Positions 1-64,000 of a stretch of 64,000 nucleotides of DNA are shown piece by piece. How positions within the stretch are numbered: position 1 is the first letter of the stretch; each line of letters opens with the position of its first letter. Source of the stretch: an uncultured delta proteobacterium (GTDB lineage Bacteria > Myxococcota_A > Polyangia > Fen-1088); NCBI GenBank assembly GCA_963737265.1, contig CAVTRY010000018.1, forward strand, positions 96,001 to 160,000, read 5' to 3'. Below the pieces are notes generated by a model. That model did not search any database. It was given only the letters and a program-made list of their open reading frames with translations, and was not told the DNA's origin. The position numbers and the translations under genes are program-made.

Positions 1-1419
1 AATCATGAGCGCGCGCTCGATGGTGAGCTGGCCGTCGCGCCGGATGACGGCGTCCAGGCCGACACCGTCGATGAATTCCATCACGAAGAAGAATTCGCCG
101 CTCGGCGTCGTGCCGCAGTCGGTGACGTCGGCGATGTTGGGGTGGCCGATCTGTGCCGGGGCGAGCGCCTCGCGCTGGAATCGCTTGGCCACCTCGGACT
201 TCCGGCGCTCGACCTGATGGGCGATCTTGATGGCCACGCGCTTACCGATTCCGGTGTGGTGCCCTTCGTAAACGCGGCCCATCGCGCCTTCGCCGACGAG
301 ACGGCGCACGTAGTAGCGTTCGCACAGGGTCTTGCCAAGCAGTCCATCGGGATCGGGATCCGGCGTGGTTTTCCCTTCGTTGATGGGCGCGGCAACGATC
401 CTCGGTTCGCTTTTCAACGCTGGCGGCGGGTTGTCCATGTGGGCCGCCAATTCGATCAGTTGGCGTTGTTCGACGGCCTCGTCGCGGATCTCGGTTTCGA
501 AGAGCCTGGCGATGAACTTCGCGGCCTGCGGTTTGCCGCCCGAATCCCGCGGCATCTCAGCCATCAGCGCCGCACACATGTCTTCGCCGCTTTGGAAGCG
601 GTCGGCGGGATTGATGGCCAGGGCCTTGGCCAGCGCTTGGTCGAGCCCTGGCGCCACGTCCTGGGTGAAACGCGACGGCGGTGGAACCGCGGCGCTGGGC
701 GCGCGCGATTCCGAGGGCGGAAACATCTGTCTGCCGGTGAGGAGCTCCCACAAAATCACGCCAGCCGAGAAGAGGTCGCTGCGGTGGTCGACGGGTTTGC
801 CCGTGTATTGTTCGGGCGACATGTAGCTGGTCTTGCCCCACTGCACACCGGTCGCGGTTTGCACGACCTTGGCCTTCCACTTGGCCAGGCCGAAATCGAT
901 GAGCTTCACCCCGCCGGTGTAGGTGAGCATCACGTTGGAGGGCGAAATGTCGCGATGAACCAGCCCGAGCCCGTCGACGTTCGCCGCATACCACAAGGCC
1001 GACACCAGCTCGCCGATATAGTGCAGGCTCAGGCCGATGGGAAAGCCGTCGCGCCGTGTTGCGCAGCGATTCCAAGTTTCGGTGATGGACTTGCCCTGGA
1101 CGTACTCCATGGCCAGAAATCCCTGGCGCTCCTGGATGCCGAAGTCGAAGACGTAGACCAGGCATTCATGGGAAAGCTTGGTAACGACCTTGGCCTCGTC
1201 GAGAAAGCGCTGGGTTAGCTCTTCCGCGTCACGGCCAGCGCGCACCTCCTTCAAGACCTTGAGCGCGCACACGCGTTCCACGCCGGCTTGGCCGGTGAGC
1301 GCCATGAAAACATGGCCCATGCCTCCCTTGCCGAGCTCCTTGAGCAGGACGAAACGTGGCCCGAACCGGCGCGGGAAGCTGGACCTCGAAAAAGGGGGTT
1401 CCTCTCGAAGCAAAGTCAA
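1..1419 (-). CDS. Ser/Thr protein kinase with two tandem kinase domains (runs off the window start)
   Basis: Manual translation of the minus frame (no stop, so absent from the ORF track): LGKGGMG, ALK, HRDISPSN, DFG, YMSPEQ, then a second domain VGEGAMGRVY..VAIK..HPNIADV..VMEF. Probable TTG start at 1419. Confidence 0.85.
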   Translation of the reverse strand, partial: MTLLREEPPFSRSSFPRRFGPRFVLLKELGKGGMGHVFMALTGQAGVERVCALKVLKEVRAGRDAEELTQRFLDEAKVVTKLSHECLVYVFDFGIQERQGFLAMEYVQGKSITETWNRCATRRDGFPIGLSLHYIGELVSALWYAANVDGLGLVHRDISPSNVMLTYTGGVKLIDFGLAKWKAKVVQTATGVQWGKTSYMSPEQYTGKPVDHRSDLFSAGVILWELLTGRQMFPPSESRAPSAAVPPPSRFTQDVAPGLDQALAKALAINPADRFQSGEDMCAALMAEMPRDSGGKPQAAKFIARLFETEIRDEAVEQRQLIELAAHMDNPPPALKSEPRIVAAPINEGKTTPDPDPDGLLGKTLCERYYVRRLVGEGAMGRVYEGHHTGIGKRVAIKIAHQVERRKSEVAKRFQREALAPAQIGHPNIADVTDCGTTPSGEFFFVMEFIDGVGLDAVIRRDGQLTIERALMI

Positions 1420-1564
1420 CGAGGCTGGATACTACAACGAAGTCGACCGGCAACCGAAAACTGTTCGGCGAAATGCACCGACAGTTTTGCACCGGGTAGC
1501 GCTGCGAGTCGCCTCTTGCCCCGAAAGTGGCGAAATTGGCCGTTCCGGCGCAGATTGAAGCGCC

Positions 1565-2170
1565 GTGGATTTCGTTCGTGCGCACCGTTCCGTGATTCTC
1601 TCGCTGGTGGCTGGCAAGGGCCACTACGAGTCGGTGGTGAAGGCCGCGATGAATGCCGAGCGTAGCCTGTGGATCGCCACCGCAAATCTCAAGGAGCTGA
1701 TGGTCGAAGACGAACGCGCTCGTCCGGGCACAAGGCGGACAGTGGCGCGTGCTGGCCGAGGTAGTGCCTATCGCTCCGTGCTGCGGGTATTTGACGAACT
1801 GGTCCCGCACGGCGTGGAAGTACGCATCCTTCACGCGTCGCCGCCCTCGCGGCCATTTTGCGAAGAGCTGCGCCGCATTCCTGGCTTGCTCCGCCCGACA
1901 CGCGGCACGTTCGAGATGCGGATGTGCCCGCGCGTGCACTTCAAGACCGTAATCGTCGACAGCACGCTCGTCTACCTCGGCAGCGCAAACTGGACCGGGG
2001 CGGGTCTCGGCGCCAAGGGCGAGGGACGGCGCAACTTCGAGATGGGCATCAGCAGCCGCGACGATCTCCTGCTCGACGAGGCGCAGGGGTATTTCGACCA
2101 CATCTGGCGTGGCGGCGCGTGCGCGTCGTGCAAGCTGCGCGACGTATGCCCCAAGCCCCTCGACGCCTAG
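1565..2170 (+). CDS. phospholipase D superfamily protein (single HKD motif)
   Basis: HFKTVIVD..YLGSANWT..NFEMG motif; C-terminal CASC-x4-C. Confidence 0.8.
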   Translation: MDFVRAHRSVILSLVAGKGHYESVVKAAMNAERSLWIATANLKELMVEDERARPGTRRTVARAGRGSAYRSVLRVFDELVPHGVEVRILHASPPSRPFCEELRRIPGLLRPTRGTFEMRMCPRVHFKTVIVDSTLVYLGSANWTGAGLGAKGEGRRNFEMGISSRDDLLLDEAQGYFDHIWRGGACASCKLRDVCPKPLDA

Positions 2171-2203
2171 TTCAGCGCGCGGCTCGCCGCTGGCTTACAA
2201 TGG

Positions 2204-3958
2204 ATGGCCGTGCCACCCCCGCTGCGATTTGGAAAGTACATTCTCGAAGGACTCCTTGGACCAGGGGGCGTGACGGAAACCTATCTGGCGCGGCTGGCAA
2301 GAGACGTTCGGAATCAGGCCGGAGGAAGTGCGGCTGGGCAGCTATTTGCGCTCAAGCTGTTGCGACCGGACCGCGTCCCCGACGGTTCCTTCGCCGAGGT
2401 CGCACGCCGTTTCGTCGCCGCCGGCCGACAGTTGCTCAACTTCCATCGCCCGGGCTTCGGCAAGGTCGTGGACGTTTCGGACGATCCCGCGGCCACCCTG
2501 ATCGTGACTGAACATGTGGCCGGCTGCGATCTTGCCCGGCTGATCGAGACCAGCCACGCTGAAAATCGGGAGGGGGCCGGACTTGATCCGGTGTTGGCGG
2601 GTCTTCTTGGCTCGGAGATCGCGCGGCTGCTGCACGTCGGTCATGCGGCGAAACCGCCTTTCTGCCATCTCGGGCTTGCACCGCAAAACGTCCACGTGAC
2701 AGCCGCCGGGGAAGTCGTGATGCTGGATATGGGCATCGCGGCCGGCCTGCGTGGAATCACCGAGCAACCCATCGAGCGTTGGTTGTTCGTCGCTCCCGAA
2801 TTGCAGGGTGTGGATACCGGGTCGGTCGCGCTCGGCGACCGCAAGTCAGTGGCCGCGGATCTCTATTCGCTGGGCGCGCTGCTTTTCTTCGTCCTGTTTG
2901 GCCGGCCGCCCGTCGCGGGCTCCACGCCGTCCGACTTGGTGGGACGCAAGCAGCCACCTGACATGCCCGACCTCCCGAGCAAGCTAGGCGCGGCGATGCG
3001 TACGCTGCTATCGCCCGAGCCTGAGGATCGACCGGCATCCGCCGCGACGTTGGTCGAATGGCTTGCGGGTGGAATCGACGGCGCGCGCGACAGGCAGGCA
3101 TTGATCGCCGATCGGGTACGCGCGAATGAGACGGGTGCACGACCCGCGCCACCATCTCAGCCGGGGCCGGCAGGCCAGGCGTCGCGTGGACCTGTGCCGA
3201 TCGTGGCCACCGGGACGCACAATGCTCGCCTGGACATCGTCGGCCGGGTGCGAGGGGGCTCTCGGGCGCGACAGGTTTCCCTCCTTGCTGGGCTCGTCTT
3301 GGTGGCCGCGGCCACAGGCTCCATCGTCGCGACTCGCTTCCTCGGCCATGAGCGAATCGCTGCAACCCAGGGCCATGTCGAGGAATCGGGTCGTGGAAGG
3401 AATGCGGAGATGCCATCGCAGGCGCGGGCGACAGAGCCAGAAAACGCGCAAAAACCGACCGAAGCAATGGGCGGTCTCCCCGTGGAGGCGCACGCCACCG
3501 TCGACCCCCCGTTTTCGCGAGTGGCCGGTCACTTGATCGCCGAGACGGCGCCGCCGGGTGCCATGCTGTGGGTGGATGGGATCCTCAAGGGCAAGACCTT
3601 CACGGATATCGTGGTGGGCGACGGAGGACATCGCATCGTGCTGATTGCCCCAGGTCACCGCATGTTTCGCGACGTCGTGGACACCACCACCGGCGTCATT
3701 ATCCGCCGCACCTTGCTGCCCATCGATCCGCCCATTCATGGCAATGGCTTCATCGATGTCGAATGTCGGACCAACGGCAAATATCCGGTGTTGGTGGACG
3801 AAGAAGAAACCGGCCTACTGTGTCCCATTAAAATGATGCCGACCACGACGGGCAAGCATGTGGTTGGCATCTTCGTCCCGCCCGAGCGTCGCACGGTGGC
3901 GGTCGAGACCACGGTCGAAATCGGTTCCAAGCCCGCCGTCGTGAAATTCGGCCAGTAG
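2204..3958 (+). CDS. membrane-anchored Ser/Thr kinase-like protein (probable pseudokinase) with PEGA-like C-terminal region
   Basis: RFGKYIL..LGPGG, FALK, APE, DLYSLG, RP; HRD replaced by HLG and DFG by DMG; one TM segment; ETAPPGAMLWVDG. Confidence 0.75.
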   Translation: MAVPPPLRFGKYILEGLLGPGGVTETYLARLARDVRNQAGGSAAGQLFALKLLRPDRVPDGSFAEVARRFVAAGRQLLNFHRPGFGKVVDVSDDPAATLIVTEHVAGCDLARLIETSHAENREGAGLDPVLAGLLGSEIARLLHVGHAAKPPFCHLGLAPQNVHVTAAGEVVMLDMGIAAGLRGITEQPIERWLFVAPELQGVDTGSVALGDRKSVAADLYSLGALLFFVLFGRPPVAGSTPSDLVGRKQPPDMPDLPSKLGAAMRTLLSPEPEDRPASAATLVEWLAGGIDGARDRQALIADRVRANETGARPAPPSQPGPAGQASRGPVPIVATGTHNARLDIVGRVRGGSRARQVSLLAGLVLVAAATGSIVATRFLGHERIAATQGHVEESGRGRNAEMPSQARATEPENAQKPTEAMGGLPVEAHATVDPPFSRVAGHLIAETAPPGAMLWVDGILKGKTFTDIVVGDGGHRIVLIAPGHRMFRDVVDTTTGVIIRRTLLPIDPPIHGNGFIDVECRTNGKYPVLVDEEETGLLCPIKMMPTTTGKHVVGIFVPPERRTVAVETTVEIGSKPAVVKFGQ

Positions 3959-4110
3959 GGAGCCCGAGCCTATCTGGTGGCATCTTCGTCGGATACTAAG
4001 TGAAGAATAGTCTGCAGCGGTTGTCTGGATACTATTCGGCAAGTGCTTGGGTTGGGCGAGAATCAATCTCCTCGATTGGTCGAAGCCGCCGCCATTTGCC
4101 TGTGGTGGAC

Positions 4111-4127
4111 TTGGCCTACGGGTTGCA
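4111..4127 (+). promoter_or_regulatory. sigma54 (-24/-12) promoter of the YHS-cus operon
   Basis: TTGGCCTACGGGTTGCA, GG-N10-GC spacing, about 60 bp before the YHS start; a sigma54 activator is encoded downstream. Confidence 0.7.
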
Positions 4128-4184
4128 GGCTTCTGGAGCAACGCTGCCTTACAAGGAAGTTTGGCGGCAAAAGGAGCCACCACC

Positions 4185-4475
4185 ATGAAGACCATTTTCG
4201 CTGCACTGTCTCTCGCCGGTTTTGTTCTCGCTGCCGCGCCGTCGGTTCAGGCCAAGTCCACCGACGAAGCAAAGGTAGAAGCCAAAGCGACGGCGCCCAG
4301 GGTGTTCTCGGCCCCGCAAAAAGAAGGCACCAGGGCAACCTGCCCGGTGACGGGTGAGGAGTTCACGATCGCCAAGGATACCGTGCACGTGGAATACAAG
4401 GGCAAGCACGTCTACTTTTGCTGCGCCGGCTGCAAGAAGGCGTTCGACAAAGATCCCGAAAAGTACACCAAGTAG
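4185..4475 (+). CDS. secreted YHS-domain metal-binding protein
   Basis: AAGGAG RBS, signal peptide, TCPVTGE..YKGKHVYFCCAGCKKAFDKDPEKY. Confidence 0.85.
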   Translation: MKTIFAALSLAGFVLAAAPSVQAKSTDEAKVEAKATAPRVFSAPQKEGTRATCPVTGEEFTIAKDTVHVEYKGKHVYFCCAGCKKAFDKDPEKYTK

Positions 4476-4494
4476 TCGGCGAGGAAGTGGCACC

Positions 4495-5907
4495 ATGGGC
4501 ACTTGGCTCGCGCCGCTTTTGTTGGTTTTCGCCGCACCCCGATTTGCCGCGGTCGATCCGGGGACGGTTCCGGTAGGGCCCATGCTGGCCGACGATCCGG
4601 TGCTTCGGGCGCTCGCAGCCGAGGCGATGGAGCGCCGGCCGGAGCTGGCCCAGGCGCGGGCGCAGATCCGTGCCGAGCAGGAGCGCGCGCCGCAGGTGAG
4701 CGCGCTACCCGATCCGACGCTGTCGCTCGGCATCCAGAACGACGGCTTTCGCGGCATTCAGATTGGCAAAATGGAGACGAGCTTCGTCACCATTATGGCG
4801 TCGCAGACCTTTCCCTGGGTGGGCAAGCGCGGGCTGCGCAGTCAGGTGGCCGAGCTCGGGTCGCGCGAGGCCGACGCCGATCTTCATCGCGTCCTGTTGT
4901 CGGTGGTGGCGGACGTGGAGCGGGCCTACGTCGATTTGCTGTTGATACGAGACCAACTTGGTCGGCTTGCCAAGCTGGAATCGCTTTGGGCACAATCGGA
5001 GGGGATGGCCCGCATCCGTTACGAGTCGGGCGAGACGGCGCAGTCCGACCTCATGCGCGCCCAGCTGCAACGAAACCGGTTACGACAACAACGGTGGGCC
5101 TTGCAGGCCGAGGAGCATCGGCGAGTCACCGTGCTCAACCGCCTGCGTGGACGTTCCGAGAGCGATGACATCGTGACGACGCGCTCGCTGGCGGATGTGC
5201 CCGATCCCGTGTTGCCCGACGCCGAGCACGAGGTCGCGGCCGCCGAGCAGGATAGCCCGGAGCTCAAGAAGGCGCTGCTGGCTGGGGAGCAGGCCGGCCG
5301 GCGTGTGGAGTTGGCGGGCAAAGAGCGCTGGCCGGACGTGACGGTGAGCGCGGGAATCATGCCTCGCGGGGGCAACTACGAGACCATGTGGCAGGCCGGC
5401 GTCGCCTTGAACCTGCCTCTTTGGGGCGCGCAAAAGCAGTGGCGGGCCATGGCGGAAAATCGCGCGCGGGGCGAGGCCGCTCGCAGCAATGCGGACGTCA
5501 TCCGTCAGCTGTTGCGGCAGCGGGTTCACGAGAGGCTGGCGGTGCTGGGCTCGCTGGTGGAATCAAACCACCTCTATCGTTCTGGGTTGCTGGTGCAGTC
5601 GGAAGCGACCGTGTCGAGTACGCTGGCGCAATATCAGGTCGGTCGCGTGACGTTTGCCTCCGTGCTGGAGGCGCTGGCCGGGTACGTGGCTGACGTAAAC
5701 GGCTTCTTCGATTCGGTCGCGGCGGCACAAAGGATCGCCATCGCCGAGCGGGAGATCAGTCTGGAGGCGCCGGGCGGATCGGCGGGCGGCATGGGTGCCT
5801 CGGCGATTCCGGGCGCGGGCTCGACCGCTGGCGCTTCAGCGTCGAACCGGGCGGCGGGCCAGCCGCAAGGTGGGGACAGCGCCGGCACATCGATGTCGCG
5901 TATGTAG
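4495..5907 (+). CDS. TolC-family outer membrane factor (CusC/CzcC-like)
   Basis: ALPDPTLSLG, SQTFPWVGKRGLR and LNLPLW motifs; operon context. Confidence 0.85.
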   Translation: MGTWLAPLLLVFAAPRFAAVDPGTVPVGPMLADDPVLRALAAEAMERRPELAQARAQIRAEQERAPQVSALPDPTLSLGIQNDGFRGIQIGKMETSFVTIMASQTFPWVGKRGLRSQVAELGSREADADLHRVLLSVVADVERAYVDLLLIRDQLGRLAKLESLWAQSEGMARIRYESGETAQSDLMRAQLQRNRLRQQRWALQAEEHRRVTVLNRLRGRSESDDIVTTRSLADVPDPVLPDAEHEVAAAEQDSPELKKALLAGEQAGRRVELAGKERWPDVTVSAGIMPRGGNYETMWQAGVALNLPLWGAQKQWRAMAENRARGEAARSNADVIRQLLRQRVHERLAVLGSLVESNHLYRSGLLVQSEATVSSTLAQYQVGRVTFASVLEALAGYVADVNGFFDSVAAAQRIAIAEREISLEAPGGSAGGMGASAIPGAGSTAGASASNRAAGQPQGGDSAGTSMSRM

Positions 5908-5920
5908 AACCGAGCACTCC

Positions 5921-7387
5921 ATGGACCGAGATAAGACCGAAGGCTCTGAAGCGGCGGATTCCGAAACGCAGTCGCTTTCGCGGCGCCTCGTCGTCGTTGC
6001 CGTGGCGGCGGTCGTGGCGGGTGCCTCGCTTGGCGGGACGGGGGTGTGGCTGGGAATGAGCCGACATGGTGTCGGCGAGCCCGGCACGCCTGCGACCTCT
6101 GCGGGGAAGAAGGCGCCGCTCTACCAGTGCCCCATGCACCCATCCATCACGTCGGACCATCCGGGGAATTGCCCGATCTGCGGCATGAAACTGATCGCGG
6201 TTGCGTCGGCAGCGATAAACAGCCCGCCGGCAGGCGACAAGTCAGGCGAGCGCAAGATCGCGTTCTATCGCTCGCCGATGAATCCGAAGCAGACCTCGCC
6301 GGTTCCCCGCAAGGACGAAATGGGCATGGACTACGTCGTCGTCTACCAGGACGAGACGGACGGCAGATCGCAGGTGGCGGGTTTGGCGTCGATCACCATC
6401 GATCCGTCTCGCCAGCAACTAATCGGGTTGCGCACGGTCGCCGTTTGCAAAGGTCCCGTCGGCGCCACCTGGCGCACCGCCGCGCGCGTGCAGGTCGATC
6501 CCACACGCGTGCGCCAGACCAACGTGAAGGTGGAAGGCTTCGTCGAGCGGATCTTCGTGGATTTCGTCGGACAGGAGGTTCGCAAAGGCCAGCCGCTGTT
6601 CTCGCTTTACAGCCCGAGCCTGCTGGCCGCGCAGAGCGAATATTTGCTTGCCTTGCAGACCAGGGAAGCTCTTGCCAAGGGCGGGGCGTTGGCCGAAAAC
6701 GGCGAGACCTTGGTGGCGGCGGCGCGACGACGCCTGGAATTGTGGGACGTACCGGCCGCGGAGCTCGACCGGCTCGCGCGCACGCGGCAGCCGACCAAGA
6801 CGCTGACCCTGGTGTCGCCTATCTCGGGCGTCGTGACGGCGAAGAACGTCGTGCAAGGGGCGCGACTTAATCCGGGCGAGGCGCCGTACGAGATCACGGA
6901 TTTGGGCATGGTGTGGGTCATGGCCGATGCCTACGAAACCGATCTGGACCGCATTCATGTGGGCATGAAGGCGATGTTGACCATGCCCGCGTATCCCAAT
7001 CGCTCGTTCGTGGGCACGGTTGGCTTCATCGATCCGGTGCTGGACCCGAAGACCCGCACTACCAAGGTGCACTTGCATTTCGCCAACCCCAAGCGCGAGC
7101 TCAAACCGGAAATGTACGGCGAGGTGACGCTCGGGGGTGCGGCGAGGGAAGGGCTGCACATTCCGGCCGATGCGGTCATTCGCACGGGCAGCAAGGACGT
7201 GGTCTTCGTGGCGCGTGGGGAAGGGAAGTTCGAGCCGCGCGTGGTGCAGCTCGGAAGCAAAAGCGGCGACCAAGTGGAGGTGACGGGTGGGTTGGAACAG
7301 GGCCAAGAAATCGTCACCCGCGCCAACTTCCTCGTCGATTCAGAATCGCAATTACGCTCGTCGCTGTCCGCCATCGGAGGCAACTAG
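5921..7387 (+). CDS. cusB: CusB-like RND periplasmic adaptor with heavy-metal-binding domains
   Basis: YQCPMHP..CPICGMKL, YRSPMNP..KDEMGMDYV, LKPEMYG, ANFLVDSES. Confidence 0.85.
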   Translation: MDRDKTEGSEAADSETQSLSRRLVVVAVAAVVAGASLGGTGVWLGMSRHGVGEPGTPATSAGKKAPLYQCPMHPSITSDHPGNCPICGMKLIAVASAAINSPPAGDKSGERKIAFYRSPMNPKQTSPVPRKDEMGMDYVVVYQDETDGRSQVAGLASITIDPSRQQLIGLRTVAVCKGPVGATWRTAARVQVDPTRVRQTNVKVEGFVERIFVDFVGQEVRKGQPLFSLYSPSLLAAQSEYLLALQTREALAKGGALAENGETLVAAARRRLELWDVPAAELDRLARTRQPTKTLTLVSPISGVVTAKNVVQGARLNPGEAPYEITDLGMVWVMADAYETDLDRIHVGMKAMLTMPAYPNRSFVGTVGFIDPVLDPKTRTTKVHLHFANPKRELKPEMYGEVTLGGAAREGLHIPADAVIRTGSKDVVFVARGEGKFEPRVVQLGSKSGDQVEVTGGLEQGQEIVTRANFLVDSESQLRSSLSAIGGN

Positions 7388-7389
7388 CC

Positions 7390-10300
7390 GTGCTCAAGCG
7401 GGTTATCCGCTTTTCGGCCGAGAACAAGTACTTGGTCATCGCCGGCACGCTGGTGGCCATGGCGATTGCGTACTGGACCATGCGCAATATCCCGCTCGAT
7501 GCCTTGCCCGACCTCTCGGACACGCAGGTCATCGTTTACTCGCGTTGGGATCGCAGCCCGGACATCATCGAGGACCAGGTTTCGTATCCGATTATCACCG
7601 CTCTGCTGGGCGCGCCCAAGGTCAAGGCGATCCGCGGCTACTCAGATTTCGGCTTCAGCTATGTTTACGTGATCTTCGAAGATGGCACCGACGTCTACTG
7701 GGCGCGCACGCGCGTGCTTGAATACCTTTCCAAGATCTCGGCGCAACTTCCGGCGGGCGTGAAGACCGAGCTTGGCCCAGACGCCTCCAGCCTGGGCTGG
7801 GTCTTCCAGTACGCCTTGGTGGACCGGACCGGCAAGCATGCCAGCGACGAGCTGCGCAGTTACCAGGACTGGTTCATGCGCTATGCCGTGCAAAGTGTGC
7901 CAGGCGTGGCCGAGGTCGCAACCGTAGGCGGTCAGGTCCGCCAGTACCAGGTGACAGTGAGGCCGGACGCTCTCGCGGCCTACAAGCTTCCCCTCAATAC
8001 TGTCGTCGAGGCTGTGCGCCGGGGAAACAACGACGTCGGCGGTCGCTTAGTCGAGCTGTCAGGGCGCGAATACATGGTGCGCGGGCGCGGGTATGTGAAG
8101 TCGATCGGCGATCTCGAGAAGCTGGTCCTCAAGACCGAGAACGGAACCCCCATCACGGTCAAGGACGTGGCCAGCGTGGCTCTTGGACCGGAAATGCGCC
8201 GGGGCATTGCCGACTACAATGGCGCCGGGGACGTGGTGGGCGGCATCGTGGTTATGCGCCAGGGGGAAAACGCTCTCAACCTCATCGAGCGCGTGAAGGC
8301 GAAGCTTACCGAACTCAAGCCGTCGCTGCCCGACGGGGTCGAGGTGGTGACGACTTATGACCGATCCGATCTCATCAACCGCGCCATTAGCACGGTGACC
8401 GACAAACTCATCGAGGAGATAATCGTCGTCTCGCTCATCATCCTGCTGTTCCTGTGGCACGTCCCGTCCGCCATCGTCCCCATCTTGACCATCCCCGTCA
8501 GCGTGGTGCTGGCCTTCATTCCCATGTACCTCATGGGATTGAACGCGAACTTGATGTCGCTGGCCGGGATCGCGATCTCCATCGGCGTGCTGGTGGACGG
8601 TGCCATCGTCGAGGTGGAGAACGCGTACAACAAGATCTACCTGTGGACAGGCGAGCGGCAAGAAGGGCGACTTCCATAGCGTGCGCTTGGATGCGCTCAT
8701 GGAAGTGGGTCCGTCGGTGTTCTTCTCGCTGCTGGTCATTGCGGTCGCGTTCATGCCGGTCTTCACGCTGGTCGACCAGGAGGGCCGGCTGTTCAAGCCG
8801 CTTGCCTACTCGAAGAACCTGGCCATGGCCATTGCCGCCCTGCTGGCCGTGACGCTGGATCCGGCGATGCGTATGCTGTTTGCTCGCATCGAGCCCTTTC
8901 GCTTCAGGCCCCGTCCAGTCGCGTGGCTGGCCACGCCGATCTTCGTCGGCAAGTACTACTCCGAGGAGCGGCATCCCATCAGCCATCTCTTGCATCGGAT
9001 TTACGAGGGGCCGTGCCGCTTGGTCGTCCGCCATGCCAAGGCTGACCATCATCCTCGGCGTCGCCGTGGTCGCGCTCACGCTGCCGGTCTACTTCAAGCT
9101 TGGGCTCCGAGTTCATGCCGCCGTTACGCGAGGGAGCGTTGCTCTACATGCCGTCGGCCGTGCAGCCGGGCATGTCGGTGGCCGAGGCGCAGAAGGCGCT
9201 GCAGGTGCAGGACAAGATCCTGATGACCTTCCCGGAAATCGACCGCGTCTTCGGCAAGGCGGGCCGCGCCGGCACATCGACCGACCCCGCGCCTTCTCAG
9301 CATGATGGAGACGACCATCCTGCTCAAGCCGGAGGCGGCAGTGGCGCGAAAAGCCGCGCTGGTATTCGGATTGGGCGCCCGAATTGGCTCAAACGCGCGC
9401 TGCGAACCGCGTGGCGCGACCGAATCACCGAGGACGAGCTGATCGCGGAGCTGGACGCGGCCTTGCGCCTGCCGGGGATCAGCAACGCTTGGACCATGCC
9501 CATCAAGGGACGCCTGGACATGCTGTCGACGGGGATTCGCACGCCCATCGGCATCAAGGTCAGCGGCGCGGACCTGAACGTGATTCAGAAGGTCGGATTG
9601 GAGATCGAGGCCGCGATTCAGAAGTTGCCGGAGACGCGCAGCGTGTTTGCCGAACGCGTGGCCGGTGGCTACTTCCTCGATTTCGTGCTCGACCGCGACA
9701 AGCTGGCGCGCTACGGCCTGTCCGTCGACGACGCCAACATGATGGTGATGACCGCGGTGGGCGGCGACAATCAGACCACCACGATGGAGGGCCGGCAGCG
9801 CTATGGCGTGAACGTGCGCTACGCGCGCGATTTTCGCGAAGACGTGGATGCTCTTAAACGCGTGTTGCTGCCGTTGCCAAGCGGCCTCGGCCAAATCCCC
9901 ATGGCGGAAATCGCGGAGGTCAAGCTGGTCGAAGGGCCGTCCATGATTCGCGACGAGAATGGACTGCTTTCGGGCTACGTGTACGTCGACTTCGACACCG
10001 CGAAGATCGACGTTGGCAGCTACGTAGAGCGCGCCAAGCAGGCTGTGGCCGCCGCGGTAAAATTGCCCACCGGCTACGCCCTATCCTGGAGCGGACAGTA
10101 TGAAAACATGCTGCGTGTGAAAGAGCGCTTGAAGGTGATCCTGCCTATCACCTTGGTGCTCATCTTCGGGCTGCTCTACCTAAACACGAAGTCGGCCTTC
10201 AAGGCCGGCATCGTGATGCTGGCCGTCCCCTTTTCCGCGGTCGGCGCCATCTGGCTCATCTACCTGCTTGGCTACAACGTCTCCATCGCGGTCTGGGTCG

Positions 10301-10698
10301 GCATGATCGCGCTCATGGGACTCGACGCGGAAACCGGCGTCTTCATGCTGCTGTTTCTCGATCTGTCGCACGACGAGGCCAAGGCGCGCGGCCAGCTGCA
10401 AAGCACCGGCGATCTGGTCGAGGCCATCGTCCACGGTGCGGTCAAGCGCGTCCGACCCAAGGCGATGACGGTGTGTGCCGCCTTCATTGGTCTACTGCCT
10501 ATCATGTGGTCCACCGGCACCGGCGCCGACCTAATGAAACGCATCGCCGCGCCCATGGTGGGCGGCCTCGTCACGTCGTTCGCGATGGAGCTGCTGGTCT
10601 ACCCGGCAATCTATTACCTGTGGCGACGGAAGGAAGTCGTGGACGGGTCGGTCACCGCGATCCGGACTGACGGGGAAACCACGATGGGCACGGTGTGA
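7390..10698 (+). CDS. cusA: CusA-family heavy-metal RND permease, broken by several single-base frameshifts (~8647, ~9040, ~9100, 9295-9380)
   Basis: PLDALPDLSDTQVI, GVLVDGAIVEVEN, WTMPIKGRLDMLSTG, RVRPKAMT, MKRIAAPMVGG spread over three frames. Confidence 0.85.
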
Positions 10699-10717
10699 GA
10701 TCGGGTACGCTATTGTC

Positions 10718-12106
10718 ATGACCCAAAACCTGAGCTTACCCAGTCAGGGGCGCATTCTCCTCGTCGACGACGATGAGAGTTTCTTGGAGGTCATGTCCTT
10801 CCTATTGGAGCAGGAGGGTTACGACGTGGTTCGCGCCGCCAGCGGTCCCGAGGCGTTCGAGCGCCTGCAAGCTGGTCCGTTTCCGGTCATGGTCACCGAC
10901 CTGAAGATGCCGGGCTTCGACGGTCTGACCCTGCTCAAGAAAGCGCACGGCTTGGATCCAAGTCTGCTGGTTATCGTCATGACCGCGTTTGGCGACCTGG
11001 GCACGGCCGTGGCTGCCATGAAGGCCGGCGCCTTCGACTTCCTGCCGAAGCCGTGCGACCGCGACCACTTCAAGCTGACCGTTCGTCGCGCCCTGGAGCA
11101 CGCACGCCTGCGCCGGGAGGTGGGCGAGCTGCGCAGCGGTGGCAGCAGCGAAGGCAAGACGTTGGTCTTCGCCTCGCAAGCGATGGCCGATCTCGTCGCC
11201 GTGGCCGAACGCGTGGCCGCGGCGGACGCCACCATCCTCATCCAGGGCGAAAGCGGTACCGGTAAGGAACTGCTCGCGCGTCGGATTCACTCCGCCAGCC
11301 CGCGCAAGGATGGCGCATTCGTGGCGGTGAATTGCGGTGCCATCCCACGCGATCTGCTCGAGTCGGAATTGTTTGGCCACGCCAAGGGTGCCTTTACCGG
11401 CGCGACCAGCGAGCGCAAGGGACGATTTCTTCAGGCCGACAAGGGAACACTGTTTCTCGACGAGATTGCCGAATTGCCGCTTGAGCTACAATCGCGACTC
11501 TTGCGCGTGCTGCAAGAAAAGGTGCTCGATCCCGTGGGCAGCGAGCGCTCGGTGCCGCTCAACGTGCGCGTGCTGGCAGCCACCAATCAGGCGCTCGATG
11601 CCCGGGTGGCGGCGGGCCAATTCCGCCAGGATTTGTTCTATCGATTGAACGTTGTGCCATTGCACATTCCGCCGCTGCGCAAGCGCCAGGAAGACATTTT
11701 GCCCTTGGCCCGGCACTTTCTCGCCAAGCATAGCGGCGGCCGTGAATGGGAAATTCCGCTGGCTACGGCGGAGCGCCTGGTGCGCATGCGTTGGCCTGGG
11801 AACGTTCGCGAGCTGGAGAATCTGTGCCAGCGCGCCGCGTTGCTCGCCGAGGAGCCGGTCCTCGCCGAGGAGCTGCTCACCGGAAGAACAGCGACACCGG
11901 CGGAGGCGCCGCGCTTGTCGATCGAAGGCATCACGCTTCCAGCCGAGGGCGTTTCGCTCGTCGATTTGGAGCGCGCCATCTTGGTGCGCGCGCTGGAGAT
12001 GAACGACTACAATCAAAGCTCGACTGCGCGTTTCCTGCGCATTCCACGCCACATTCTGCTCTACCGAATGCAGAAATTCGAAATTTCCGCCAAGGGTAAG
12101 ACATGA
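10718..12106 (+). CDS. sigma54-dependent response regulator (NtrC family)
   Basis: Receiver domain, GESGTGKE, GAFTGA, WPGNVRELEN, C-terminal HTH. Confidence 0.95.
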   Translation: MTQNLSLPSQGRILLVDDDESFLEVMSFLLEQEGYDVVRAASGPEAFERLQAGPFPVMVTDLKMPGFDGLTLLKKAHGLDPSLLVIVMTAFGDLGTAVAAMKAGAFDFLPKPCDRDHFKLTVRRALEHARLRREVGELRSGGSSEGKTLVFASQAMADLVAVAERVAAADATILIQGESGTGKELLARRIHSASPRKDGAFVAVNCGAIPRDLLESELFGHAKGAFTGATSERKGRFLQADKGTLFLDEIAELPLELQSRLLRVLQEKVLDPVGSERSVPLNVRVLAATNQALDARVAAGQFRQDLFYRLNVVPLHIPPLRKRQEDILPLARHFLAKHSGGREWEIPLATAERLVRMRWPGNVRELENLCQRAALLAEEPVLAEELLTGRTATPAEAPRLSIEGITLPAEGVSLVDLERAILVRALEMNDYNQSSTARFLRIPRHILLYRMQKFEISAKGKT

Positions 12107-13224
12107 CGATGAGATTGCACCCACCGTGGGTGTTGTCCGCCCGGGCGTTTCTGTATTTGTGGCTGCCCGTGCTGGCCATCAGCGCGGCGCATTTTGCAAC
12201 GCCTGCGTCGTACGATTGGTTGCACGACGTCTTTCGCCGCCTCTACTACATCCCTATCATTGTGGGAGCATTCCTTTTTGGACTGCGCGGCGCCCTGGTC
12301 ACGTCGCTGGTGGCCACGGTGCTCTACGTTCCGCACGCATTCTGGATGACCGGTCCTCACGCGCATCACCCCGGGATGATTCACGCGGACCCCACTGGAA
12401 CGGCCAACAAGGTCTTGGAATTGCTGCTCTACAATGTTGTCGCTCTGGTGACGGGCTTGCTGGTGGAAAGGGAGCAGCGTGCTCGGCGCGATGTGGAACA
12501 GAAGATTGTGGAGATGCGGGCCATTGAACAGCAGTTGATTCGCGCCGGTCGGCTTCAGTCGCTGGGGGAGCTGACCGCGGGTTTGGCCCACGAGATCAAG
12601 AATCCACTGGCGTCGCTCAAGACCGCCGCAGCGATCGTCGCCGACGAAATCGCCGAAACGTCGCCGCGGCGAAAGATGGTCGGCATTCTGCAAAAAGAGA
12701 TCGACCGCCTGGCGGCATTGCTTGAACGCTTTCTTTCCTTCGCTCGGCCAGGCAATCTGAGTATTACCAACGTCAAGCTCGCACACGCCGTGGAGCAAGC
12801 CGTGGCCCTTGTCAAACCGCAGGCTACCGTGCGGCGAGTGGTTCTTCGCCTCGATAGCCGGTCGCCTGGGACGGTCATCCAGGGTGACCCTGATAAGCTC
12901 ACACAGATTCTGCTCAACGTGATCCTCAACGCGGCGCAGTTCACTCCGGAGGGCGGCAGCGTGGACGTGGTTTGCGACGAGCGAACCTTGCCCCACGGCA
13001 GATTTGCCGTCGTGACCGTCCGCGATCAGGGGCCGGGAATCGCGGATGCCGATCGCGAGCGCATCTTCGACCCCTTTTTCTCGACGCGTGAGAATGGAAC
13101 TGGGCTCGGTCTATCTATCGCCAGCCGACTTATCGACGAACATCGCGGCTATATCGAGGTTGCAAGCTCGCCGGGGCAGGGTGCCGAGCTGTCCTTGTTC
13201 TTTCGGCTTTCGACGGCTTTGTGA
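12103..13224 (+). CDS. membrane sensor histidine kinase with His-rich loop
   Basis: AHEIKNPL H-box, N/G1/F/G2 boxes, TM N-terminus containing PHAHHPGMIH; ATGA overlap with the regulator. Confidence 0.92.
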   Translation: MTMRLHPPWVLSARAFLYLWLPVLAISAAHFATPASYDWLHDVFRRLYYIPIIVGAFLFGLRGALVTSLVATVLYVPHAFWMTGPHAHHPGMIHADPTGTANKVLELLLYNVVALVTGLLVEREQRARRDVEQKIVEMRAIEQQLIRAGRLQSLGELTAGLAHEIKNPLASLKTAAAIVADEIAETSPRRKMVGILQKEIDRLAALLERFLSFARPGNLSITNVKLAHAVEQAVALVKPQATVRRVVLRLDSRSPGTVIQGDPDKLTQILLNVILNAAQFTPEGGSVDVVCDERTLPHGRFAVVTVRDQGPGIADADRERIFDPFFSTRENGTGLGLSIASRLIDEHRGYIEVASSPGQGAELSLFFRLSTAL

Positions 13225-13270
13225 AACCTTCCGGTGTTTCTGGATTCTAAACACTGAGGAGACATCGCTG

Positions 13271-13639
13271 ATGGCACTCACATCATTGACCGAGGGGACA
13301 TTCAAGGAGAGCGTGAAGAGCGGCATTGTGCTGGTGGACTTTTGGGCCCCCTGGTGCGGTCCGTGCCGCGCCTTTGCTCCAATCTTCGAGAAGGCTGCCG
13401 AGGAGAATCCCGATGTCGTTTTCGGCAAAGTGAACACCGAGGATGAGCTGGATCTGGCGTCAGCCTACGGGATTCAAGCGATTCCAACCTTGATGGCCTT
13501 CCGCGACGGAATCGTCGTGTTCGAGCAGGCCGGGGCCCTACCTGGCCATGCGTTGCAAAAGCTTGTCGACCAGATCAAAGCTCTCGATATGGACAAGATT
13601 CGCAGGGAAGCGCAAGGACACGCCGCCGCTGCTTCATAG
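13271..13639 (+). CDS. trxA: thioredoxin
   Basis: VDFWAPWCGPC, IPT; GAGGAG RBS. Confidence 0.9.
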   Translation: MALTSLTEGTFKESVKSGIVLVDFWAPWCGPCRAFAPIFEKAAEENPDVVFGKVNTEDELDLASAYGIQAIPTLMAFRDGIVVFEQAGALPGHALQKLVDQIKALDMDKIRREAQGHAAAAS

Positions 13640-13867
13640 CATTGCATACGATTTCGCGCGGGCTTGAACATCCATTCCGCTGGGGCGAGCAACTGGCGCG
13701 GAGTACGCCATATCGCCCGTTCCGCCCAAGGAGCGGGTTGACGCCTGATCTTTGTCGGCGCGTAAGGCAAGCGAGTGGTCGCGAGAATCTTGCCGGTCTC
13801 GTGTATGATGCCTCCCCGACGCAACTAAGCGTTTGGCCGAGCATCAAAACTACACAAGGGCCCGTGG

Positions 13868-15025
13868 ATGAAAGAACTAGACGAGACTACCGGAGCCATT
13901 CTCAAGCGTTTTCGTTTCGATTCGGCCGCTTTTGAGAAGGTGCGCGACGGGTTGGTGCGAGATTCTCCGGCGCCGGAATCGGGAAGGCTAGCTGTGTCGG
14001 TGACATCGCCGGCGGTAGAGGACTTGGTGGAGCTCGCGCCGCAAGCGTCGCTGGAGGGTAAGAAGCTAGCTGCCATCGGACGAGCGGCGCTGGCCCGCGG
14101 TGAGGTGGGAGTTGTCGTCCTCGCGGGCGGGATGGCGACGCGCTTCGGTGGGGTCGTCAAGGCCGTCGTCGAAGTCGTACCGGGAAGCTCGTTTCTCCGT
14201 CTTAAGCTCGCCGCGATCCAGTCAGCAGCCGCAGCCGCGGCTACCACCATTCCTGTCTTTCTCATGACTAGCTTTGCAACCAGCGACGAGATCCGACGCG
14301 TGATGCGCGAGGTGATTCATCCCAAGACGCCGATCGAAATTCTCGAACAATCGGTGACGATACGCCTGACCGGTACCGGCGACGTGTTTCACGACGCCCT
14401 CGGGCGACCGTCGTTGTGTGCGACCGGGCACGGCGATTTGCTCCCTACCTTGCGAGCGTCGGGTGCTCTTCAGCGTTTTCACGCCGCCGGGGGCCGCTTG
14501 CTGATGGTCTCCAACGTCGACAACCTGGCCGCTTCGATCGACCCGCGCGTGATAGGGGCGCACTGTGCCAGTGGCAAGAGTGTCACCGTCGAGGTTGTGC
14601 GCAAGGATCCCGGCGATCGTGGGGGTATTCCGGCACGGGTTGCCGGTCATCTGCAAATCGTCGAGGAATTCCGCTTGCCCATTGGATTCGATGCCAGTCG
14701 GGTTCCGTTCTTCAATACCAATACGTTCGTCTTCGACGCAGCCGCGATCGATCGCGACTTTGACCTCGACTGGTTTGCCGTCCGCCGCAAGGTCGACGGG
14801 CAAGAGACCATCCAGGCCGAGCGCCTGCTCGGACAGGTGACGGCCTTTTTGCCCACACAATTTCTGGTGGTCGAGCGGCGCGGCCCGGAGACTCGCTTTA
14901 TTCCGGTCAAGGATCGCGCCGAGCTCGAAGCTCGAATGCCAGACATAAAGGCTCTGCTGAGCGGCCTCGGCATCCCGCTCGCCCCACCGCGCAGCCCCAG
15001 CAGCGATTCGATGCGGAAGATCTAG
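13868..15025 (+). CDS. UDP-sugar pyrophosphorylase (UDPGP family)
   Basis: LAGGMATRFGG..K, TGHGD, SNVDNL, FNTN, RFIPVK. Confidence 0.8.
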   Translation: MKELDETTGAILKRFRFDSAAFEKVRDGLVRDSPAPESGRLAVSVTSPAVEDLVELAPQASLEGKKLAAIGRAALARGEVGVVVLAGGMATRFGGVVKAVVEVVPGSSFLRLKLAAIQSAAAAAATTIPVFLMTSFATSDEIRRVMREVIHPKTPIEILEQSVTIRLTGTGDVFHDALGRPSLCATGHGDLLPTLRASGALQRFHAAGGRLLMVSNVDNLAASIDPRVIGAHCASGKSVTVEVVRKDPGDRGGIPARVAGHLQIVEEFRLPIGFDASRVPFFNTNTFVFDAAAIDRDFDLDWFAVRRKVDGQETIQAERLLGQVTAFLPTQFLVVERRGPETRFIPVKDRAELEARMPDIKALLSGLGIPLAPPRSPSSDSMRKI

Positions 15026-15031
15026 CCATTA

Positions 15032-15445
15032 CTACTGTGCGTGGTTCGCGGCTTCCAGCTGTGCTGCGGCCCAGGCGCGCCGATCTTGCATCGGCTTCAG
15101 CTCGGCGGACGACTCGGTCTTGGTTTTCGCCAGCTCGGCGTCGGCGGTGTCTAGCTCCCGCTGAATAGCCTCGCGATCGATATCGCGGCCGTGTTCGCCC
15201 CGATTGACCAGCACTTCGATCTTATCGCCGTCGCTGACCCGCGCGACCTGCAGCAGACCGTCGCCCACCGCCAGGTACTTCATCCCTTCCTTGCCGCGAT
15301 AGCTGAGCACACCCGGCCGCAGCACCGACATGAATGGAATGTGGCCGGGCAAGATGCCGAACTCGCCCAGTACGCCAGGCGCGGCGATCTCGTCGACGTC
15401 GGTCTGAATGAGATACCCGCGTGGGGTTGTCACCGTCAGGTGCAT
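15032..15445 (-). CDS. atpC: ATP synthase epsilon subunit
   Basis: GEFGILPGHIP; operon order. Confidence 0.93.
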   Translation of the reverse strand: MHLTVTTPRGYLIQTDVDEIAAPGVLGEFGILPGHIPFMSVLRPGVLSYRGKEGMKYLAVGDGLLQVARVSDGDKIEVLVNRGEHGRDIDREAIQRELDTADAELAKTKTESSAELKPMQDRRAWAAAQLEAANHAQ

Positions 15446-15457
15446 GGGCCTCCGCTA

Positions 15458-17807
<2,350 letters not shown>

Positions 17808-17822
17808 GGGTGTTTCCCTGGA

Positions 17823-19349
17823 CTACTTGCCTTGCGGGTTGAAAACCTTGCCGAACTCGGTGAGGACCGCGCGCATTTTTTCCGCCAGGCTGTCGAAGGA
17901 CTTGCCGTCGGCGCCTTTCTGCGCAAGCTCGGTGAGAAGGTCGCGCTTTTGGCCGTCGAGGTAGGCGTAGAGCTCGCGCTCGTACCGACCCAACGATTCG
18001 ATGGGAAGTGTGTCCACGAAACCGTTGGTGGCCGCGAAGAGGATCACGAGCTGTTTTTCGATGGGTAGTGGGACGTACTGGCCCTGTTTGAGCAGTTCCG
18101 TGATGCGTGCGCCGCGCGCCAGCTGTTGCTGCGTGGCCTTGTCGAGATCGGAGCCGAACTGAGCGAAGGCCGCCAGCGATCGGTATTGCGCCAGCTCCAG
18201 GCGCAGCTTGCCGGCGACCTTCTTCATCGCCGCGATCTGGGCCGCGCCACCCACGCGGCTGACCGACAGGCCGACGTTCACCGCCGGACGCTGACCGGAG
18301 TAGAAGAGGTCGCCTTCGAGGAAGATTTGTCCGTCGGTGATGGAGATGACGTTGGTGGGGATGTAGGCCGACAAGTCGCCTGCCTGGGTCTCGATGATGG
18401 GCAAGGCGGTGAGCGAGCCGGCGCCCTTGGCGTCCGACAGCTTGGCCGCGCGTTCGAGCAAACGCGAGTGCAAGTAGAACACGTCGCCGGGGAACGCCTC
18501 TCGTCCCGGTGGGCGGCGAAGCAGCAGCGAAAGCTGGCGGTAGGCAACGGCTTGCTTCGAAAGATCGTCGTAGATGATGAGCGCGTGGCGACCGCTGTCG
18601 CGGAAGTATTCGCCCATGGTGACGCCGGTGTAGGGCGCCAGGAACTGCAGCGGCGCCGAATCGGACGCGGTGGCCGAAATAACCGTCGTGAATTCCATCG
18701 CACCACGCTCGCGCAGCTTGTCCACCACCGAAGCCACCGTCGACTGCTTCTGGCCAATGGCCACGTAGAAGCAGTACATGTTCTGGCCCTTTTGATTGAT
18801 GATGGTGTCGACCGCGATGGCGGTCTTGCCGGTCTGGCGGTCGCCGATGATGAGCTCGCGCTGGCCGCGGCCGATGGGGATGGTCGAGTCGATGGCCTTG
18901 ATGCCAGTCTGCACCGGCTCATGCACCGATTTGCGCGCGATGATGCCAGGCGCCTTGATTTCAATTTTGCGCGAGTCCTTGGATTCGATGGGACCCTTGC
19001 CGTCGATGGCCTGGCCCAGGGCGTTGACAACGCGACCGACCAGCGCCTCGCCCACGGGAACCTGGGCGATCTTGCCGGTGCGCTTGACGATGTCGCCTTC
19101 ACGCACGGTCTCGAAGTCGCCGAGGAGAACGACGCCGACGTTGTCCTCTTCCAGGTTCAACACCAGTCCGACGACGTTCTTGCCGAAGTCGAGCAGCTCG
19201 CCCGCCATGGCGTTTTCAAGACCGTAGACGCGGGCGATGCCATCGCCGGCTTCGAGCACGGTTCCGGTCTCCGCCACGGCGACTTTCTGGTCGAAGCCTT
19301 CGATCTCCCTGCGGATGATCTGACTGATTTCTTCAGCGCGAATCTGCAT
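17823..19349 (-). CDS. atpA: ATP synthase alpha subunit
   Basis: [31 protein letters not shown]. Confidence 0.99.
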
Positions 19350-19408
19350 TGTTTTTCCTTCAGACTATTCCGGACGTTTCGAAACTTGCGCGGGCCCGCG
19401 GCAACGAT

Positions 19409-19954
19409 CTAGTTGAGAAGCCGATTCCTCAGATTGGATAGGCGAGTTGCTACGCTGCCATCGATCACCATACCGGCCACATACGCGACCACGCCGCCGA
19501 CCAGGGCGGGATCCACCTCGGTGGTCATCAGCACCTTCTTGCCGGTACGGCGCTCGATCGCCTTGCGGATCTCGGTCTCGCTGCCGAGGTCGAGCGGCTT
19601 GGCCGACTTGACGAGAGCGCGCACACGCCCAAGTTTCTCGTCGCACATTTCTTCATAGGCGCGTGCGAGAGCAGGCAAGATGGCGATGCGACCGCGTTCG
19701 AGCAGTAACAAGGCGAGGCTGTGTACCTGCCGCGCCGGCGCCACGCGGGGCAGAAGACTCTGCAGGACCGCGCGCTTTTGCGACAGCTTGAAAATGGGAT
19801 TCTCCAGCGTTTGGCGCAGATCCGTCGAGTGAGTCCACAGATCGGCCAATTCGCTTATCTCGCGGCCGAAGAGCTCGAAATTGCCTCGATCCACGCCGAT
19901 GGCGAAAATAGCCTTGGCGTAGCGGCGTGCGACGGATCCCCCGATAGCGGACAT
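19409..19954 (-). CDS. atpH: ATP synthase delta subunit
   Basis: VARRYAKA, VDPALVGG..IDGS. Confidence 0.95.
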   Translation of the reverse strand: MSAIGGSVARRYAKAIFAIGVDRGNFELFGREISELADLWTHSTDLRQTLENPIFKLSQKRAVLQSLLPRVAPARQVHSLALLLLERGRIAILPALARAYEEMCDEKLGRVRALVKSAKPLDLGSETEIRKAIERRTGKKVLMTTEVDPALVGGVVAYVAGMVIDGSVATRLSNLRNRLLN

Positions 19955-20739
19955 CAGCTTGCCTCTCCGCCGGCGGCGCCAGGCGCGGTGAACCCGGCGA
20001 CAAACTCCTGCGCCAAGCGGCGCTGATCGTCTGGCGTCACCGACTTGCGCAACAGCTCATCGGCCAACTTGATCGCGATCGTAGCAACCTCCGCGCGCAG
20101 GATGGTCTCGGCGTCCTTCACCTGTTGGTCAAGCTGGAAATGCAGTTCCTCTTGGATGCGTTTGGCCTTCTCTTGGGCGCCCTCGACCATGCGCGCTTGT
20201 TCGCGCTCGGCATCTTGGCGCATGGACGCACGCAGGGCCGCGATCTCCTTTTCCAAATCGGCGATGCGCTTTTCTTGCGCTTGGTATTTTCCCTTGGCCT
20301 CGTCGCGCAGCCGCGTGGATTCGCCAATGTCATGCTTGAGTTGTTCGTGCCGGGAGCGCAGTGCCTTGTTCATGGCCCGGCCGCCGAAGTAGATGAGAAT
20401 GAAAAGGAGAACGCCGAAGTTCAGCAGTTGCAGTGCGAAGGTCTTCTTGCTGAAGGTAACGTGTTCGCCGTGGCCACTGCCTTCCTCATGCTCAGCCACG
20501 GGCTGACTTCCAAACTCCGAATGGTTGGCTTTGTCACCCATTGGGCCTGCGCGTTCTGGACCGGCCAGCGTTTCTGCCGATGGAGTGGGCTGTCGCTGCC
20601 GAGCGGCCGGAACCAGTTCGGCTGCGACTTGCGCTTGCGGCGCCACCTGTGGCGAAGCGGGGGCGACCTCCTGCGCAAAGGCACCTGCGGCAACCGCGAG
20701 TACGCTAGCGACGATGAGTGAGGGCAATGGCCATCTCAT
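19954..20739 (-). CDS. atpF: ATP synthase F0 subunit b with N-terminal extension
   Basis: QLLNFGVLLFIL TM segment plus coiled coil; position in operon. Confidence 0.85.
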   Translation of the reverse strand: MRWPLPSLIVASVLAVAAGAFAQEVAPASPQVAPQAQVAAELVPAARQRQPTPSAETLAGPERAGPMGDKANHSEFGSQPVAEHEEGSGHGEHVTFSKKTFALQLLNFGVLLFILIYFGGRAMNKALRSRHEQLKHDIGESTRLRDEAKGKYQAQEKRIADLEKEIAALRASMRQDAEREQARMVEGAQEKAKRIQEELHFQLDQQVKDAETILRAEVATIAIKLADELLRKSVTPDDQRRLAQEFVAGFTAPGAAGGEAS

Positions 20740-21251
20740 GATGTCAGCCTCCGGCCGAGCGTCTTCTCCGCGATCTCCCGCGCAAGCACGTCCGTTTGCG
20801 CCCGCAGGCTCGCCTTTTCGGCTGCAAGAGTCGTCTCTAGTTTGGCGCGCGCCTCGGCCAGCATCGCGCGGGCTGCCGTCTGCGCTTGGCTGACGAGTTG
20901 CTGCTCGCGGACCTGCGCCTCGCCGCGAAGCTTCGCCATTTCGGCGTTTCCGTTGCGCCGCGCTTCGGCCAGCGAGATGTCGATACGGGCCAGGCGGGTT
21001 GCTGCTTCAGCCTCGAGCGTGGCGGCTTCTTCGCGCGCACCCTCGACGCGGGTCACGCGCTCGTCGCGCACACGCAGGTAGGGCTTCCAAAGGAACTGCC
21101 ACAAAATCAGCAGCAGAACCAGGAACAGGCCCAGCATCAGGAAGACCGTTCCGTCGAGGTCGAGCAGTTGCGGCTCGGCTGAGCGAGGAGCGGCCCCCGC
21201 ACCAGCCGCCTCGGTTGCGACCGCTTGAAGTAGAGTTAACAAGGCGCTCAC
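20736..21251 (-). CDS. ATP synthase F0 subunit b'
   Basis: LDGTVFLMLGLFLVLLLILWQFLWKPYLRVRDER. Confidence 0.85.
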   Translation of the reverse strand: MSALLTLLQAVATEAAGAGAAPRSAEPQLLDLDGTVFLMLGLFLVLLLILWQFLWKPYLRVRDERVTRVEGAREEAATLEAEAATRLARIDISLAEARRNGNAEMAKLRGEAQVREQQLVSQAQTAARAMLAEARAKLETTLAAEKASLRAQTDVLAREIAEKTLGRRLTS

Positions 21252-21269
21252 GATGGCTACTGGGGACGA

Positions 21270-21750
21270 CTAGGTGTTGGAACCACTTGAATTGCTGGTC
21301 GCGTTCGGCGGAGGTACCGCGGCCGCCGCCGCCTTCTTTCCGCTCGAATGCCTTGACGGAGGCGGTGAATCGGATGCGGGCCCGCTGGCGTCCATCTGGC
21401 AATGACCATCGAAAACCACGCCCTTTTCCACGAACAGCGAAGGCGTGTTGATGTTCCCCTTGACCCGTCCTGGGCTGTGAATCTCGACCGAGCGTTTCGC
21501 GGTGACGTTGCCGCGGACGGTGCCCTGAATGATGATCGAATCCCACGGAGACCTCGGCATTGACCTCCGCGCCTTCGCCGACGATGAGGACATCCTCGGT
21601 GAAGATCTCTCCTGTCAACTTCCCGTCGACGCGAACGGTACCTTCGAACGACAGCTTTCCTTCGAACTCGCTGCCCTTGCCGAGCAAGGTTGTGACCGGC
21701 TGAGTGCTGCTTGGTTCGCCGGACGCGGGGGACTGCGTGGTCAACGTCAT
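21270..21750 (-). CDS. bactofilin (one frameshift near 21540)
   Basis: TLLGKGSEFEGKLSFEGTVRVDG, continuing in another frame IQGTVRGNV..GVVFDGHCQM. Confidence 0.88.
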
Positions 21751-21840
21751 GGCTTTTGGGGGCAAACCCTACACTTCAACCGAGCCGGCCGTCAACGAAG
21801 GAAGACGCTCAATTCGACTTCATTTTGGTGGGGCAGGCTT

Positions 21841-23556
21841 TCAGTATCCCGCTGGGGCTCCACCCGAGCGCCCGTCCACCGCGGCATCGAGGCCCTGTGG
21901 AGAACGCAGGATCATGTTGGCTTTGCCGATGTCTGGGCGCAGCTTCGTGATGTGTCCCAACCGCTCAAGCGCGTGCACGACCTCGGTCGGCACACCGGGC
22001 TCGTAGAAAAGAAGGTCCGGATCCCATTGGTGGTGGATGCGCGGGGCCGCCACCGCCTGCTTGGCACCCAGTCCCAGGGCGAGCACATCGAAGACAATCT
22101 GGAGCGTTGCTGAAACGATGCGCGGACCGCCAGCCGCGCCAGCAACAAGGTCGACACCCTTGTCTCCAAGCACGAGGGTGGGCGACATCGAGGACACCGG
22201 CCGTTTGCCTGGCGCAGCCCGGTTTGCCTCGCTGCCCGACAGAGCGAACACGTCGGGCTGGTCGCCTGCGGGCGTGAAGTCGTCCATCTCGTCGTTGAGA
22301 ACGATTCCGGTGCCGCCGGCGACCAGGCGCGCACCAAACTCCAGGTTGATGGTGGTGGTCAGCGCCACCGCGTTGCCTTCTCGATCCACGACCGAAATGT
22401 GCGCCGTTCCCCCGTCGCGCGCTGGCTCGGACGCGTGGAGCGACGGGGTTCCATACGCATCATGGGCAAGGACGCGGTCCGGGCGAAAGCGCAGGGCGAG
22501 CTCGTGGTGGTAGGTGGGATCGAGAAGGTGTTCGAGCGGTACGTGCACGAAGTCGGGATCCCCGAGATAGCGGGCGCGGTCGGCGAATCCATGTTTGAGA
22601 GCCTCGGCCATGAGGTGGAAATAAGCGGGCGACATCTGAGCGCGGTCGTGTTGCAAGGTCGCGATGGCGCCGCTAGCGACAGGATCGGAAAGAATCGCGA
22701 GCGCTTCGATGATGATGACACCCCCGGCGGAGGGTGGCGGCATGGTCACCACGCGCCAACCGAGGAACTTAGTTTCGAGTGGCATTCGCTCCACGGGCGT
22801 GTAGTGCGCCAGATCTTCAAGGGACATTACACCGCCCGCCGCGGTGGTTTCGCTCACGATGGCGCGTGCGATGTCGCCGCGATAGAAAGTTCGGGCGCCT
22901 TCTCGACGCAGCCTTGTCAGCGTCTTCGCTAGAGCTGGCCGCGCCACTCGGTCGCCAGCGCGGAGCTCGCCGGCGGTTTTGCCGTTTAGTGAAAAGATCT
23001 TGCCGATGAGATCGGACCCAGTCGTGGGGTGGCGCTCGATTTCGTCCTTGATTTGCTGAGTCAGCCAGGGCGAGACCCTAAAACCGCGCGCCAAGCGCCG
23101 CGCCGGTGCCACGCAGCGGGCAAACGAAAGCGCGCCAAAGCGGCGAACCAGCTCGCCGAGACCGCTGGCTTCGCCGGGCACTCCCACCGAAAGGCCAGTC
23201 TGCGGGATCCATGGGCGTACCTCTCCCGGTCGCGCGGCAAGCGCCATCGGCGCGGTTTCGCGGAAATCCAGGGCGACGACCTTGCCGGTCTTGGCCAGGT
23301 AGACCAGCGCGAATCCGCCGCCGCCGAGCCCAGAGGCAAAGGGATCGACCACGCCAAGGGCCATGGCGGTCGCGCAGGCTGCGTCGACGGCATTGCCTCC
23401 GGCCATCAGCAAATCCAGCCCGGCCGCCGACGCCGCCGCTGAATCAGATGCGACAGCGCCGTGGCTTACGTGTAAGAATGTGCCGTCCGCCACGACTTTT
23501 GCCGAGACCGAGGCGGGCGCGAGAACCAGACCCAGCACAACCAGCGCCACGCGCAA
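21841..23556 (-). CDS. ggt: gamma-glutamyltransferase (start uncertain)
   Basis: GGNAVDAA, SGLGGGG, DFRETAP, TAHISVVD nucleophile site, LNDEMDDF, KRPVSSMSP. Confidence 0.95.
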   Translation of the reverse strand: MRVALVVLGLVLAPASVSAKVVADGTFLHVSHGAVASDSAAASAAGLDLLMAGGNAVDAACATAMALGVVDPFASGLGGGGFALVYLAKTGKVVALDFRETAPMALAARPGEVRPWIPQTGLSVGVPGEASGLGELVRRFGALSFARCVAPARRLARGFRVSPWLTQQIKDEIERHPTTGSDLIGKIFSLNGKTAGELRAGDRVARPALAKTLTRLRREGARTFYRGDIARAIVSETTAAGGVMSLEDLAHYTPVERMPLETKFLGWRVVTMPPPSAGGVIIIEALAILSDPVASGAIATLQHDRAQMSPAYFHLMAEALKHGFADRARYLGDPDFVHVPLEHLLDPTYHHELALRFRPDRVLAHDAYGTPSLHASEPARDGGTAHISVVDREGNAVALTTTINLEFGARLVAGGTGIVLNDEMDDFTPAGDQPDVFALSGSEANRAAPGKRPVSSMSPTLVLGDKGVDLVAGAAGGPRIVSATLQIVFDVLALGLGAKQAVAAPRIHHQWDPDLLFYEPGVPTEVVHALERLGHITKLRPDIGKANMILRSPQGLDAAVDGRSGGAPAGY

Positions 23557-23661
23557 GACCTTTCCGTGGTCGTTTGGATTTGCGCGCTCGCAGCGAATCA
23601 ACAATTGAAGGAAAATCACTCCCGGCGTAACCTCTTGTGGCCCGACCAAGGGAAAACCGAC

Positions 23662-25722
23662 ATGGACGAACCGTCAAGCACGGAAAGCAACGCGATCACA
23701 CTTCGCATCAAGTTCAAGAGCGCGTCGCTGGACGAATTCATCAGCAGATACGGGGCTGATGTAAGTCCCGGCGGGATCTTCATCCGCACCAAACAGCCAC
23801 TCGACGTTGGCACCAACCTTAAGTTCGATTTCACCCTCGCGGACGGCGGCGCTTTGCTCGCCGGGCTCGGCACGGTCGCCTGGGTGCGCGAGAACGATCC
23901 CGCTCGCGCCAACAACGTGCCAGGCATGGGCCTGAGATTCGACAAGCTGTCAGCCGAAAGCCAGCACAACCACCAGACGATTCTGACGGAGAAAGCGCGT
24001 AAGGAAGGCAAGGCGCTCGGCACGCCGTATCCACCGGCGTCCTTCGTTGCGCCTGCGTCGCGGCCATCGCCAGCACCCGAGGCGCCACGTGCCGTCTCTC
24101 CTTCGCCCGACAGACGCGAACCAGCGCCGCCGAATCTCGCCGTCACTCGTCCAGCGCCTGCATCGGTGGTGAAGGTCGCGCCGCCCGAGCCACCCGTGCC
24201 CGTGGTGGCACCTGTTTCCTTGCAGGACAGTTCCGACAATACGGACGAGTTTTCTCCCGCCGGCAAGACGGTAATCCGCGACATGCCGGCGGACTTGGAT
24301 TCGGGGCCCACCAACTCGGGACCTTCTCCGCTCAGCAAGTCCTCCGAGGAGGCTGCGCCGGCGGCACAGCTGGACGATTGGAAGACGGATGCCGAATCGC
24401 TGCCGGTGACGAAGGCCGCACCGCCGCCCAAGCCATGGGTGGATCAAACTGCGCTCGATGCCGGCGGTGATTCCAGCGGCCAGGCGCAATTTCCCCTCAC
24501 CCCCGCCAGCCGCAAGAGCGCGAGTGGGGAAGGGTTGGCCCCGCTGCTGAGCTTGGGCGCTGGCGCGGGTCACGATTCCGACAAATCCGCCGCGCCGACC
24601 GAGGTTTTGGAGGAAATTTCGGGCGGCGCCCCGATCGAGGAAACCGCCGCCGAAAAGACCCAGGAGGTTTCGGAATCGACGCCACCTCCGCAGGCGCCCG
24701 ATCCGTTCGATATGACCGAGGTTCCACTCGACATGGACTCGTCGCTCGGCAAGGGAGCGGCGCAGGCCAAGAGCTCGGGTAAGGTAATATTCGTTGTGGC
24801 CCTGGTGGCCGCCGCCGCGGCTTTTGGCGCAGTATACCTGGCCAAGACCAAGCCCTGGCAGCAACAAGCCGCACGCGAAGTAGCGCCGCCCAGCGTGGCC
24901 GCGAGCCCCGCGCCCGTCACGCCGCCGCCCGCGCCTTCTGTCGCTGCTCAGCCTTCCGCTCCGGCGCCCGAACCGGTGAAACCCATCGCGGCCGAGGACC
25001 CGGCCGCCAAGCCAGCGGCGGAACAAGCGAAGCCCGAGCCGGTCGCGCCCGCGCCTGAGAAGCCAGCCGCGGAGAAGACCGGCGCCAAGGCGGAGGCCAA
25101 GGCGGACGCGACCAAACCCGCGACCAAACCGACGTCCGCCGGCAAGCCAGCCAGCAAGTGGGGCGAGGGAAAGGCCGCCGCACAAGAAGAGGAGGAGAAA
25201 GAGGAAGTCTATCGCCTCATCTTCAAATCGATTCCTTCGGGCTCCGAGGTTCTCATCGACGGCGAATATTTTGGACGCACCCCTTGCGAGCGGCGAATTC
25301 TGGACCGCAGCAAGTCGTACGCCATTTTGGTGCGGCGCGAGGGGTACGAACCGCACGAGCGCATGTTGGGCGCCTCGGACAACTGGCTGAAGAAGGGCAA
25401 CGAGCGCATTCTCACCGTCACGGCCAAGCTGAAGAGAATCAGCAAGGGTGGGGCGGGTGCCGAGCACAGCGCAGAGAGCAGCTCTGAAATCAAACCTGAA
25501 AAGGCTCCCGAGGTCGCCGCACCCGCGGCCAAGCCGGAGGCCAAGAATGAGGCGAAGCCGGCAATCAAGCCGGAGGCAAAGGCCGCGGCCAAACCGGACG
25601 TCAAGGCAGAGCCTGCCAAGCCCGCCGCCGCTGCCAAACCCGAGCCGACCAAGCCGGTCGTGGCCCCGGCGGAGAAGCCGAACGCGCTCAAACCAGCCCC
25701 GGCTTTTGACGAAGCGAAATAG
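23662..25722 (+). CDS. TIGR02266-type (PilZ-like) membrane protein with Pro/Ala/Lys-rich linkers and PEGA-like domain
   Basis: DEFISRYGADVSPGGIFIRT..GMGLRF; TM segment; SIPSGSEVLIDG..GRTP. Confidence 0.8.
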   Translation: MDEPSSTESNAITLRIKFKSASLDEFISRYGADVSPGGIFIRTKQPLDVGTNLKFDFTLADGGALLAGLGTVAWVRENDPARANNVPGMGLRFDKLSAESQHNHQTILTEKARKEGKALGTPYPPASFVAPASRPSPAPEAPRAVSPSPDRREPAPPNLAVTRPAPASVVKVAPPEPPVPVVAPVSLQDSSDNTDEFSPAGKTVIRDMPADLDSGPTNSGPSPLSKSSEEAAPAAQLDDWKTDAESLPVTKAAPPPKPWVDQTALDAGGDSSGQAQFPLTPASRKSASGEGLAPLLSLGAGAGHDSDKSAAPTEVLEEISGGAPIEETAAEKTQEVSESTPPPQAPDPFDMTEVPLDMDSSLGKGAAQAKSSGKVIFVVALVAAAAAFGAVYLAKTKPWQQQAAREVAPPSVAASPAPVTPPPAPSVAAQPSAPAPEPVKPIAAEDPAAKPAAEQAKPEPVAPAPEKPAAEKTGAKAEAKADATKPATKPTSAGKPASKWGEGKAAAQEEEEKEEVYRLIFKSIPSGSEVLIDGEYFGRTPCERRILDRSKSYAILVRREGYEPHERMLGASDNWLKKGNERILTVTAKLKRISKGGAGAEHSAESSSEIKPEKAPEVAAPAAKPEAKNEAKPAIKPEAKAAAKPDVKAEPAKPAAAAKPEPTKPVVAPAEKPNALKPAPAFDEAK

Positions 25723-25742
25723 GATCTGCGAGTAGCTCCTCC

Positions 25743-26987
25743 ATGACTGCGGATCGTCGCCAGTGGTCGAAGCTAGGCACCACGGGAGCGGCGCTCGTCA
25801 CGCTCGGCCTGGTGGCCGTGGGGCTCGGCGGAGCGCTCGGCGGCGGGTGGTTCTCGGGAAAAGTCTCTTCCGGCCAGCCAGGCGCCAAAGCGGCGAAGGG
25901 CAAACGACTGCCGCGCATCGATGTCCACACCCACATCAGTCCCGGTGGGCTCGAGCGGGCGCTGGCCATCATGGACCAATGGGGTATCGATGGCATGGTG
26001 AACCTTTCCGGCTACACGCCCGGCCCGCCACGGCATGGCTTGGAAACTCAGTTGGCCATCGCACGCGCCTCGGGCGGCCGCATCGCCGTTTTCACCAACG
26101 TCAATTTCATCAAGGCTGTGCGCACCCGGCCCGACTATGGCACCGCGATGGCGGAAGAGCTGAGCGTGGCGAAAGAGATGGGTGCCATCGGGCTCAAGAT
26201 TCCCAAGGGCTTGGGCCTCGGGTACCCGGCGCCCGACGGGCAGAAGTTGCTGCCGGTCGACGATGCCGGCCTCGATCCTCTGTTCGAGGAAGCTGGCAAA
26301 CTGGGCATGCCCGTCGCGATTCACACCGGCGATCCCAAGGCCTTCTGGCAGCCCGCCGACGAGAAGAACGAACGCCTCGACGAACTGCGCGCGCATCCCG
26401 AATGGTCGTTTTTTGGTGAGCCAGTGCCGTCGTGGGAAGAGCTCAACGCGCAGTTCGAACGCCGTGTGGCCCGCCACCCCAAGACCATTTTCATCGGCGT
26501 GCATTTTGGCAACGACCCCGAAGATCCGGACCGCGTGGCCCGCATGCTGGACAAGTATCCCAACCTCTATATCGACACGGCGGCGCGCGTGCCTGAAATT
26601 GGCCGGCAGGACGCGACCAAGATGCGCCGACTTTTCGAGAAATACCAAGACCGCATCCTGTTCGGCACCGATCTCGGTGTGGGAGAGACGCAAGACGAAA
26701 TGATGTACGGGTCGAATGGCGCGCTGCCGCCCACCCTGGCCGACGAGCGCCGCTACTTTGAATCGACGTGGCGCTACTTCGAAACGACCGACAAACAGTT
26801 CGAGTCGCCCACCCCCATCCAGGGCCGCTGGAAGATCGACGGACTCGGCCTCGCAGAGCCGATTTTGCGCAAGGTCTATTTCGAAAACGCCGTTCGGCTT
26901 CTCAAATGGCAGCCGCCGGCTGGCCCACCCCACGCCGATCATCCCGTCGCCCCGCGCCCGCCGCCCAGCCCAGGGCAAACAAAGTGA
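25743..26987 (+). CDS. amidohydrolase family protein
   Basis: IDVHTH, AIHTGDP, VHFG, RILFGTD. Confidence 0.88.
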   Translation: MTADRRQWSKLGTTGAALVTLGLVAVGLGGALGGGWFSGKVSSGQPGAKAAKGKRLPRIDVHTHISPGGLERALAIMDQWGIDGMVNLSGYTPGPPRHGLETQLAIARASGGRIAVFTNVNFIKAVRTRPDYGTAMAEELSVAKEMGAIGLKIPKGLGLGYPAPDGQKLLPVDDAGLDPLFEEAGKLGMPVAIHTGDPKAFWQPADEKNERLDELRAHPEWSFFGEPVPSWEELNAQFERRVARHPKTIFIGVHFGNDPEDPDRVARMLDKYPNLYIDTAARVPEIGRQDATKMRRLFEKYQDRILFGTDLGVGETQDEMMYGSNGALPPTLADERRYFESTWRYFETTDKQFESPTPIQGRWKIDGLGLAEPILRKVYFENAVRLLKWQPPAGPPHADHPVAPRPPPSPGQTK

Positions 26988-27005
26988 CGAAATGTGCGGT
27001 TGAGC

Positions 27006-27033
27006 TTGACGGCGGGACTCGTCTGCACATAAT
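27006..27033 (+). promoter_or_regulatory. sigma70-like promoter of tRNA-Asn
   Basis: TTGACG-N16-CATAAT just upstream of the tRNA. Confidence 0.6.
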
Positions 27034-27047
27034 CATCGCCTTCCCAT

Positions 27048-27123
27048 TCCGGAGTAGCTCAGTCGGCAGAGCAGACGGCTGTTAACCGTCGGGTCGGGAG
27101 TTCGAATCTCTCCTCCGGAGCCA
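27048..27123 (+). tRNA. tRNA-Asn(GTT)
   Basis: Acceptor stem TCCGGAG/CTCCGGA, AGCTCAGTCGG D arm, anticodon loop CTGTTAA, GTTCGAATC T arm, encoded CCA. Confidence 0.97.
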
Positions 27124-27165
27124 CCCGATCGCCCCCACCAACTTCGGTGGGCTGGCGATTTAACT

Positions 27166-27205
27166 GCGCGCCCCCGTGCCTCGTCGAGGGGGCGTCGCGC
27201 TTTTC
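27166..27205 (+). terminator. probable intrinsic terminator after the tRNA
   Basis: GCGCGCCCCC..GGGGGCGTCGCGC followed by TTTT. Confidence 0.45.
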
Positions 27206-27415
27206 GGCCTGTATTTGCAGGGGTTTGCGTGAGTCGGCCTCCATGCGCCCGCGAGTGGCGGCTCTCGCAGAGAGCAGGTGGCTGGGCGCTGGGCGCCAGC
27301 GCTTCTTTTCCGGCCTCCGAGCGCTCTCTTGGGCGCTGGCCGGGAGAGACCATCGGAGAGCGTTTAATAGCCAGAGAGCGCGTTTAACAGATTTGAGCGA
27401 TTCTAAGCCGGTTTT

Positions 27416-27499
27416 CAGTCAAATTCGGTTCGAATCCGCACCGCTACCCCAACCCACCCGTGACCCATTCTCTGTTTAATGGGTTAATAGCGCAGTGGG
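27416..27499 (+). repeat. ~84-bp imperfect direct repeat, copy 1
   Basis: CAGTCAAATTCGG..TTAATAGCGCAGTGGG aligns with 30561-30643. Confidence 0.85.
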
Positions 27500-27668
27500 C
27501 GACATGTTGTTGTTCACGGGGATATTCTGTGCTGAGGGGCGCTCATGTTGCCGCCGAAGAGAGCCTCGTCGGAGGACGCAGCGGATGCGGCGCCCACACC
27601 GTTGAACGGCAAGCCGTTGGCCGGCTTTTTACGAGCGAATCAACCTTGCGCGCCCGATTCATCGAGGG

Positions 27669-28715
27669 CTAGAATTTCGTGCAGTCGATGACGAAGCGGT
27701 ACTTCACGTCGCCTTTCACCGTGCGCGCAAAGGCCTCGTTGATTTTCTCCGGCGTGGTGAGTTCGATGTCGCTGGTGATGCCGTGCTTTCCGCAATGATC
27801 CAGCATTTCCTGGGTTTCGGGGATCCCGCCCACCAGCGAGCCCATCACCTTGCGGCGTCCGAAGATGAGCGGGAATGGGCTTAGATCGAGCGTCTCGGGA
27901 GATGCGCCGACGAGGATGAGCGTTCCTTCGCGTTTCAGGCAACCGAGCGGTTGATTGATATCGTGCTTGGCCGAGATGGTATCGACGATCGCGTCGAAGC
28001 GGTTCGCCAGCGGCGCCAAGGCGTTGTCAGCGCTGGTGAGGACAAAGTCGTGCGCCCCAAGTTTCTGCGCGTCGGTTTTCTTCCCCGGCGAGCGGCTTAG
28101 CATCGTGACTTCGGCGCCGAACGAGGCGGCGAGCTTGACCGCCATATGGCCGAGCCCTCCGAGCCCCATCACGGCGACTCGCGAGCCTTTCTTGATGCCA
28201 ACGTGGCGAAGCGGCGAGTACGTGGTGATGCCGGCGCAAAGCAACGGGGCGGCGCCCGCGGGATCCAGGTTCGCCGGGACATTCAAGACGAAGTGTTCGG
28301 TGACGACGATCTGGTTGGAATAGCCACCCAAGGTCTGCGTCTTCCCGCCTGTGTCGGCGTCCGGGCTTCCGTAGGTCATCGTCATGCCGGTCTCGCAGTA
28401 GTTCTCGTGGCCTTCCTTGCAACTTGCGCAGGTCCCACACGCGTTGACGAAACAGCCGACGGCCACGCGCTCTCCAACCTTAACCTTCTTGACGTCGTCG
28501 CCGACTTTGACCACGCGGCCGACGATCTCGTGGCCGGGAAGGCAGGGGAAAGTCGTCATCCCCCATTCGTTGCGGGCGAAGTGAATGTCCGAATGACAAA
28601 TTCCGCAGAATTCGATGGCGATTTGAACATCCCGCCGTCCCGGCGCGCGGCGTTCGAATTGAAACGGGGCAAGTGGCGCTGCTGCCGACAGGGCTGCATA
28701 TCCTTTGGTGAGCAT
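27669..28715 (-). CDS. Zn-dependent NAD(P) alcohol dehydrogenase (cinnamyl-ADH-like)
   Basis: CGICHSD, GHEIVG, PLLCAGITTYSP, GLGGLG, KYRFVID. Confidence 0.95.
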   Translation of the reverse strand: MLTKGYAALSAAAPLAPFQFERRAPGRRDVQIAIEFCGICHSDIHFARNEWGMTTFPCLPGHEIVGRVVKVGDDVKKVKVGERVAVGCFVNACGTCASCKEGHENYCETGMTMTYGSPDADTGGKTQTLGGYSNQIVVTEHFVLNVPANLDPAGAAPLLCAGITTYSPLRHVGIKKGSRVAVMGLGGLGHMAVKLAASFGAEVTMLSRSPGKKTDAQKLGAHDFVLTSADNALAPLANRFDAIVDTISAKHDINQPLGCLKREGTLILVGASPETLDLSPFPLIFGRRKVMGSLVGGIPETQEMLDHCGKHGITSDIELTTPEKINEAFARTVKGDVKYRFVIDCTKF

Positions 28716-29374
28716 GGGGCCTCCATTCATTGAGTGTCGGGGAGTCTGTCGGACCTTGCCGACCGGCGCCACCCCGAAAGGTCCACGCGCATGAATCCGA
28801 AGCGCCACCCTGGAATGCTGTACTCTCGCGTGACCTTAACATGAAGCTCCACCGGAAAAGCGTCCTTGCCTCGGGTGTCCGCCGCAAGAATGCGGATCGA
28901 TGACCGGGAGGACCCCAAAGGGTAGTCAGGATTGGTCGCGGCGAGGGCTGGGCACCTCCCCGCTTGGGTCGAATTGGGCCGGGATCGGGCGTTCGAGCGC
29001 GCGGGAGTAGACTGCGGACATGCGAATCGCGTGACCCGCGCCGTCCACGAGCTGTGCTGCATCGGTCAGTCTCACGCGACCCGCGCATAGGATGTGGTTT
29101 TGGATAAACGCGGGCCAAGACAGACCACGATTGCGAGGCAAGTGCGGCGGTCGATACTTGGCGACGGTTCGCGGGGTCCGGACCTTTTCCGCCGGATCAA
29201 ACGGAACCGACATGTTCCTCAGCGAATCCGGTGCGAGGGTACTTTTTCACGCAACTTTGGATGGCGAGGGTTGGGGAAGCGGTTCCCAAGGTTGTTCGGC
29301 CGCCCGCAACCTGCGTGGGTTTTCGAGCATCCAAGCGAGCGCTTACAAGCTCGCGCACCAAGTAGGAGGAACCC

Positions 29375-29797
29375 ATGGCCATCAAGAAGCTTAACCCATA
29401 CCTCAACTTCGACGGAACCGCGGAGAAAGCGATCCAGCTTTATGAAAGCGCCCTTGGCGCCAAGACCGACCGAATCATGCGATGGGGCGATGTAGCCGAG
29501 ATGAAAGTCGACCCCGAGCACAAAGACCGCGTTATGCACGCAGCTCTCTTCATCGGCGAAGGCGTGATCATGGTCAGCGACTGCCAGCCCGACCAACCAT
29601 TCACGACCGGAGACAGCGTCCACGTCAGCGTCGATTTCGACGATCCCGCCGACATGACCAAGAGGTTCAACGCCCTCGCGGCCGGCGGCAAGGTGCTCAT
29701 GCCCGTCCAAGACATGTTCTGGGGCGCGAAGTTCGGCATGCTCAAGGATGCCTACGGCATCGGCTGGATGTTCAACTGCGACAGCAAGAGGAGCTGA
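29375..29797 (+). CDS. VOC/PhnB-family protein
   Basis: LNPYLNFDG, VMHA, MFWGAKFGMLKDAYGIGW. Confidence 0.92.
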   Translation: MAIKKLNPYLNFDGTAEKAIQLYESALGAKTDRIMRWGDVAEMKVDPEHKDRVMHAALFIGEGVIMVSDCQPDQPFTTGDSVHVSVDFDDPADMTKRFNALAAGGKVLMPVQDMFWGAKFGMLKDAYGIGWMFNCDSKRS

Positions 29798-29857
29798 CAC
29801 CCCAACCCTCTCGAATCCTCTCCGACAAACAAGGCGAGTTCCTAACGAGATTCCTGA

Positions 29858-30244
29858 ATGCCCCACTCCAAACGAATGGTCATCGGCTTCTGGATCGCCA
29901 CTGCGCTCTTCTGCCTGCAGATGGGCTTCACCGCGTACGCGGAACTGCGCTTGCCGCAGGTAGCGGCGGCGTTCACCCACCTCGGCTTCCCTGCCTACTT
30001 CCGAGTGGAGCTCTCGTGGGCCAAGCTTCTCGGCGTGGTGTTGCTGCTTGCGCCGGTGCCGGCGCGGCTCAAGGAGTGGGCCTACGCCGGCTTCGCTATC
30101 GACCTCGGCTCTGCGCTTATCGCCCATTTCTCGGTGGGCGATGGTCCGGAGGCGTGGGGCTGGGCGGCGGCCACCTTTGTGCTCTGGGCGCTCTCGTACT
30201 TCTTCTGGCGCCGCCTGCAGGCCGCGCCGTTGAGTTTCCGATGA
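29858..30244 (+). CDS. DoxX-like membrane protein
   Basis: HLGFPAYF..LKEWAYAG. Confidence 0.88.
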   Translation: MPHSKRMVIGFWIATALFCLQMGFTAYAELRLPQVAAAFTHLGFPAYFRVELSWAKLLGVVLLLAPVPARLKEWAYAGFAIDLGSALIAHFSVGDGPEAWGWAAATFVLWALSYFFWRRLQAAPLSFR

Positions 30245-30560
30245 ACGCTCTCACCCTCGCCAACCTCGCCGGCAGGAGACAGGCCGGTTGGCCGAACAAC
30301 GGACGCGGCATCGAGGAACCGGCGACCTGCCCCAATAGAACCCGTGGCGCATTGTGGGCACTGCGACTCGCCTTGCGACCCTGGCAGCATTTGCAGGGCC
30401 GGGGCCTGCGAGCCGGCGACCAGTCATTGGCCGGATTTTCAGTCCCCAGGACGACGACGGATTCAAAGTGACGGAGTAGATGGCCTGCTCGGCGGCGAGG
30501 CCTTCAGTCGACTTACAGTCGAGACCGGAACCCCTCGCCTTCAGGCGAGGGTAGGGCGCT

Positions 30561-30643
30561 CAGTTAAATTCGGTCCGCATCCGTACCGCTACCCCATCCC
30601 GAATGTTGCCTGCTCTCTGGTTAATGGTTAATAGCGCAGTGGG
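30561..30643 (+). repeat. ~83-bp imperfect direct repeat, copy 2
   Basis: Matches 27416-27499. Confidence 0.85.
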
Positions 30644-31107
30644 TGAGCACGTAGAGGAGAGTTCTCGGGTGGCCAGCGGCATGCTGGCAGACGTGGCCCG
30701 TCCTCTTCTCGGTCGCTGCCTTACGGCATTCCACCGGACCAGCCCTACTTGAGCGACATCGTCAGCTCGGCCGCGGTGGCCACGCCTTGCTCGCGCGCGA
30801 CTTTCTGCACTCGGGCACGCGCTCTCGGCCGCAGTTCCCGCAGGGCGCCGAGGTATCGCCCATGGAGCTTGCGACCGGCGGACGCCTTGCCACTCGGCTT
30901 GCCCCCTTTACCAAGAATCCATTCTCCAGGTGCGACAGTAATCGCACGCGCGGACGCGCAACGCCGAGCGCATGATCGCCGCCGGAGCAAGCGGGGGGCG
31001 TCGTGCGCGGAGATGGCACCTGACGTCCTCGCTGAAGGTCAGCACGGGCACACGTGGCGCGTTCGGAAAGCGGAGCCCATCGCCGACACTCCCGCGCCGC
31101 AAATCAC

Positions 31108-31635
31108 TCAACAAGAAAGCACCAGCCGCCTAGAGCTTGGGTGCTTCCCTGAAATGGGGGCTGGGGCTTCACCTCGCCCCGCGCAGGTGGGATCGGAGGG
31201 AAAAACAGGGAGGAACGGAGGACCAGAGGAATCACGGGTTGGGTTGACGAGGCGGCGGAGACCCTCGCGAAGTACGGGGACGTGGAAATTGACGAGCAGG
31301 CCCACCGGCAGTCGTAGGAGCTTGAGATAGGTAATGACCTGTGCCAAGTGGACAGGAAGCAACTGCTCTACCGCCTTGACTTCGACGACCAAACGGCCTT
31401 CCACCATGAGGTCGAGGCGATAGCCGCAGTCGAGGTCAATGCCTTTGTACTGCAGAGGAATCGCGACCTGACGTTGCGTGCGAAATCCACGCAGGCCTAG
31501 CTCGCGCGCCAGGCAGTGCTCGTAGGCCGACTCAAGCAGCCCGGGACCGAGGTGACGGTGGACTTCGATGCAGGCGGCGATAATTTGCCCAGTAAAGTCA
31601 TCCTGTCTCTGTTTCTCCGTTCCTCGCTGTTCCAT
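31108..31635 (-). CDS. GxxExxY protein (PD-(D/E)XK-like)
   Basis: LGPGLLESAYE, YRLDLMVE..VEVKAV, GLLVNF. Confidence 0.92.
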   Translation of the reverse strand: MEQRGTEKQRQDDFTGQIIAACIEVHRHLGPGLLESAYEHCLARELGLRGFRTQRQVAIPLQYKGIDLDCGYRLDLMVEGRLVVEVKAVEQLLPVHLAQVITYLKLLRLPVGLLVNFHVPVLREGLRRLVNPTRDSSGPPFLPVFPSDPTCAGRGEAPAPISGKHPSSRRLVLSC

Positions 31636-31758
31636 ATCTGCGTTTTCGGCGGCACTCCGCCAGAAGTTGCTACCTCACCGAGCCCCCGGCTGGGGCCCCC
31701 GTTTCAGGGAGGCACCCCTAGAGCTTCAGCCAGTTGCAAAATCAACCCGTTTGCTGTT

Positions 31759-33255
31759 CTAGTATCCGACCTGGAAGCGGCCGATGAACACCTTCTCGGT
31801 CGGACGGTCGGCAGTCGCGCTGCCGTTCTTGGTACCTTCCGTGAACCAAGTCTGGTCATAGCTGGCGGCCAAGCGGAGGCTTTGCGACAGGTACCAACTC
31901 AGCACGAGGCCCATACCCTTGGCCTTCGCGATTGACTTCGTCGGATCCGCCAGCGTCGGAAACGCCCCTGGGTAGATGGTGAGCCAGTTGTATCTTGCAC
32001 CGATTTCGAGAGCGCCAAGGCTCCCCGTTTCCAGATTGAGTGGGTTGCGGACTCGCGGGCCCTCGTAGGTGCGGTCGCCCCCGAGCACATAGCCCACTGT
32101 CGCGTGTCCTGCCGAGTTGGTCAGGGTGGTGTCGGCACCGCCCTTGTCCACGCCCTGGCGCTCACGGAGGTATTCTGCTTCGAGCCCGACCGGCCCGTAG
32201 TAGTAGTAAAGCTGTGGGTTAATTCGCGTGTGCCTGTGGAGCGCGATGACCGTCTGGTTTGTGCTCGTTGTACTGGAAACGTAGCTGAAGATCGTATTCT
32301 GTCCGACCGACTTGAGCGCTCCCAACCACGTCCCTGTCACTGCTCCGTTGGCGATCGCAGCGCTCCCCTGTTCGTTGCCAGTCTCGACTGCCAACCCGAC
32401 GCCAAGACGCCCCAGCCAACGTAGAGACTGCGGTGCGAATGGCTGCACGAAGATACGTCCTGCGATGCTCTTGGCGTAGTCGCTGTCAACGTCGTTGAGA
32501 GTCGAATCGGGGACACCGTTTAAAATGGCGGCTTCATAGCGAAGGATGCCAGCGGCCACATCGCCCCAAAGTTGGATGCCGACGTCACGCTGGGCAGATA
32601 AATCCTGATCGAGAGCGCGTTCCGTGAAGACCATGTTGTTGTCCGACTGCAAGCGTTCAAGGCCTACGGGCGGCTTAAACTTGCCCGCGCGCAGCCTCAG
32701 CCAGCGGCGCGGGTGTAGATCGATATAGGCATCGAAAAGCTGCAGGGTCCCTCCGGCGAAGTCGGGCGTAATTAGTGCGTCTGCGAGACCTAGCAGAGTG
32801 ACTTCGATGGTCGGTCGTGCCCGGCGAATGAGGAAAGTGTCCGAATTTTGCAACGAACCGTCGCCGAAAAAACTACGGCCGTCGATCTGCAATTGGCCGT
32901 GGATGCGCACTCTGAACTTCTGATCTGGGCTGCTGATGCCAAATCCAGCTTCTTCGGCGGAAACTGTCGAGGCTGTCTTCGCTCGCTCGGCCGCCGCCTG
33001 CTCGGCTAACTCTAGCCGGCTGAGTCTCGAAGTGGCACTCTCATCGCCCTGCTGCGAGCGGCCGTCCAAGCTGGGCGGGGGTTCCGGTTGTTGCGAAGAA
33101 GTGCCGCCAGATACCTGCGAAGACGTGGGCGGGTTGGCTTCTGCCTGATTGGGCGCATCGGATGCTTGCGCATGCGCCGTCGAGAAGAGGAATGCCAGCG
33201 CGAGGGCCCCACCAAGAATCGGACCATGGTTTCTAGTCGTTCTGTCCATAGACAT
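31759..33255 (-). CDS. OprO/OprP-type phosphate-selective porin
   Basis: Signal peptide, IRRARP, GKFKPPVGLERLQS, RDVG, C-terminal RFQVGY. Confidence 0.82.
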   Translation of the reverse strand: MSMDRTTRNHGPILGGALALAFLFSTAHAQASDAPNQAEANPPTSSQVSGGTSSQQPEPPPSLDGRSQQGDESATSRLSRLELAEQAAAERAKTASTVSAEEAGFGISSPDQKFRVRIHGQLQIDGRSFFGDGSLQNSDTFLIRRARPTIEVTLLGLADALITPDFAGGTLQLFDAYIDLHPRRWLRLRAGKFKPPVGLERLQSDNNMVFTERALDQDLSAQRDVGIQLWGDVAAGILRYEAAILNGVPDSTLNDVDSDYAKSIAGRIFVQPFAPQSLRWLGRLGVGLAVETGNEQGSAAIANGAVTGTWLGALKSVGQNTIFSYVSSTTSTNQTVIALHRHTRINPQLYYYYGPVGLEAEYLRERQGVDKGGADTTLTNSAGHATVGYVLGGDRTYEGPRVRNPLNLETGSLGALEIGARYNWLTIYPGAFPTLADPTKSIAKAKGMGLVLSWYLSQSLRLAASYDQTWFTEGTKNGSATADRPTEKVFIGRFQVGY

Positions 33256-33495
33256 ATGTCCATGATACGAGACATCATCAAGATGGCAAGTGTCCAGGAG
33301 CCACCCGGACAGTTTGGCGTCCGCGTTCGGGCCAGTGAGAACGGCTGGATGCACTCATAGGTTGGTCCCGCTCCGCGTTTGCGATCTTCTCACTGGCTGC
33401 TCAAATGAGTGCCCGAGATATTCGCGAGTTGCGCTGGGCCATCTTTCTGGGCCACCTTGCGCCGGGGAGGAAATCGGCACATGGTTGGGGCACGA

Positions 33496-34403
33496 ATGGA
33501 ACATCCGAAGGTCTTGAACCTGAGCAAGATGGGGATGATCGAGACGGCGCTGCTTTGGGCATTGGCGGCAGCAAGTTGCGGCGGGACTTCCGCCAACGCT
33601 CCGTCGCCGGCGACTGCTGCAAGCGCCTCCGATGTCGACGAGGTCGCAGCTGGTCTGACGGAGCACCACCGCCACCACCACCACGGCGGGGTCACGCTCC
33701 TCATCGCCTTGACCTCGACACGCTCGGCGTCTCGCCCGAACAGCGGCCGGCGGTGGAGAGAATTCAAAAGGAACTGCATGCTCGCATGGAGCCGGCGCGC
33801 GTCGCAGAACAGAAGTTGGCGGTCACGCTGGCCGATGGGGTTGCTGCCGGGAAGTTCAATGCGGCCGGGGTGGACGCTGCGGTGGCGCGAGTGACCGCTG
33901 CGGCCGGAACCGTGCACGATGCCTCCGCGGCTTTGCTGAACGAGTTGCATGCCGTCTTGACGCCAGCCGAGCGAGCTGCAGTCGTCGACAAGGTGGAAGC
34001 ACACTGGGCGGTCTGGCAGAAAGCGAATGCCGAAGAGGACGATCCTGTGAATCCAGAGCGTGGTCGACTCGCGATGCTGGCGACAGATCTTGGGCTGACG
34101 CAAAGCCAGGTGGACAAGATCCGGATGAGCATTGGAGAGGGGTTGAAGTCGGTGCCTCGGCTCAACCAGCAGGCCATCGCCACGCATCTTCGCGCATTTG
34201 GCGAGGCGTTCCGCGGCGAGAAGTTCGATGCGAAGGCGCTCACGGGTGCGAACAGCGCGAACGCGCAGCTAGCTGGCTGGGGCGCGGCCCAGCTGGCGCA
34301 TTTCATCGAGGCAGTTAGTCCCGTGCTCACCCCGGACCAGCGCGCCGAGTTTGCACAGAGGCTCCGCGAGCATTCGGCTCACAGCAACGGAGGGAACGAA
34401 TGA
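33496..34403 (+). CDS. His-rich Spy/CpxP-like periplasmic lipoprotein (frameshift near 33712)
   Basis: Lipobox-like AAASC, HHRHHHH, two LTPxxR motifs (LTPAER, LTPDQR). Confidence 0.65.
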
Positions 34404-34738
34404 GCCTAGGCAACCAGAAAAGAATGGTTCGAAGGTTTGCATGCGCAGTCGGATTGAGCGCGACGCTCGCAGCCACCCCTGGCTGCGTTCCCATCATTGG
34501 CTACGACGACTACCCGCCCGACGCGTATATCGCCACAACCGCGCCTGTCTACTTCGAGGGGCGGCCCATGTACTGGTATGGCAATCGATGGAGCTATCGA
34601 GAAGGTGGTCGGTGGAATCACTACGACCGGGAGCCAGCGGGGCTCTACCAGCGTCGCATGCAAGGCCCGCCCGTGCGACACACCTACGAGCCGGCCCGCT
34701 CGCGTCCCGCCGCGGGCAGACCAGGCGGTCGACGCTGA
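34400..34738 (+). CDS. small putative lipoprotein
   Basis: ATGA overlap; ATPGC then a YPPDAYIATT..WYGNRW aromatic-rich domain. Confidence 0.6.
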   Translation: MSLGNQKRMVRRFACAVGLSATLAATPGCVPIIGYDDYPPDAYIATTAPVYFEGRPMYWYGNRWSYREGGRWNHYDREPAGLYQRRMQGPPVRHTYEPARSRPAAGRPGGRR

Positions 34739-34774
34739 ACGAGGACCAGCCGTTCCGAAGGTCGAGGAACGCCG

Positions 34775-34870
34775 CACCTTAGTTCCCGTTCACACTTAGG
34801 TTCGAAGCCATCGGCTGCCTCCGCGAAGAGAATCCGCTCCTGGATATCCGGCGCCAACAAGGTCAGGTCG
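34775..34870 (-). pseudogene. fragment of a recombinase-module-associated protein
   Basis: LTLLAPDIQERIL motif, recalled from proteins beside serine recombinases; no intact gene. Confidence 0.4.
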
Positions 34871-34999
34871 GGGAGACCGATCGTCTCGGGGGAGACCTCA
34901 ATGCCGCTCTTGGCTCCAGACTCGACGTCACCGCTTGCCGCTGGTGCTGGGCGCCCCATTCGTTACCCTGACCACGCGGTCGAGCGCCGGCGACACGCC

Positions 35000-35677
35000 C
35001 TAATTCAAGACAGCTGACAGCGGGATGTCGATTCGTCCGAAGGACTGTTTGGTCGTCGCATCGACTAGGTCCGCTCGGAGCGTGAGAGCTTCGATGTCAC
35101 GTTTCGTCTTTGGAAAATAGACGAAGCCTGCAATCGTTCGCCCATCTGGCACCACGCCCTCCTTGATCGCCCAGTGGATCATCTCTCGAGTGGGCAGGCT
35201 TTCTTCCCAGTGAAGTTTAGGGCGGACGTAGTGCGCAAAGTCCGGCTCGAGTGAGGTGCCCCACCAAGGATCGTCAAGGCCAATCTCTGGGGGAGCGGCC
35301 GAGACAGGAATTTCAGCCTTGCCGGTTACCTTGGCGGGAGGCACAGCCATAAACCTCACCTGGCTGTCATGGGGGTCTTCCATGCGAAGAGCGCTGTAGC
35401 CAAGCCACAATGCCTTGCCGCTGTGATTTACAATCTTCATCCAGACAGGAAAGACATACTGGGACAGCGTCGCTGGATCCCCTCTCCACCGCTGTGCCTC
35501 CGCGACAACGCGAACGCCTCCGCTCTCGTCTGCCGCGGCCTGTCCAGAGCCTTGGCTTGCTTGCGCACCGGGCTCGGGCGTCATCTGCCCCTTGTGAGCG
35601 CATGCCGCCAACGAGAACATTATCGCCGTCAGCGCTGCGCGCAGCCGCGTTATCTCACTCCCTCTTTCATCCTTCAT
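35000..35677 (-). CDS. hypothetical lipoprotein
   Basis: GGAGG RBS, LAAC lipobox, EGVV..GFVYFP. Confidence 0.65.
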   Translation of the reverse strand: MKDERGSEITRLRAALTAIMFSLAACAHKGQMTPEPGAQASQGSGQAAADESGGVRVVAEAQRWRGDPATLSQYVFPVWMKIVNHSGKALWLGYSALRMEDPHDSQVRFMAVPPAKVTGKAEIPVSAAPPEIGLDDPWWGTSLEPDFAHYVRPKLHWEESLPTREMIHWAIKEGVVPDGRTIAGFVYFPKTKRDIEALTLRADLVDATTKQSFGRIDIPLSAVLN

Positions 35678-36433
35678 GACATCCTCCCTTCCGCCCAGTC
35701 GAAGACCGGATGCAATATCGATGTAACTGGTCTCTTTGTCGCTTGGCGGTTGGATGCTTCAAATTGCAGCAAAGGATCACCGCATGGCGATGCGTGGTCT
35801 TCGCTGTTCCTGCCACCAACTGCCCGAGATCGCTGACTCGGCTCGATGTCGCTGTCAGCAAGCGCCATTTGATAAGGCGAAACCTGGACGACCGTGGCAA
35901 CCAGTGGAGCGGGATGGCGATGTATGTAGATGAAGCGAGCAACCAGACCACCGGCTACAGCATCCATTTCAAGCATCCGGTTATCCTCACACCGTTTGGC
36001 AGGCCACCATCCGGATGCTTCGACATGCACTGGAGGCGAGAATTATGGCGACAAGACACGGAACCGCGTGCCGAGAGATTCTGAAGGGCGCCGTAGCCGC
36101 CGTTTTATTGGGTCACCTGGCGGGCTGCTTCCCCAGCGTCGGTGGAACGTGGCAGGACGGTGGACTAGATGCTCCGCCAATCGACACCACGGCATCAACA
36201 CTCGGCAACCTCCCGCACGACGGGAGAACCTCCGGCGAGAATCTGGGACGGTCGAGTCCAGCCGCCGAGCGAACGATGGTCCAAGCACCACGTTGACGCT
36301 AGATGCATGGCCCGCTGGCGGGCGCACGGCTGCCGCGACGAGCAGTGGGATCTACATTAGACCGGCATTTCCTCCGGCCCCGAAACTGGCTCGGCCGGGC
36401 GTGAAGGGGATTACTACTGCTATCATGGTAGCC

Positions 36434-36733
36434 ATGCGGTCATGTCTGTGCATCGTCTTCCTGGCGGTCTTCATGGCAGCCTCGCTGCCGACGCGCGCGG
36501 AAGGCGAGACGTTGCCGCAGATCCTCATCAAAGTCGGGGAAGTCTACCAGCTCCACCTCGGCTTCATCATCGTGGGATTGGTGTGCGACGACACATCGTT
36601 GGTGCGCATTGAGGACGGTGGCGATCATCTGCGCCTAGTGGGCTTGGCGCCAGGTCGGACCAAGTGCGGCTTCTGGAGCAAGGCTCAATCACCCACGCCC
36701 TCAAGGGTCTACGAAGTCGAGATCTCTCGATAG
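36434..36733 (+). CDS. small secreted protein (pilus-assembly N-terminal-domain-like)
   Basis: Signal peptide; CDD..LVGLAPGRT-C. Confidence 0.5.
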   Translation: MRSCLCIVFLAVFMAASLPTRAEGETLPQILIKVGEVYQLHLGFIIVGLVCDDTSLVRIEDGGDHLRLVGLAPGRTKCGFWSKAQSPTPSRVYEVEISR

Positions 36734-36835
36734 CGAGACCCCGAAGTCGACGGGCAGGAGCCGATGGCCGAGAGGGCAGTGAGGGCGGCGGTGCGTGTGG
36801 AAGATTGGGCGCGCGGGCCGCGACTGGTCGCCCGG

Positions 36836-37714
36836 TCAGACGAGGAAGTCGAACATCTGCACCCGTGCGAGGTAGCCTTCAAGGTCGGCGGCGAACTGGT
36901 CGAGGAGGAGGTCGAGGACGAGGACAACGCGGTCTCCCTGGACGCGCAGAACGCGACCCGAAGCAGGGATCTCGGGGCCGGCGAGGACGAGGACGCCGGA
37001 GAGCTCTCCATTGGGCTCGGGGAGCGCGCCGTCGAGACGGAAGTTGACGTGCGTGCGCGAGAGCTCGACGACGGTGGCGATGCGGCCGTCGTCGAGGCGC
37101 AAGTAGGCGGCCAGGGCCGCGGGCGGCTCAACGCGATAGTTGGCGCGTCGGTTCTGTTGGATCAGGCCTTCCAGCGCGTCGTGGACGCGGCGTGAAATCG
37201 GCGAGTCTGGGCTCTCAAGGATGAAGTCGCGCAGGCCCTTCATCTTCTTCTGGGTGACGATGATGTGCTCGCGCATCTCCGCCGTGCGCCGCTGGTCGTG
37301 GGCGATCTTGTCGGCGGCAGAAGTGAGGAGGGCGCGGTAGAAGGCAAGACCAATAACGGGGTTCCGCGAGCAGAAGTCGTGCAGGCGAGCCGAATCGATG
37401 CGACGGAGGACAGTTGCTGGCCCGACGACAGCCCGGCAATGGCGGGCGAGGCCAGTCGTTGCGCCGAGCTCGCCGATGAGACAGGGCGGCTTAATGAGGT
37501 AGACCTCGCGCTCGTCCTGGCGGAGCGAGACCTCGCCGGCGGTGAGCAGGAAGAAGGCTCCTGCCGCCTCTCCCTGGGCGAAGAGGATTTCGCCATCGTT
37601 CGCGCCCACCGGCTCGAAAAGCTCTGTCAAGCGCTGGACCTCTTCGTCACTAAAACCACGGAAGAGGGGGATGCCACGCAGCTCGGCTGGGCGAATGCCA
37701 ATCTTCTGGATCAT
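36836..37714 (-). CDS. cyclic-nucleotide-binding protein with C-terminal PilZ-like domain
   Basis: IPLFRGF, LFAQGE, IGELG; RRANYRV..ELSRTH. Confidence 0.75.
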   Translation of the reverse strand: MIQKIGIRPAELRGIPLFRGFSDEEVQRLTELFEPVGANDGEILFAQGEAAGAFFLLTAGEVSLRQDEREVYLIKPPCLIGELGATTGLARHCRAVVGPATVLRRIDSARLHDFCSRNPVIGLAFYRALLTSAADKIAHDQRRTAEMREHIIVTQKKMKGLRDFILESPDSPISRRVHDALEGLIQQNRRANYRVEPPAALAAYLRLDDGRIATVVELSRTHVNFRLDGALPEPNGELSGVLVLAGPEIPASGRVLRVQGDRVVLVLDLLLDQFAADLEGYLARVQMFDFLV

Positions 37715-37885
37715 AGAGAAGGAGCGTATCACGGCGCTGTTGCCGTCGCCGACATTGCCGCGAAGATCCCTATGTCGCCCACGCCCGCGCTCGCCGCGCC
37801 CGCGACGCCGGCATGCACGATCGTTCACGCCGGTGATACGATGCCTGTCGGCGGCCCACCCCAGGCCGCCATCCGAAGGAACCCG

Positions 37886-38924
37886 ATGCCCATCAAGAAG
37901 TCCGAGCTCTATTCCCGCCTCTGGCAGTCCTGCGACGAGTTGCGGGGCGGGATGGATGCCAGCGAGTACAAGAACTACATCCTGGTCCTGCTGTTCATCA
38001 AGTACGTCAGCGACAAGTTCGCGGGCCAGCCGTACGCCGAAATTATCCAGGACATCGAAGGCCACCTGCAAGGCGGCATCCCGGCGGCCGAAGTGGACGC
38101 CGAAAGCGCCATGGCGCCGTACTGGATGGTATGCCCGAGACTGAAGAAGGCGCTCTTTGAAGGGCAGCGCAAGGGCTACTTCGACCTGAAGGTCGCCAAG
38201 GCCGACATCAAGACCACCATCTACGAGCACCCCGAGTTCGCCGATTTCATCGCCCAGATGAACGCCCACTTTGCCGTGTGGAAGAAGAAGAGCACAGGCA
38301 TGCTCAAGGCGCTCAAGCCCGGCTTCCACCCCAAAGAGCTGATCGCCAAGCTGTCCGAAGGCCTGCTCGACCACTACGCCGACCGGCCGCTGGTCGATCC
38401 CTATGACATCTACCAGCACCTGATGGGCTACTGGGCGCAGACCATGCAGGACGATGCCTACCTGGTCGCCGACGAAGGGTCGGACGGTGGGTGGCACGCG
38501 GAAACAAGGTCAACGCGGCCAACGTGGCCAAGCGCCTGAAGGAAATCAAAGGCGACAAAGGCGCCGCCAGCGACAAGGATGCGAAGGCCGAAGCCGAGGC
38601 CCTAGAAGCCTGGCTGGAAGCGAACACCAAGGAAGTTGATCTCAAGAAGTGGACGCCGAGGCCAGCTTGGACGCCAAGGCCTACGCCCAGTATCCCAAGC
38701 TTGGTGAGGCCGACGTGAAATCCCTGGTGGTGGACGACAAGTGGATGGCCGCGCTGGAAGCCGTGATCCACGGCGAAACCGACCGAATCAGCCAGCAGCT
38801 CACCCAGCGGGTGAAAGAGCTGGCCGAACGCTACGAAACTCCTCTGCCCGACCTGAACAAGCGCGTGGCCGAGCTCGAGGCCAAGGTCAACCGACACCTT
38901 GCCCACATGGGGTTCCAGGCATGA
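37886..38924 (+). pseudogene. hsdM: type I R-M modification subunit remnant (catalytic core deleted, frameshifted)
   Basis: MPIKKSELYSRLWQSCDELRGGMDASEYK joined directly to C-terminal QDIEGHLQGGIP..MQDDAY..VKELAERYETPLP; no NPPF or DPACG motif. Confidence 0.85.
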
Positions 38925-39964
38925 CAGACCTGATCGTTGGCCCTGACTACGCCGCCTGGCTGGTGGACCTGAAGTCGCGCATTCAGCGTGCGCGGACGCA
39001 GGCCGCCCTGGCCGTGAACCAAGAGCTGGTGCGTCTTTACCGCCACCTCGGCAGCGAGATCCTGGCCCGGCAGGACCGCCAAGGATGGGGCGCCAAGGTC
39101 ATCGATCGCCTGGCCGTGGACCTGCGCGCCGCCTTCCCCGACATGCGGGGCCTGTCCGCCTCGAACCTCAAATACATGAGGTTCTTCGCCGAGCTTTGCC
39201 CGGTGCTTCAAATTGGTCAGCAACCTGCTGACCAATTGCCCTGGTTCCACATCGTGACGCTTCTGACCAAGGTCACCGACCCTGACCAACGCGAATGGTA
39301 CGCCATCCGCGCCGTCGAACGTGCCTGGTCCCGCGCCGCCCTGCAAGCCAACATCAAGGCCCAGCTCCATCTGCGTGAAGGCGTGGCGGTGACTAATTTC
39401 GCCCAACGCCTGCCCGAGCCCCAAGTCCAGCTTGCCCAGGAGATTCTGAAAGATCCCTACCACTTCGATTTCCTGGGTCTTGGCGACGAGGCCCACGAAA
39501 GGGACATCGAGAGCGCCCTGGTCCGCCACATCACCCGCTTCCTGCTGGAGCTGGGGGCAGGGTTCGCCTTCGTCGGCCGCCAGCAGCGCATCGAAGTGAA
39601 CGGCGACGAGTTCTTCATCGACCTGCTCTTCTATCACGTACGCCTCAAGCGCTACGTGGTGGTGGAATTGAAGGCCGGAGCCTTCGCGCCCGAGCACGCG
39701 GGCCAACTGAATTTCTACCTGGCCGCCGTGGATGCGCAGCTCAAAGCCGCCGACGACAACCCCACCATCGGGCTTCTCCTGTGCAAGACCAAGAACCAAC
39801 TGGTCGCAGAGTACGCCCTTTCCGGCATCGCCAAGCCCATGGGCGTGGCCGAATACCAACTCCTGCGCGCCCTGCCCGAGCCATTGGACACCAGTCTGCC
39901 CACCGTCGAGGAATTGGAAGAAGAGCTGAACGCGGGCCTCACGGATGGAGGCAAAGATGAGTGA
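38921..39964 (+). CDS. YhcG/DUF1016 PD-(D/E)XK nuclease-domain protein
   Basis: WGAKVIDRLA, KDPYHFDFL, FFIDLLFYH, ELK, GQLNFY. Confidence 0.93.
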   Translation: MTDLIVGPDYAAWLVDLKSRIQRARTQAALAVNQELVRLYRHLGSEILARQDRQGWGAKVIDRLAVDLRAAFPDMRGLSASNLKYMRFFAELCPVLQIGQQPADQLPWFHIVTLLTKVTDPDQREWYAIRAVERAWSRAALQANIKAQLHLREGVAVTNFAQRLPEPQVQLAQEILKDPYHFDFLGLGDEAHERDIESALVRHITRFLLELGAGFAFVGRQQRIEVNGDEFFIDLLFYHVRLKRYVVVELKAGAFAPEHAGQLNFYLAAVDAQLKAADDNPTIGLLLCKTKNQLVAEYALSGIAKPMGVAEYQLLRALPEPLDTSLPTVEELEEELNAGLTDGGKDE

Positions 39965-39995
39965 GGTCAGACGTGGCTACAAGCAGACGGAGGTG
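39957..39995 (+). pseudogene. first ~13 codons of a type I specificity subunit (HsdS)
   Basis: MSEVRRGYKQTEV matches the common HsdS start GYKQTEVG, then homology stops. Confidence 0.55.
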
Positions 39996-40195
39996 GCGAG
40001 CTTTGCGCCGGACGCGCCAATGGTCGACCTCGGGTCTTCGACCTGCACGCGGCGATCGGCCCGGCTTGGGCAATGGGCAATTTTGGCACTACATTGCTTG
40101 TTCTTGGAATTTCCGTAGCACAACCGTTGCCAAACGTTATCGATTCGCCCGCGAGAACTTCTGTACGGTCACGGCCGACCAGTAAGGAGGTCCCC

Positions 40196-43138
40196 ATGTT
40201 GCTCGACCGTCGCAGATTCTCTCTATCGCAATTGCTCCCGCTCGGAGCCCTCACAACCCTTGCCTTCTTCGCGGGCTGTGGCCAGCACGAAGCCCCGGCC
40301 AACTCGGGTAGCGCCGACTTGACCGTCAAGACGCTGCTCAGCGCCGCTAACATCACCGGCGTAACCGCCACGATTTCCGGCTCTGCCCTCTCCACGCCCC
40401 GATCCGTCGCGCTCTCTTCGAGCACCACCGGGACCTGGGGCGCTCTCATCGGAGCGCTCCCAGCCGGCACCGGCTACGTCTTCACCGTCAGCGCCACCGA
40501 CGTAAATAGCGTCGCGCAGTACACCGGCGTCGCCTCCAACGTCACCATCGTCCAGAATGTGGTGACCAGTGTTGTCATCACTGCCCAGCAGGCCACGGCC
40601 CCGACGCCTTTCCAGAACTCGGTCCCCGTGATCGACGCGTTCGTCCTCTCGTCGAGCAACGTCGCTCCGGGCGCCACCATCGCCGCCACGGTCACGGCCC
40701 ACGATCCGGACGCTGGCGACACCCTCACTTACGCCTGGACGGTAAGTCCCAAGGGTAGTGTCTTCTCGGCCCCGACCGCCGTGACCACCAACTGGACCGC
40801 GCCCACCACGGCGGGCGCGTACACACTCACCATCGCCGTCACCGATAGCCACGGCGCGACCGCCTCGGCCTCGGTCGTGGTGAACGTCTCGACCAGCAAT
40901 GGCGTGGGCCAAGCCTCCCTTACCGTCAACCTCAACACCTGGCCGGTGGTGACCAACATGGTCGCGGCCCCGAGCTACCTTGTCCTTGGCCAGCCGACCA
41001 AGCTGACCGCGGTTGCCACCGATGCGGACGGCGACCCGCTGACCTACGCCTGGACCAGCACCTGCGCCGCCGGCACGTTCAGCGCCGCCATGGCCGCCGC
41101 CACCACCTTCACCTTGCCTGCTGGCGACACCGACGCTAGCTGCTCGATCAGCGTCGCCGTCAACGACGGCCGCGGCGGCTCGACCAGCGGTAAGGCCACA
41201 CTGCCCGTCGGCGCTCCTGCTGCGGTCAGCTCTCCGGTCTTCACGGGCAGCTCGCAGTCGCCCAACGTCGTGACCCCTGGCATGAGCGTGACCTTCCAGG
41301 TCACCGCCTCGGATCCGCAATCGAGCGCTCTCACCTTCACCTGGATTGCTCTCTCGGGCACCGTCTCGGGCCAGACCAACACCGCCAATTCGTCGCAGAT
41401 CACCTGGACTGCCCCCGCCGGCGCCTCGTCGAGCTCCACGGTATCCGCCGTGGCGACCGACGCCCTCGGCATGAGCGTTGAGCTCGACTTCGCAGTCACG
41501 GCTTGCGCGGCCGCATTGAAGTGGCCCTACCTCATCTACCCCGGCCAGAACTCGACGATGCAAGTGCTCTGGCAGGACAACAACGCCGGCGAGTCGAATA
41601 GCGTTCGCTGGGGCACCGACACGAGCTACGCCATGGGGAGCGCGGTCGCGCCCGAGTTCGGCGACAAGCAACACGCGTACACCATCACGGGCCTGCAGCC
41701 GGACACGAAATACTACTACCAGGTGACCGACACGGCCGTCACTGCCTGCGTCTACGGCCAGGGCTCGTTCACCACCGCGCCCGCGGACACCGCGACCTCC
41801 ATCCGCTTCATCGGCCAGGGCGACTCCCGCAGCCAGCCGTTCGCGCTTGACAACCTGATGCAGGCGCTCACCACGTTCTACGCCCAGCCCGGGAACGCGG
41901 ACTACCAGCGCTTTGCCATCCACAACGGCGACTGGGTGAGCACCGACGGCGAGAGCTACTGGACGAGCCAGTGGTTCGATCCCACCAAGAAGGACATCGT
42001 CGCGTACACGGCCAATACGCCCATCGACGGCGTCAAGGGCAACCACGACAACGCCTCGGGCTACAGCACCACCTTCCCGAAGTACTTCCCCTTCCCGTAT
42101 CCGGCCGCGACGCTCAAGGCTGGGACCGGGCCCGGGACCAGCATGCCTGCCACCTATAACAACCTCTACTGGTCTGTGGACTACGGTCCGGTCCACATCA
42201 CGTTCGTCGACGAGTACTCGGCCTTCACGCCTGGCTCGCAGCAGTACACCTGGCTCACGAACGACCTCGCCACCACCACGAAGCCTTGGAAGCTCCTCGT
42301 CTACCACGAGCCGGCGTACTCCGCGGGCTCGGACGGCGACAACACCTCCGCCCAAACCTACCTCGAGCCTCTCATCACCCAGTACAACGTGGACCTCGTC
42401 TTCGCCGGTCACAGCCACAACTACGCTCGCACGGGTGCCTATAACCTCACCCAGGCCCAGGGCGACCAGATTGCGCTCAACGTCCCGCACATCACCAGCG
42501 GCGGTGGTGGCGCGCCGGTCTATCAGCCCGACATGACCAACACCCACAGCAAGTACCCGCACGTCATCACGGCGTGGCCTGCCTTCGAGTTCGTGACCTT
42601 CGACGTGAAGCCGACCACTCTCACCATGACCGCCTACCAGGTCAACAACGTGAGCTTGACGGCTATCATGACGCCGGCCGCGCTGACCCTCTCGAAGATT
42701 GAGACCATCGTGCTCAATCACTTCAGCAACGTCACGCCGCAGTTTACCGCGACGACGAGCGCGTTCGTGCAGGATGCAACGACCGGCCACTATATGGGCA
42801 AACTGATCCTCACCAACACGGGTGCGGATGTTGCCGGAACCGTCGACGTCGTGATGGACGGCATCCTGAACCTCGCCGGGCTCGGTACGCCGGACAACGA
42901 GTACAGCACCACGAGCCCCCCGCTCGCCTCGATGATCGCCCAGAACACCGGATTGGCGACGACCGTCACGGTGGTCGGTGCGACCGGCTCTAACAACGGT
43001 GAGCCGATGATCCGTGCCACCAGCAGCGGCGTTTTGGCTGGCGGCCAGATCGTCGTCCCGCTGGAGCTCGACATGGGGACTGGTGGCATCGATCCGAACG
43101 CCACCAGCTTCTTCACCCCAGTGATCCTGAAGGAGTAA
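40196..43138 (+). CDS. lipoprotein metallophosphoesterase (purple-acid-phosphatase-like fold) with Ig/PKD-like repeats
   Basis: AAGGAGG RBS; DRRRF plus FAGC signal; repeated DPDxGDxLTYxW; GLQPDTKYYY; GDS, GDWV, GNHD, YHEP, GHSH. Confidence 0.88.
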   Translation: MLLDRRRFSLSQLLPLGALTTLAFFAGCGQHEAPANSGSADLTVKTLLSAANITGVTATISGSALSTPRSVALSSSTTGTWGALIGALPAGTGYVFTVSATDVNSVAQYTGVASNVTIVQNVVTSVVITAQQATAPTPFQNSVPVIDAFVLSSSNVAPGATIAATVTAHDPDAGDTLTYAWTVSPKGSVFSAPTAVTTNWTAPTTAGAYTLTIAVTDSHGATASASVVVNVSTSNGVGQASLTVNLNTWPVVTNMVAAPSYLVLGQPTKLTAVATDADGDPLTYAWTSTCAAGTFSAAMAAATTFTLPAGDTDASCSISVAVNDGRGGSTSGKATLPVGAPAAVSSPVFTGSSQSPNVVTPGMSVTFQVTASDPQSSALTFTWIALSGTVSGQTNTANSSQITWTAPAGASSSSTVSAVATDALGMSVELDFAVTACAAALKWPYLIYPGQNSTMQVLWQDNNAGESNSVRWGTDTSYAMGSAVAPEFGDKQHAYTITGLQPDTKYYYQVTDTAVTACVYGQGSFTTAPADTATSIRFIGQGDSRSQPFALDNLMQALTTFYAQPGNADYQRFAIHNGDWVSTDGESYWTSQWFDPTKKDIVAYTANTPIDGVKGNHDNASGYSTTFPKYFPFPYPAATLKAGTGPGTSMPATYNNLYWSVDYGPVHITFVDEYSAFTPGSQQYTWLTNDLATTTKPWKLLVYHEPAYSAGSDGDNTSAQTYLEPLITQYNVDLVFAGHSHNYARTGAYNLTQAQGDQIALNVPHITSGGGGAPVYQPDMTNTHSKYPHVITAWPAFEFVTFDVKPTTLTMTAYQVNNVSLTAIMTPAALTLSKIETIVLNHFSNVTPQFTATTSAFVQDATTGHYMGKLILTNTGADVAGTVDVVMDGILNLAGLGTPDNEYSTTSPPLASMIAQNTGLATTVTVVGATGSNNGEPMIRATSSGVLAGGQIVVPLELDMGTGGIDPNATSFFTPVILKE

Positions 43139-43158
43139 GTAGGTCGGATGACGGGACG

Positions 43159-43188
43159 ACGGGGGCTTTCGGGCCCCCGTTTCCTTTT
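43159..43188 (+). terminator. intrinsic terminator
   Basis: ACGGGGGC-TTTCGG-GCCCCCGT-TTCCTTTT. Confidence 0.8.
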
Positions 43189-43326
43189 GACTCTCGACGA
43201 GCTGTCGCTGGCGCCGAGCATGCTGCGCCGGACGATCCGGCCATGAGGGCGCTGCATCAGAAGGCTCGATAACAACAGGGACACTGGCATACGCCGTGTC
43301 CTCCTACATGAGCAACCTTCCTCGAC

Positions 43327-44058
43327 ATGAAGATAACGATCTGCACATCCCTGGCCCTCCATCTCCTGCTGCTTTCCGCGGCCGATAAGATGGGAAGCGC
43401 CTCGGCCCCCGCCAAACCGACGGCGATCGAGGTCGATCTGGGCAAACCCTCGATGATCGAAGTTGAGCTGGGGGGCGGCCGCAAAGCCGTGCAGCCGGTC
43501 CGCGACTGCGGGAAGAGTGTGCACCTGAGACGAAAGCAGCCGGCGCACCGCCTGACCAAGACGGCCCGTCTGGAAGCAAGGCCGGCTCCGCCCTTGCCCG
43601 CGCCGCCATCTTCTGTTGCAGAGACAGCAGTGAAGGAGGCCGCGGCACCTGTCTCCTCTCCCATATCTGAGTTGGTGTCCGGAGAGTCAACCGCGACGGT
43701 CGACAACGTCATCCGCTCCGCCGGGGTAGCACCGTCTGCCGGTTCCGAAAGCGGGAAGCCGGCCAGCCCTGGGACAAGCGAAGGGAACGGCATGCTTCCC
43801 TTCGTGATCAGCGGCCCCCCGCCTGCCTACCCGCAAGATGCCCGTTCCAAGGGGTTCACCGGAAAGGTGAAGGTGAAGGTCTTGATATCCGAGCAGGGGA
43901 CTGTCGAGGATACGGTCATTGCCCAGAGCTCCGGGTATGCAAGCCTCGACGAGGCGGCAAGGCTTGCTTTGCGCCACTGGCACTTCAGTCCGGCGTACAG
44001 AGGTGGCCATGCAGTTGCCGCCTGGGTCGTCGTGCCGGTGACGTTCAAGCTGGCGTGA
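43327..44058 (+). CDS. tonB: TonB family energy transducer
   Basis: SLALH TM motif, PAYPQDAR..G, SSGYASLDEAA, VPVTFKL. Confidence 0.88.
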   Translation: MKITICTSLALHLLLLSAADKMGSASAPAKPTAIEVDLGKPSMIEVELGGGRKAVQPVRDCGKSVHLRRKQPAHRLTKTARLEARPAPPLPAPPSSVAETAVKEAAAPVSSPISELVSGESTATVDNVIRSAGVAPSAGSESGKPASPGTSEGNGMLPFVISGPPPAYPQDARSKGFTGKVKVKVLISEQGTVEDTVIAQSSGYASLDEAARLALRHWHFSPAYRGGHAVAAWVVVPVTFKLA

Positions 44059-44206
44059 CCGGCCCTCTCAATCGACGCAAGATCCATCCCAACAGAAAGG
44101 TAGTTTTGAAATGATAGTGTCATCCAGGCCAACGCGGGTAGGGGGAACCAGAGTCTCGATTCTCGTTGCGCTGCTGAGCCTAGGCCAAGCAGTCTCGGTT
44201 GCATCT

Positions 44207-44446
44207 GCGGAAACCGAGCCTGCAGCGGCCTCTCCGCCGCCAAGTGATGCGCCTGCAACGGAGTCCGCGGAAACCTCGCCGGCAGCGACCTCTCCGCCGC
44301 CAAGTGATGCGCCTGCAACGGAGTCCGCGAAAACCTCGCCTGCAGCGGCCTCTTCGCCGCCAAGTGAGGTGCCTGCAACGGAATCCGCCAAACCCCTGCC
44401 TCCAGCGCCCTCCCCGCCGTCAGGTGATGCGCCTGCAACGGAGCTC
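44207..44446 (+). repeat. four ~60-bp in-frame tandem repeats
   Basis: Encode SPPPSDAPATESAxT units. Confidence 0.9.
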
Positions 44447-45320
44447 GCGGAGGTTTTGGTGACGGACAAGAAAGAGACCACGCCGGCGCCCAGGCCAGGA
44501 AGCGCGGAGAGCGGATATCTGAGCACCTCCGCAATGCTCGGAACACTCGGCAATGCAAAGCTCCTGGATACCCCATTTACAGTCACGTCTTTTCCACAAC
44601 CACAACCTTCGGCATGTCGAATCCGGGCTATTCTCCCGACCCGAACGTCACGATTTCCAAAAGCCCTCCCTATCACACAACCCAGAAGGCGTTACGCCAG
44701 TCCACGCTGCTGACCGATCAGCTTGCCCTGGGTCAGAAGTGGTCCCTGCTTGCAGGACTCTCCTACGTGAGCATCGCTGACAAGCAGTATTCAAACACGA
44801 CCGGCGCGTTGACATCGGATTACCACCAAGGAAGAGTTACTCCGGCCGCGGCGCTCATGTTCAAACCCGTTCCAAAGGTGACCGCCTATGTGTCGTATAT
44901 CCAGGCTCTGGAAGAAGGTCCCATCGCGCCCAGCACGGCCGCCAATGCCGGTGAAATCCTCAAACCCTTCCTGAGCGATCAGGTGGAGATGGGGCTGAAG
45001 ACGCTCATCGGCGGGATGAACCTGAATGCCGCTGTTTACCGTATTGAAAGGGCCAATGCATACACCGACCCCGACACCAGCATTGTCACCGAGGACGGGC
45101 GGGAGGTTCACATGGGCGGAGAACTCTCCTTCTCCGGCAAAGTCACCGACAATTTCACCCTGCTGGGAGGATTCTCGATCCTGAGAGCGACGATTGAAAA
45201 GGCCACCGATCCGGGGCTTGAGGACAAGTCCCCGCAGGCCGTCCCGAGAACCCTGGCGAGATTGTATGGAGAATACGCCCTGCCCGTCGTTCCCGGCCTT
45301 ACCGTGACAGGGGGCATGTC

Positions 45321-45509
45321 CAGGGCCATCGCATCATCCTACATCGACGCAGGATCCATCAGAGTCTCGGCCATTTCTGGAAGGTTTTCCCCTGGGGTCG
45401 GTGCGCGCGCCGGTGTGCAGGCAGGTTCGGCAGCGCGCACGGGCGCGGAGACCGGCATAACTATCGGCATCTCCGCAAGATCACTTACAATTTAGATGCG
45501 TTGGCCCTG
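45321..45509. mobile_element. 189-bp ISAs1-type miniature element (MITE)
   Basis: Inverted ends CAGGGCCATCGCATC / GATGCGTTGGCCCTG; 10-bp target duplication GGGGCATGTC at 45311-45320 and 45510-45519. Confidence 0.88.
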
Positions 45510-45769
45510 GGGGCATGTCCTACACAGGCGAAGAATGGGTCAACGATGCGAATACTCTCTCGATTCCCTATGTGCTCACCGGAGACTTGGGATTGCGCTA
45601 CCAGAGGAAAGTGATGGGGAAGGACACCGCGTTGCGGTTCTTGGTGAACAACATCGCCGGTGAAAACTATTGGACCACCAAGGGAGGCGGGATGCTGTAT
45701 CTCGGAAGTCCACGCATCATTGCCATGTCGGCTACAGTGAATCTCTAGCCTGAAAGCGGGAGGAATGGG

Positions 45770-47238
45770 ATGCGCATGCGCCTTGTTTTGGCAGTGGTGG
45801 CTCTGCTGGCCTCCGTCTGGTTCCTGAGTGACGGCAGACAGGTTTCCGCGGCGGACAGAGGCAAGGCCGCCGCCGGGAAGAGGCTCGTTCTGTCGCTGCA
45901 CGCCAGCGCCCACAATCGCGAGGACGTCTTCGTGTCGGCACTGATCGATGCGGGGGCAGCTCGCAGCGTCTACGTCGAATACGCCGACAAGACTCTCGGC
46001 CGCGCGCAACTGCTCGAACCAGGCATGCTGAACGCCGCGGCACGCGGTTCCGGGAAGCGGGAATTGCATTTCGTGGCGCCGAAGATGGCAAAGGGAGAAA
46101 CGGCCAGGGTTGTCGCCCTGCTGTCGGAACAACCCATCGAAGGACGGACGTATGTCTGGAACGGCGAGCCTCGCCAGAGCCGTCGCCTGTCCTGCGGGCA
46201 GTGCCATCAGGGGTCGACCATACCGACGGCCGAGCAATTGCGACAGGAAGGAGAAATGCTTGAAGAAGACGGGCAAAGTTCCGCCGCTGGATACGTCCCG
46301 CATCCTGCCGACCTCCAAAGGAGAAGATTCCCGATGGCACGAAAAGCTGGGCAGGTATCAGTCCTCGGCCTGCTGGGAATGCCATGCCCGCCACATGGTC
46401 GAGTACGAGTTCGGCCAATCGCTCGAACAGAGATTTTCCCTGGGCACCCGACCCGGCGAAGCTTGGCGAAGCCCCGATCGTCCGCAGCGTCTTCCACACC
46501 GTCTTTCACGTGCTCGATGGGCGAAGGGCTACGCACCCGCTGGCGGGCGAGGACGCTGGCGGCGATAGTCCAGGCGCGTGGAAGATCCAGTACGGCTTCG
46601 AACGAGCAAGTGTGGGTGCCGCGCGCTCGACCGATGTGCTCCAGCAACACGTACGGACACTGTCCGAAGAAGCGGGCAAGTTCATCGGCCGGCACAATAT
46701 TCGGATTGATTGGATCGGCCATTTGGCCGATAAACGCGTGACGATAGCCCGCGAGGAGCGGCAGGTGACGGTGAAGGATTACCGGGCCCGCAACCATAGC
46801 ATTGCGATGTGGATCGATTTCGCTTCCACGCTGCACCCGGCTGAAGGCCCGGTCAAACTGGACGGCGCCGCCGGTGCGGCGGGATTCCGCTTCGTTCCTT
46901 CCCTGGACGCCGGCACGGTGCCCGAGAAGCGTGAATCGGCCGCATGGCGAGCGATCACGTTCGTCTCCGAGCGATCGACGTACACGGCCGTCTGCATTAG
47001 TCAATCGGGCAATCCGCCCCCGCCCAAGCAATCGGCGCAACCGGCCGGACCTTCGGGAGCGGCGGCTCGCACTGGCGCGCCGCCGGAGATCGGATTCCGC
47101 TTCTCGGCGGAATGCACTGCCCAGAAACCGCTGCAGGTCCACTACCGGCTGTGGATCCAGGGAGGCCGGATGCCAACCGAGGAGATCGCGTCACTGGCGA
47201 ACGATCTTCTGGAACCGATCCGAATCGAAGTCGAGTAA
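45770..47238 (+). CDS. secreted DUF6807-like protein with two CxxCH motifs (frameshifted)
   Basis: Signal peptide; CGQCH and CWECH in successive frames; C-terminal IDFASTL..VKLDG..GFRF. Confidence 0.5.
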
Positions 47239-47324
47239 CCGGTGCCGCGACGACTTGCGGCCGAGCTGCACGATGGTTGGCCGCATCACCGTTCGGGAAG
47301 TGGGGATTGAGGAATAGGCCATTC

Positions 47325-47605
47325 TGGCACTCCATAGATTGTTTGAGGAACTTCTGTAACAAAATCGTCGCCGATCCGGTCACGAGAACTTCTGTAAGGT
47401 CACGGCCGATCAGGGAAGGAGATCATCATGTTGCTCGGTCGCCGCAGATTCTCTCTAGTGCAATTGCTTGAGTCCCATCGAACCACTGCGAACCGATGAT
47501 CGGAACCACCACCAGCAGCGTTCTAGCCGGCGGCCAGAAGTGGTCCTGCAGGAGTAAGTCCGATGACGGGACGACGGGGGCCTTCGGGCCTCCGTCACCC
47601 CTTTT
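47325..47605 (+). pseudogene. collapsed relic of a paralogue of the 40196 phosphatase (upstream region, start, end, terminator)
   Basis: Aligns piecewise to 40084-40237, ~43000-43050 and 43121-43188. Confidence 0.85.
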
Positions 47606-47617
47606 CTGAAAGTGGCC

Positions 47618-48769
47618 ATGCGTACCTTCTTCATCCTCCTATCAATCCTCTGCGTGCTGTCGCCAGCGTCCCGCGCTGCACCTGCTGCGGCGGACGATCC
47701 GGCCGTGACCGCCCTGAAGCAGGCAGCGCAGCAGGCCTATCTCGAAAAGCGCTTTGACCAGGCGATCGCCCTCGACCTCGAAATCGCGCAACACCCCGAG
47801 AGCCATGCGCGCCGCTACGCCGTGCAGATGTTGGGGACGCTGTACGAAGACAACGTCGTCGATGTCGCCGCCGCTATTCGCTGGGATCGGGAATTCCTGG
47901 AGAAGTACGCCGACGTGCGCCAGGTAGCCTTCTACCGGCAGAAGATCGCCACGCTCGAGCAGGTGCTTCCGCAGAAGGACGCCTTCGCAAGTTACCAGAG
48001 GATTCGCTTCGCCAACCAGGGCGACGAGGTGCTGGTGAAGCAGCTCGAGGCCCTGCTGAAAGAGCATCCCGATTTTCTCCTCAAGGACAAGATCCAGGCA
48101 GAGCTGGGCTACGCCTACGCCCGCATGGACAAGCACAAGCAGAGTTATCTCGCGTTTCAGGCGCTGTCACAGAGCGGAAAGCCAATGTCGGCCGAGCACA
48201 TGAAGGCCTACCAGGCGGCCGCCCTGCATTTCAACGAGACCTCGAGCTGGGGCTTCGTCGTGTTGGGCGTCGTGCTGGGGCTGTGGGGCGTGGTGCTCCT
48301 CGGCAAGCCGTGGAGGCGGATCACCCGACGCGCGCTCTGGAAGCTTCTCGCCATTGCTTTGGCGTGGGTGGCGCTGAACGTGGCCCGCATGCCAGGCTTC
48401 TACACCATCGAGACAACGGGCTATCCGGTCGTCATTCCCGACACAGTCGTCTACACGGGCATCGCGCTCAACCTGACCGTTATCGTGTGGCTCTTCCTAT
48501 TGAGACGTGGATCGTTCTGGGAGCGCTGGCCGAAGATCGTGCGCCTCGTCGCCAGCCCGATTCTCGTGGTCGTGATGACCGCGTCCGTCCTCTATCTGCT
48601 CGTGATCCGGCAGCCGAACGGGCCGGAGATCGTCGACGTCTTCCCTATGGTGTACCATCGCTGGGTCGAGGATATGAGACGTCCTGCCGGTCCGGTCGTG
48701 CCCAGCGCCGAAGCGCACGAAATGAAAGCCGCGGGCGTGACCGGCGACCGTCCCGACCATGCGCATTGA
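47618..48769 (+). CDS. TPR-like periplasmic domain plus ~4 TM membrane protein
   Basis: Signal peptide, helical repeats, hydrophobic C-terminal segments. Confidence 0.7.
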   Translation: MRTFFILLSILCVLSPASRAAPAAADDPAVTALKQAAQQAYLEKRFDQAIALDLEIAQHPESHARRYAVQMLGTLYEDNVVDVAAAIRWDREFLEKYADVRQVAFYRQKIATLEQVLPQKDAFASYQRIRFANQGDEVLVKQLEALLKEHPDFLLKDKIQAELGYAYARMDKHKQSYLAFQALSQSGKPMSAEHMKAYQAAALHFNETSSWGFVVLGVVLGLWGVVLLGKPWRRITRRALWKLLAIALAWVALNVARMPGFYTIETTGYPVVIPDTVVYTGIALNLTVIVWLFLLRRGSFWERWPKIVRLVASPILVVVMTASVLYLLVIRQPNGPEIVDVFPMVYHRWVEDMRRPAGPVVPSAEAHEMKAAGVTGDRPDHAH

Positions 48770-48788
48770 GGAGTAATAAGGAGCAACG

Positions 48789-49007
48789 ATGACGGGAAAA
48801 ATCCTGAAAGTGAAGACCGGCTACAACCCGAACTCGAGCAGCATCGGGGTCGACATGGTCGCCTTCTTCACCATTGGTGCGGGGATGACGGTGCTCTTCA
48901 ACCTTATCGCGACCATCATCGATGGCATCCAGGCCAAGCAGCGTGCGCGACCGGGCGAGGACAAGCAAGGCACGACGCAAGCGACGACGGAGGCGAAGCC
49001 GGCATGA
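48789..49007 (+). CDS. 72-aa GYNPNSSS-motif peptide, candidate radical SAM substrate
   Basis: AAGGAG RBS; ATGA overlap with the rSAM gene. Confidence 0.75.
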   Translation: MTGKILKVKTGYNPNSSSIGVDMVAFFTIGAGMTVLFNLIATIIDGIQAKQRARPGEDKQGTTQATTEAKPA

Positions 49008-50158
49008 GCACGCTCCGCCATCGCTTCGAATCCTTTGGCGGCATCCTGGCCCTGGAAGATCCGCCGATGCTCGTGCACGTGGACCGGGACTTCATGCGCA
49101 GCCTTGGCCATTCCGCCTGCTCGGCCTGGGAAGAGTCGGAGACAGGGCTTCTCAGCGCGCCGCTCGAAGTTCACCTCTCGGTGACGAACGCCTGTTCGCA
49201 GGGCTGCGGCCACTGCTACATGGACTCGGGGCGGAACGATGCCGGCGAACTGTCATCGGCGGAGCTCCGGCGAGCCATCGACCTGCTCGCGGACATGGGC
49301 GTGTTCCACGTTGCGCTCGGGGGCGGAGAGGCGCTGGAGCGGCCCGACCTTTTCGATCTCGCCGCGCATGTGCGGGCACGCGGCATGGTCCCCAATTTGA
49401 CCACCAATGGCGCTCTTCTGACCCGGGAGACCGCCGAGCGATGCCGTGTCTTCGGTCAGGTCAACGTCAGCATCGACTCCCTCGACGGGGGCGCGCAGGC
49501 CGGCCCGGCCGCGCGGCTAGCCGCGGTGGATCTCCTGCGGGAAGCAGGGATCCGCGTCGGCATCAATTGCGTGGTGACGCGAGAGGGTCTCGATGGGCTG
49601 GCGAACCTCATTGCGTTCGCGAAGGAGCGAGGGCTCGTCGATATGGAGCTTCTCCGGCTCAAGCCCTCAGGGCGTGGAAAGAAGGACTACTTCGAGCGGC
49701 GACTGACGCGGGCTCAGAACGAGAAGTTTTTTCCGTTCATCCGGGACCTGTCCTTGTTGCACGGCAGCTTCCCGGTGAAGATCGATTGCTCGTTCGTTCC
49801 GATGTTCTGCTGGCACCGACCGGACAAGAGCCTCATGGAGCAATTCTCGGTCTACGGGTGCGAGGCCGGTAATGTCCTCGTCGGGGTGCGTTCCGACGGC
49901 AGGTTTGCCGGCTGCTCCTTTCTGTCCGGCGAGGAATCCATCTTCGAATTGCCGGGGCTTTGGCGGACGTCGGAGCACCTGACCCGCCTGCGCGGCTGGA
50001 TCGAGCGCGCGCCCGAACCGTGCCGATCCTGCGACTATTTGGACATCTGCAAGGGGGGCTGCCGCGCGGTGGCCGCATTCGTCGTCGGCGATGCCTTCGC
50101 TCCCGATCCCGAGTGTCCGTTCGCGGTGACGATGCGCGAGCGCGGCGTGGGAGCGTGA
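49004..50158 (+). CDS. radical SAM/SPASM domain protein (PqqE/MftC-like)
   Basis: CSQGCGHC, GGGE, TTNG; SPASM CEAG..CSF..CRSCDYLDICKGGC..DPEC. Confidence 0.93.
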   Translation: MSTLRHRFESFGGILALEDPPMLVHVDRDFMRSLGHSACSAWEESETGLLSAPLEVHLSVTNACSQGCGHCYMDSGRNDAGELSSAELRRAIDLLADMGVFHVALGGGEALERPDLFDLAAHVRARGMVPNLTTNGALLTRETAERCRVFGQVNVSIDSLDGGAQAGPAARLAAVDLLREAGIRVGINCVVTREGLDGLANLIAFAKERGLVDMELLRLKPSGRGKKDYFERRLTRAQNEKFFPFIRDLSLLHGSFPVKIDCSFVPMFCWHRPDKSLMEQFSVYGCEAGNVLVGVRSDGRFAGCSFLSGEESIFELPGLWRTSEHLTRLRGWIERAPEPCRSCDYLDICKGGCRAVAAFVVGDAFAPDPECPFAVTMRERGVGA

Positions 50159-51439
50159 GCGTGCGCAGACCACGGGTTGCGGCCGTTGCGGTCTTGCTGG
50201 CGGTGCTGCTGCCGACAGCAGGCGCACCTGCATTCGCGCACGATTTGCCCATGGGAGGATCGCGCTGGAGCTTCGGTCGCAATCGGATCGTCGCCAACAT
50301 CGATCTCGGCCCCTCGCTGTTGCAGGCCATCAAGGGTATGAAGGAGTTGCGCGATCCAGTCGATCTAGTCGAGGGCCTGTCGGACGAGCAGATGCACCAA
50401 GTGGTGACCGAGATCCTCCAGCCGTATCTCGATGAGAAGCTGTCGGTCACCGAGGACGGCAAGGCGTACCCGGTGAAGGTCGATAGGCTGGTGAATAGCG
50501 GGAACGTCACCACGATCTGGATCTCGGTCGAGGGGATCCCACTCGACCTGGGGAGGCCATTCACCATCGATTACAGGCTGCTCTTCGACGAGACCGAGAA
50601 CGCGCACATCAACCTCGCCTACGGATACCTGTCCGAGGCCACCGGAGACGCTCTGAAGTCGGTGTTCGACTTCTCGCCACCCGCGATGCAATACACGTTC
50701 GAGTCGTCGGCGCACGCCTGGACGGTGATCCCCTCGGGCGCCGCCAAGATCGGGGCCAGGGCGGGCATGCAGGCCACCGCGACGCCAAGACCGGCCGTGG
50801 CCAAACCTGCCGTGGGCGTCGTGGCGGCGGTGCCGGGGGCACCCGTGTCGCCTCGCTCGATGTTGGAGGGAGATGCTCGCCAATGTAGGCCGTTTCGTCC
50901 TGCTTGGCATCGAGCACATCCTGACTGGGTACGACCACATCGCGTTCCTCGTGGCGCTTGTGGTCGTCGCCCCGTCGTTCAAAGCCGTCCTGCCCATCAT
51001 CACCGCTTTCACGGCAGCCCACAGCATCACACTGCTCCTGTCGGCCCTGCGTGTGGTCAGCCTTGACTCCAGGCTGGTCGAGTCGGCCATCGCTGTTTCC
51101 ATCTGCTACGTCGCCGTCGAGAACCTGTTTCGGAAGAAGGCCACGCGCCGCTGGCTCGTGGCTTTCTGCTTCGGGCTCGTCCACGGCTTCGGGTTCGCGA
51201 GCGTCCTGCAGAACCTGATCGTCGGGAGGGCGAATCTCGTCAGCTCGGTGGTCTCGTTCAACGTCGGCGTGGAGCTCGGGCAGCTCATGATCTTCGCCGC
51301 CCTGCTCCCATTGCTGCGCTTCCTCGCCGCGCTCATCCAGCCCCGGAAGATCACCATCGCCGCCTCGGCTGCCATCGGCCTTTTGGGGTTCATCTGGGTC
51401 CTTGAGCGGGGCTTCGACTTGAGGCTCCTGCGGCTGTGA
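50155..51439 (+). CDS. HupE/UreJ-family membrane protein with N-terminal periplasmic domain (frameshift near 50870)
   Basis: AFAHD; GIEHILTGYDHIAF, TAFTAAHSITL, FGLVHGFGFA, FNVGVELGQ; GTGA overlap. Confidence 0.88.
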
Positions 51440-51518
51440 TTACTGACCCGATTCTGTTACAGAGTCGTCGCTGATAAGTTGCAAATCGGTTCTTCAATGT
51501 GTGGTTACTGTCCGCGCG

Positions 51519-51809
51519 ATGAAAACCTTCCCCATCCATCGATCCGAGAAGCACTCATCATCCGCACACGAGACGACCCGGTGGAAGGTGGCAGTTCTGT
51601 TGGTGGGGTTCGTGTCGATCGGATGGGGCGTTGGCTGCGGTCTTGGCAGCTACGACGACCTGGGCGAGCCAGTCCCGGGACAAGGATGGCCTTGGGTCTG
51701 TCCCGAGGGAGGCGACCCGAGCTTGGACGGCGGTTGCCCACCTGCGGCGAGCATGGATGCGGCAACCGCGGACGACGCTCCAGACGCGGCCCCCGAAGGC
51801 GCGTCGTGA
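51519..51809 (+). CDS. small putative lipoprotein
   Basis: Hydrophobic stretch ending GVGC; two further Cys; stop overlaps the receptor GTG. Confidence 0.5.
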   Translation: MKTFPIHRSEKHSSSAHETTRWKVAVLLVGFVSIGWGVGCGLGSYDDLGEPVPGQGWPWVCPEGGDPSLDGGCPPAASMDAATADDAPDAAPEGAS

Positions 51810-54160
51810 GAGGATACCGCGACGTCAGCGGTCGCACGAATGGCTCATTTCATTCGATAGTGCGATTCGGAGTGCGATTCGGAGTAGCTGTCGGATTGTG
51901 CTTGGCCGCCTGCTGGTCCCGCCCAGCCGCAGCCCAGGACGGCGGGCAAGAACCGGCGCCCGAGCCGTTGGCAGGAAGCCCGGAGGTCGGCCATCCCGAC
52001 TTACTGCCAGCTCCAGCTGTCACGCAAGAGCCGGAGAGCCCCGCAGCCCGGAAGAAGGCCGCGGCGTCGATGGTGGTTTCGCCCGAGCCGGCGGTTTCGC
52101 CTGAGCCGGCCCCCGATGTCACGGTGCTGGGCGCGAGGGAGAAGACGACCGGAACGAGTGAATCCGTGCTGTCGCGACAGACGATTGCATCCCTGCCCGG
52201 GGGTGACGCTCAACCGCTTGCCTACGTGCTGGCGACTCAGCCCGGGTTCGTCGCTGACACGTTCGGTTTCGGGCTCCACGTGCGCGGCGCGGATGGCGGC
52301 TTGCTCTACGTGATCGACGGCATTCCACTTTTGGCCGCCCCACTCGGGGAATGGGGCGCCACGATGGGCTTTATCCCGACAAGGCTGGTGCAGAACCTTC
52401 GCGTCCTGACCGGCGGCTTCCCGGCGGAATTCGGTTCTGGCCTGGGTGCTGTGATCGACATAACCACGCGCCACGCTCTGGGTGGCCCATCTGGGGAAGC
52501 ACAAGCCTCGTACGGGACCTATGGCACGACCAATTACGCCCTCAATTATGCCCAGGAGATCGGAAGGCTAAGCCTCTTCGTCGCCGGCGATGTCCAGAAC
52601 ACCAACCGCGGGTTCGACCCGCCGTCGGTGACACCCATCCTTCACGACAGCATGACATCGGGCAGCGGCTTCATGCGCCTGGACTACCAGCTTCGCGAGA
52701 CCGACCACATCGAGCTCGTCACGACCTTCAATCAGAGTCGGATTCAGATCCCGATCGACCCGACGCTCTTGCCTCTATCCCAGGCCCCAGCGGGAGCGGT
52801 CCGGGGGCCCGACGTGTATGGTAACGAGCCTCCGCCCTTCGTGCCCTACGATGCAAACCCCGTCGAGACCGAACGTAATGTCTTCGCGGCGGTTTCCTAC
52901 CAGCATGCCGGTGCTGGGGGCACGTTGCAGGTTGCCCCCTTTTTCCGCGAAGCCTACGGAAAGCTCACCTGCGATCCCGCCGGATCGTTGGGGCCGACCG
53001 CGGATCCCGGCTCTTCCTGCAGCGATGTCCGCAGGGATGTCCTTCACGGAGGCGGGCTGGCCTCGCTCACATGGGCACAAGGCGAGCGGCACACCTGGAA
53101 GGCAGGCCTGCTTCTCGATGCGGCCCGCAGCAACGTGGATTACACAGCCTACTTCCGCGGCGATGCCGCTCCTTCCGGCGGCGCGGATCCGGCGCAGACC
53201 CTGTCAGGCAGCGACATCACCAACGTGCTCAACGCGGGGGCATTCCTGCAAGACCAAATCCGGCTCGGAAAGTGGCAAATCCTTGGTGGCGCCAGGCTCG
53301 ACATCGAGAGCGCGTCGTTCCTCCACAGCGACGAGCCATCGTTGTTGCTCCTCGGGCCAAGCGCGCGGCTGGGACTTAGTTACGCCGTCACGACGAGCCT
53401 CACGCTGCACGGGTTTGCCGGATACTTGTGGCAACCACCGAGCACGATAGATGCGCCCGTCGCGGCTCGCATCCTCGTTCCTTCCCTCGCCGGGCAGTCT
53501 CTTCCCGTCGATATCAAGGCGGAAAAGGACTGGTCCGCGGAGCTGGGCCTCACCGAGCGTCTACTGCGCGGTTTGACCTTGGACATCACCGCCTGGGGCC
53601 GCATCGCCAAAGATCAACTCGACCGCGTGAACGTAGGCACCACCAACCTCGTCGCCAGCTACAATTTCGAACGCGGGCGCGCCGCCGGGGCCGAAGCCTC
53701 GTGCAGGCTCAGCGGCGGCGCCAATGTCGACGGTTTCGCGAACTTGGGATGGCAGCTCGCGCAGGGCTCGGGCATCAGCTCCGAAAAATTCCTGTTCAGT
53801 CCGGACGAGATCGCTGACAAGAGCTGGGTGATGCTCGATCACGTGCAGACGTGGACCGCAAACACCGGGATCGATCTTCACGATGACCCCGCGAGCACGC
53901 ACGTGTCGGCTCTGCTGAACTATGGCAGCGGGATGCGTACCGGCGCCGACAGCGACAAGACGGTGCCGTCGCATGTGATTGTCGATCTCACGATTCGTCA
54001 CCGTTTCGATATCTTCTCGCACCTGCACCCCGAGATAGCCATCGACGTTCTCAACTTGTTCGACCAAGTCTACGCCTATCGCATTGGCACCGGCTACGTC
54101 GGCAGCGCCTACGGTCCGCTGCGGCGAGTCTTCGTGCGGCTCGCGCTTCCGTTTTCTTGA
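51806..54160 (+). CDS. TonB-dependent receptor
   Basis: LHVRG, IDGIP, TGGFPAEFG plug; NLFD; terminal RVFVRLALPFS. Confidence 0.88.
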   Translation: MRGYRDVSGRTNGSFHSIVRFGVRFGVAVGLCLAACWSRPAAAQDGGQEPAPEPLAGSPEVGHPDLLPAPAVTQEPESPAARKKAAASMVVSPEPAVSPEPAPDVTVLGAREKTTGTSESVLSRQTIASLPGGDAQPLAYVLATQPGFVADTFGFGLHVRGADGGLLYVIDGIPLLAAPLGEWGATMGFIPTRLVQNLRVLTGGFPAEFGSGLGAVIDITTRHALGGPSGEAQASYGTYGTTNYALNYAQEIGRLSLFVAGDVQNTNRGFDPPSVTPILHDSMTSGSGFMRLDYQLRETDHIELVTTFNQSRIQIPIDPTLLPLSQAPAGAVRGPDVYGNEPPPFVPYDANPVETERNVFAAVSYQHAGAGGTLQVAPFFREAYGKLTCDPAGSLGPTADPGSSCSDVRRDVLHGGGLASLTWAQGERHTWKAGLLLDAARSNVDYTAYFRGDAAPSGGADPAQTLSGSDITNVLNAGAFLQDQIRLGKWQILGGARLDIESASFLHSDEPSLLLLGPSARLGLSYAVTTSLTLHGFAGYLWQPPSTIDAPVAARILVPSLAGQSLPVDIKAEKDWSAELGLTERLLRGLTLDITAWGRIAKDQLDRVNVGTTNLVASYNFERGRAAGAEASCRLSGGANVDGFANLGWQLAQGSGISSEKFLFSPDEIADKSWVMLDHVQTWTANTGIDLHDDPASTHVSALLNYGSGMRTGADSDKTVPSHVIVDLTIRHRFDIFSHLHPEIAIDVLNLFDQVYAYRIGTGYVGSAYGPLRRVFVRLALPFS

Positions 54161-54529
54161 GCGGATTCCCGATTCGTGCTGGACGTGAACTACCTGCAAG
54201 CTGCGCGAGTTCGTTGGTTGATGCGCTGAAACGACATGGCATTGTGGTGGCCGAAATCGGCAAGGTACGCTTAAGGCGGATTTCATTGCCTACGAGGGGC
54301 GCGTTTGATCACGGGGCGCGAGTTCCGAACACTCGTGGCTAACGGCTGCACTCGCGCGCCCAATTCTGCGCGCGCTGCCGCGGCGTTTGACGGATGATTT
54401 CACGGCTCGCCAGGTGAAAGGCTGGGGTGGAGCCGGCGAAATGCTCCAACCGTCACCAAGTTGTGACGGCGCGACCTTCTCCGCGGATCCAGGAAAGACC
54501 TCGAACATTCTTCTCTACCGGAGGTCTTC

Positions 54530-57043
54530 ATGAAAACCACCGTTCCACTTTCAAGCCTGCTCCTCCCTTTCACCTTGGTCTGCGGATGCACGGAAAGTGC
54601 GCCGCTCGAACCGACCAGCAAGCCGGCCAAGGCTCTGCTTGAAGAAAACCCACGGTCGCCCGCTTCAGACGAAAACCACGAACGCCTCGATCACATCTTC
54701 TACATCATGATGGAAAACCACGGCACGAGCCAAATCATCGGCAACACTGCTGACGCGCCGACTATCAATGCACTGGCCAGCCAATATGGCCTGCTGACCA
54801 ATTACTTCGGCGTGACCCACCCCAGCCTGCCCAATTACCTCGCGGCAGTCTCGGGAGACTTTCAGGGTATCTGGGACGACTGCAAGGCGGGCTCCGATGT
54901 CACCTGCGCGCCCGAGGAATTCGTGCCCGACTCGGGCGACGCCACTTCCACGGTTCTGCTGACGCCTGCGGAAATCGCCAGCAGCGGCGCCAAACCGCAC
55001 CTCTTCGACGGGGCTAACCTGGTGGATCAGCTCGAGGCGAAGCGGCTGACTTGGAAGGCTTACATGCAGTCCATCCCGGGCGTTGGCTCGACGGTGGAAT
55101 ACGCGCCGGTGGACGTGGTCGCCGGCGTCTCCACGCCACGCAAGCTCTACGCCCAGAAGCACGATCCCTTCATGTACTTTTCGGATATCCGCAGCGATCC
55201 GAAGCGAATGCAGCGGATCGTCCCGTTCGACGGTTTCGCCCACGACCTCAAGAAGGACGACATTCCCAACTTTGTCTGGATCAGTCCCGACCAGTGCCAC
55301 GACATGCATGGCGTCTCCGCGGCCAATGCCGCCGCGGTTGGCATTCCAGACTGCGCGTCGCCCGATTCCGGATTGGATCACAAGGTCATTGCGCTCGGCG
55401 ATGCCTTCCTGAAGACGACGGTGGAAGCCATCATGCATTCGCGCGCGTGGCGCGAAAATTCGGCCATCGTCATCGCCTGGGACGAGAACGATTACACCGG
55501 GACCCAGGGCTGCTGCTCGGCGCCCCTGGGCGCGGGCGGCGATGTTCTTGGCGGCGGTCATGCGCCCGCGCTCGTCATCACCTCGCGCAACGCCCGCCAT
55601 CAGAGCGTGGACACGGCGTTCAACCATTACTCGTTGCTCGGGACCATCCAACGCCTGTGGGGGCTCGACTGCTTGGGCGCCACCTGCGGCTTCGACGATT
55701 CGTCGCTGCTGCTGGGGCTCTTCGATCCCGATGATGCTCGACACGTGCCACACGCGCACGAGGTGCTGGCACTGAGCCGCGTCCGATACGACGGCAACAC
55801 CTTCGACAATACACAAGATTACCCCCTCATCTTCACCGACCCGACAGTGACGGGCATCCAGGGCAGCATCTTCGTCGACATCGTGCCCGCCCTACCGGAC
55901 GCCTCGCCCCTGCGCACGCTTTCGCTCACGGGCATCACGACCAGCTTCAGCTCGAAATCTGAAGGCGCCTTGATGCTTTCGCAGGACCGACGGTTCCTGA
56001 CCTATATGGGCTACGCCGGCGCGGTGGGCGCGGGCGGAGTTTCCAACTCCTACGACACGGCGGCGAACCTGGCCGGCAACACCAATCCGCTCTTCGATCG
56101 CGAGGTCGCGCTCATTGCCGCCGATGGGTCGGTATCCCTGACCGCGGAATCCAATGCCTACAGCGGGGACAATCCGCGAGCGGTCGTCTCGGCCGATGGA
56201 ACGCAGTTCTACATGGCCGGCAATTCCGATTCGACCATTGCCAAAGATAGCACCGGTCCAGGAACCACCATTGGCGCTCGTTACGGCACGCCCGGCTCAG
56301 CGGTTTCCATCGAGCTTGGCGTTTACTTGGCAACAGACCGGCCCGATGAGTCCGCAAAACAACACGTCAAGGATAGTAATTTCCGAGCCATTGGGATCTT
56401 CGGCGGCAACCTGTACGTCGCCAAGGGAAGTGGCGGTAACGGCGACGACGGCGTCTTCCAAGTGCGGAACGGTACGGGCAATGGCCTCCCCCTCGGCACC
56501 GGCAATACCATCGTGCCGCTGTTCAGCGCTCCGGCGACGGATCCGGTCAGCGGGGCACCGTCGCCCTACACGCCGTTCGGATTCTGGTTCGCCAACCCGA
56601 CCACGCTGTATGTCGCGGACGAGGGCTACGCGAACGTGGATTCGAACGGCAACCTCATTCCCGATCCATTGGCCGGCCTGGAAAAGTGGAGCCTGGTCGG
56701 TGGCATCTGGCAGCTCGCCTACGCGCTCACCGCCGGACTCGATCTCTATCAACCGAAGATCGTCCCCGACTATCCGGTCGCGACCTACACGACGGGCCTG
56801 CGCAACATGACCGGCAAGGTGAACGAGGATGGCACGGTGACCATCTACGCGGTTACGTCCCAGTTCAGCTCGATCTCCGCCGGCGAGCCGGATCCCACCA
56901 GGTTGGTCACTATCCGCGATCGGCTGTCGGCAGCATCCGCACCTGCCGCAAATACCGACGACGCACTGGAGGCGTTCGTCACGTTGCAGGGATCCAAGGC
57001 GGGCGAGGTCATCCGGGGCGTCGCGTTCGTGCCCGGCAAATAG
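54530..57043 (+). CDS. lipoprotein phosphoesterase (acid phosphatase/PLC family) fused to a beta-rich C-terminal domain
   Basis: GGAGG RBS, VCGC lipobox, IMMENHG, THPSLPNY, KHDPF, HDMHG, WDE, NHYSLL. Confidence 0.85.
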   Translation: MKTTVPLSSLLLPFTLVCGCTESAPLEPTSKPAKALLEENPRSPASDENHERLDHIFYIMMENHGTSQIIGNTADAPTINALASQYGLLTNYFGVTHPSLPNYLAAVSGDFQGIWDDCKAGSDVTCAPEEFVPDSGDATSTVLLTPAEIASSGAKPHLFDGANLVDQLEAKRLTWKAYMQSIPGVGSTVEYAPVDVVAGVSTPRKLYAQKHDPFMYFSDIRSDPKRMQRIVPFDGFAHDLKKDDIPNFVWISPDQCHDMHGVSAANAAAVGIPDCASPDSGLDHKVIALGDAFLKTTVEAIMHSRAWRENSAIVIAWDENDYTGTQGCCSAPLGAGGDVLGGGHAPALVITSRNARHQSVDTAFNHYSLLGTIQRLWGLDCLGATCGFDDSSLLLGLFDPDDARHVPHAHEVLALSRVRYDGNTFDNTQDYPLIFTDPTVTGIQGSIFVDIVPALPDASPLRTLSLTGITTSFSSKSEGALMLSQDRRFLTYMGYAGAVGAGGVSNSYDTAANLAGNTNPLFDREVALIAADGSVSLTAESNAYSGDNPRAVVSADGTQFYMAGNSDSTIAKDSTGPGTTIGARYGTPGSAVSIELGVYLATDRPDESAKQHVKDSNFRAIGIFGGNLYVAKGSGGNGDDGVFQVRNGTGNGLPLGTGNTIVPLFSAPATDPVSGAPSPYTPFGFWFANPTTLYVADEGYANVDSNGNLIPDPLAGLEKWSLVGGIWQLAYALTAGLDLYQPKIVPDYPVATYTTGLRNMTGKVNEDGTVTIYAVTSQFSSISAGEPDPTRLVTIRDRLSAASAPAANTDDALEAFVTLQGSKAGEVIRGVAFVPGK

Positions 57044-57084
57044 TGGCTTCACAGTTCGGGGAGCGCTCCGGAGATCACTCAGAT

Positions 57085-57730
57085 TGAGCTAAGCCAGTTC
57101 ACCAACCTCGAAGAACAGGGCCTGGATTTGGAAGAAGTCCAGCAGGCCTACACCTTGCTGGGCGCGGACTGGCGCGAGGCGGCCAAGCAGTGGCGCGAGG
57201 CGGGCCATGAATCGCCGCCGGTCATCCTGACCGTCTGCAACCGCACCGAGACGGCCGCGCGCATCGAGCGCCACTTCGTGAAGCGCAATGCCCACTGGCC
57301 CGAGTTGCAGTCGCCGAACCAAACCCTGCGCGTGGATTCCAAGGTGTGGAGAAGGCCGAACTGGGCGAAACGGCAGGCACCGACAAGGACTACGAGAAGC
57401 GGTTGCAGGGCATCGTGGATGCCGTCCGCATTCCCGAGGAGCGCAGGCAAGAGCTGCGGGCCATGAAGAAGGAAGAGCTTCTGCGCGCCATCCTGTGGAA
57501 CGGGGCCAAGCGACGCTACATCCCCGACTTCCTGATTCACCTGACCAACGACAAGACCCTGGTGCTGGAGATCAAGGGCGAGGACAGCGAACAGAACCGC
57601 GCTAAGCTGGCCGCCATGAGCGCCTGGGTGGACGCGGTGAACGGCAAGGGCGGCTTCGGGCTAGTGCTACGATGTCGTCTACGAGATGGCAAAGATGCAG
57701 GACGTGCTGGGGTTGCGCGGGAGATAGCAT
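57085..57730 (+). pseudogene. type III restriction subunit remnant (BPTD_3080-like)
   Basis: PPVILTVCNRTETA, TLRVDSKV, then a deletion to YIPDFLI..LEIKG. Confidence 0.75.
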
Positions 57731-58074
57731 GCTGCCTGCCCGCGCACGCCGCACGAAGAAGACCGCAGCATCGCCGCGAGCGGCTCGTGCGCCGAAGAAT
57801 TCGCCTCGGAGCGACGCGCCGCTAGTCGATGTGGTTGGCGATTCGAGCACGTTCACAGCGGTGCGCGCGGAGGCTCCGGACAACCCGATGTCGACGCCCC
57901 CGAGCCACCGTGCCAAGTGGCAAAGGCGCCGGTGACGCAATCGCTCAGGCTTGCCAAGGGAGTTCCAAATGCAAAGAACACGCGCGCCAAGGACTGCTCT
58001 CTCGTGCCCCAACAACAAGGACGGTGAGTCCGAGTGGCGGCGATGTAGACGGGTGGGTTGCACGGGTCCGGGTT

Positions 58075-58990
58075 TCATGACTGGGCGGCCTGGGCTTGGG
58101 TGTGAGGCCAGAGGGCGAGCCAGGCCCCCGGGTTGTAGAAGGCAACCCTGAGCGCGACCATGGCTTCAAGGCCGACCTCGCTCCAGAGCATGCCGCCTTG
58201 CTTGCAGCGCCGGCCGACGAGGCGCTTGTTGGTGCTTTCGATGGCGGCACTGGCCAGCGGATAGCCGGCAGCATGGTATGCGGGGTAGTCCATCATGTGC
58301 TTGTGGCGGCTCAGGTAGCCGGTCAAGTCGTCGAGGGCTTTGACCGCTTGGCTGCCGGTGGAGCGCTGCCGCTCTTGGGCGAGGCCCGAGAGCACCTGGT
58401 CGACCTTGCCGTCCATGATGGCCTCGGTACGTGGCAAGACCCAAGATGGCACTGCTTTCTTGTCCGGCACGACCTTGTGACCTGCCTCCCAGACATGCTG
58501 CTTGGCGTGCTGGCAGTCGAGGATGCCAAGCAACGGCTGGTCGCAGAAGATCTCGTCGCTGTGCTCGATGAAGTAAGCGCCACCGTCGGAGACACGGACT
58601 ACCTTCTGGCGAGACAGCACGCCCTGGGTCGTGGCGGCGGCGTGCAGCTTGTGCCAAAAGCCGTCTCGGTCGTTGAGTGTTGCGACGTAGCGCCGGTCCA
58701 GCAAGACGCCTCGGCCGGGGCTCTCCTCGCAGGCGTGTTCCCCGAGGTAGGTCAGTCCCATGCACACCTCGCGGCCGGCGACCCGTGGTGAGCGCCCGGT
58801 GGGCCCCATGGGCGAGCCAGCGACCTCGGACAGGGTACTCGGCGCCTGATGGCGAAGGGCACGTTCGCCGGTCTCGCTGACCGCTGCCGACTGTGTGGCG
58901 TTCGGGACCGCAGACGGCGCCTTCGCCTCGTCGGTCGCTTTGCGCCGTGGCTCTTGTCCTGGTTTCCAGGTCAGGACGTGAACACCGTCG
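58075..58990 (-). mobile_element. ISKra4/UPF0236-type transposase, N-terminus missing
   Basis: DGVHV, SDGG, LDCQHA, MDY..GYPLASAAIES..GMLWS; the 5' part is replaced by the repeat array. Confidence 0.8.
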
Positions 58991-59405
58991 GTTCCCGGTT
59001 CCCCGGTCCGAGGGTCGTTCGCGCCTGGTTCGGTTCCCGGTCCGAGGGTCGGGTTCCCGGTTCCCTGGTTCCCGGTCCGAGGGTCATGCATGGGTTCCCG
59101 GTCCGAGGGTCGTTCGCGGGAAACGAACAACGGATCGCAGTTCCGGTTCCGGTTCCCGGTCCGAGGGTCGTTCGCGGGAAACGAACAACGGATCGCGGTT
59201 CCGGTTCCGGTTCCCGGTCCGAGGGTCGTTCGCGGGAAACGAACAACGGATCGGGCAGTCGCACGAGCCGTGGTTCGGTGGTTCCGGTCCGAGGGTCGTT
59301 CGCGGGAAACGAAACAACGGATCGGGCAGTCGCACGAGCCGTTTGGTTCCGGTCCGAGGGTCGTTCGCGGGAAACGAACAACGGATCGGGCAGTCGCACG
59401 AGCCG
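58990..59405 (+). repeat. left REP-like irregular array (8 copies of GGTCCGAGGGTC)
   Basis: Five copies extend to GTTCGCGGGAAACGAACAACGGATCG; linkers are GGTTCC(C) iterations. Confidence 0.92.
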
Positions 59406-59555
59406 CGGGCCCGGAGCAACATTCCGGTGCTACGGTGAGGCCTCCAGAATCGACAAGCAGCGATCACACGGCAAGATCTGAAGACAGAGAGGGGCCTTGT
59501 GATGTTACAAGCGGGGGCGGGGGACCGCGATTTTCATTCGATGGGGAGGCACCAG

Positions 59556-60510
59556 TTAGGCGGCGCCAGGCTCCAAGGGCGGGCGGAGGATCGCTTGCTC
59601 GACAGCTTCGGCGGCATCGCAGGCGACCTTGCCGAACTTGCGCATCCAGTAGGTGCCGAAGGGAAACACGATGTTCGCCAAACCAGCCATGTGACCCAGG
59701 AAGGCATCCCGGTATCTCTCAATGAAGCCTCGGTTGCGCAGGAGCGCCTCGATACGCGCCCACTTGTTCTTCGCGGCCACGCGCGGGCTCATCTGAAATC
59801 GTGGTGCATGGCTCTGTGGACAGTGAAAAGGATTCTGCTCTAGGATTCGGTCCCGTCCGAGCACGGTGATGCCCTTGGCGACCCGCCGCCGCTGGCGATG
59901 GTCTGCTTCCTCGGCGCGAACGCTTTCGGTAACGAGGCTGGCCCATTCGCGCTGATCGAGGTGCTGATAGCCCCGTGGCCGCGCGATGGGTAGGCTGGCG
60001 ATTTCGGGCAAGTCGCCGTCGTCGCGAAAGAAATGCTTCGGCCGCGTCGCGGCGAGTTGGCCGCCCGAAATGGTGGCCTGGAACGTGGCGACGCCAGGCC
60101 ATTCCTCGACGGTGTCGACCAGAATCCGCGGCGGTCGGATTGGTGAAAGCGTAGGTCATCTTGTCGAGGATGTCGTTGGGCTCGACCAGATGAACGACGG
60201 AGGTCGGCTCCGATGACCAGAAGCCTTCGTAGCGGCCAAGATAGGCGTTTTGGCAGCGAGCGAGTAGGCCGTGAAAATGTTCGATGAAGACGGGGAAGTT
60301 GCCATCGGGGTCGTGGATGCCGGTGTGGTGGTGGTTCGAGAGAGCCACCGAGAAGGTGACCTCCACCTTGGCCCGCCTGGCGGCCAAGGCCAGGCAGTAG
60401 ATGAAGGCATTGTTGGTGTCTTCATCCGGGCGCAGGAAGAAGCGCCGCTCGGAACAGCGGCGGGTAATCATGTAGTCACGGCCGGGCACGACCTGGCGAG
60501 GGAGGGTCAT
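59556..60510 (-). CDS. RAYT-type HUH (Y1) transposase (frameshift near 60125)
   Basis: PRQVVPG..ITRRC, SNHHH HUH motif, FW, YAFTNP catalytic Tyr, EEWPG. Confidence 0.85.
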
Positions 60511-60755
60511 GCATGGGTTCTCGGAAACGGCAGCAGAAAGTTGCGAGGGAAAGTACCCTCGGGGTGGATTTGAGGGAAAGTACCCTCGGAGGGGGATTTC
60601 GGGAGGGGGATTTCGGAAAGTACCCTCGGAGGGGGATTTTTCATCCGGGCGCAGGAAGAAGCGCCGCTCGGAACAGCGGCGGGTAATCATGTAGTCACGG
60701 CCGGGCACGACCTGGCGAGGGAGGGTCATGCATGGGTTCTCGGAAACGGCAGCAG
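60421..60755. repeat. 116-bp duplication of the RAYT 5' end (60421-60536 and 60640-60755) separated by three array units
   Basis: Identical sequence; in-frame repeat of MTLPRQ..LRPDE. Confidence 0.92.
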
Positions 60756-60868
60756 CTGCTGAGCGACAATTACATCTCCCCAAAGACGACAGCTACGTCG
60801 CCCCGCTTTGAGGCGCGACGGTGACCGTGAGGTAGACCTCCAAGCCCGCAAGCGGGCAGGAGGCACCT

Positions 60869-62369
60869 TTGAAGCCGGTCACCGACGCCCAAGTGAGGCG
60901 TTTGATGGAAGAGATGAGCAAGATTGGAAAAGTAGGCCAGGCCGCCATGAAGGCGGGCATGGACCGGAAGACAGGGCGGCGATACATCGCTGCGGGCAAG
61001 CTACCGTCGGAGCTACGGCAGCCGCGGTGGTGGCGGACGCGCCCTGACGCGTTCGCCGAGGACTGGCCAGCCGTGGCCAAGTTGCTGGAGGAAACGCCTG
61101 GGCTGGAGGCTCAGACGGTGCTGGAGCTGCTGGAGGCGAAGCAGCCAGGGCGGTACAACGAGAGCCATCTTCGGACAATGCAGCGGCGAATCCGTCGCTG
61201 GCGGGCCGAGCATGGTCCTGCGCGTGAGATTTGGTTCACGCAGGCGCATCGGCCCGGTGAAGCCGCGCAAACCGACTTCACGTCGACGGCGGAGCTTGGT
61301 GTGACGATCGTGGGCCAGCTATTTGTGCACCTTTTGTGCGTGACGGTGCTGCCGTACTCGAACTGGCAATGGGCGACCGCGTGTCTGTCGGAGTCTCTGG
61401 CAGCGCTTCGGCGAGGGATCCAGTCGGCGCTGTTCCAGCTTGGGCGGGTGCCGCGATACCACCAAACCGACCACTCGACGGCGGCGACACATCAGATCGC
61501 TCGCGATGCGGAAGATCGCACTTTCAACGATGAATACAAGGCGGTCATGCGGCACCTCGGAATGGAGCCACGAACTACAGCCGTCGGGGCCAAGGAACAA
61601 AACGGCGATGTGGAGGCCAGCAACGGCGCGCTCAAGCGTCGGCTTGAACAAGCGTTGCTGGTGCGTGGCAGCCGCGACTTCGCGGACCAAGACGACTACG
61701 AACGCTTCGTAGCCAAGGTGGTCCGCAAAGCCAACGCTTCGCGAGGCCCGCGCGTCGCCGAGGAGATCGAAGCCATGCGGCCGCTGGTGGTGGAGCGTTT
61801 GCCGGAGTACGCAGAAATGACGGCACCTGTGGCGTCGACGAGCACCATCCGGGTCAAGTCGTGCGCCTACTCGGTGCCGTCGAGGCTGATCGGCGCACGG
61901 GTGAGAGTCCGCGTGTTCGAGCACCGAATCGAGGTGTACTACGCCGACAACTTGGAATTGGCCTGCGACAGGCTGCGAGGCAAGACCGCGCGCATCGACT
62001 ACCGGCACGTCATCTGGTCTTTGGTGCGCAAGCCGGGCGCGTTTTCTCGCTACGTCTACCGAGAAGAGCTGTTTCCAAGCGTGACTTTCAGGCGGGCATA
62101 CGACGCGATCCAGGCGACCAAGCCTGGAATCAAAGGCGACGTTGAATACCTGCGCATTCTTCACCTGGCCGCCAGCACGATGGAAGCCGATGTCGAGCAA
62201 GCGCTCACGACTCTGCTTGCCGATGGGACCATCTTGACGGCGGATGCAACCAAGAAGAGATGCACACAGGCGACGGACAGTACCTATCCACCGAGCGTCC
62301 CCGCGCTCGAAGCACCGCTGGTCGATCTCCGCGTCCTACGACCTGCTCCTCGAACAGGTGGCATCATGA
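60869..62369 (+). CDS. istA: IS21 transposase (extra base near 62330 fuses it to istB)
   Basis: MDRKT HTH, QTDF, TDH, NGDVE, YSVPSRLIG. Confidence 0.92.
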
Positions 62370-63214
62370 CCAACGTCTCCGTAGACACGGTCAAGCCGAG
62401 CGCGCTCGACGCTCTGCTGGTGCTTCTGCGCGCGCTCAAGCTGCCTGCCTTCACCCGGCACGCCGAGGAGATCGCGATCAAGGCCAGCCGCGAGGGGTGG
62501 ACCTTCAGCCAATACCTCCAGCACCTGGCCGAACTGGAAATCGAAGAGCGCCGAACCCGTCGCATCGATCGCGCGCTTCGCGATTCGGACCTTCCCACGG
62601 AGAAAACCCTGGCCACCCTGGAACGTGGTCGGCTGTCACCCAAGGTGATGAAGCAGATGGCGAGCCTGTGTGAGGGTGGCTTTGTCGAACGTGGGGAGAA
62701 CCTGCTCGTCTTCGGACTGCCCGGCCGAGGCAAAAGTCACGTTGTGGCTGCCATCGGCCACGAACTCATCCGGCGCGGCTACCGGGTCCTCTTCACGCCG
62801 ACCTTCGCGCTTGTCCAGAGGCTGCTGGCCGCCAAGCGCGACCTTCGCCTGGAACGAGAACTGGCCGCGCTCGACATCTATCACGCCGTGATCCTCGACG
62901 ACATCGGCTACGTCCAGCAGAGCCGCGATGAAATGGAGGTCCTTTTCACCTTCCTGGCCGAGCGGTACGAACGCAAGAGCGTCCTCATCACCAGCAACCT
63001 GGTCTTCAGCGATTGGATCCGCATTTTCAAGGATCCCATGACCACCGCCGCCGCCATCGACCGACTGGTCCACCACGCGGTCATCCTTGAGATGACCGGC
63101 CCCAGCTACCGCAGCGAAGAAGCACGAAAGAGAGGCGTCACCACCCCAGCGACAACTACGACAACTACCGATCAACCAACGACAACTACCCCCGACAACA
63201 ATGGGGCGATGTAA
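62366..63214 (+). CDS. istB: IS21 helper ATPase
   Basis: GLPGRGKS, LDDIGY, ERYE, ITSN, IDRLVHH, GPSYR. Confidence 0.95.
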   Translation: MTNVSVDTVKPSALDALLVLLRALKLPAFTRHAEEIAIKASREGWTFSQYLQHLAELEIEERRTRRIDRALRDSDLPTEKTLATLERGRLSPKVMKQMASLCEGGFVERGENLLVFGLPGRGKSHVVAAIGHELIRRGYRVLFTPTFALVQRLLAAKRDLRLERELAALDIYHAVILDDIGYVQQSRDEMEVLFTFLAERYERKSVLITSNLVFSDWIRIFKDPMTTAAAIDRLVHHAVILEMTGPSYRSEEARKRGVTTPATTTTTTDQPTTTTPDNNGAM

Positions 63215-63267
63215 TTGACGTCACCGGGTGAATGTAGTTGACGTCCAGCAGCAGCAGAAAGTTGCGA

Positions 63268-63687
63268 GGGAAAGTACCCTCGGAGGGGGATTTTCCGGAG
63301 GGGGATTCGGGGAGGGGGATTCGGGAAAGTACCCTCGGAGGGGGATTTGGGATTTGGGATTTCGGAGGGGGATTTCGGAAAGTACCCTCGGAGGGGGATT
63401 TCCAAGAGGGGGATTCGGGAAAGTACCCTCGGAGGGGGATTTCGGGAGGGGGATTTCGGAGAGGGGAAAGTACCCTCGGAGGGGGATTTCAGGGGGAAAG
63501 TACCCTCGGAGGGGGATTTCGGAGGGGGATTTCGGAAAGTACCCTCGGAGGGGGATTTCAGGGGGATTTCTCAAGAGGGGGATTCGGGAAAGTACCCTCG
63601 GAGGGGGATTTCGAGCGGGAAAGTACCCTCGGAGGGGGATTTCGAGGGGAAAGTACCCTCGGAGGTGGATTTCCGAGGGGGATTTCC
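63268..63687 (-). repeat. right REP-like irregular array (10 copies of GGAAAGTACCCTCGGA on the + strand)
   Basis: Units GGAAAGTACCCTCGGAGGGGGATTT interspersed with partial GAGGGGGATTTC iterations. Confidence 0.95.
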
Positions 63688-63705
63688 ACAGCCTTGATTC
63701 ATCCA

Positions 63706-63735
63706 TTGACTCCTTTGCCCTTGATCCTCTACACT
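63706..63735 (+). promoter_or_regulatory. possible sigma70 promoter
   Basis: TTGACT-N18-TACACT. Confidence 0.3.
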
Positions 63736-64000
63736 GCTGCGAATCCAGCTTTTCATTGATGTGGTATCCACGACATTTCAGATCCCGACGCTGCGGATAT
63801 CGACGCCATTCATGTTACCGCGTCCGGCAAGGACGCCCCTCTGGTTGATGGGCGAAAGGCGTCACCTTCGCGCTGCACGGGCGGAGGCGCTGTGCGCGGT
63901 GAGCGCTCAATTATTCATTCGTTGATGCCGAAGAGTATTCTCGGAACAAGGGCGGGTTGTCCGTGCCTTGTCAAAACGAAACACCAGTAGAAAGCGGCTC

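What the first reader, a model, noticed from the sequence alone, without database searches (positions are those of the whole stretch)
47618..51439. Candidate uncharacterised RiPP-like system: GYNPNSSS peptide + radical SAM/SPASM + TPR membrane protein + HupE/UreJ
Seen: a 72-aa ORF with a strong RBS (basic leader KILKVK, motif TGYNPNSSSIG, ~25-aa hydrophobic helix, polar tail) is coupled by ATGA to an rSAM with a full SPASM Cys set, which is coupled by GTGA to a HupE/UreJ gene. The rSAM N-terminus (RFESFGGIL) resembles the RPEPFGALL start of the mycofactocin peptide-binding protein MftB. Established: SPASM enzymes (PqqE, MftC, anSME) modify peptides or Ser/Cys residues. Inference: a membrane-anchored peptide is modified at the YNPNSSS motif and works with a possible metal permease. 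No protease or exporter is present, and I know of no characterised product.
Basis: partly seen in the sequence, partly recalled or inferred. Interest (0 to 1): 0.8.

Follow-up and report, generated by a model that had tools for sequence, protein, structure and literature searches.

The report
Radical-SAM enzyme with membrane micropeptide partner
A 72-residue membrane protein with an almost invariant N-terminal motif sits next to a radical SAM/SPASM enzyme that very probably modifies it, and this uncharacterised pair, usually joined by a TPR membrane protein, recurs in several bacterial phyla.

Summary
The window carries a TPR-like membrane protein (47612-48769), a 72-aa small membrane protein (48789-49007), an rSAM/SPASM enzyme (49004-50158) and a HupE_UreJ_2 gene (50155-51439). 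The overlaps are ATGA and GTGA.

The small protein is a real, large family: 590 clusters at 50% identity. In 146 of 147 top representatives, G3, G11, N13, P14, N15, S16, S17 and S18 are the same residue and K9 differs once. Tyr12 varies (Y/L/M/F/V).

Across 301 genomes of the class, 91 have both peptide and rSAM, 18 have rSAM only, 1 has peptide only and 191 have neither. A sister rSAM clade has a small protein with GRSANCSS(I/V)G, so residue 16 is Cys instead of Ser.

A complex prediction places peptide residues 4-9 against an N-terminal strand of the rSAM and the motif inside the barrel. The score was 0.88, against 0.02 for the best control.

No Pfam or NCBIfam family covers the peptide, no NCBIfam equivalog covers the rSAM, and four paper searches found no description.

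The recurring neighbours of the pair are a TPR-membrane protein and, in most peptide-retrieved loci, a PAP-like metallophosphoesterase. HupE is clade-specific. The chemistry is unknown; oxidation or cross-linking at Ser/Cys16 is my inference. This is a new variant of the rSAM-peptide kind.

The parts
47612..48769 (+). TPR-like membrane protein (385 aa): signal peptide, helical TPR-like domain, about 4 C-terminal TM helices, conserved KPW motif
   Evidence: ORF. No Pfam or NCBIfam hit for this copy. Homologues sit next to the peptide in 37 of 46 loci by ORF clustering and 30 of 45 by tblastn. Homologues carry TPR Pfam hits. Alignment A5. The analogous TPR plus 4-TM protein of another clade gives hhalign probability 95.4%. 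The Atlas names it a TPR family.
48789..49007 (+). 72-aa small membrane protein, the presumed rSAM substrate
   Evidence: SD AAGGAG; ATGA overlap with the rSAM. 68 homologues. 590 clusters at E<=0.001. No Pfam or NCBIfam family, even at E<=10.
48795..48815 (+). Residues 3-9 (GKILKVK): leader-like strand predicted to pair with rSAM strand 21-27
   Evidence: Lowest-error contacts are peptide 4-9 with rSAM 22-27, 30 and 281-282. G3, L6 and K9 are almost invariant.
48819..48848 (+). Residues 11-20 (GYNPNSSSIG): invariant core motif; residue 16 (Ser here, Cys in the sister clade) is the proposed modification site
   Evidence: G11, N13, P14, N15, S16, S17 and S18 are the same in 146 of 147 representatives; the sister motif is GRSANCSS(I/V)G, with Cys16 in 52 of 52; peptide residues 1-28 are in contact with rSAM residues that include barrel positions.
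49004..50158 (+). Radical SAM/SPASM enzyme (384 aa) with a 50-residue N-terminal three-stranded sheet
   Evidence: PF04055 E 1.4e-17. Best NCBIfam hit is MftC at 150.6 bits, below its 265 cutoff. Invariant Cys set. AF2 model pLDDT 86.3 with strands 5-9, 12-18 and 21-27. Foldseek top hits are SuiB, SkfB, PqqE and anSME.
50155..50872 (+). N-terminal (signal peptide plus unknown periplasmic domain) part of the HupE_UreJ_2 fusion gene, cut off from the rest by a 1-nt insertion near 50862
   Evidence: It is a single 463-aa ORF in L030:8044-9435. Contigs of X1 and X2 lack one base at 50863 and 50861.
50873..51439 (+). HupE_UreJ_2 membrane domain (clade-specific accessory)
   Evidence: PF13795 E 1.3e-48. 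Present in 27 of 45 peptide loci.
40073..43138 (+). PAP-like metallophosphoesterase lipoprotein (1021 aa; PKD/Ig domains, Pur_ac_phosph_N, Metallophos): a frequent accessory. Here a ~4.4-kb insert (TonB, fragmented TonB-dependent receptor, DUF6807) separates it from the module.
   Evidence: lipobox FFAGC; GNHD and GHSH motifs. Family F1 is in 39 of 46 loci. It lies directly upstream of the TPR gene in L021. It is also next to the sister system in L109 and L112.

Best explanation
This is an uncharacterised, widely distributed module built around a small single-pass membrane protein and a radical SAM/SPASM enzyme, usually accompanied by a TPR-domain membrane protein. The rSAM most likely takes the small protein as its substrate.

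Proposed steps:
1. The basic N-terminal strand (G-K/R-I/V-L-x-V/I-K, residues 3-9) docks as an extra beta-strand on the enzyme's own N-terminal three-stranded sheet. That sheet works like a minimal RRE.
2. This feeds the invariant core (G-Phi-N-P-N-S-S-S-Phi-G, residues 11-20) into the SAM/[4Fe-4S] barrel.
3. A 5'-deoxyadenosyl radical abstracts a hydrogen there. The two fully Cys-ligated auxiliary clusters carry off electrons.

I infer that residue 16 is the site, because it is Ser in this family and Cys in the sister family. I infer that the chemistry is a two-electron oxidation (formylglycine-type) or a (thio)ether or C-C cross-link within the core.

No protease or exporter is conserved. 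The product therefore probably stays tethered to the membrane by its hydrophobic helix. It would act there with the TPR-membrane protein and, in many lineages, an exported PAP-like metallophosphoesterase, with a thioredoxin-like protein or a HupE_UreJ_2 protein in some.

Shown: gene structure, conservation, co-occurrence, predicted binding. Inferred: substrate status, site, chemistry, membrane-tethered fate, physiological role.
For: Gene coupling: ATGA and GTGA overlaps and a strong SD.

Peptide family: 68 word-search homologues and 590 clusters at E<=0.001, 386 at E<=1e-10. In 146 of 147 top representatives G3, G11, N13, P14, N15, S16, S17 and S18 are identical; K9 is K in 145 and R in 1.

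Co-occurrence retrieved through the peptide only: 38 of 45 genome loci hold an rSAM homologue of at least 45% identity. Five of the seven misses are short or cut contigs (L053, L058, L060, L062, L063).

Co-occurrence at genome level: 91 both, 18 rSAM only, 1 peptide only, 191 neither, of 301. Twelve of the 18 rSAM-only genomes have only weaker rSAM matches (E 1e-66 to 1e-107, families f7, f19 and f31); of the six of them whose loci I fetched, four hold a sister-type Cys16 small protein next to the rSAM. The Cys16 sister family has 52 homologues, all with Cys16. When the peptide is not adjacent it was found elsewhere in 4 of 5 genomes.

Predicted complex (rSAM alignment, 3x 4Fe-4S, SAM, peptide 1-34): ipSAE 0.88/0.87/0.88 against a best control of 0.02. 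The mark was reached by 58 of 80 solved complexes and 2 of 110 mismatched pairs. Runs agree in at least 97% of contacts and partner pLDDT is at least 70. Peptide 4-9 pairs with rSAM 22-27, and contacts extend to barrel residues 102-107, 129-133, 150-154 and 184-188.

rSAM features: CxxxCxxC plus eight invariant SPASM-region Cys, and a conserved N-terminal R7/E9/F11/G12/G13/P20/L23/D27. The AF2 model has an N-terminal three-stranded sheet. The closest folds are peptide- or protein-modifying SPASM/twitch enzymes: SuiB (TMq 0.73), SkfB, PqqE and anSME.

Partners: a TPR-membrane protein recurs next to the peptide in every clade examined.
Against: - No modification has been observed. Everything rests on genomics and predicted structures.
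- The complex pass may partly reflect likeness to solved rSAM-peptide complexes (SuiB-SuiA, anSME-peptide, ChlB-ChlA appear). The calibration held no ligands and used other alignments.
- The tool does not say which peptide residue lies next to SAM, so the site is inference.
- The hydrophobic helix has basic flanks on both sides: N-flank net +3.9, C-flank net +1.6 on average. Topology is therefore unsettled.
- The N-terminal 62 residues match no PqqD or MftB profile.
- In one locus with enough flank (L061) no rSAM lies within about 6 kb.
- Four strong-rSAM genomes lack a detected peptide away from any cut at the gene: G134, G210, G217 and G241 are 73-88% complete, and G154 is 91% complete.
- All eight auxiliary-cluster Cys are kept in the Cys16 sister enzyme that I read (L109). 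This fits an anSME-like oxidation but does not exclude other chemistry.
Confidence: 0.6

Rival explanations
1. The small protein is not a substrate. It is a membrane anchor or regulatory subunit that recruits the soluble rSAM to the membrane, and the rSAM acts on something else (a lipid, the TPR protein, or the exported phosphoesterase precursor).
For: It has a 24-34-residue hydrophobic helix with basic flanks. No protease or exporter is conserved. Every other partner is a membrane or exported protein. The predicted interface shows binding, not turnover.
Against: An anchor would not need nine essentially invariant residues in a row of polar Asn/Ser. It would also not explain the clade-correlated Ser16/Cys16 switch. 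In the model the motif reaches residues lining the SAM site. The closest folds all modify peptides or proteins.
Confidence: 0.15
2. It is a classical RiPP or a peptide-derived cofactor precursor (like PqqA or MftA). The modified core would be excised by an unlinked protease and released as a diffusible product, for example a metallophore working with the nearby TonB-dependent receptors and HupE.
For: The best profile hits are MftC and PqqE. In the window, TonB, TonB-dependent receptors and HupE lie nearby. An MFS transporter follows the peptide gene in one myxobacterial locus.
Against: No peptidase or exporter recurs across clades. HupE is confined to one part of the family (27 of 45 loci). 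The TonB genes are an insert absent from L021. The peptide is single-copy and nearly universal in some families (44 of 44 rSAM and 43 of 44 peptide in f15), a pattern I take (my judgement, not tested) to point to a cellular function more than to a secondary metabolite. A hydrophobic helix is kept in all 146 representatives measured.
Confidence: 0.12
3. One reading: modification centred on the Tyr of YNPNSSS, with the product functionally tied to a HupE/UreJ metal permease.
For: Gene adjacency in the window. Tyr12 is the majority residue, 115 of 146.
Against: Tyr12 is replaced by L, M, F or V in 31 of 146 representatives, and by Arg or His in all 51 sister-family sequences that carry the motif. 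HupE is absent from L052-L065 and from the ten wider myxobacterial loci examined.
Confidence: 0.05

Closest known systems
MftC/MftA/MftB (mycofactocin maturation)
   Same: An rSAM/SPASM enzyme acts on a small, adjacent, ribosomally made peptide. MftC is the best NCBIfam hit (TIGR03962, E 6.2e-44, aligned over residues 50-374).
   Different: The score of 150.6 is far below the 265 cutoff. There is no separate PqqD-like MftB, and the N-terminal 62 residues match no such profile. From my recall, MftA is modified at its C-terminal Val-Tyr. Here the motif is N-terminal, Tyr is dispensable and the peptide carries a membrane helix.
PqqE/PqqA/PqqD
   Same: PqqE is the closest solved structure by sequence (6c8v, E 5.5e-25) and a Foldseek hit. 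It is a peptide-modifying SPASM enzyme that needs a peptide-binding element.
   Different: TIGR02109 scores 95.4 against a cutoff of 381. There is no PqqD gene, and no Glu/Tyr pair is conserved in the peptide.
SuiB/SuiA (streptide Lys-Trp cross-link)
   Same: Best structural match (5v1s/5v1t, TMq 0.73-0.74, E 6e-18). Both have an N-terminal peptide-binding domain followed by the rSAM barrel and SPASM.
   Different: Sequence identity is 18%. The N-terminal element here is about 50 residues (three strands and short helices), whereas a full RRE is larger by my recall. The substrate has no Lys/Trp pair in the core and is membrane-anchored.
Anaerobic sulfatase-maturating enzyme (anSME)
   Same: A SPASM enzyme with fully Cys-ligated auxiliary clusters. 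From my recall it oxidises either Ser or Cys in its target motif to formylglycine. The Ser16/Cys16 alternation between the two sister families here is reminiscent of that. It is a Foldseek hit with TMq 0.62-0.64.
   Different: It is only a distant sequence match (E 1.7e-11) and is not among the 25 best NCBIfam families shown. From recall, the sulfatase motif is (C/S)-x-(P/A)-x-R, which is absent here. The target is a 72-aa membrane protein, not a sulfatase.
QhpD/QhpC (quinohemoprotein amine dehydrogenase gamma subunit), from my recall and not tested here
   Same: An rSAM/SPASM enzyme modifies a small protein in the cytoplasm. That protein is not a natural product but a permanent subunit of an extracytoplasmic enzyme complex. 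This is the closest analogy for the membrane-tethered-subunit reading.
   Different: QhpC is Cys-rich and cross-linked by thioethers, then exported with dedicated partners. Here the peptide has no Cys (main family) or one Cys (sister family), and it has a hydrophobic helix. No sequence comparison was made.

Membership tests
Radical SAM superfamily (PF04055) | CxxxCxxC cluster motif and a Pfam score above the gathering cutoff | tested here: met
   PF04055 scores 64.9 bits against a cutoff of 29.5. C64, C68 and C71 are invariant in 27 sequences.
SPASM subfamily of rSAM enzymes | C-terminal Cys-rich extension, including CX2CX5CX3C plus further Cys, for two auxiliary Fe-S clusters | tested here: met
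   C262, C286, C304, C340-x2-C343-x5-C349-x3-C353 and C371 are invariant. Alignment to SPASM family models runs to residue 374. The folds of SuiB, PqqE and anSME match. Pfam's own SPASM model did not appear at E<=0.01.
MftC (TIGR03962) | Score at or above the curated equivalog cutoff (265 bits) | tested here: not met
   150.6 bits.
MftC (TIGR03962) | Companion MftB (PqqD-like) and MftA peptide | tested here: not met
   The neighbours have no PqqD or MftB family hits. The rSAM N-terminus matches no profile. The adjacent peptide belongs to an unrelated family.
PqqE (TIGR02109) | Score at or above the cutoff (381 bits) | tested here: not met
   95.4 bits.
anSME | Close sequence membership and a sulfatase-type target motif | tested here: not met
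   Not among the 25 best NCBIfam families shown. The PDB anSME hit has E 1.7e-11 with no stretch passing on its own. The peptide core is N-(S/C)-S-S-Phi-G; the sulfatase motif is recalled, not tested.
RiPP system (precursor peptide plus maturase) | Ribosomal peptide genetically coupled to a modifying enzyme and conserved with it | tested here: met
RiPP system (precursor peptide plus maturase) | Enzyme binds the peptide | tested here: inconclusive
   The prediction supports binding (0.88 against 0.02 for the best control). It is a model, not a measurement.
RiPP system (precursor peptide plus maturase) | A post-translational modification is installed | not testable with these tools
   Needs mass spectrometry after co-expression or in vitro reaction.
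RiPP system (precursor peptide plus maturase) | Leader removal and/or export of a mature product | tested here: not met
   No peptidase or exporter family recurs among the neighbours.
RRE / PqqD-like peptide-recognition domain | Profile match to PqqD-like families | tested here: not met
   No Pfam or NCBIfam hit for residues 1-62 at E up to 5 and 10. It works like one in the models: three strands and beta-augmentation by peptide residues 4-9.
HupE_UreJ_2 (PF13795) | Pfam score above cutoff | tested here: met
   165 bits against a cutoff of 24.5 for 50873-51439. In the window the gene is split by one extra base.

The most novel reading that the evidence does not exclude
A previously unrecognised class of rSAM-matured membrane microproteins. 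Ser16 (or Cys16 in the sister family) of an invariant N-terminal loop would be converted in the cytoplasm into a reactive or cross-linked group, for example formylglycine. The microprotein would stay in the membrane as a permanent, cofactor-like subunit that works with a TPR-membrane partner and, in many lineages, an exported binuclear metallophosphoesterase. That would make it a new protein-derived cofactor or subunit system and not a natural product.
Probability: 0.3. Interest if true: 0.85.

Novelty: new variant of a known kind. Interest (0 to 1): 0.66.

Why it matters
rSAM/SPASM enzymes paired with small peptides have repeatedly led to new chemistry and new cofactors (from my recall: PQQ, mycofactocin, streptide, sactipeptides).

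This pair has several features that make it a good lead:
- It is widespread: 590 peptide clusters at 50% identity.
- It occurs in records labelled delta proteobacteria/Myxococcales, Syntrophobacter, Geobacter, Nitrospirota, Acidobacteriota-type (Korobacteraceae, Terriglobales), Planctomycetota, Fibrobacterota, Raymondbacteria and Cytophagia.
- It is nearly universal in some families of the window's class (44 of 44, 21 of 23 and 14 of 15 for the rSAM).
- It has no family model or paper that I could find.
- Its substrate looks like a membrane protein, not a secreted peptide.
- The core motif is short and invariant, with a natural Ser/Cys alternation at one position.

That gives an immediately testable hypothesis. 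A cultivated carrier is available for genetics: Geomesophilobacter sediminis Red875 (L051).

Tried and rejected
- Tyr as the essential site is rejected. Position 12 varies.
- MftB or PqqD likeness of the rSAM N-terminus has no profile support. I keep only 'works like an RRE', from the models.
- HupE as a core partner is rejected (27 of 45 loci; absent).
- The PAP-like phosphoesterase as a universal partner is rejected. It is frequent (39 of 46 loci by single-linkage ORF clustering, which also swept in spurious overlapping ORFs). tblastn did not find it in ten wider loci (17 kb or less where the contig ended) of the class's other families.
- Synteny of the rSAM with a Kinase-PPPase gene in 10 of 10 of those loci is treated as lineage synteny and was not followed.
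- ESM Atlas: no usable hit for the peptide, and only generic TPR clusters for the membrane protein.
- Promoter and terminator scan: nothing above shuffles.
- Papers: 'NPNSSS' anywhere gave 0 papers. 'radical SAM'+'SPASM'+'HupE' gave 0. 'radical SAM'+'SPASM'+'purple acid phosphatase' gave 0. 'radical SAM'+'SPASM'+'precursor peptide'+'transmembrane helix' gave 1, a general RiPP review (PMC10849128); I saw only the listing and the start of its abstract and did not read it.
- Public runs: all were Logan contigs. Shares were at most 0.32, and most holders are relatives at 88-99% likeness. One metatranscriptome contig of a relative (X20, 352 nt, 26 other letters, 12 gaps) spans 48776-49136, from the peptide gene into the rSAM gene. 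This is only a weak hint of co-transcription, because DNA can be present in such libraries. Uncovered bins mean nothing.
- Habitat labels (peat, soil, wetland) come mostly from small shares and are not claimed.

Full report
OBSERVATION.

The + strand of the window carries four tightly packed genes.
- A 385-aa protein at 47612-48769, with an ATG at 47618. It has a signal-peptide-like start, a helical domain and C-terminal hydrophobic helices.
- A 72-aa ORF at 48789-49007, preceded by AAGGAG.
- A 384-aa radical SAM enzyme at 49004-50158, whose ATG overlaps the peptide stop (ATGA).
- A gene starting at the GTG at 50155, which overlaps the rSAM stop (GTGA).

Pfam finds Radical_SAM in the enzyme and HupE_UreJ_2 (E 1.3e-48) in 50873-51439. 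It finds nothing in the first two proteins. NCBIfam likewise finds nothing in them.

The HupE gene is in two frames in the window. Three related genomes lack one base near 50862 and read it as one ORF. One near-identical public contig (X1, depth 2.8) and one from a relative (X2) also lack a base there. The split is therefore probably an assembly indel.

THE SMALL PROTEIN IS A REAL AND LARGE FAMILY.

A word-based search found 68 homologues. In an alignment of 46 of them, KTGYNPNSSSIG was invariant, while the hydrophobic segment and the tail varied. That search is biased towards the motif, so I collected peptides in two other ways.

(a) Through the rSAM. Among 30 rSAM loci of the window's class with 1.5-kb flanks, 17 hold the small ORF. 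Their variants include VKWGLNPNSSSLG, IKWGMNPNSSSLG, VKLGFNPNSSSLG, VRLGYNANSSSLA and VKQGYNPNSSSIG.

(b) Through a profile read against 1.84 billion representatives. This gave 590 clusters at E<=0.001 and 386 at E<=1e-10. Among the 147 newly returned of the best 150, 146 share G3, G11, N13, P14, N15, S16, S17 and S18. K9 is K in 145 and R in 1. Position 12 is Y 115, L 15, M 10, F 5 and V 1.

All listed hits are 54-126 aa except one of 331 aa. The hydrophobic stretch is 24-34 residues. Its flanks are basic on both sides, with N-flank net +3.9 and C-flank net +1.6 on average. Topology is therefore not settled by charge.

CO-OCCURRENCE WITH THE rSAM.

Loci fetched only by the peptide pattern number 45, from many phyla by their record titles. 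One comes from a cultivated Geomesophilobacter. An rSAM homologue of at least 45% identity is present in 38 of the 45.
- Five of the seven misses are short or cut contigs: L053, L058, L060, L062 and L063.
- L061 has about 6 kb of downstream flank without an rSAM.
- L062 ends about 430 nt after the peptide.

At genome level I searched the same 301 genomes of the class twice. The rSAM profile matched 109 and the peptide profile matched 92. The table is 91 both, 18 rSAM only, 1 peptide only (a 60%-complete genome) and 191 neither.

Of the 18 rSAM-only genomes:
- Twelve have only weaker rSAM matches (E 1e-66 to 1e-107). I read these as the sister clade described below, having checked six of the twelve by locus.
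- The other six are G011 (gene at a contig start), G134, G210, G217 and G241 (73-88% complete), and G154 (91% complete).

Where the peptide is not beside the rSAM, it was found elsewhere in 4 of 5 genomes tested. In two other cases it lay about 5 kb away.

A SISTER FAMILY WITH CYS AT POSITION 16.

The weaker rSAM matches are 37-41% identical to the window's enzyme. In 4 of the 6 sister-type loci fetched (L109-L114), they sit next to a small ORF reading ...VL(S/A)(V/I)HFGRSANCSSIGSVVDxLF plus a helix.

In L109 the order on one strand is PAP-like phosphoesterase, TPR-like membrane protein, small ORF, then two small membrane ORFs. The rSAM is convergent.

A search with that small ORF gave 52 homologues. 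All 52 have Cys at position 16, and 51 have N15. An ungapped comparison with the main family keeps G3, L6, G11, N15, S17, S18, I/V19 and G20.

The shared core is therefore G-x-x-(P/A)-N-(S/C)-S-S-Phi-G. The only systematic change inside it that tracks the enzyme clade is Ser16 to Cys16. The eight auxiliary-cluster Cys are all retained in the sister enzyme that I read (L109).

THE ENZYME.

The rSAM has C64/C68/C71 and eight invariant Cys in the SPASM region, including CX2CX5CX3C.

No NCBIfam equivalog is reached. MftC scores 150.6 against a cutoff of 265, PqqE 95.4 against 381, and GeoRSP 116.3 against 400.

By sequence the nearest solved chains are PqqE, SkfB, SuiB, MoaA and anSME. An AlphaFold2 model (pLDDT 86.3, pTM 0.87) shows three N-terminal strands (5-9, 12-18, 21-27) and short helices before the barrel. 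Foldseek ranks SuiB first (TMq 0.73-0.74), then SkfB, PqqE and anSME.

The N-terminal 62 residues match no Pfam or NCBIfam profile, even at E 5 and 10.

PREDICTED BINDING.

The job held the rSAM alignment, three 4Fe-4S clusters, SAM and peptide residues 1-34. The score was 0.88, 0.87 and 0.88 in three runs, against a best control of 0.02. That mark was reached by 58 of 80 solved complexes and 2 of 110 mismatched pairs. Runs agree in at least 97% of contacts, and partner pLDDT is at least 70.

The most certain contacts are peptide 4-9 with rSAM 22-27, 30 and 281-282, which is a beta-strand addition to the N-terminal sheet. The interface also includes 54-59, 72, 102-107, 129-133, 150-154, 184-188, 213-220, 257-263 and 304-306, which I read as barrel and auxiliary-cluster regions.

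Three caveats apply. Solved rSAM-peptide complexes exist, so part of the pass may be likeness. My own alignments and ligands differ from the calibration. The model says nothing about turnover.

THE NEIGHBOURS.

ORF clustering over 46 loci is single-linkage and also swept in spurious overlapping ORFs. With family scans it gives the following picture.
- A TPR-like membrane protein is in 37 of 46 loci.
- A PAP-like metallophosphoesterase is in 39 of 46 loci.
- In the Planctomycetota-type operons (L050-L065) the order is: TPR protein, unknown 276-aa protein, peptide, thioredoxin/ResA-like protein, metallophosphoesterase, a second paralogous peptide (VKQGYNPNSSS(M/I)GS type), TPR-membrane protein, rSAM, DUF2950-like protein.
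- HupE_UreJ_2 fusions occur in 27 of 45 loci, all in the nearer clade.

In the window, the phosphoesterase (40073-43138) is a lipoprotein. GNHD and GHSH are present, and the GDxxY tyrosine is absent. About 4.4 kb separates it from the TPR gene, holding a TonB gene, a fragmented TonB-dependent receptor and a DUF6807 gene. That insert is absent in L021.

In ten wider loci (17 kb or less where the contig ended) from the class's other families, tblastn found neither phosphoesterase nor HupE. In the three f15 loci L116, L117 and L120, a TPR protein with C-terminal TM helices again precedes the peptide. Its hhalign probability against the TPR-membrane alignment is 95.4%.

The recurrent set is therefore TPR-membrane protein, micropeptide and rSAM.

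MECHANISM PROPOSED.

Shown: a conserved, translationally coupled peptide-enzyme pair, a predicted leader-strand/sheet interface, and an invariant core.

Inferred:
- The enzyme abstracts a hydrogen within residues 11-20.
- Residue 16 is the likeliest site, because it alone alternates Ser/Cys with the enzyme clade. By my recall this resembles the Ser-type and Cys-type targets of anSME.
- Eight conserved Cys would give two fully ligated auxiliary clusters suited to removing electrons.
- A formylglycine-type oxidation or an intramolecular (thio)ether or C-C link are the candidates.
- No peptidase or exporter recurs and every member keeps the helix, so the product probably remains membrane-bound and acts with the TPR-membrane protein.

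The physiological role is unknown. Links to an exported phosphoesterase, to thiol-disulfide proteins or to HupE rest on gene context only.

COMPARISON AND NOVELTY.

It works like a RiPP or cofactor maturation pair (MftC/MftA, PqqE/PqqA, SuiB/SuiA), and possibly like anSME in chemistry. It fails the membership cutoffs of each named family.

It differs in three ways: the substrate is membrane-anchored, the core is N-terminal, and there is no processing machinery.

I found no family model for the peptide and no paper.

I rate it a new variant of a known kind, with interest 0.66.

Noticed in passing
window 50855-50875: There is one extra base near 50862 relative to L021, L023 and L026. It splits the signal-peptide/periplasmic-domain plus HupE_UreJ_2 fusion gene into two frames. 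A near-identical contig of run X1 and a relative's contig in X2 lack a base there, so an assembly indel is likely.
   Followed up: yes
window 44111-47238: A TonB-dependent receptor appears broken over several frames (ORFs 44111-44713, 44614-45495, 45515-45748; only the middle one was scanned and hits the beta-barrel family). A DUF6807-like gene is spread over two overlapping frames (45770-46741, 46384-47238). These may be further indel errors or pseudogenes. With TonB (43327-44058) they form a ~4.4-kb insert between the phosphoesterase and the TPR gene that is absent in L021.
   Followed up: partly
L109:7870-8064 (-), L110, L113, L114: A sister family of small membrane proteins has the motif GRSANCSS(I/V)GSVVDVLF, with Cys16 invariant in 52 of 52 homologues. 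They lie beside a 37-41%-identical rSAM. In L109 a PAP-like phosphoesterase and a TPR-like membrane protein are also adjacent.
   Followed up: partly
L050, L052, L054-L058, L063, L065: Planctomycetota-type operons carry two paralogous copies of the micropeptide (a VKTGYNPNSSS(I/V)G(S/T)xIP type and a VKQGYNPNSSS(M/I)GS(I/V)(I/V)F type). They also carry a ResA/TlpA-like thioredoxin-fold protein and a phosphoesterase with a glutaredoxin-like stretch.
   Followed up: partly
L097, L099, L100, L103, L116-L121: In ten loci of other families of the class, the rSAM is always next to a Kinase-PPPase (PF03618) gene. In three of them (L116, L117, L120) a sigma-54 response regulator lies upstream of the TPR gene. 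This is probably lineage synteny.
   Followed up: no
window 37265-39964: An HsdM_N-containing ORF and a YhcG/DUF1016 PDDEXK nuclease gene lie upstream of the phosphoesterase (restriction-modification-like neighbourhood).
   Followed up: no
window 51479-57043: Downstream lie a TonB-dependent receptor (Plug plus barrel, 893-aa ORF with a long, probably over-called N-terminus) and an 837-aa protein with a Phosphoesterase (PF04185, phospholipase C/acid phosphatase type) domain. Related loci L024 and L025 also have the receptor downstream.
   Followed up: no
P0289 (331 aa): One representative matches the micropeptide profile at residues 256-309 of a 331-aa protein. It may be a fusion or an over-called ORF.
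   Followed up: no

Follow-up and report, generated by a model that had tools for sequence, protein, structure and literature searches.

What makes short repeats accumulate beside the genes of RAYT-class Y1 HUH enzymes? These enzymes are widespread, and how their repeats move or multiply is still unsettled. The locus described here, which lies in a stretch of 64,000 nucleotides (the window, to which all coordinates refer unless a contig is named), raises this question in a particular form because a gene of this kind is bracketed by two different arrays that both point towards it. A preliminary description made from the letters of the window had proposed that the two arrays share a core, that they are polar and nested, and that they record repeated cycles of nicking, extension, and strand transfer by the encoded enzyme. 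We have followed up these proposals at the locus itself, in the rest of the genome, and at homologous loci elsewhere.

Organization of the locus

The HUH-encoding element is a small mobile element of soil myxobacteria with partial copies of its own tips piled up at both ends. The core element is about 1.23 kb long and extends from the innermost left unit through the innermost right unit (59345-60571), and the whole array-flanked span is about 2.2 kb plus a 2.5 kb IS21. The HUH gene (RAYT/TIRYT-like) is on the minus strand at 59556-60510 and codes for 316 amino acids when intact. Compared to the intact copy on contig C14, its frame in the window is shifted by one extra base near 60123, which is missing from a short-read contig; a mutation and a consensus error both fit. 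Small differences within runs of C may likewise be long-read consensus errors.

The left array, on the 3' side of the gene, is made of nested partial copies of the left tip on the plus strand (58990-59344), the units of which begin with GGTTCC and seven of which carry the core. It is followed by the innermost left unit (59345-59430, plus strand), which is the element's own left terminal repeat, carries the eighth core, and continues into unique DNA. An equivalent left end with its own array is present in another copy at C11:685850-686340. On the outer side the array abuts the 3' part of an ISKra4-family insertion sequence, a transposase fragment on the minus strand (58075-58989; NCBIfam transpos_ISKra4, E=4e-39, below the NCBIfam cutoff because the match is partial), and this fragment ends exactly at 58989, the next base being the first of the left array. 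Elsewhere in the genome, ten ISKra4 copies match the fragment at 99.6-100% identity as far as 58989 and then go on for about 840 nt more, a continuation that, by comparison with these copies, is absent beside the HUH element. The missing half was not found as an orphan anywhere in the genome and hence no target duplication can be read for the window copy.

On the 5' side of the gene the order is more complex, and all of the right-end parts are on the minus strand. At 60511-60571 is the leader together with the innermost right unit; this unit is the element's right terminal repeat, and its core is a variant. Three short units of 26, 14, and 28 nt follow (60572-60639), and then the tail of a long unit (60640-60756), in which the leader and the beginning of the gene are found a second time. 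The stretch 60640-60755 is a duplication of 60421-60536, 116 nt at 100% identity, and the stop of the long unit is at +137. Three units had already been noted in this region; those at 60537-60639 have on either side an exact 116-nt copy of the gene's 5' end, the outer copy being the long-unit tail. An IS21-family insertion sequence with istA and istB (60757-63250, plus strand; Pfam rve, Mu-transpos_C_2, and IstB_IS21, E=2.9e-56) lies inside the right array, with the 5-bp target duplication GCAGC at 60752-60756 and 63251-63255. Short-read contigs cover exactly 60757-63250, and 19 near-full IS21 copies are present in the genome. This insertion, which splits the right array, had been missed in the preliminary description. 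The outer right array extends from 63256 to 63687, its units begin with (G)AAATCC, and ten of them carry the core. A scan of 56000-64000 with Rfam matched no family.

The gene product

Judged by its sequence, the gene product is a Y1 HUH protein. Within its 316 residues, a RAYT-class Y1 HUH nuclease domain at the N terminus precedes a C-terminal part of about 160 residues. Among 40 diverse homologues (33-56% identity) N59-H60-x-H62 and Y120 are invariant, and in the Y..NP motif, which is a class 2 signature in the available text of PMC6006769, N124 is also invariant and P125 nearly so. A profile of the 40 homologues matched E. coli TnpA_REP (PDB 4ER8) over residues 8-138 with E=3e-4 and ISDra2 TnpA (2XM3) weakly, with E=0.004. 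Pfam Y1_Tnp matches 13 of the 40 family members, the intact copy P0003 not being among them, and NCBIfam REP_Tyr_transpos gives 22 bits against a cutoff of 80. The protein family has more than 2000 members.

Nested arrays at both ends of the gene

The inward-facing nested arrays at both ends of the HUH gene are confirmed as real. The core TCCGAGGGT occurs eight times on the plus strand at 59007-59353, and its complement is found at 63276-63655 (ten copies) and at 60582-60622 (two copies), a single variant lying at about 60555. In the whole genome of 6.55 Mb this 9-mer occurs 139 times, and 30 shuffled versions of it occur 66.8 times on average (range 12-187); by these counts, 20 copies in about 4.7 kb are far above chance. 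Of the 139 occurrences, 92 fall in 18 clusters, each in a single orientation. The remaining 47 are singletons, fewer than the roughly 67 expected from the shuffled motifs, and so the search for solo core units that had been suggested gave no dispersed population. Tandem Repeats Finder gave a top score of 441 in the arrays.

When the arrays are cut at the unit start there are 17 starts in the left array, eight of them with the core, and 25 starts in the right array. All units have one fixed start and a variable stop. In both arrays every unit is a prefix of the innermost one, and only the latter continues into unique DNA; the arrays are polar and nested, as first described. Blocks of several units are re-duplicated inside the arrays. 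The left array also has an 18-nt patch at 59079-59096 that is identical to 60504-60521 at the gene start (found by eye and not returned by the repeat search), and the array on C14 has a 26-nt patch copied from the gene start; these patches indicate that DNA synthesis is involved.

The tips are short inverted repeats around a conserved core, which is TCCGAGGGTAC in the lineage of the window element, and the inverted 15-nt tips agree at 13 of 15 positions. Hairpin prediction on six tip sequences gave none that was significant (z from -1.6 to +0.6), and a conserved REP-like stem-loop at the tips was therefore dropped. A small CCC...GGG pairing and a near-palindrome around CCG|AGG were remarked by eye only. 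Two other explanations of the repeats were considered and rejected. That the outer 9-14 nt of the unit are captured target DNA does not hold for the window copy because the ISKra4 sequence that adjoins the outermost left unit does not continue into that unit, and because other copies have similar outer parts; we infer that the outer parts drift fast through repeated re-copying. Nested insertion of whole copies was rejected as an origin of the arrays, since the units are short prefixes on the upstream side and short suffixes on the downstream side.

Recurrence of the arrays

The element belongs to what is shown to be a large IS-like family, mainly in Myxococcota, and inward nested arrays are a trait of this family. 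The genome holds four full-length copies (92-100% identity), one more divergent interrupted copy, and fragments. The two-array layout is repeated in a second copy at C11:684546-686340, and upstream arrays in which some units are long (about 600 and 210 nt) are found at C14 and at C11:693090-693760. C14 also has an exact duplication of about 100 nt, seen by eye, and this together with the 116-nt duplication in the window points to recent array growth. Gene-less miniature derivatives with flanking arrays are present at C13:240300-240900 and C23:212600-213350, which argues for enzyme action in trans.

The family is distributed patchily, with matches in 20 of 41 related genomes and up to 14 in one genome. 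Arrays are also found at homologues in other Myxococcota with 36-82% protein identity. With a repeat-rich flank defined as one in which repeated 10-mers cover at least 15%, such flanks were found upstream at 18 of 35 homologue loci and downstream at 15 of 34, compared to 4 of 64 control windows located 1.8-2.4 kb away. At least one repeat-rich flank, tallied from the per-locus table, is present at 25 of 36 loci, which bears out the expectation of arrays at homologues; the other 11 of the 36 have none, and arrays are therefore common but not obligatory. In 14 of 15 arrays with at least eight units, the units are better prefixes of the innermost unit in the inward direction than on the reversed string. 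The automatic prefix test on all 57 flanks, which is noisy because many flanks have no real array, favored the inward direction in 36. The core sequence varies with the protein lineage, as expected for a recognition site. At the homologue locus L059, which has a single unit, there is an 18-nt inverted repeat and no target duplication is evident, both judged by eye. An empty-site search for a copy in genome G027 gave none that was usable, the sole related genome having matched at 72% and ended before the array.

Anatomy of the units and of their junctions

We surveyed 22 arrays with 212 units, which are not independent since blocks are re-duplicated, so that the counts overstate the evidence. 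The unit start is 13-15 nt outside CCG|AGG (or ACCC|GGGT) in 21 of the 22 arrays. The stops cluster near -7, 0, and +10: 36 units in 15 arrays stop at -9 to -5, 47 units in 18 arrays at -2 to +1, and 79 units in 20 arrays at +7 to +14, while 25 units in 15 arrays stop beyond +14 and 25 units elsewhere. Of 52 distinct clean junctions, 31 have no microhomology, a result more in keeping with rejoining than with annealing. Microhomology of at least 2 nt is somewhat enriched (10 of 52 junctions versus 45 of 580), and some junctions may therefore form by annealing. Many junctions have 1-8 extra bases of no explained source.

How the arrays may arise

The enzyme probably re-copies the ends of its own element. 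The reading that we favor, and which we hold to be evenly balanced between right and wrong, is that this IS-like relative of RAYT/TIRYT genes codes for an enzyme that nicks at the unit start, and that a short re-copying followed by rejoining gives a tandem partial duplication. The enzyme would nick one strand 13-15 nt outside CCG|AGG and stay bound through its tyrosine to the 5' end of the tip. A host polymerase would extend the free 3' end and re-copy the tip inward, mostly halting when it has reached the bound site or gone slightly beyond it, near -7, 0, or +10, and occasionally after 30-600 nt. The 5' end held by the enzyme would then be rejoined to the new 3' end, and the extra partial tip on this strand would become, on replication, a tandem duplication with a fixed start and a variable end. 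Each new unit would be a new site and the cycle could be repeated at both ends, on opposite strands. The arrays may be the scars of aborted copy-out transposition. The rejoining step has a parallel in covalently bound E. coli TnpA_REP, which accepts the 3'-OH of an unrelated oligonucleotide, of which the last base alone matters, for joining to its 5' end (PMC8266576, available text). Of the cycle originally proposed, an enzyme-made break and rejoining fit the fixed start and the many junctions free of microhomology, but extension over a variable length is too simple because the stops fall in three zones. The 11 loci that have no repeat-rich flank count against the proposed mechanism. Y1 HUH enzymes act on single strands presented by hairpins, and the lack of a significant hairpin in the six tips also counts against it.

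The clustered stops are unlike the smooth spread expected from simple polymerase run-length, and secondary cleavage sites could explain them without any synthesis. The enzyme would then cleave the same strand at several sites per core (the unit start, the CCG|A step, and about +10), and strand exchange between units or sister chromosomes would insert whole units of about 24-26 nt and half units of about 14 nt head to tail, like a miniature REP mobilised beside itself. Besides the two zones shared by most arrays, at -2 to +1 and at +7 to +14, this would account for the absence of microhomology from most junctions, and TnpA_REP has been found in vitro to cut both 5' and 3' of its REP (PMC8266576, in the same text). 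Nevertheless, we consider it rather unlikely, since the units that stop beyond +14 are scattered, reach up to about 600 nt into the gene, and would need arbitrary free 3' ends; moreover, the patches templated from the gene start imply synthesis and solo units are not dispersed. If the enzyme only nicks, and replication forks that break at the nick are repaired by the host, a broken end that re-invades the sister out of register would re-copy the tip into a tandem duplication that is fixed at one boundary and variable at the other, and no enzymatic rejoining would be needed. The fixed start and variable stop, the modest enrichment of microhomology, and the patches, which resemble template switches, are what this predicts, and nick-induced short tandem duplication has been described in eukaryotic cells, as far as the available part of bioRxiv 10.1101/2024.02.20.581123 goes. 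Re-invasion would not be expected to give stutters of 7-8 nt or tight stop zones, nor does it sit well with zero microhomology at the majority of clean junctions, and we regard it as unlikely.

It is also improbable that no enzyme is involved and that replication slippage and unequal recombination on repeat-prone, partly palindromic DNA built the arrays, possibly under selection for extra binding sites. Once two units exist, unequal exchange suffices to alter copy number, blocks of several units have indeed been re-duplicated, and tandem REP/REPIN clusters with an ordered arrangement in Pseudomonas, of which three lie next to RAYT genes, are attributed in the available text of PMC3116915 to a "second mechanism". 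However, slippage cannot make new stops where there is no homology, the start keeps the same distance from the core, which itself co-varies with the protein, and the pattern goes with both tips of the elements of a single family (36-100% protein identity) and with its miniature derivatives, few control windows being repeat-rich. Finally, noisy long reads could have been misassembled in the repeat. The genome resembles a long-read assembly (25 contigs of up to 1.4 Mb), short-read contigs from four runs of one study break at the arrays with little or no cover inside, and two one-base differences from these contigs (60123 and 62329) may be consensus errors. An artefact is nonetheless hardly credible: the same architecture is present in at least five other assemblies, of which those of L041, L054, and L072 are inferred to be short-read from the style of their contig names; a short-read contig matches 63617-63900, including the outer 70 nt of the right array, without a difference; and the internal logic of the arrays is consistent across loci.

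Comparison with known systems

One comparison is with REPtrons, the RAYT/TnpA_REP genes of E. coli, Pseudomonas, and Stenotrophomonas that have REP or REPIN sequences on their flanks. The window protein shares with them the Y1 HUH class 2 signature (HuH and Y..NP..G.V..WP) along with the 4ER8 profile match, and its gene, like theirs, has a short conserved sequence on both sides in inverted orientation. RAYT genes with tandem REP/REPIN clusters next to them are also known from what is available of PMC3116915, and the joining of a bound 5' end to foreign 3' ends, reported for TnpA_REP in the text of PMC8266576 cited above, is here proposed. On the other hand, a RAYT is by criterion a low-copy, vertically kept gene, whereas the window family is multi-copy and IS-like, and the window protein is twice as long, with about 160 extra C-terminal residues. 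A REP has a conserved 5' tetranucleotide and a hairpin and also occurs dispersed in high copy number; by eye the window tips have no GTAG-type REP, the six examined have no significant hairpin, and the 47 cores outside arrays do not amount to a dispersed REP population. Unlike doublets or alternating BIMEs, the repeats here follow one another head to tail, are nested, and vary in length. Thus, of the initial assignment to a RAYT/HUH transposase, the HUH part stands and the window protein is not a classical RAYT.

A TIRYT or "TIRtron" is a tyrosine transposase gene flanked by terminal inverted repeats (Di Nocera 2013, PMC3733652), and TIRYT has been placed in subclass 2.1 (Quentin 2018, PMC6006769). 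In the available text of these two papers TIRYT resembles the window element in having a RAYT-like Y1 gene, a C-terminal extension, and terminal inverted repeats instead of REPs, and its repeats can form small families, as dimers or clusters. In the same text most TIRYT repeats have a GGGGWSAS motif, which by eye is absent from the units of the window family, the median length in subclass 2.1 is 238 amino acids compared to about 300-316 here, and nested polar arrays are not mentioned. The IS200/IS605 transposases such as the TnpA of IS608 and ISDra2 are also Y1 HUH enzymes, with the weak 2XM3 match, and their elements, like those of the window family, are multi-copy and mobile; at L059 of the window family no target duplication is evident. 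They are described in the available part of PMC6006769 as proteins of about 150 amino acids with a Y...Q motif, their elements having subterminal hairpins and no inverted terminal repeats, whereas the window family has Y..NP, inverted tips, no supported hairpin, and reiterated ends.

Rolling-circle systems (Rep of plasmids and ssDNA viruses, IS91, Helitrons, and Replitrons) use a site-specific nick, a covalent 5' link, extension of the 3'-OH, and rejoining, all of which are proposed here, but their enzymes are of the Rep type or Y2, often with helicases. Imprecise end processing gives Replitrons "fuzzy" ends that vary in length (PMC10288648, available text). The imprecision of rolling-circle systems, however, takes in flanking DNA at one end and does not give nested partial tips at both. 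A search of the accessible literature returned no account of nested polar arrays at the ends of a Y1 HUH gene.

Significance

The DNA of this family appears to be a record, repeated hundreds of times at many loci, of enzyme events in which the break point is fixed, some rejoining points are preferred, and a copy is occasionally long. The arrays therefore yield concrete predictions of where the enzyme would cut, 13-15 nt outside CCG|AGG, and of what would be joined. If the nick, re-copy, and rejoin mechanism holds, it would explain the origin of tandem repeat clusters beside such genes and the enzyme would be a natural means of placing short tandem duplications, copied from a template, at a defined site. 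A stronger version, which we consider less likely than not, is that the enzyme is a site-specific "tandem duplicator" in which a nick, a short templated copy, and protein-mediated rejoining would add its own recognition site beside the old one, and that the arrays are functional. If this is true, it would be an HUH activity not yet described, a natural DNA writer that works by nicking, copying, and rejoining, and the arrays would be spare ends that buffer erosion or raise the frequency of transposition, a telomere-like solution for a transposon.

Organization of the element in the window

The HUH element in the window (C18:96001-160000) lies in a broken copy of an ISKra4-family insertion sequence that ends exactly at 58989, where it adjoins the left array. 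Ten other copies of this insertion sequence in the genome (6.55 Mb in 25 contigs, about 63% G+C) are 99.6-100% identical to it up to base 58989, beyond which they have about 840 nt more that this copy lacks. The left array is on the plus strand (58990-59344) and its innermost unit, which starts at 59345, continues into unique DNA. The HUH gene is on the minus strand (60510-59556) and is followed by the leader with the innermost right unit, up to 60571, three short right-array units (60572-60639), an exact second copy of 60421-60536 at 60640-60755, an IS21-family element at 60757-63250 (Pfam rve, Mu-transpos_C_2, and IstB_IS21; target duplication GCAGC), whose limits are spanned exactly by short-read contigs, and the outer right array (63256-63687). 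With the IS21 element left out, the right side has 25 consecutive unit starts when read on the minus strand, and it includes one long unit of about 155 nt that ends within the gene. Upstream of the insertion-sequence cluster, ordinary chromosomal genes are found at 49004-57043 (radical SAM, TonB-dependent receptor, and phosphoesterase-family protein).

When the units in the window are split at the unit start, each is a prefix of the innermost unit, with a few added or changed bases at the junction. The preliminary description of nested inward arrays around an HUH gene stands, with corrections. Tandem Repeats Finder reported overlapping periods in these arrays with a top score of 441. The core 9-mer common to both arrays occurs 8 times on the left (plus strand) and 10 + 2 times on the right (minus strand), which is 20 of the 139 occurrences genome-wide. 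Shuffled versions of the motif gave a mean of 66.8 genome matches as compared to the 139; 92 of the 139 are in 18 clusters, each in a single orientation, and the 47 singletons are fewer than the shuffled mean.

The HUH gene in the window appears to have a frameshift, due to one additional base near 60123 in comparison with the intact copy at C14:307715-308662 that codes for the 316-aa protein P0003. The version without this base is present in one short-read contig that may derive from another copy; the gene in the window may thus be truly broken or intact.

The genome contains 19 near-full copies of the IS21-family element, with 99.8-100% identity. Three of them are within HUH elements or their arrays, at 60757-63250 in the window, C11:682052-684544, and C16:268414-270905, and their target duplications are all different (GCAGC, ACTTTC, and, by eye, CCTCGT, respectively). 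Because HUH elements and arrays occupy so little of the genome, this suggests that the IS21 element has a liking for their repeats. The copy in the window has one additional base at 62329 relative to the contigs of all four runs, by which its istA and istB are fused in a 781-aa frame; this base may be a consensus error or may belong to a mutant copy.

Copies of the element in the genome

The HUH element is mobile and multi-copy. There are four full-length copies in the genome (the window, C14, C11:684840, and C11:693766) with 92-100% identity, besides an interrupted copy on C16 that is 60% identical and fragments, and matches at E≤1e-20 were found in 20 of 41 related genomes, with up to 14 in one genome. 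Both tips are present in the window copy and in C11:684840, while in the C14 and C11:693766 copies the 3' part is substituted by same-strand units of an adjacent array. The second two-tipped copy, C11:684840, is likewise flanked by an array at each end, and the same two unit types make up these arrays. The C14 copy has 15 upstream cores, and some units at C11:693090-693760 extend over about 600 and about 210 nt of the gene before the restart. Gene-less derivatives of about 110 nt, consisting of two inverted cores and a spacer, have arrays at their ends (C13:240300-240900 and C23:212600-213350), which argues that the array-making activity works in trans.

Other observations were made around these copies. 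At C12:295100-299440, three more same-orientation core clusters (4, 7, and 2 copies) are near short HUH gene fragments, which gives this region the look of a graveyard for element ends. A stretch of about 200 nt that is 72% identical between 63773-63944 in the window and C11:686338-686549 was found nowhere else in a search of the genome than in the flanks of the two two-tipped copies. In C11 it is immediately adjacent to the downstream array, whereas in the window it is about 85 nt past the upstream array; it could be what is left of a larger unit, or else a preferred site. On C14, a putative group II intron-type reverse transcriptase frame, seen by eye, starts about 250 nt downstream from the HUH gene (C14:308900-309400). 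A tandem array at C23:537724-538300 has core-like sequence in a unit of about 100 nt, but its regular structure is unlike that of the HUH arrays and it may be unrelated to them.

Arrays at homologous loci

In other Myxococcota assemblies, 53 homologue loci were found and the 36 with a near-full-length match were examined. A flank was scored as repeat-rich when repeated 10-mers covered at least 15% of 600 nt, and windows 1.8-2.4 kb away served as controls. Repeat-rich flanks were found upstream at 18 of 35 loci and downstream at 15 of 34 but in only 4 of 64 control windows, some of which contain further arrays; the proxy is imperfect, as the positive upstream flank of locus L049 is low-complexity coding DNA. 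The expectation that homologues have such arrays is thus borne out in part: by our own tally 25 of the 36 loci have at least one repeat-rich flank and 11 have none. Array-free loci have one unit per end, the ground state, as illustrated by the 18-nt inverted repeat of locus L059. Genome G027, whose proteins are 44% identical, has the same layout with a different core, and its copies, with interiors that are nearly identical, have units with different outer parts.

Unit starts, stops, and junctions

Twenty-two arrays with a total of 212 units were analyzed, and in 21 of them the units begin 13-15 nt to the 5' side of the CCG|AGG step of the core (ACCC|GGGT in G027). In 14 of 15 arrays with at least eight units the inward prefix match to the innermost unit beats the reversed string. 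The stops, numbered from the same step, vary: 36 units (15 of 22 arrays) stop at -9 to -5, 47 (18 arrays) at -2 to +1, 79 (20 arrays) at +7 to +14, 25 (15 arrays) beyond +14, and 25 elsewhere; a separate earlier run on stops gave the same picture. These start and stop zones account for the common unit of about 24-26 nt as well as for half units (about 14 nt) and stutters (about 7 nt). Core sequences differ by protein lineage, and the outer 9-14 nt differ even among copies, probably through drift by repeated re-copying from single founder units. Multi-unit blocks are re-duplicated, each time from a unit start, and patches that look like template switches into the gene start are present at 59079-59096 in the window and, with 26 nt, in the C14 array. 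Among 52 distinct clean junctions, those with no extra bases, 31 are without microhomology and 10 have at least 2 nt, compared to 45 of 580 possible positions with microhomology of at least 2 nt. No significant hairpin was predicted at the six tips analyzed.

The protein

P0003 itself has no Pfam match, and its first 137 residues score 22 bits against NCBIfam REP_Tyr_transpos, below the cutoff of 80. Among clusters at 50% identity it has 3605 matches, 585 of them at E≤1e-30, and more than 2151 relatives were counted in a scored set of 8000 candidates. Of the 120 relatives listed, most are 316 aa long and many are JGI-named 'REP element-mobilizing transposase RayT'. N59, H60, H62, D67, Y120, N124, and W137-P138-G139 are invariant in 40 diverse members, in 13 of which Pfam Y1_Tnp was found, and the family profile matches E. 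coli TnpA_REP (4ER8; residues 8-138, E=3e-4) and ISDra2 TnpA (E=4e-3). The protein belongs to class 2 (Y..NP) of the TnpA_Y1 superfamily. Residues ~140-300 are conserved in the family and matched nothing in the searches; their invariant positions are chiefly Pro, Gly, Arg, and Phe, residue types which suggest that this part is structural or DNA-binding rather than a second active site.

A model for array formation and its alternatives

At both ends, the break point is on the strand that reads inward and is always equally far from a core that is specific to the lineage, which implicates the element's own nuclease. Joints that mostly lack homology indicate rejoining rather than annealing, and the templated patches and long units indicate DNA synthesis. 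The simplest scheme, to which we give even odds, with every step past the sequence patterns inferred, is that the enzyme would nick at the unit start and be held on the 5' side, the 3'-OH would be extended and the tip re-copied, copying would halt at or just past the bound site, and the enzyme-held 5' end would then be transferred to the new 3' end, leaving one strand with an additional partial tip. The last transfer has a precedent in TnpA_REP, which links unrelated oligonucleotides to the 5' end that it holds, the last base alone being specified (PMC8266576).

The clustering of the stops would also be expected if the nuclease cut at several sites without any synthesis, but the patches and long units make this unlikely. 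Somewhat less likely still is host repair after a fork runs off at the nick, which would fit the modest microhomology signal and has against it the majority of joints without homology. Slippage without an enzyme fits poorly with the constant break point and is improbable. That the arrays are an assembly artefact is hardly credible, because arrays of 10-13 units are present at loci L041, L054, and L072 in contigs that, to judge from their names, come from short-read assemblers, and therefore they are not a long-read artefact.

Comparison with known systems

The preliminary description had named the transposase a RAYT. The element does not fit the definition of a REPtron, be it in copy number, in the structure of the REPs, or in regard to dispersed repeats. 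It resembles the TIRYT or 'TIRtron', which is a tyrosine transposase gene with a C-terminal extension between terminal inverted repeats (PMC3733652, PMC6006769); the HUH element shares these features and lacks the GGGGWSAS motif reported there. Tandem REP/REPIN clusters beside RAYT genes are on record (PMC3116915), and therefore local reiteration near such genes is not new. In the literature searched, we found no description of an IS-like Y1 element that has, at both tips, nested polar arrays whose units start at a fixed point and stop at variable ones, nor of the use of such arrays to infer break and join points. The array observation is real and general in this family, and the earlier reading of the arrays as records of repeated nicking, extension, and strand transfer at both element ends, now sharpened, is plausible.

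Follow-up and report, generated by a model that had tools for sequence, protein, structure and literature searches.

We show that the duplicated gene start described here is one of a series of nested copies that begin at the end of a mobile element. The element lies in the window (the 64,000-nt stretch of contig CAVTRY010000018.1, from a soil myxobacterium recorded as an uncultured delta proteobacterium, that was analysed) and is of the type in which a tyrosine (Y1/HUH) transposase gene is flanked by terminal inverted repeats (TIRs), its ends being imperfect inverted repeats around the core TCCGAGGGT. At both ends it carries arrays of units with a fixed start and a variable end, the restart point of the duplication is the terminus itself, and the same arrangement recurs over loci and assemblies. 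As an explanation we favor, at a probability that we put slightly below even (about 0.45), cleavage by the enzyme at the terminus, followed by synthesis of a short copy reading inward and by rejoining of the strands, which would build the arrays. The features on which the argument rests are collected in Table 1.

Table 1. Features of the element and its neighbors, in window coordinates (T, position on the template of the respective end)
Feature	Coordinates	Strand	Description
Upstream 116-nt copy	60640..60755	-	Remaining leader, start codon (60729) and 30 codons; parsed as T40-154
Downstream 116-nt copy	60421..60536	-	Runs on into the full transposase gene; repeat search
Three restart units past the partial gene copy	60572..60640	-	60640-60615 (T3-28), 60614-60602 (T3-15), 60601-60572 (T2-31); parse
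Innermost left-end unit and start of second leader	60537..60571	-	Variant aaatccaccccgagggtac...; 6-bp hairpin CGAGGG-TACTTT-CCCTCG (fold z = -1.25, not significant)
Full-length Y1/HUH transposase gene	59556..60510	-	About 316 aa in intact paralogues; frames 59719..60783 and 59556..60011
Outer left-end array	63256..63706	-	Left-end template GGAAAATCCCCCTCCGAGGGTACTTTCCCTCGCAAC...: about 21 prefixes, variable in length, and short fillers; last unit enters the leader and is broken by IS21
Right-end array	58990..59344	+	Prefixes of the right-end template on the + strand (suffix units on the gene strand); parse
3' untranslated part and innermost right end	59345..59555	+	Right-end template begins at 59345 (GGTTCCGGTCCGAGGGTCGTTCG...); counterpart of the left end in inverted orientation
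IS21-family insertion sequence	60757..63250	+	IstA transposase and IstB helper as one 781-aa frame; Pfam and NCBIfam matches
ISKra4-like insertion sequence, 3' 940 bp	58075..58989	-	Cut off exactly where the right-end array stops; NCBIfam, comparison with 10 other copies

The sequence-only reading had proposed that the 5' end of the gene is duplicated in frame at an offset of 219 bp, and a repeat search of the window bears this out. An exact direct repeat of 116 nt is present in two copies at 100% identity, with a start-to-start spacing of 219, a multiple of 3, and the listing of open reading frames gives a single 354-aa frame (59719..60783) that spans both. A repeat of this kind cannot have arisen by chance. 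The 116-mer has one further occurrence only in the 6.55-Mb genome, in a paralogue (C14), and the window copies are identical across 141 nt, as opposed to a divergence of 2.4-8% between paralogues. On the minus strand, each copy leads from the leader ctgctgccgtttccgagaaccc through ATGACC... and 30 codons (MTLPRQVVPGRDYMITRRCSERRFFLRPDE) to ...cccggatgaa; past the upstream copy, a copy-from-template parse finds the restart sequence aaaatccccctccgagggtactttcc in three units of this type, a fourth, variant unit, the second leader and the full gene. The order first proposed, from array motif, leader, start codon and codons to a restart and a second leader, is therefore that of the locus, with 30 codons in place of the approximately 29 counted earlier and with IS21, to which that reading alluded without placing it, parting the upstream copy from the array assigned to it. 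The IS21 element landed in the upstream copy after the duplication. It sits in the leader of the upstream partial copy between exact 5-bp direct repeats (GCAGC, 60752-60756 and 63251-63255) or, alternatively, 8-bp repeats matching at 7/8 positions; its boundaries are set by about 20 other full-length copies in the genome at an identity of at least 99.7%, and higher-depth Logan contigs begin exactly at its first base, 60757. An IS21 insertion is also seen at T152 in C16.

Once IS21 is excised in silico, the upstream and downstream copies are colinear over a block made of several units, the leader and 30 codons, the left edge of which is a unit start. The upstream partial copy then corresponds to T1-154, and the segment that follows it begins at T3. 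The duplication is thus a multi-unit block and not, as had been suggested, the product of treating the 5' end of the gene as one long array unit. The two blocks differ by indels of 13, 23, 4 and 3 nt, and the innermost unit ahead of the full gene has a variant sequence (aaatccacccc-gaggg) that the three units directly upstream of it do not share. The junction in the window is ambiguous, as it falls in a run of five A; if the run is read one base shorter, GAA is common to both sides.

The same template accounts for the outer left-end array, in which 21 of the 28 parsed segments begin at T1-T5 and end at T10, T13-16, T27-29 or T34, the other 7 being fillers of 3-9 nt. A mirror-image array at the other element end shows that the process is symmetric: there, 14 of 18 segments begin at T1-T5 of the right-end template, with ends at T6, 8, 9, 19, 24, 26, 33, 45 and 64, and one unit (around 59084-59098) includes a piece identical to the gene start (catgcatgaccctc). 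Reversed upstream sequences, parsed as a control, gave 0-2 segments per locus. Units at both ends read inward, each on its own strand, and the restart point coincides with the terminus, which is also where independent copies begin to be alike. The two ends of the window element align as inverted repeats with 18/23 identical positions around the core; elsewhere, the alignment reaches 14/17 from the very first base in a metagenome contig (L093), and 17/20 and 19/21 in miniature elements. Unit lengths are skewed to very short values (7-30 nt), with an overall range from 6 nt to about 600 nt, and left-end units have two modal ends, at T13-16 and T27-29. Both modal ends follow TCC (CTCC and TTCC); long prefixes end in unrelated sequences, and we rejected a site-specific second cut at unit ends because it cannot explain them.

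A search of homologous loci for partial 5' duplications, which the sequence-only reading had put forward as a check, found ten tandem partial copies of the 5' region with a restart at the terminus, spread over six assemblies. Besides the window, such copies lie at three places of this genome, at three loci distributed over two assemblies of related genomes and on three metagenome contigs. In this genome, C11 carries partial copies T7-596 and T7-269, followed by units and a full copy, and C12 carries T7-150 followed by T3-119; the C11 and C12 parses, at loose settings, contain many spurious short matches in unrelated GC-rich DNA, and only their long segments are used here. In the related genomes, the partial copies extend to about +437 (L053), +66 (L055) and +45 (L057), and in the metagenome contigs, where they were found in 3 of 79 loci, they cover aa 1-83 (L093), reach aa 72 (L104) or cover aa 1-27 (L161). 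The L161 case is a 229-nt multi-unit block like that of the window, and in both the units that precede the partial copy form a series found again ahead of the full copy. In a fourth case, L095, a partial copy is followed by unrelated DNA, as are left-end prefixes without a restart in C12 (four or five times), C19, L023, L024, L029, L031 and L037. Mirror events occur at the right end, where, in L093 (aa 267-313) and L019 (aa 193-297), full copies are followed immediately by long suffix copies with the 3' part of the gene, the long L019 duplication ending 32 nt before the terminus and not at it. Furthermore, gene-less miniature elements of 108-110 nt have the same inverted ends and show the stutter at both, and the phenomenon extends across subfamilies with differing terminal sequences (AAATCCCC, GATCACCCC, CACAACCCG, CTGTTACCG and TCGATCCCG).

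Points of truncation within the gene thin out with distance from the terminus, with eleven at T106-T203, three at T222-T311 and one at T596. These are abrupt ends picked in high-identity blastn matches away from record ends; the count leaves out the C16 IS21 insertion, rows at record ends, internal deletions (T85, T89, and T188 in C11) and ends that reflect divergence, such as those of six rows at T437-438 and of seven at T185-196. N-terminal-only gene fragments seem commoner than C-terminal ones, several of the N-terminal-only pieces being at contig ends. In the genome as a whole, the 11-mer core TCCGAGGGTAC occurs 77 times, compared with 4.7 expected by chance, in only 16 clusters; the multi-copy clusters are element, array or miniature-element loci, and four clusters are single hits.

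The gene product is a tyrosine (Y1/HUH) transposase whose catalytic role is predicted from conserved residues and a structure model. Among 26 aligned family members (36-100% identity to the query), H60 and H62 of the HUH motif SNH(H/Y)H and Y120 and N124 of a Y-x-x-x-N motif are invariant in 26/26, and the model (mean pLDDT 76) places the latter motif on helix 111-122. In Foldseek comparisons with the PDB, the top match is 4er8_A, a RAYT with its REP hairpin (E 1.4e-4, TM 0.71 on the target, rmsd 2.9 over 152 columns), followed by the ISDra2, IS608 and IS200 transposases (E 0.006-0.08). The match to the RAYT covers the N-terminal 150 aa, beyond which lies an extra, conserved C-terminal domain of about 170 aa. 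Sequence searches with the transposase gave no Pfam family at E <= 10, PF01797 included, a match to NCBIfam NF047646 (REP_Tyr_transpos; E 8e-8) at 32.3 bits, below its cutoff of 80, and only a chance match in the PDB (E 0.63); Pfam searches with the broken gene halves of the window and with the 351-aa neighbor gave no matches. The genome holds three intact copies of the gene (92-100% amino-acid identity), one of them at 307715-308659 of C14, the window copy, one paralogue at 60% and many fragments. In the window copy, one extra base near 60123 shifts the frame, and this base is absent from a Logan contig.

The gene had initially been called a RAYT, and there are similarities to RAYT/REPtron systems, including the closest fold, the weak NCBIfam match, the inverted repeats around the gene and the clustering of repeats beside it. 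RAYTs and REPINs were reportedly treated by Bertels and Rainey in 2011. Of the reference works on RAYTs, REPINs and BIMEs (Nunvar et al. 2010, PMC2817692; Bertels et al. 2017, PMC5581495), the latter describes RAYT genes as typically single copy per genome. In contrast, the gene studied here is multi-copy and IS-like, lacks a PF01797 match and falls below the NCBIfam cutoff, its flanking repeat is confined to 16 clusters rather than dispersed over tens to hundreds of sites, and its units are no palindromes with a GTAG head. The inverted repeats, although present, likewise have no GTAG head, and the hairpins predicted for them are weak. The element fits better the TIR-associated tyrosine transposases, or TIRYTs (Di Nocera et al. 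2013, PMC3733652; Quentin et al. 2018, PMC6006769), with which we compare it by their published descriptions. As far as the available text of these papers goes, TIRYTs are Y1/HUH proteins related to RAYTs but longer, with conserved HUH and Tyr residues, encoded between terminal inverted repeats instead of GTAG-headed REPs, and their TIR families are moderate in size and "organized in dimers or clusters"; the length of 316 aa found here (4er8_A has 165 aa) and the presence of a conserved C-terminal domain agree with this description. Unlike those of many TIRYTs, the ends of this element (GGGGGATTT; GGGGATC on the outward strand) do not, by eye, fit GGGGWSAS, a motif that is not obligatory, since other TIRs are unrelated to it (Di Nocera et al. 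2013, in the part available). The same portions of the two papers describe no nested variable-length terminal prefixes, no copies into the gene and no miniature derivatives with such arrays, and our literature search found no description of this terminal prefix stutter.

The catalytic fold and chemistry class are also those of the IS200/IS605 "peel and paste" single-strand transposons (IS608, ISDra2), which differ from this element in lacking TIRs and in having subterminal hairpins on one strand and both cuts on one strand; the protein studied here, moreover, has no Pfam Y1_Tnp match and carries the extra conserved C-terminal domain. When an IS200/IS605 element is cut at its left end, the enzyme remains on the 5' end of the element and the flank keeps a 3'-OH, and we know of no terminal prefix arrays in this family. 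Rolling-circle HUH transposons, IS91 being one, have enzymes that carry a helicase or two tyrosines and element ends that are asymmetric, unlike the enzyme and ends found here. The Helitron Helraiser nevertheless offers a precedent: in the part of its description available (PMC4778049), the HUH enzyme nicks the left end to give a 5'-phosphotyrosine, the donor 3'-OH primes synthesis, and truncated copies arise that keep the left end and have new 3' ends; these copies are dispersed and do not form tandem stacks at the donor end.

Taken with this precedent, which argues for cutting and recopying, we infer a cut site, a polymerase step and a rejoining step, with the transposase rather than a host process as the putative agent. 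The transposase would cut the inward-reading strand at a fixed point immediately outside each end, directly 5' of the first base of the terminus (before GAAATCC... on the gene strand at the left end and before GGTTCC... on the opposite strand at the right end), staying on the 5' end of the element and leaving the flank with a free 3'-OH. A host polymerase would extend this 3'-OH inward for a variable, usually short, distance, displacing the old strand; reversal of the enzyme bond, or else end-joining by the host, would then connect the displaced 5' end with the new 3' end. Once the DNA is next replicated, one of the daughters would hold an additional terminus prefix in tandem, and repeated cycles could build arrays at both ends; if the cut fell at a unit further out and the extension ran long, the result would be a block like that of the window, with units, leader and 30 codons. 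Several observations count in favor of this sequence of events, namely the inward polarity on opposite strands at the two ends, the fact that the gene-containing copy follows the pattern of the arrays, and the recurrence in the genome, related genomes and metagenomes together with the mirror events at the right end. The position of the restart at the terminus and the invariant HUH motif and Tyr of the protein count in the same direction. The stutter of the gene-less elements points to a factor acting in trans, and short-skewed units and thinning truncations are what limited processivity would give. The earlier suggestion that one process made the array and was copied into the gene, tying array growth to the element, is supported in its core by comparison: the restart is a unit start (T3), the units are prefixes of the same template and ten tandem partial copies with such a restart were found, with the corrections that the copy is not one unit, the enzyme departs from the definition of a RAYT and better fits the TIR-associated type, and the process is symmetric.

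Other observations are less easily accommodated by cutting and recopying. Y1 transposases act on single-stranded DNA, and the rejoining known for HUH enzymes requires a specific 3' sequence, so that long prefixes ending in unrelated sequences count against it, as does the L019 duplication that stops short of the terminus. The variant innermost unit and the indels between the blocks mean that a rule by which each unit copies what follows it needs later changes, and the many prefixes that run into unrelated DNA are unexplained by this process alone. Preferred stops are suggested by the modal ends and by the clustering of events at T151-153, and replication stalled by hairpins would explain such stops equally well.

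The main rival is replication template switching without cleavage, in which a fork or repair polymerase heading to the terminus would be blocked by a bound protein or a hairpin, and the nascent 3' end would back up, re-anneal further inside the element and recopy, repeated stalling building the arrays and a long back-jump producing the gene block. We regard it as a serious but, on balance, unlikely explanation. It yields the same geometry, with a fixed boundary at the block and a variable one inside, and it would fit the position of both modal ends within or after short palindromes, the clustering of events at a 7-bp hairpin in codons 17-23 (fold z = -2.3; 3/200 shuffles as good) and the truncation ends at T106-117, T138-140 and T151-153 that flank this hairpin. 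Chimeric units that join distant parts through short words point the same way, with GACCCTC linking the gene start to the right end in the unit around 59084-59098 and CCC linking T9 to T61 in C14, as would the GAA shared at the window junction under the shorter A run. However, the hairpins at the left and right ends are not significantly stable (z = -1.25 and -0.43), and with -2.3 in the gene these values are too weak to build on hairpins as stop signals, a candidate that we set aside. Additionally, the stutter tracks the terminus across subfamilies with different ends, for which one slippery sequence is hard to blame. Junctions of long events, read by eye, have 0-3 nt of possible microhomology, mostly 0-2, and fillers of 0-6 nt, which looks more like cutting and rejoining than homology-driven slippage; read in this way, the microhomology decides neither for nor against template switching.

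It is improbable that the arrays arose from head-to-tail insertions beside a resident end, followed by deletions from a variable inner point to the next terminus that left prefixes behind. The element is multi-copy, with three intact copies besides that of the window, two full copies lie 1.7 kb apart in L098, and adjacent deletions do occur, as seen in the ISKra4-like copy cut at the right array, the missing 843 bp of which were not found on the same contig, and in the many left prefixes that abut unrelated DNA. Nonetheless, each unit would require a deletion ending exactly at the next terminus, and units of 7-30 nt would require near-complete deletions of about 1.1 kb each. The repeated unit series in the window and L161 fits a local block duplication rather than independent insertion, and the identity of the window copies over 141 nt stands against the 2.4-8% that separates paralogues.

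Least likely is the alternative raised from the outset, an assembly artefact in which the contig merges IS21-bearing and IS21-free haplotypes of one locus: no Logan short contig from four soil-metagenome runs spans both copies or bridges 60641/60640, an exact 34-mer across the junction has 0 matches in JGI metagenome contigs, and the two blocks differ solely by small indels in the hypervariable part of the array, as alleles might, yet the junction coincides with a unit start, like junctions exist in independent assemblies and where the copies have diverged (the C11 copies; L093 copy 1 versus copy 2), and the analogous junctions of C11 (60639 joined to 60305 through a single letter, at a depth of 3.5) and C12 (a loose end at 60676) are present in Logan short contigs.

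How repeat clusters grow beside RAYT and TIRYT genes, and how such enzymes move or multiply short repeats, has been an open question since the enzymes were described, for REP clusters no less than for the arrays studied here, and the only models of repeat movement and cluster formation are diagrams (discussion of Nunvar et al. 2010, PMC2817692, in the part available). We put forward, with less confidence than in cutting and recopying as such, that the arrays could record an HUH/Y1 reaction not yet described, in which rolling-circle-like initiation would set out from both ends of an element flanked by TIRs and then abort; with each cycle, a terminal cut, brief inward synthesis that displaces the old strand and the rejoining of the 5' end linked to tyrosine would add a nested prefix. 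The same reaction might grow REP/BIME-like clusters beside tyrosine transposase genes and occasionally duplicate or truncate the transposase gene. Its scars would be readable in the DNA, with a fixed terminal start, inward polarity on opposite strands and lengths from 6 nt to about 600 nt, also in gene-less copies; they would predict the exact cut site and strand as well as a polymerase-dependent step, and explain both the 5' gene fragments that litter such loci and the frequent assembly breaks there. The 30-codon copy of the transposase gene may thus be a scar of how this class of enzymes cuts and recopies DNA.

We found that the 5' end of the minus-strand Y1/HUH transposase gene is duplicated, as the sequence-only reading had claimed: a repeat search returned an exact 116-nt direct repeat (60421-60536 and 60640-60755) with a spacing of 219 nt, and the upstream copy holds 30 codons. 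The offset, a multiple of 3, was likewise confirmed to be in frame, with a single 354-aa frame spanning both repeat copies; the upstream start would therefore yield a protein with 73 extra N-terminal residues. These residues (frame 59719-60783) are partly encoded by array units, which are partial copies (prefixes) of the element terminus, the point where copies restart. One extra base near 60123 splits the transposase frame in the window gene. A 390-nt Logan contig with only one other difference from the window lacks this base, so the frameshift may reflect either an error of assembly or variation between strains; intact paralogues of 315-317 aa are found in the same genome, one on contig C14 and two on C11.

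An IS21-family element separates the upstream partial copy from the outer array. Its ends (TGCTG...CAGCA, 60757 and 63250) were set by about 20 further full-length copies in this genome with at least 99.7% identity (21 including the window's, besides several fragments), and higher-depth Logan contigs begin exactly at 60757. Both flanks share the exact 5-bp repeat GCAGC; taken as an 8-bp repeat with one mismatch, they give a pre-insertion leader that would equal the second leader exactly. These observations place the insertion site within the upstream partial copy's leader and, judged from the flanks, the insertion is a later event outside the duplication. After IS21 and one direct-repeat copy had been excised, the upstream copy, together with the units before it, was aligned to the 219-nt block downstream. 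The alignment is colinear between a unit start (about 63401) and the junction; its final 141 nt are identical except for one CTG, and in the array portion the sequences differ by three indels (13, 23 and 4 nt) and a variant innermost unit. This colinearity indicates a tandem duplication of a multi-unit block. Therefore, the proposal that the gene's 5' end was duplicated as one long array unit holds for the duplication and not for the single unit. From the alignment, we infer that the left edge of the block was a unit start and its right edge lay after codon 30, with small array changes arising later.

Features of the window locus and of related loci (C, other contigs of the source genome; L, loci in related genomes, named MAGs or metagenome contigs; T, position along the end template)
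Locus	Feature	Extent	Strand	Remarks
Window	Outer left-end array of short units, 450 nt	63706-63256	minus	
Window	IS21-family element	60757-63250	plus	IstA and IstB identified by Pfam and NCBIfam
Window	Upstream partial copy: leader remainder, start codon, 30 codons	60755-60641	minus	
Window	Four further units after the partial copy		minus	
Window	Second leader, then full-length gene	gene 60510-59556	minus	
C11	Partial copies before a full copy	T7-596, units, T7-269, units, full copy		plus one internally deleted copy
C12	Partial copies	T7-150, 5 nt, T3-119		
C12:336332 and C19	Further solo prefixes			
C13:240300-240900	Miniature element without gene	110 nt	minus	two copies, each with stuttered ends; same inverted ends, central perfect palindrome
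C23:212600-213400	Miniature element without gene	108 nt	minus	as for C13
L053	Partial copy	to about +437		
L055	Partial copy	to +66		
L057	Partial copy	to +45		
L093	Partial copy	aa 1-83		
L104	Partial copy	to aa 72		contig begins inside partial copy
L161	Partial copy	aa 1-27		229-nt multi-unit block closely resembling the window's
L095	Partial copy	aa 1-25		followed by 50 nt of unrelated sequence and another element

Similar partial 5' duplications, which had been suggested as a check in homologous loci, are present in C11, C12, L053, L055, L057, L093, L104 and L161. Of 50 copies with sufficient sequence upstream, drawn from named MAGs and related genomes, three (L053, L055, L057) show tandem partial copies that extend into the gene and restart at the terminus; L019, L021 (twice) and L054 have prefixes of 33-65 nt confined to the leader. 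More than one protein match was found in 6 of 79 metagenome contigs; four of these (L093, L104, L161, L095) carry an N-terminal partial copy directly 5' of a full copy, and the remaining two are a frameshift and a contig with two full copies. Mirror events are seen at the right end: L093 has a suffix copy with aa 267-313 after a complete right end, L019 has one with aa 193-297 after a first copy that stops 32 nt short of the terminus, and L055, L057 and L058 stutter there as well. In the source genome, the C11 partial copies carry substitutions relative to their neighbours, so those events are not recent, and several C12 left-end prefixes run into unrelated DNA. The 6-kb stretch C12:294000-300000 contains at least five solo left-end fragments (T2-66 to T7-150) with unrelated DNA between them, two being part of a larger segmental duplication. 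Logan short contigs contain the C11 junction (60639 joined to 60305 with a single intervening letter, at depth 3.5) and the one at C12, as a loose end at 60676; the window's own junction is not shown in them. An assembly merge, the alternative raised from sequence alone, is unlikely.

The arrays were parsed with a Viterbi copy-from-template model that traces every base to a position in a template T, at a cost for jumps and mismatches; reversed control sequences gave 0-2 segments per locus. Against the left-end template (last unit, leader and gene), 21 of the 28 outer-array segments begin at T1-T5 (GGAAAATCC...) and these end at T10, T13-16, T27-29 or T34; the remaining seven are 3-9 nt fillers. 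In the same parse the partial gene copy corresponds to T40-154, followed by a segment from T3, then T3-15, T2-31 and the final unit. On the opposite strand, 3' of the gene, 14 of 18 segments begin at T1-T5 of the right-end template (GGTTCCGGTCCGAGGGTCG...) and end between T6 and T64. Both termini are imperfect inverted repeats around TCCGAGGGT (18/23 identical). Segment starts at both ends thus indicate a fixed start, with copies running inward on the strand that has its 5' end at the terminus. The miniature elements, whose inverted ends are 17/20 (C13) and 19/21 (C23) identical, are flanked on the left by prefix units and on the right by suffix units.

Some units are chimeric: one at the right end (about 59084-59098) contains catgcatgaccctc, identical to the gene start and joined via the common word GACCCTC, and one at a left end (C14:307540-307575) jumps from T9 to T61 and includes the first 7 codons. 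In the leaders of 50 family copies, which run from the terminus to the start codon, the short words GCAAC and CCGA(G/A)AA are kept even at about 50% protein identity, and a third word, TCCGAG, lies in codons 20-21 in the close subfamily; these words could be binding sites.

Accepted abrupt copy ends fall at T106, 112, 117, 138, 140, 151, 153, 161, 188, 188, 203, 222, 269, 311 and 596, with short copies predominating. Three independent events (the window junction, a C12 junction and an IS21 insertion in the C16 paralogue) fall at T151-153, just past a weak hairpin region, which is a hint of preferred stops, not more.

Three tyrosine-transposase elements contain a full-length IS21 copy: the window's in its leader, one on C11 within a left-end array (682051-684544) and the C16 paralogue (268414-270905) at T152, no more than 1-2 nt from two duplication junctions. 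Since such elements form, by rough estimate, about 0.2% of the genome, this suggests a target preference. Additionally, an ISKra4-like IS (58075-58989) breaks off precisely at the right-end array's outer edge. Ten other copies measure about 1.78 kb; the window copy lacks the first 843 bp, which were not found elsewhere on this contig, and the truncation resembles a deletion adjoining the element end more than a plain insertion.

Pfam returned no family at E <= 10 for the transposase, and the NCBIfam RAYT model gave a weak match over residues 5-138 (E 8e-8; 32 bits where the cutoff is 80). In a 26-member family alignment (36-100% identity), H60 and H62 (HUH), Y120 and N124 are invariant, and the same is true of several positions in a C-terminal domain (about 170 aa). 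The structure nearest to the AlphaFold model (mean pLDDT 76) is 4er8_A, E. coli RAYT bound to a REP hairpin (E 1.4e-4, TM 0.71 on target), followed by the ISDra2 and IS608 transposases. Relatives occur in 25 of 41 related genomes, the window's own included; close relatives are labelled 'REP element-mobilizing transposase RayT' or 'putative transposase', and the named records are Myxococcota MAGs (Polyangia, Nannocystales and others). An 11-nt core has 77 occurrences in the genome in only 16 clusters, so the repeats are not dispersed REPs. The gene, assigned to RAYTs from sequence alone, is closest to them in fold, but the element departs from RAYTs on four criteria examined and fits the TIRYT/TIRtron description (PMC3733652; PMC6006769). 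In the openly accessible main texts searched, no account was found of nested arrays of terminal prefixes, or of partial copies of the transposase gene as parts of them.

To account for these data, a process must hold one boundary at the terminus, run inward from the two ends on opposite strands, cover distances that vary but are mostly short, leave junctions with little homology and the occasional filler, and act in trans on elements that lack the gene. In the simplest fit, the Y1 enzyme would cut 5' of the terminus; as is usual in the chemistry of this class, the enzyme would remain on the element's 5' end and the flank would retain a 3'-OH, from which limited inward synthesis could proceed before the strands are rejoined. 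The Helraiser model (PMC4778049) provides precedent for the cut and synthesis steps and for copies truncated on the far side. The main rival is template switching during replication, at a terminus that is blocked, which leads to a geometry identical to that of the enzyme cut; head-to-tail insertion plus deletion is less parsimonious. The terminal restart duplication is genuine and recurs among elements of a known kind, and its reading as cutting followed by limited synthesis is testable.
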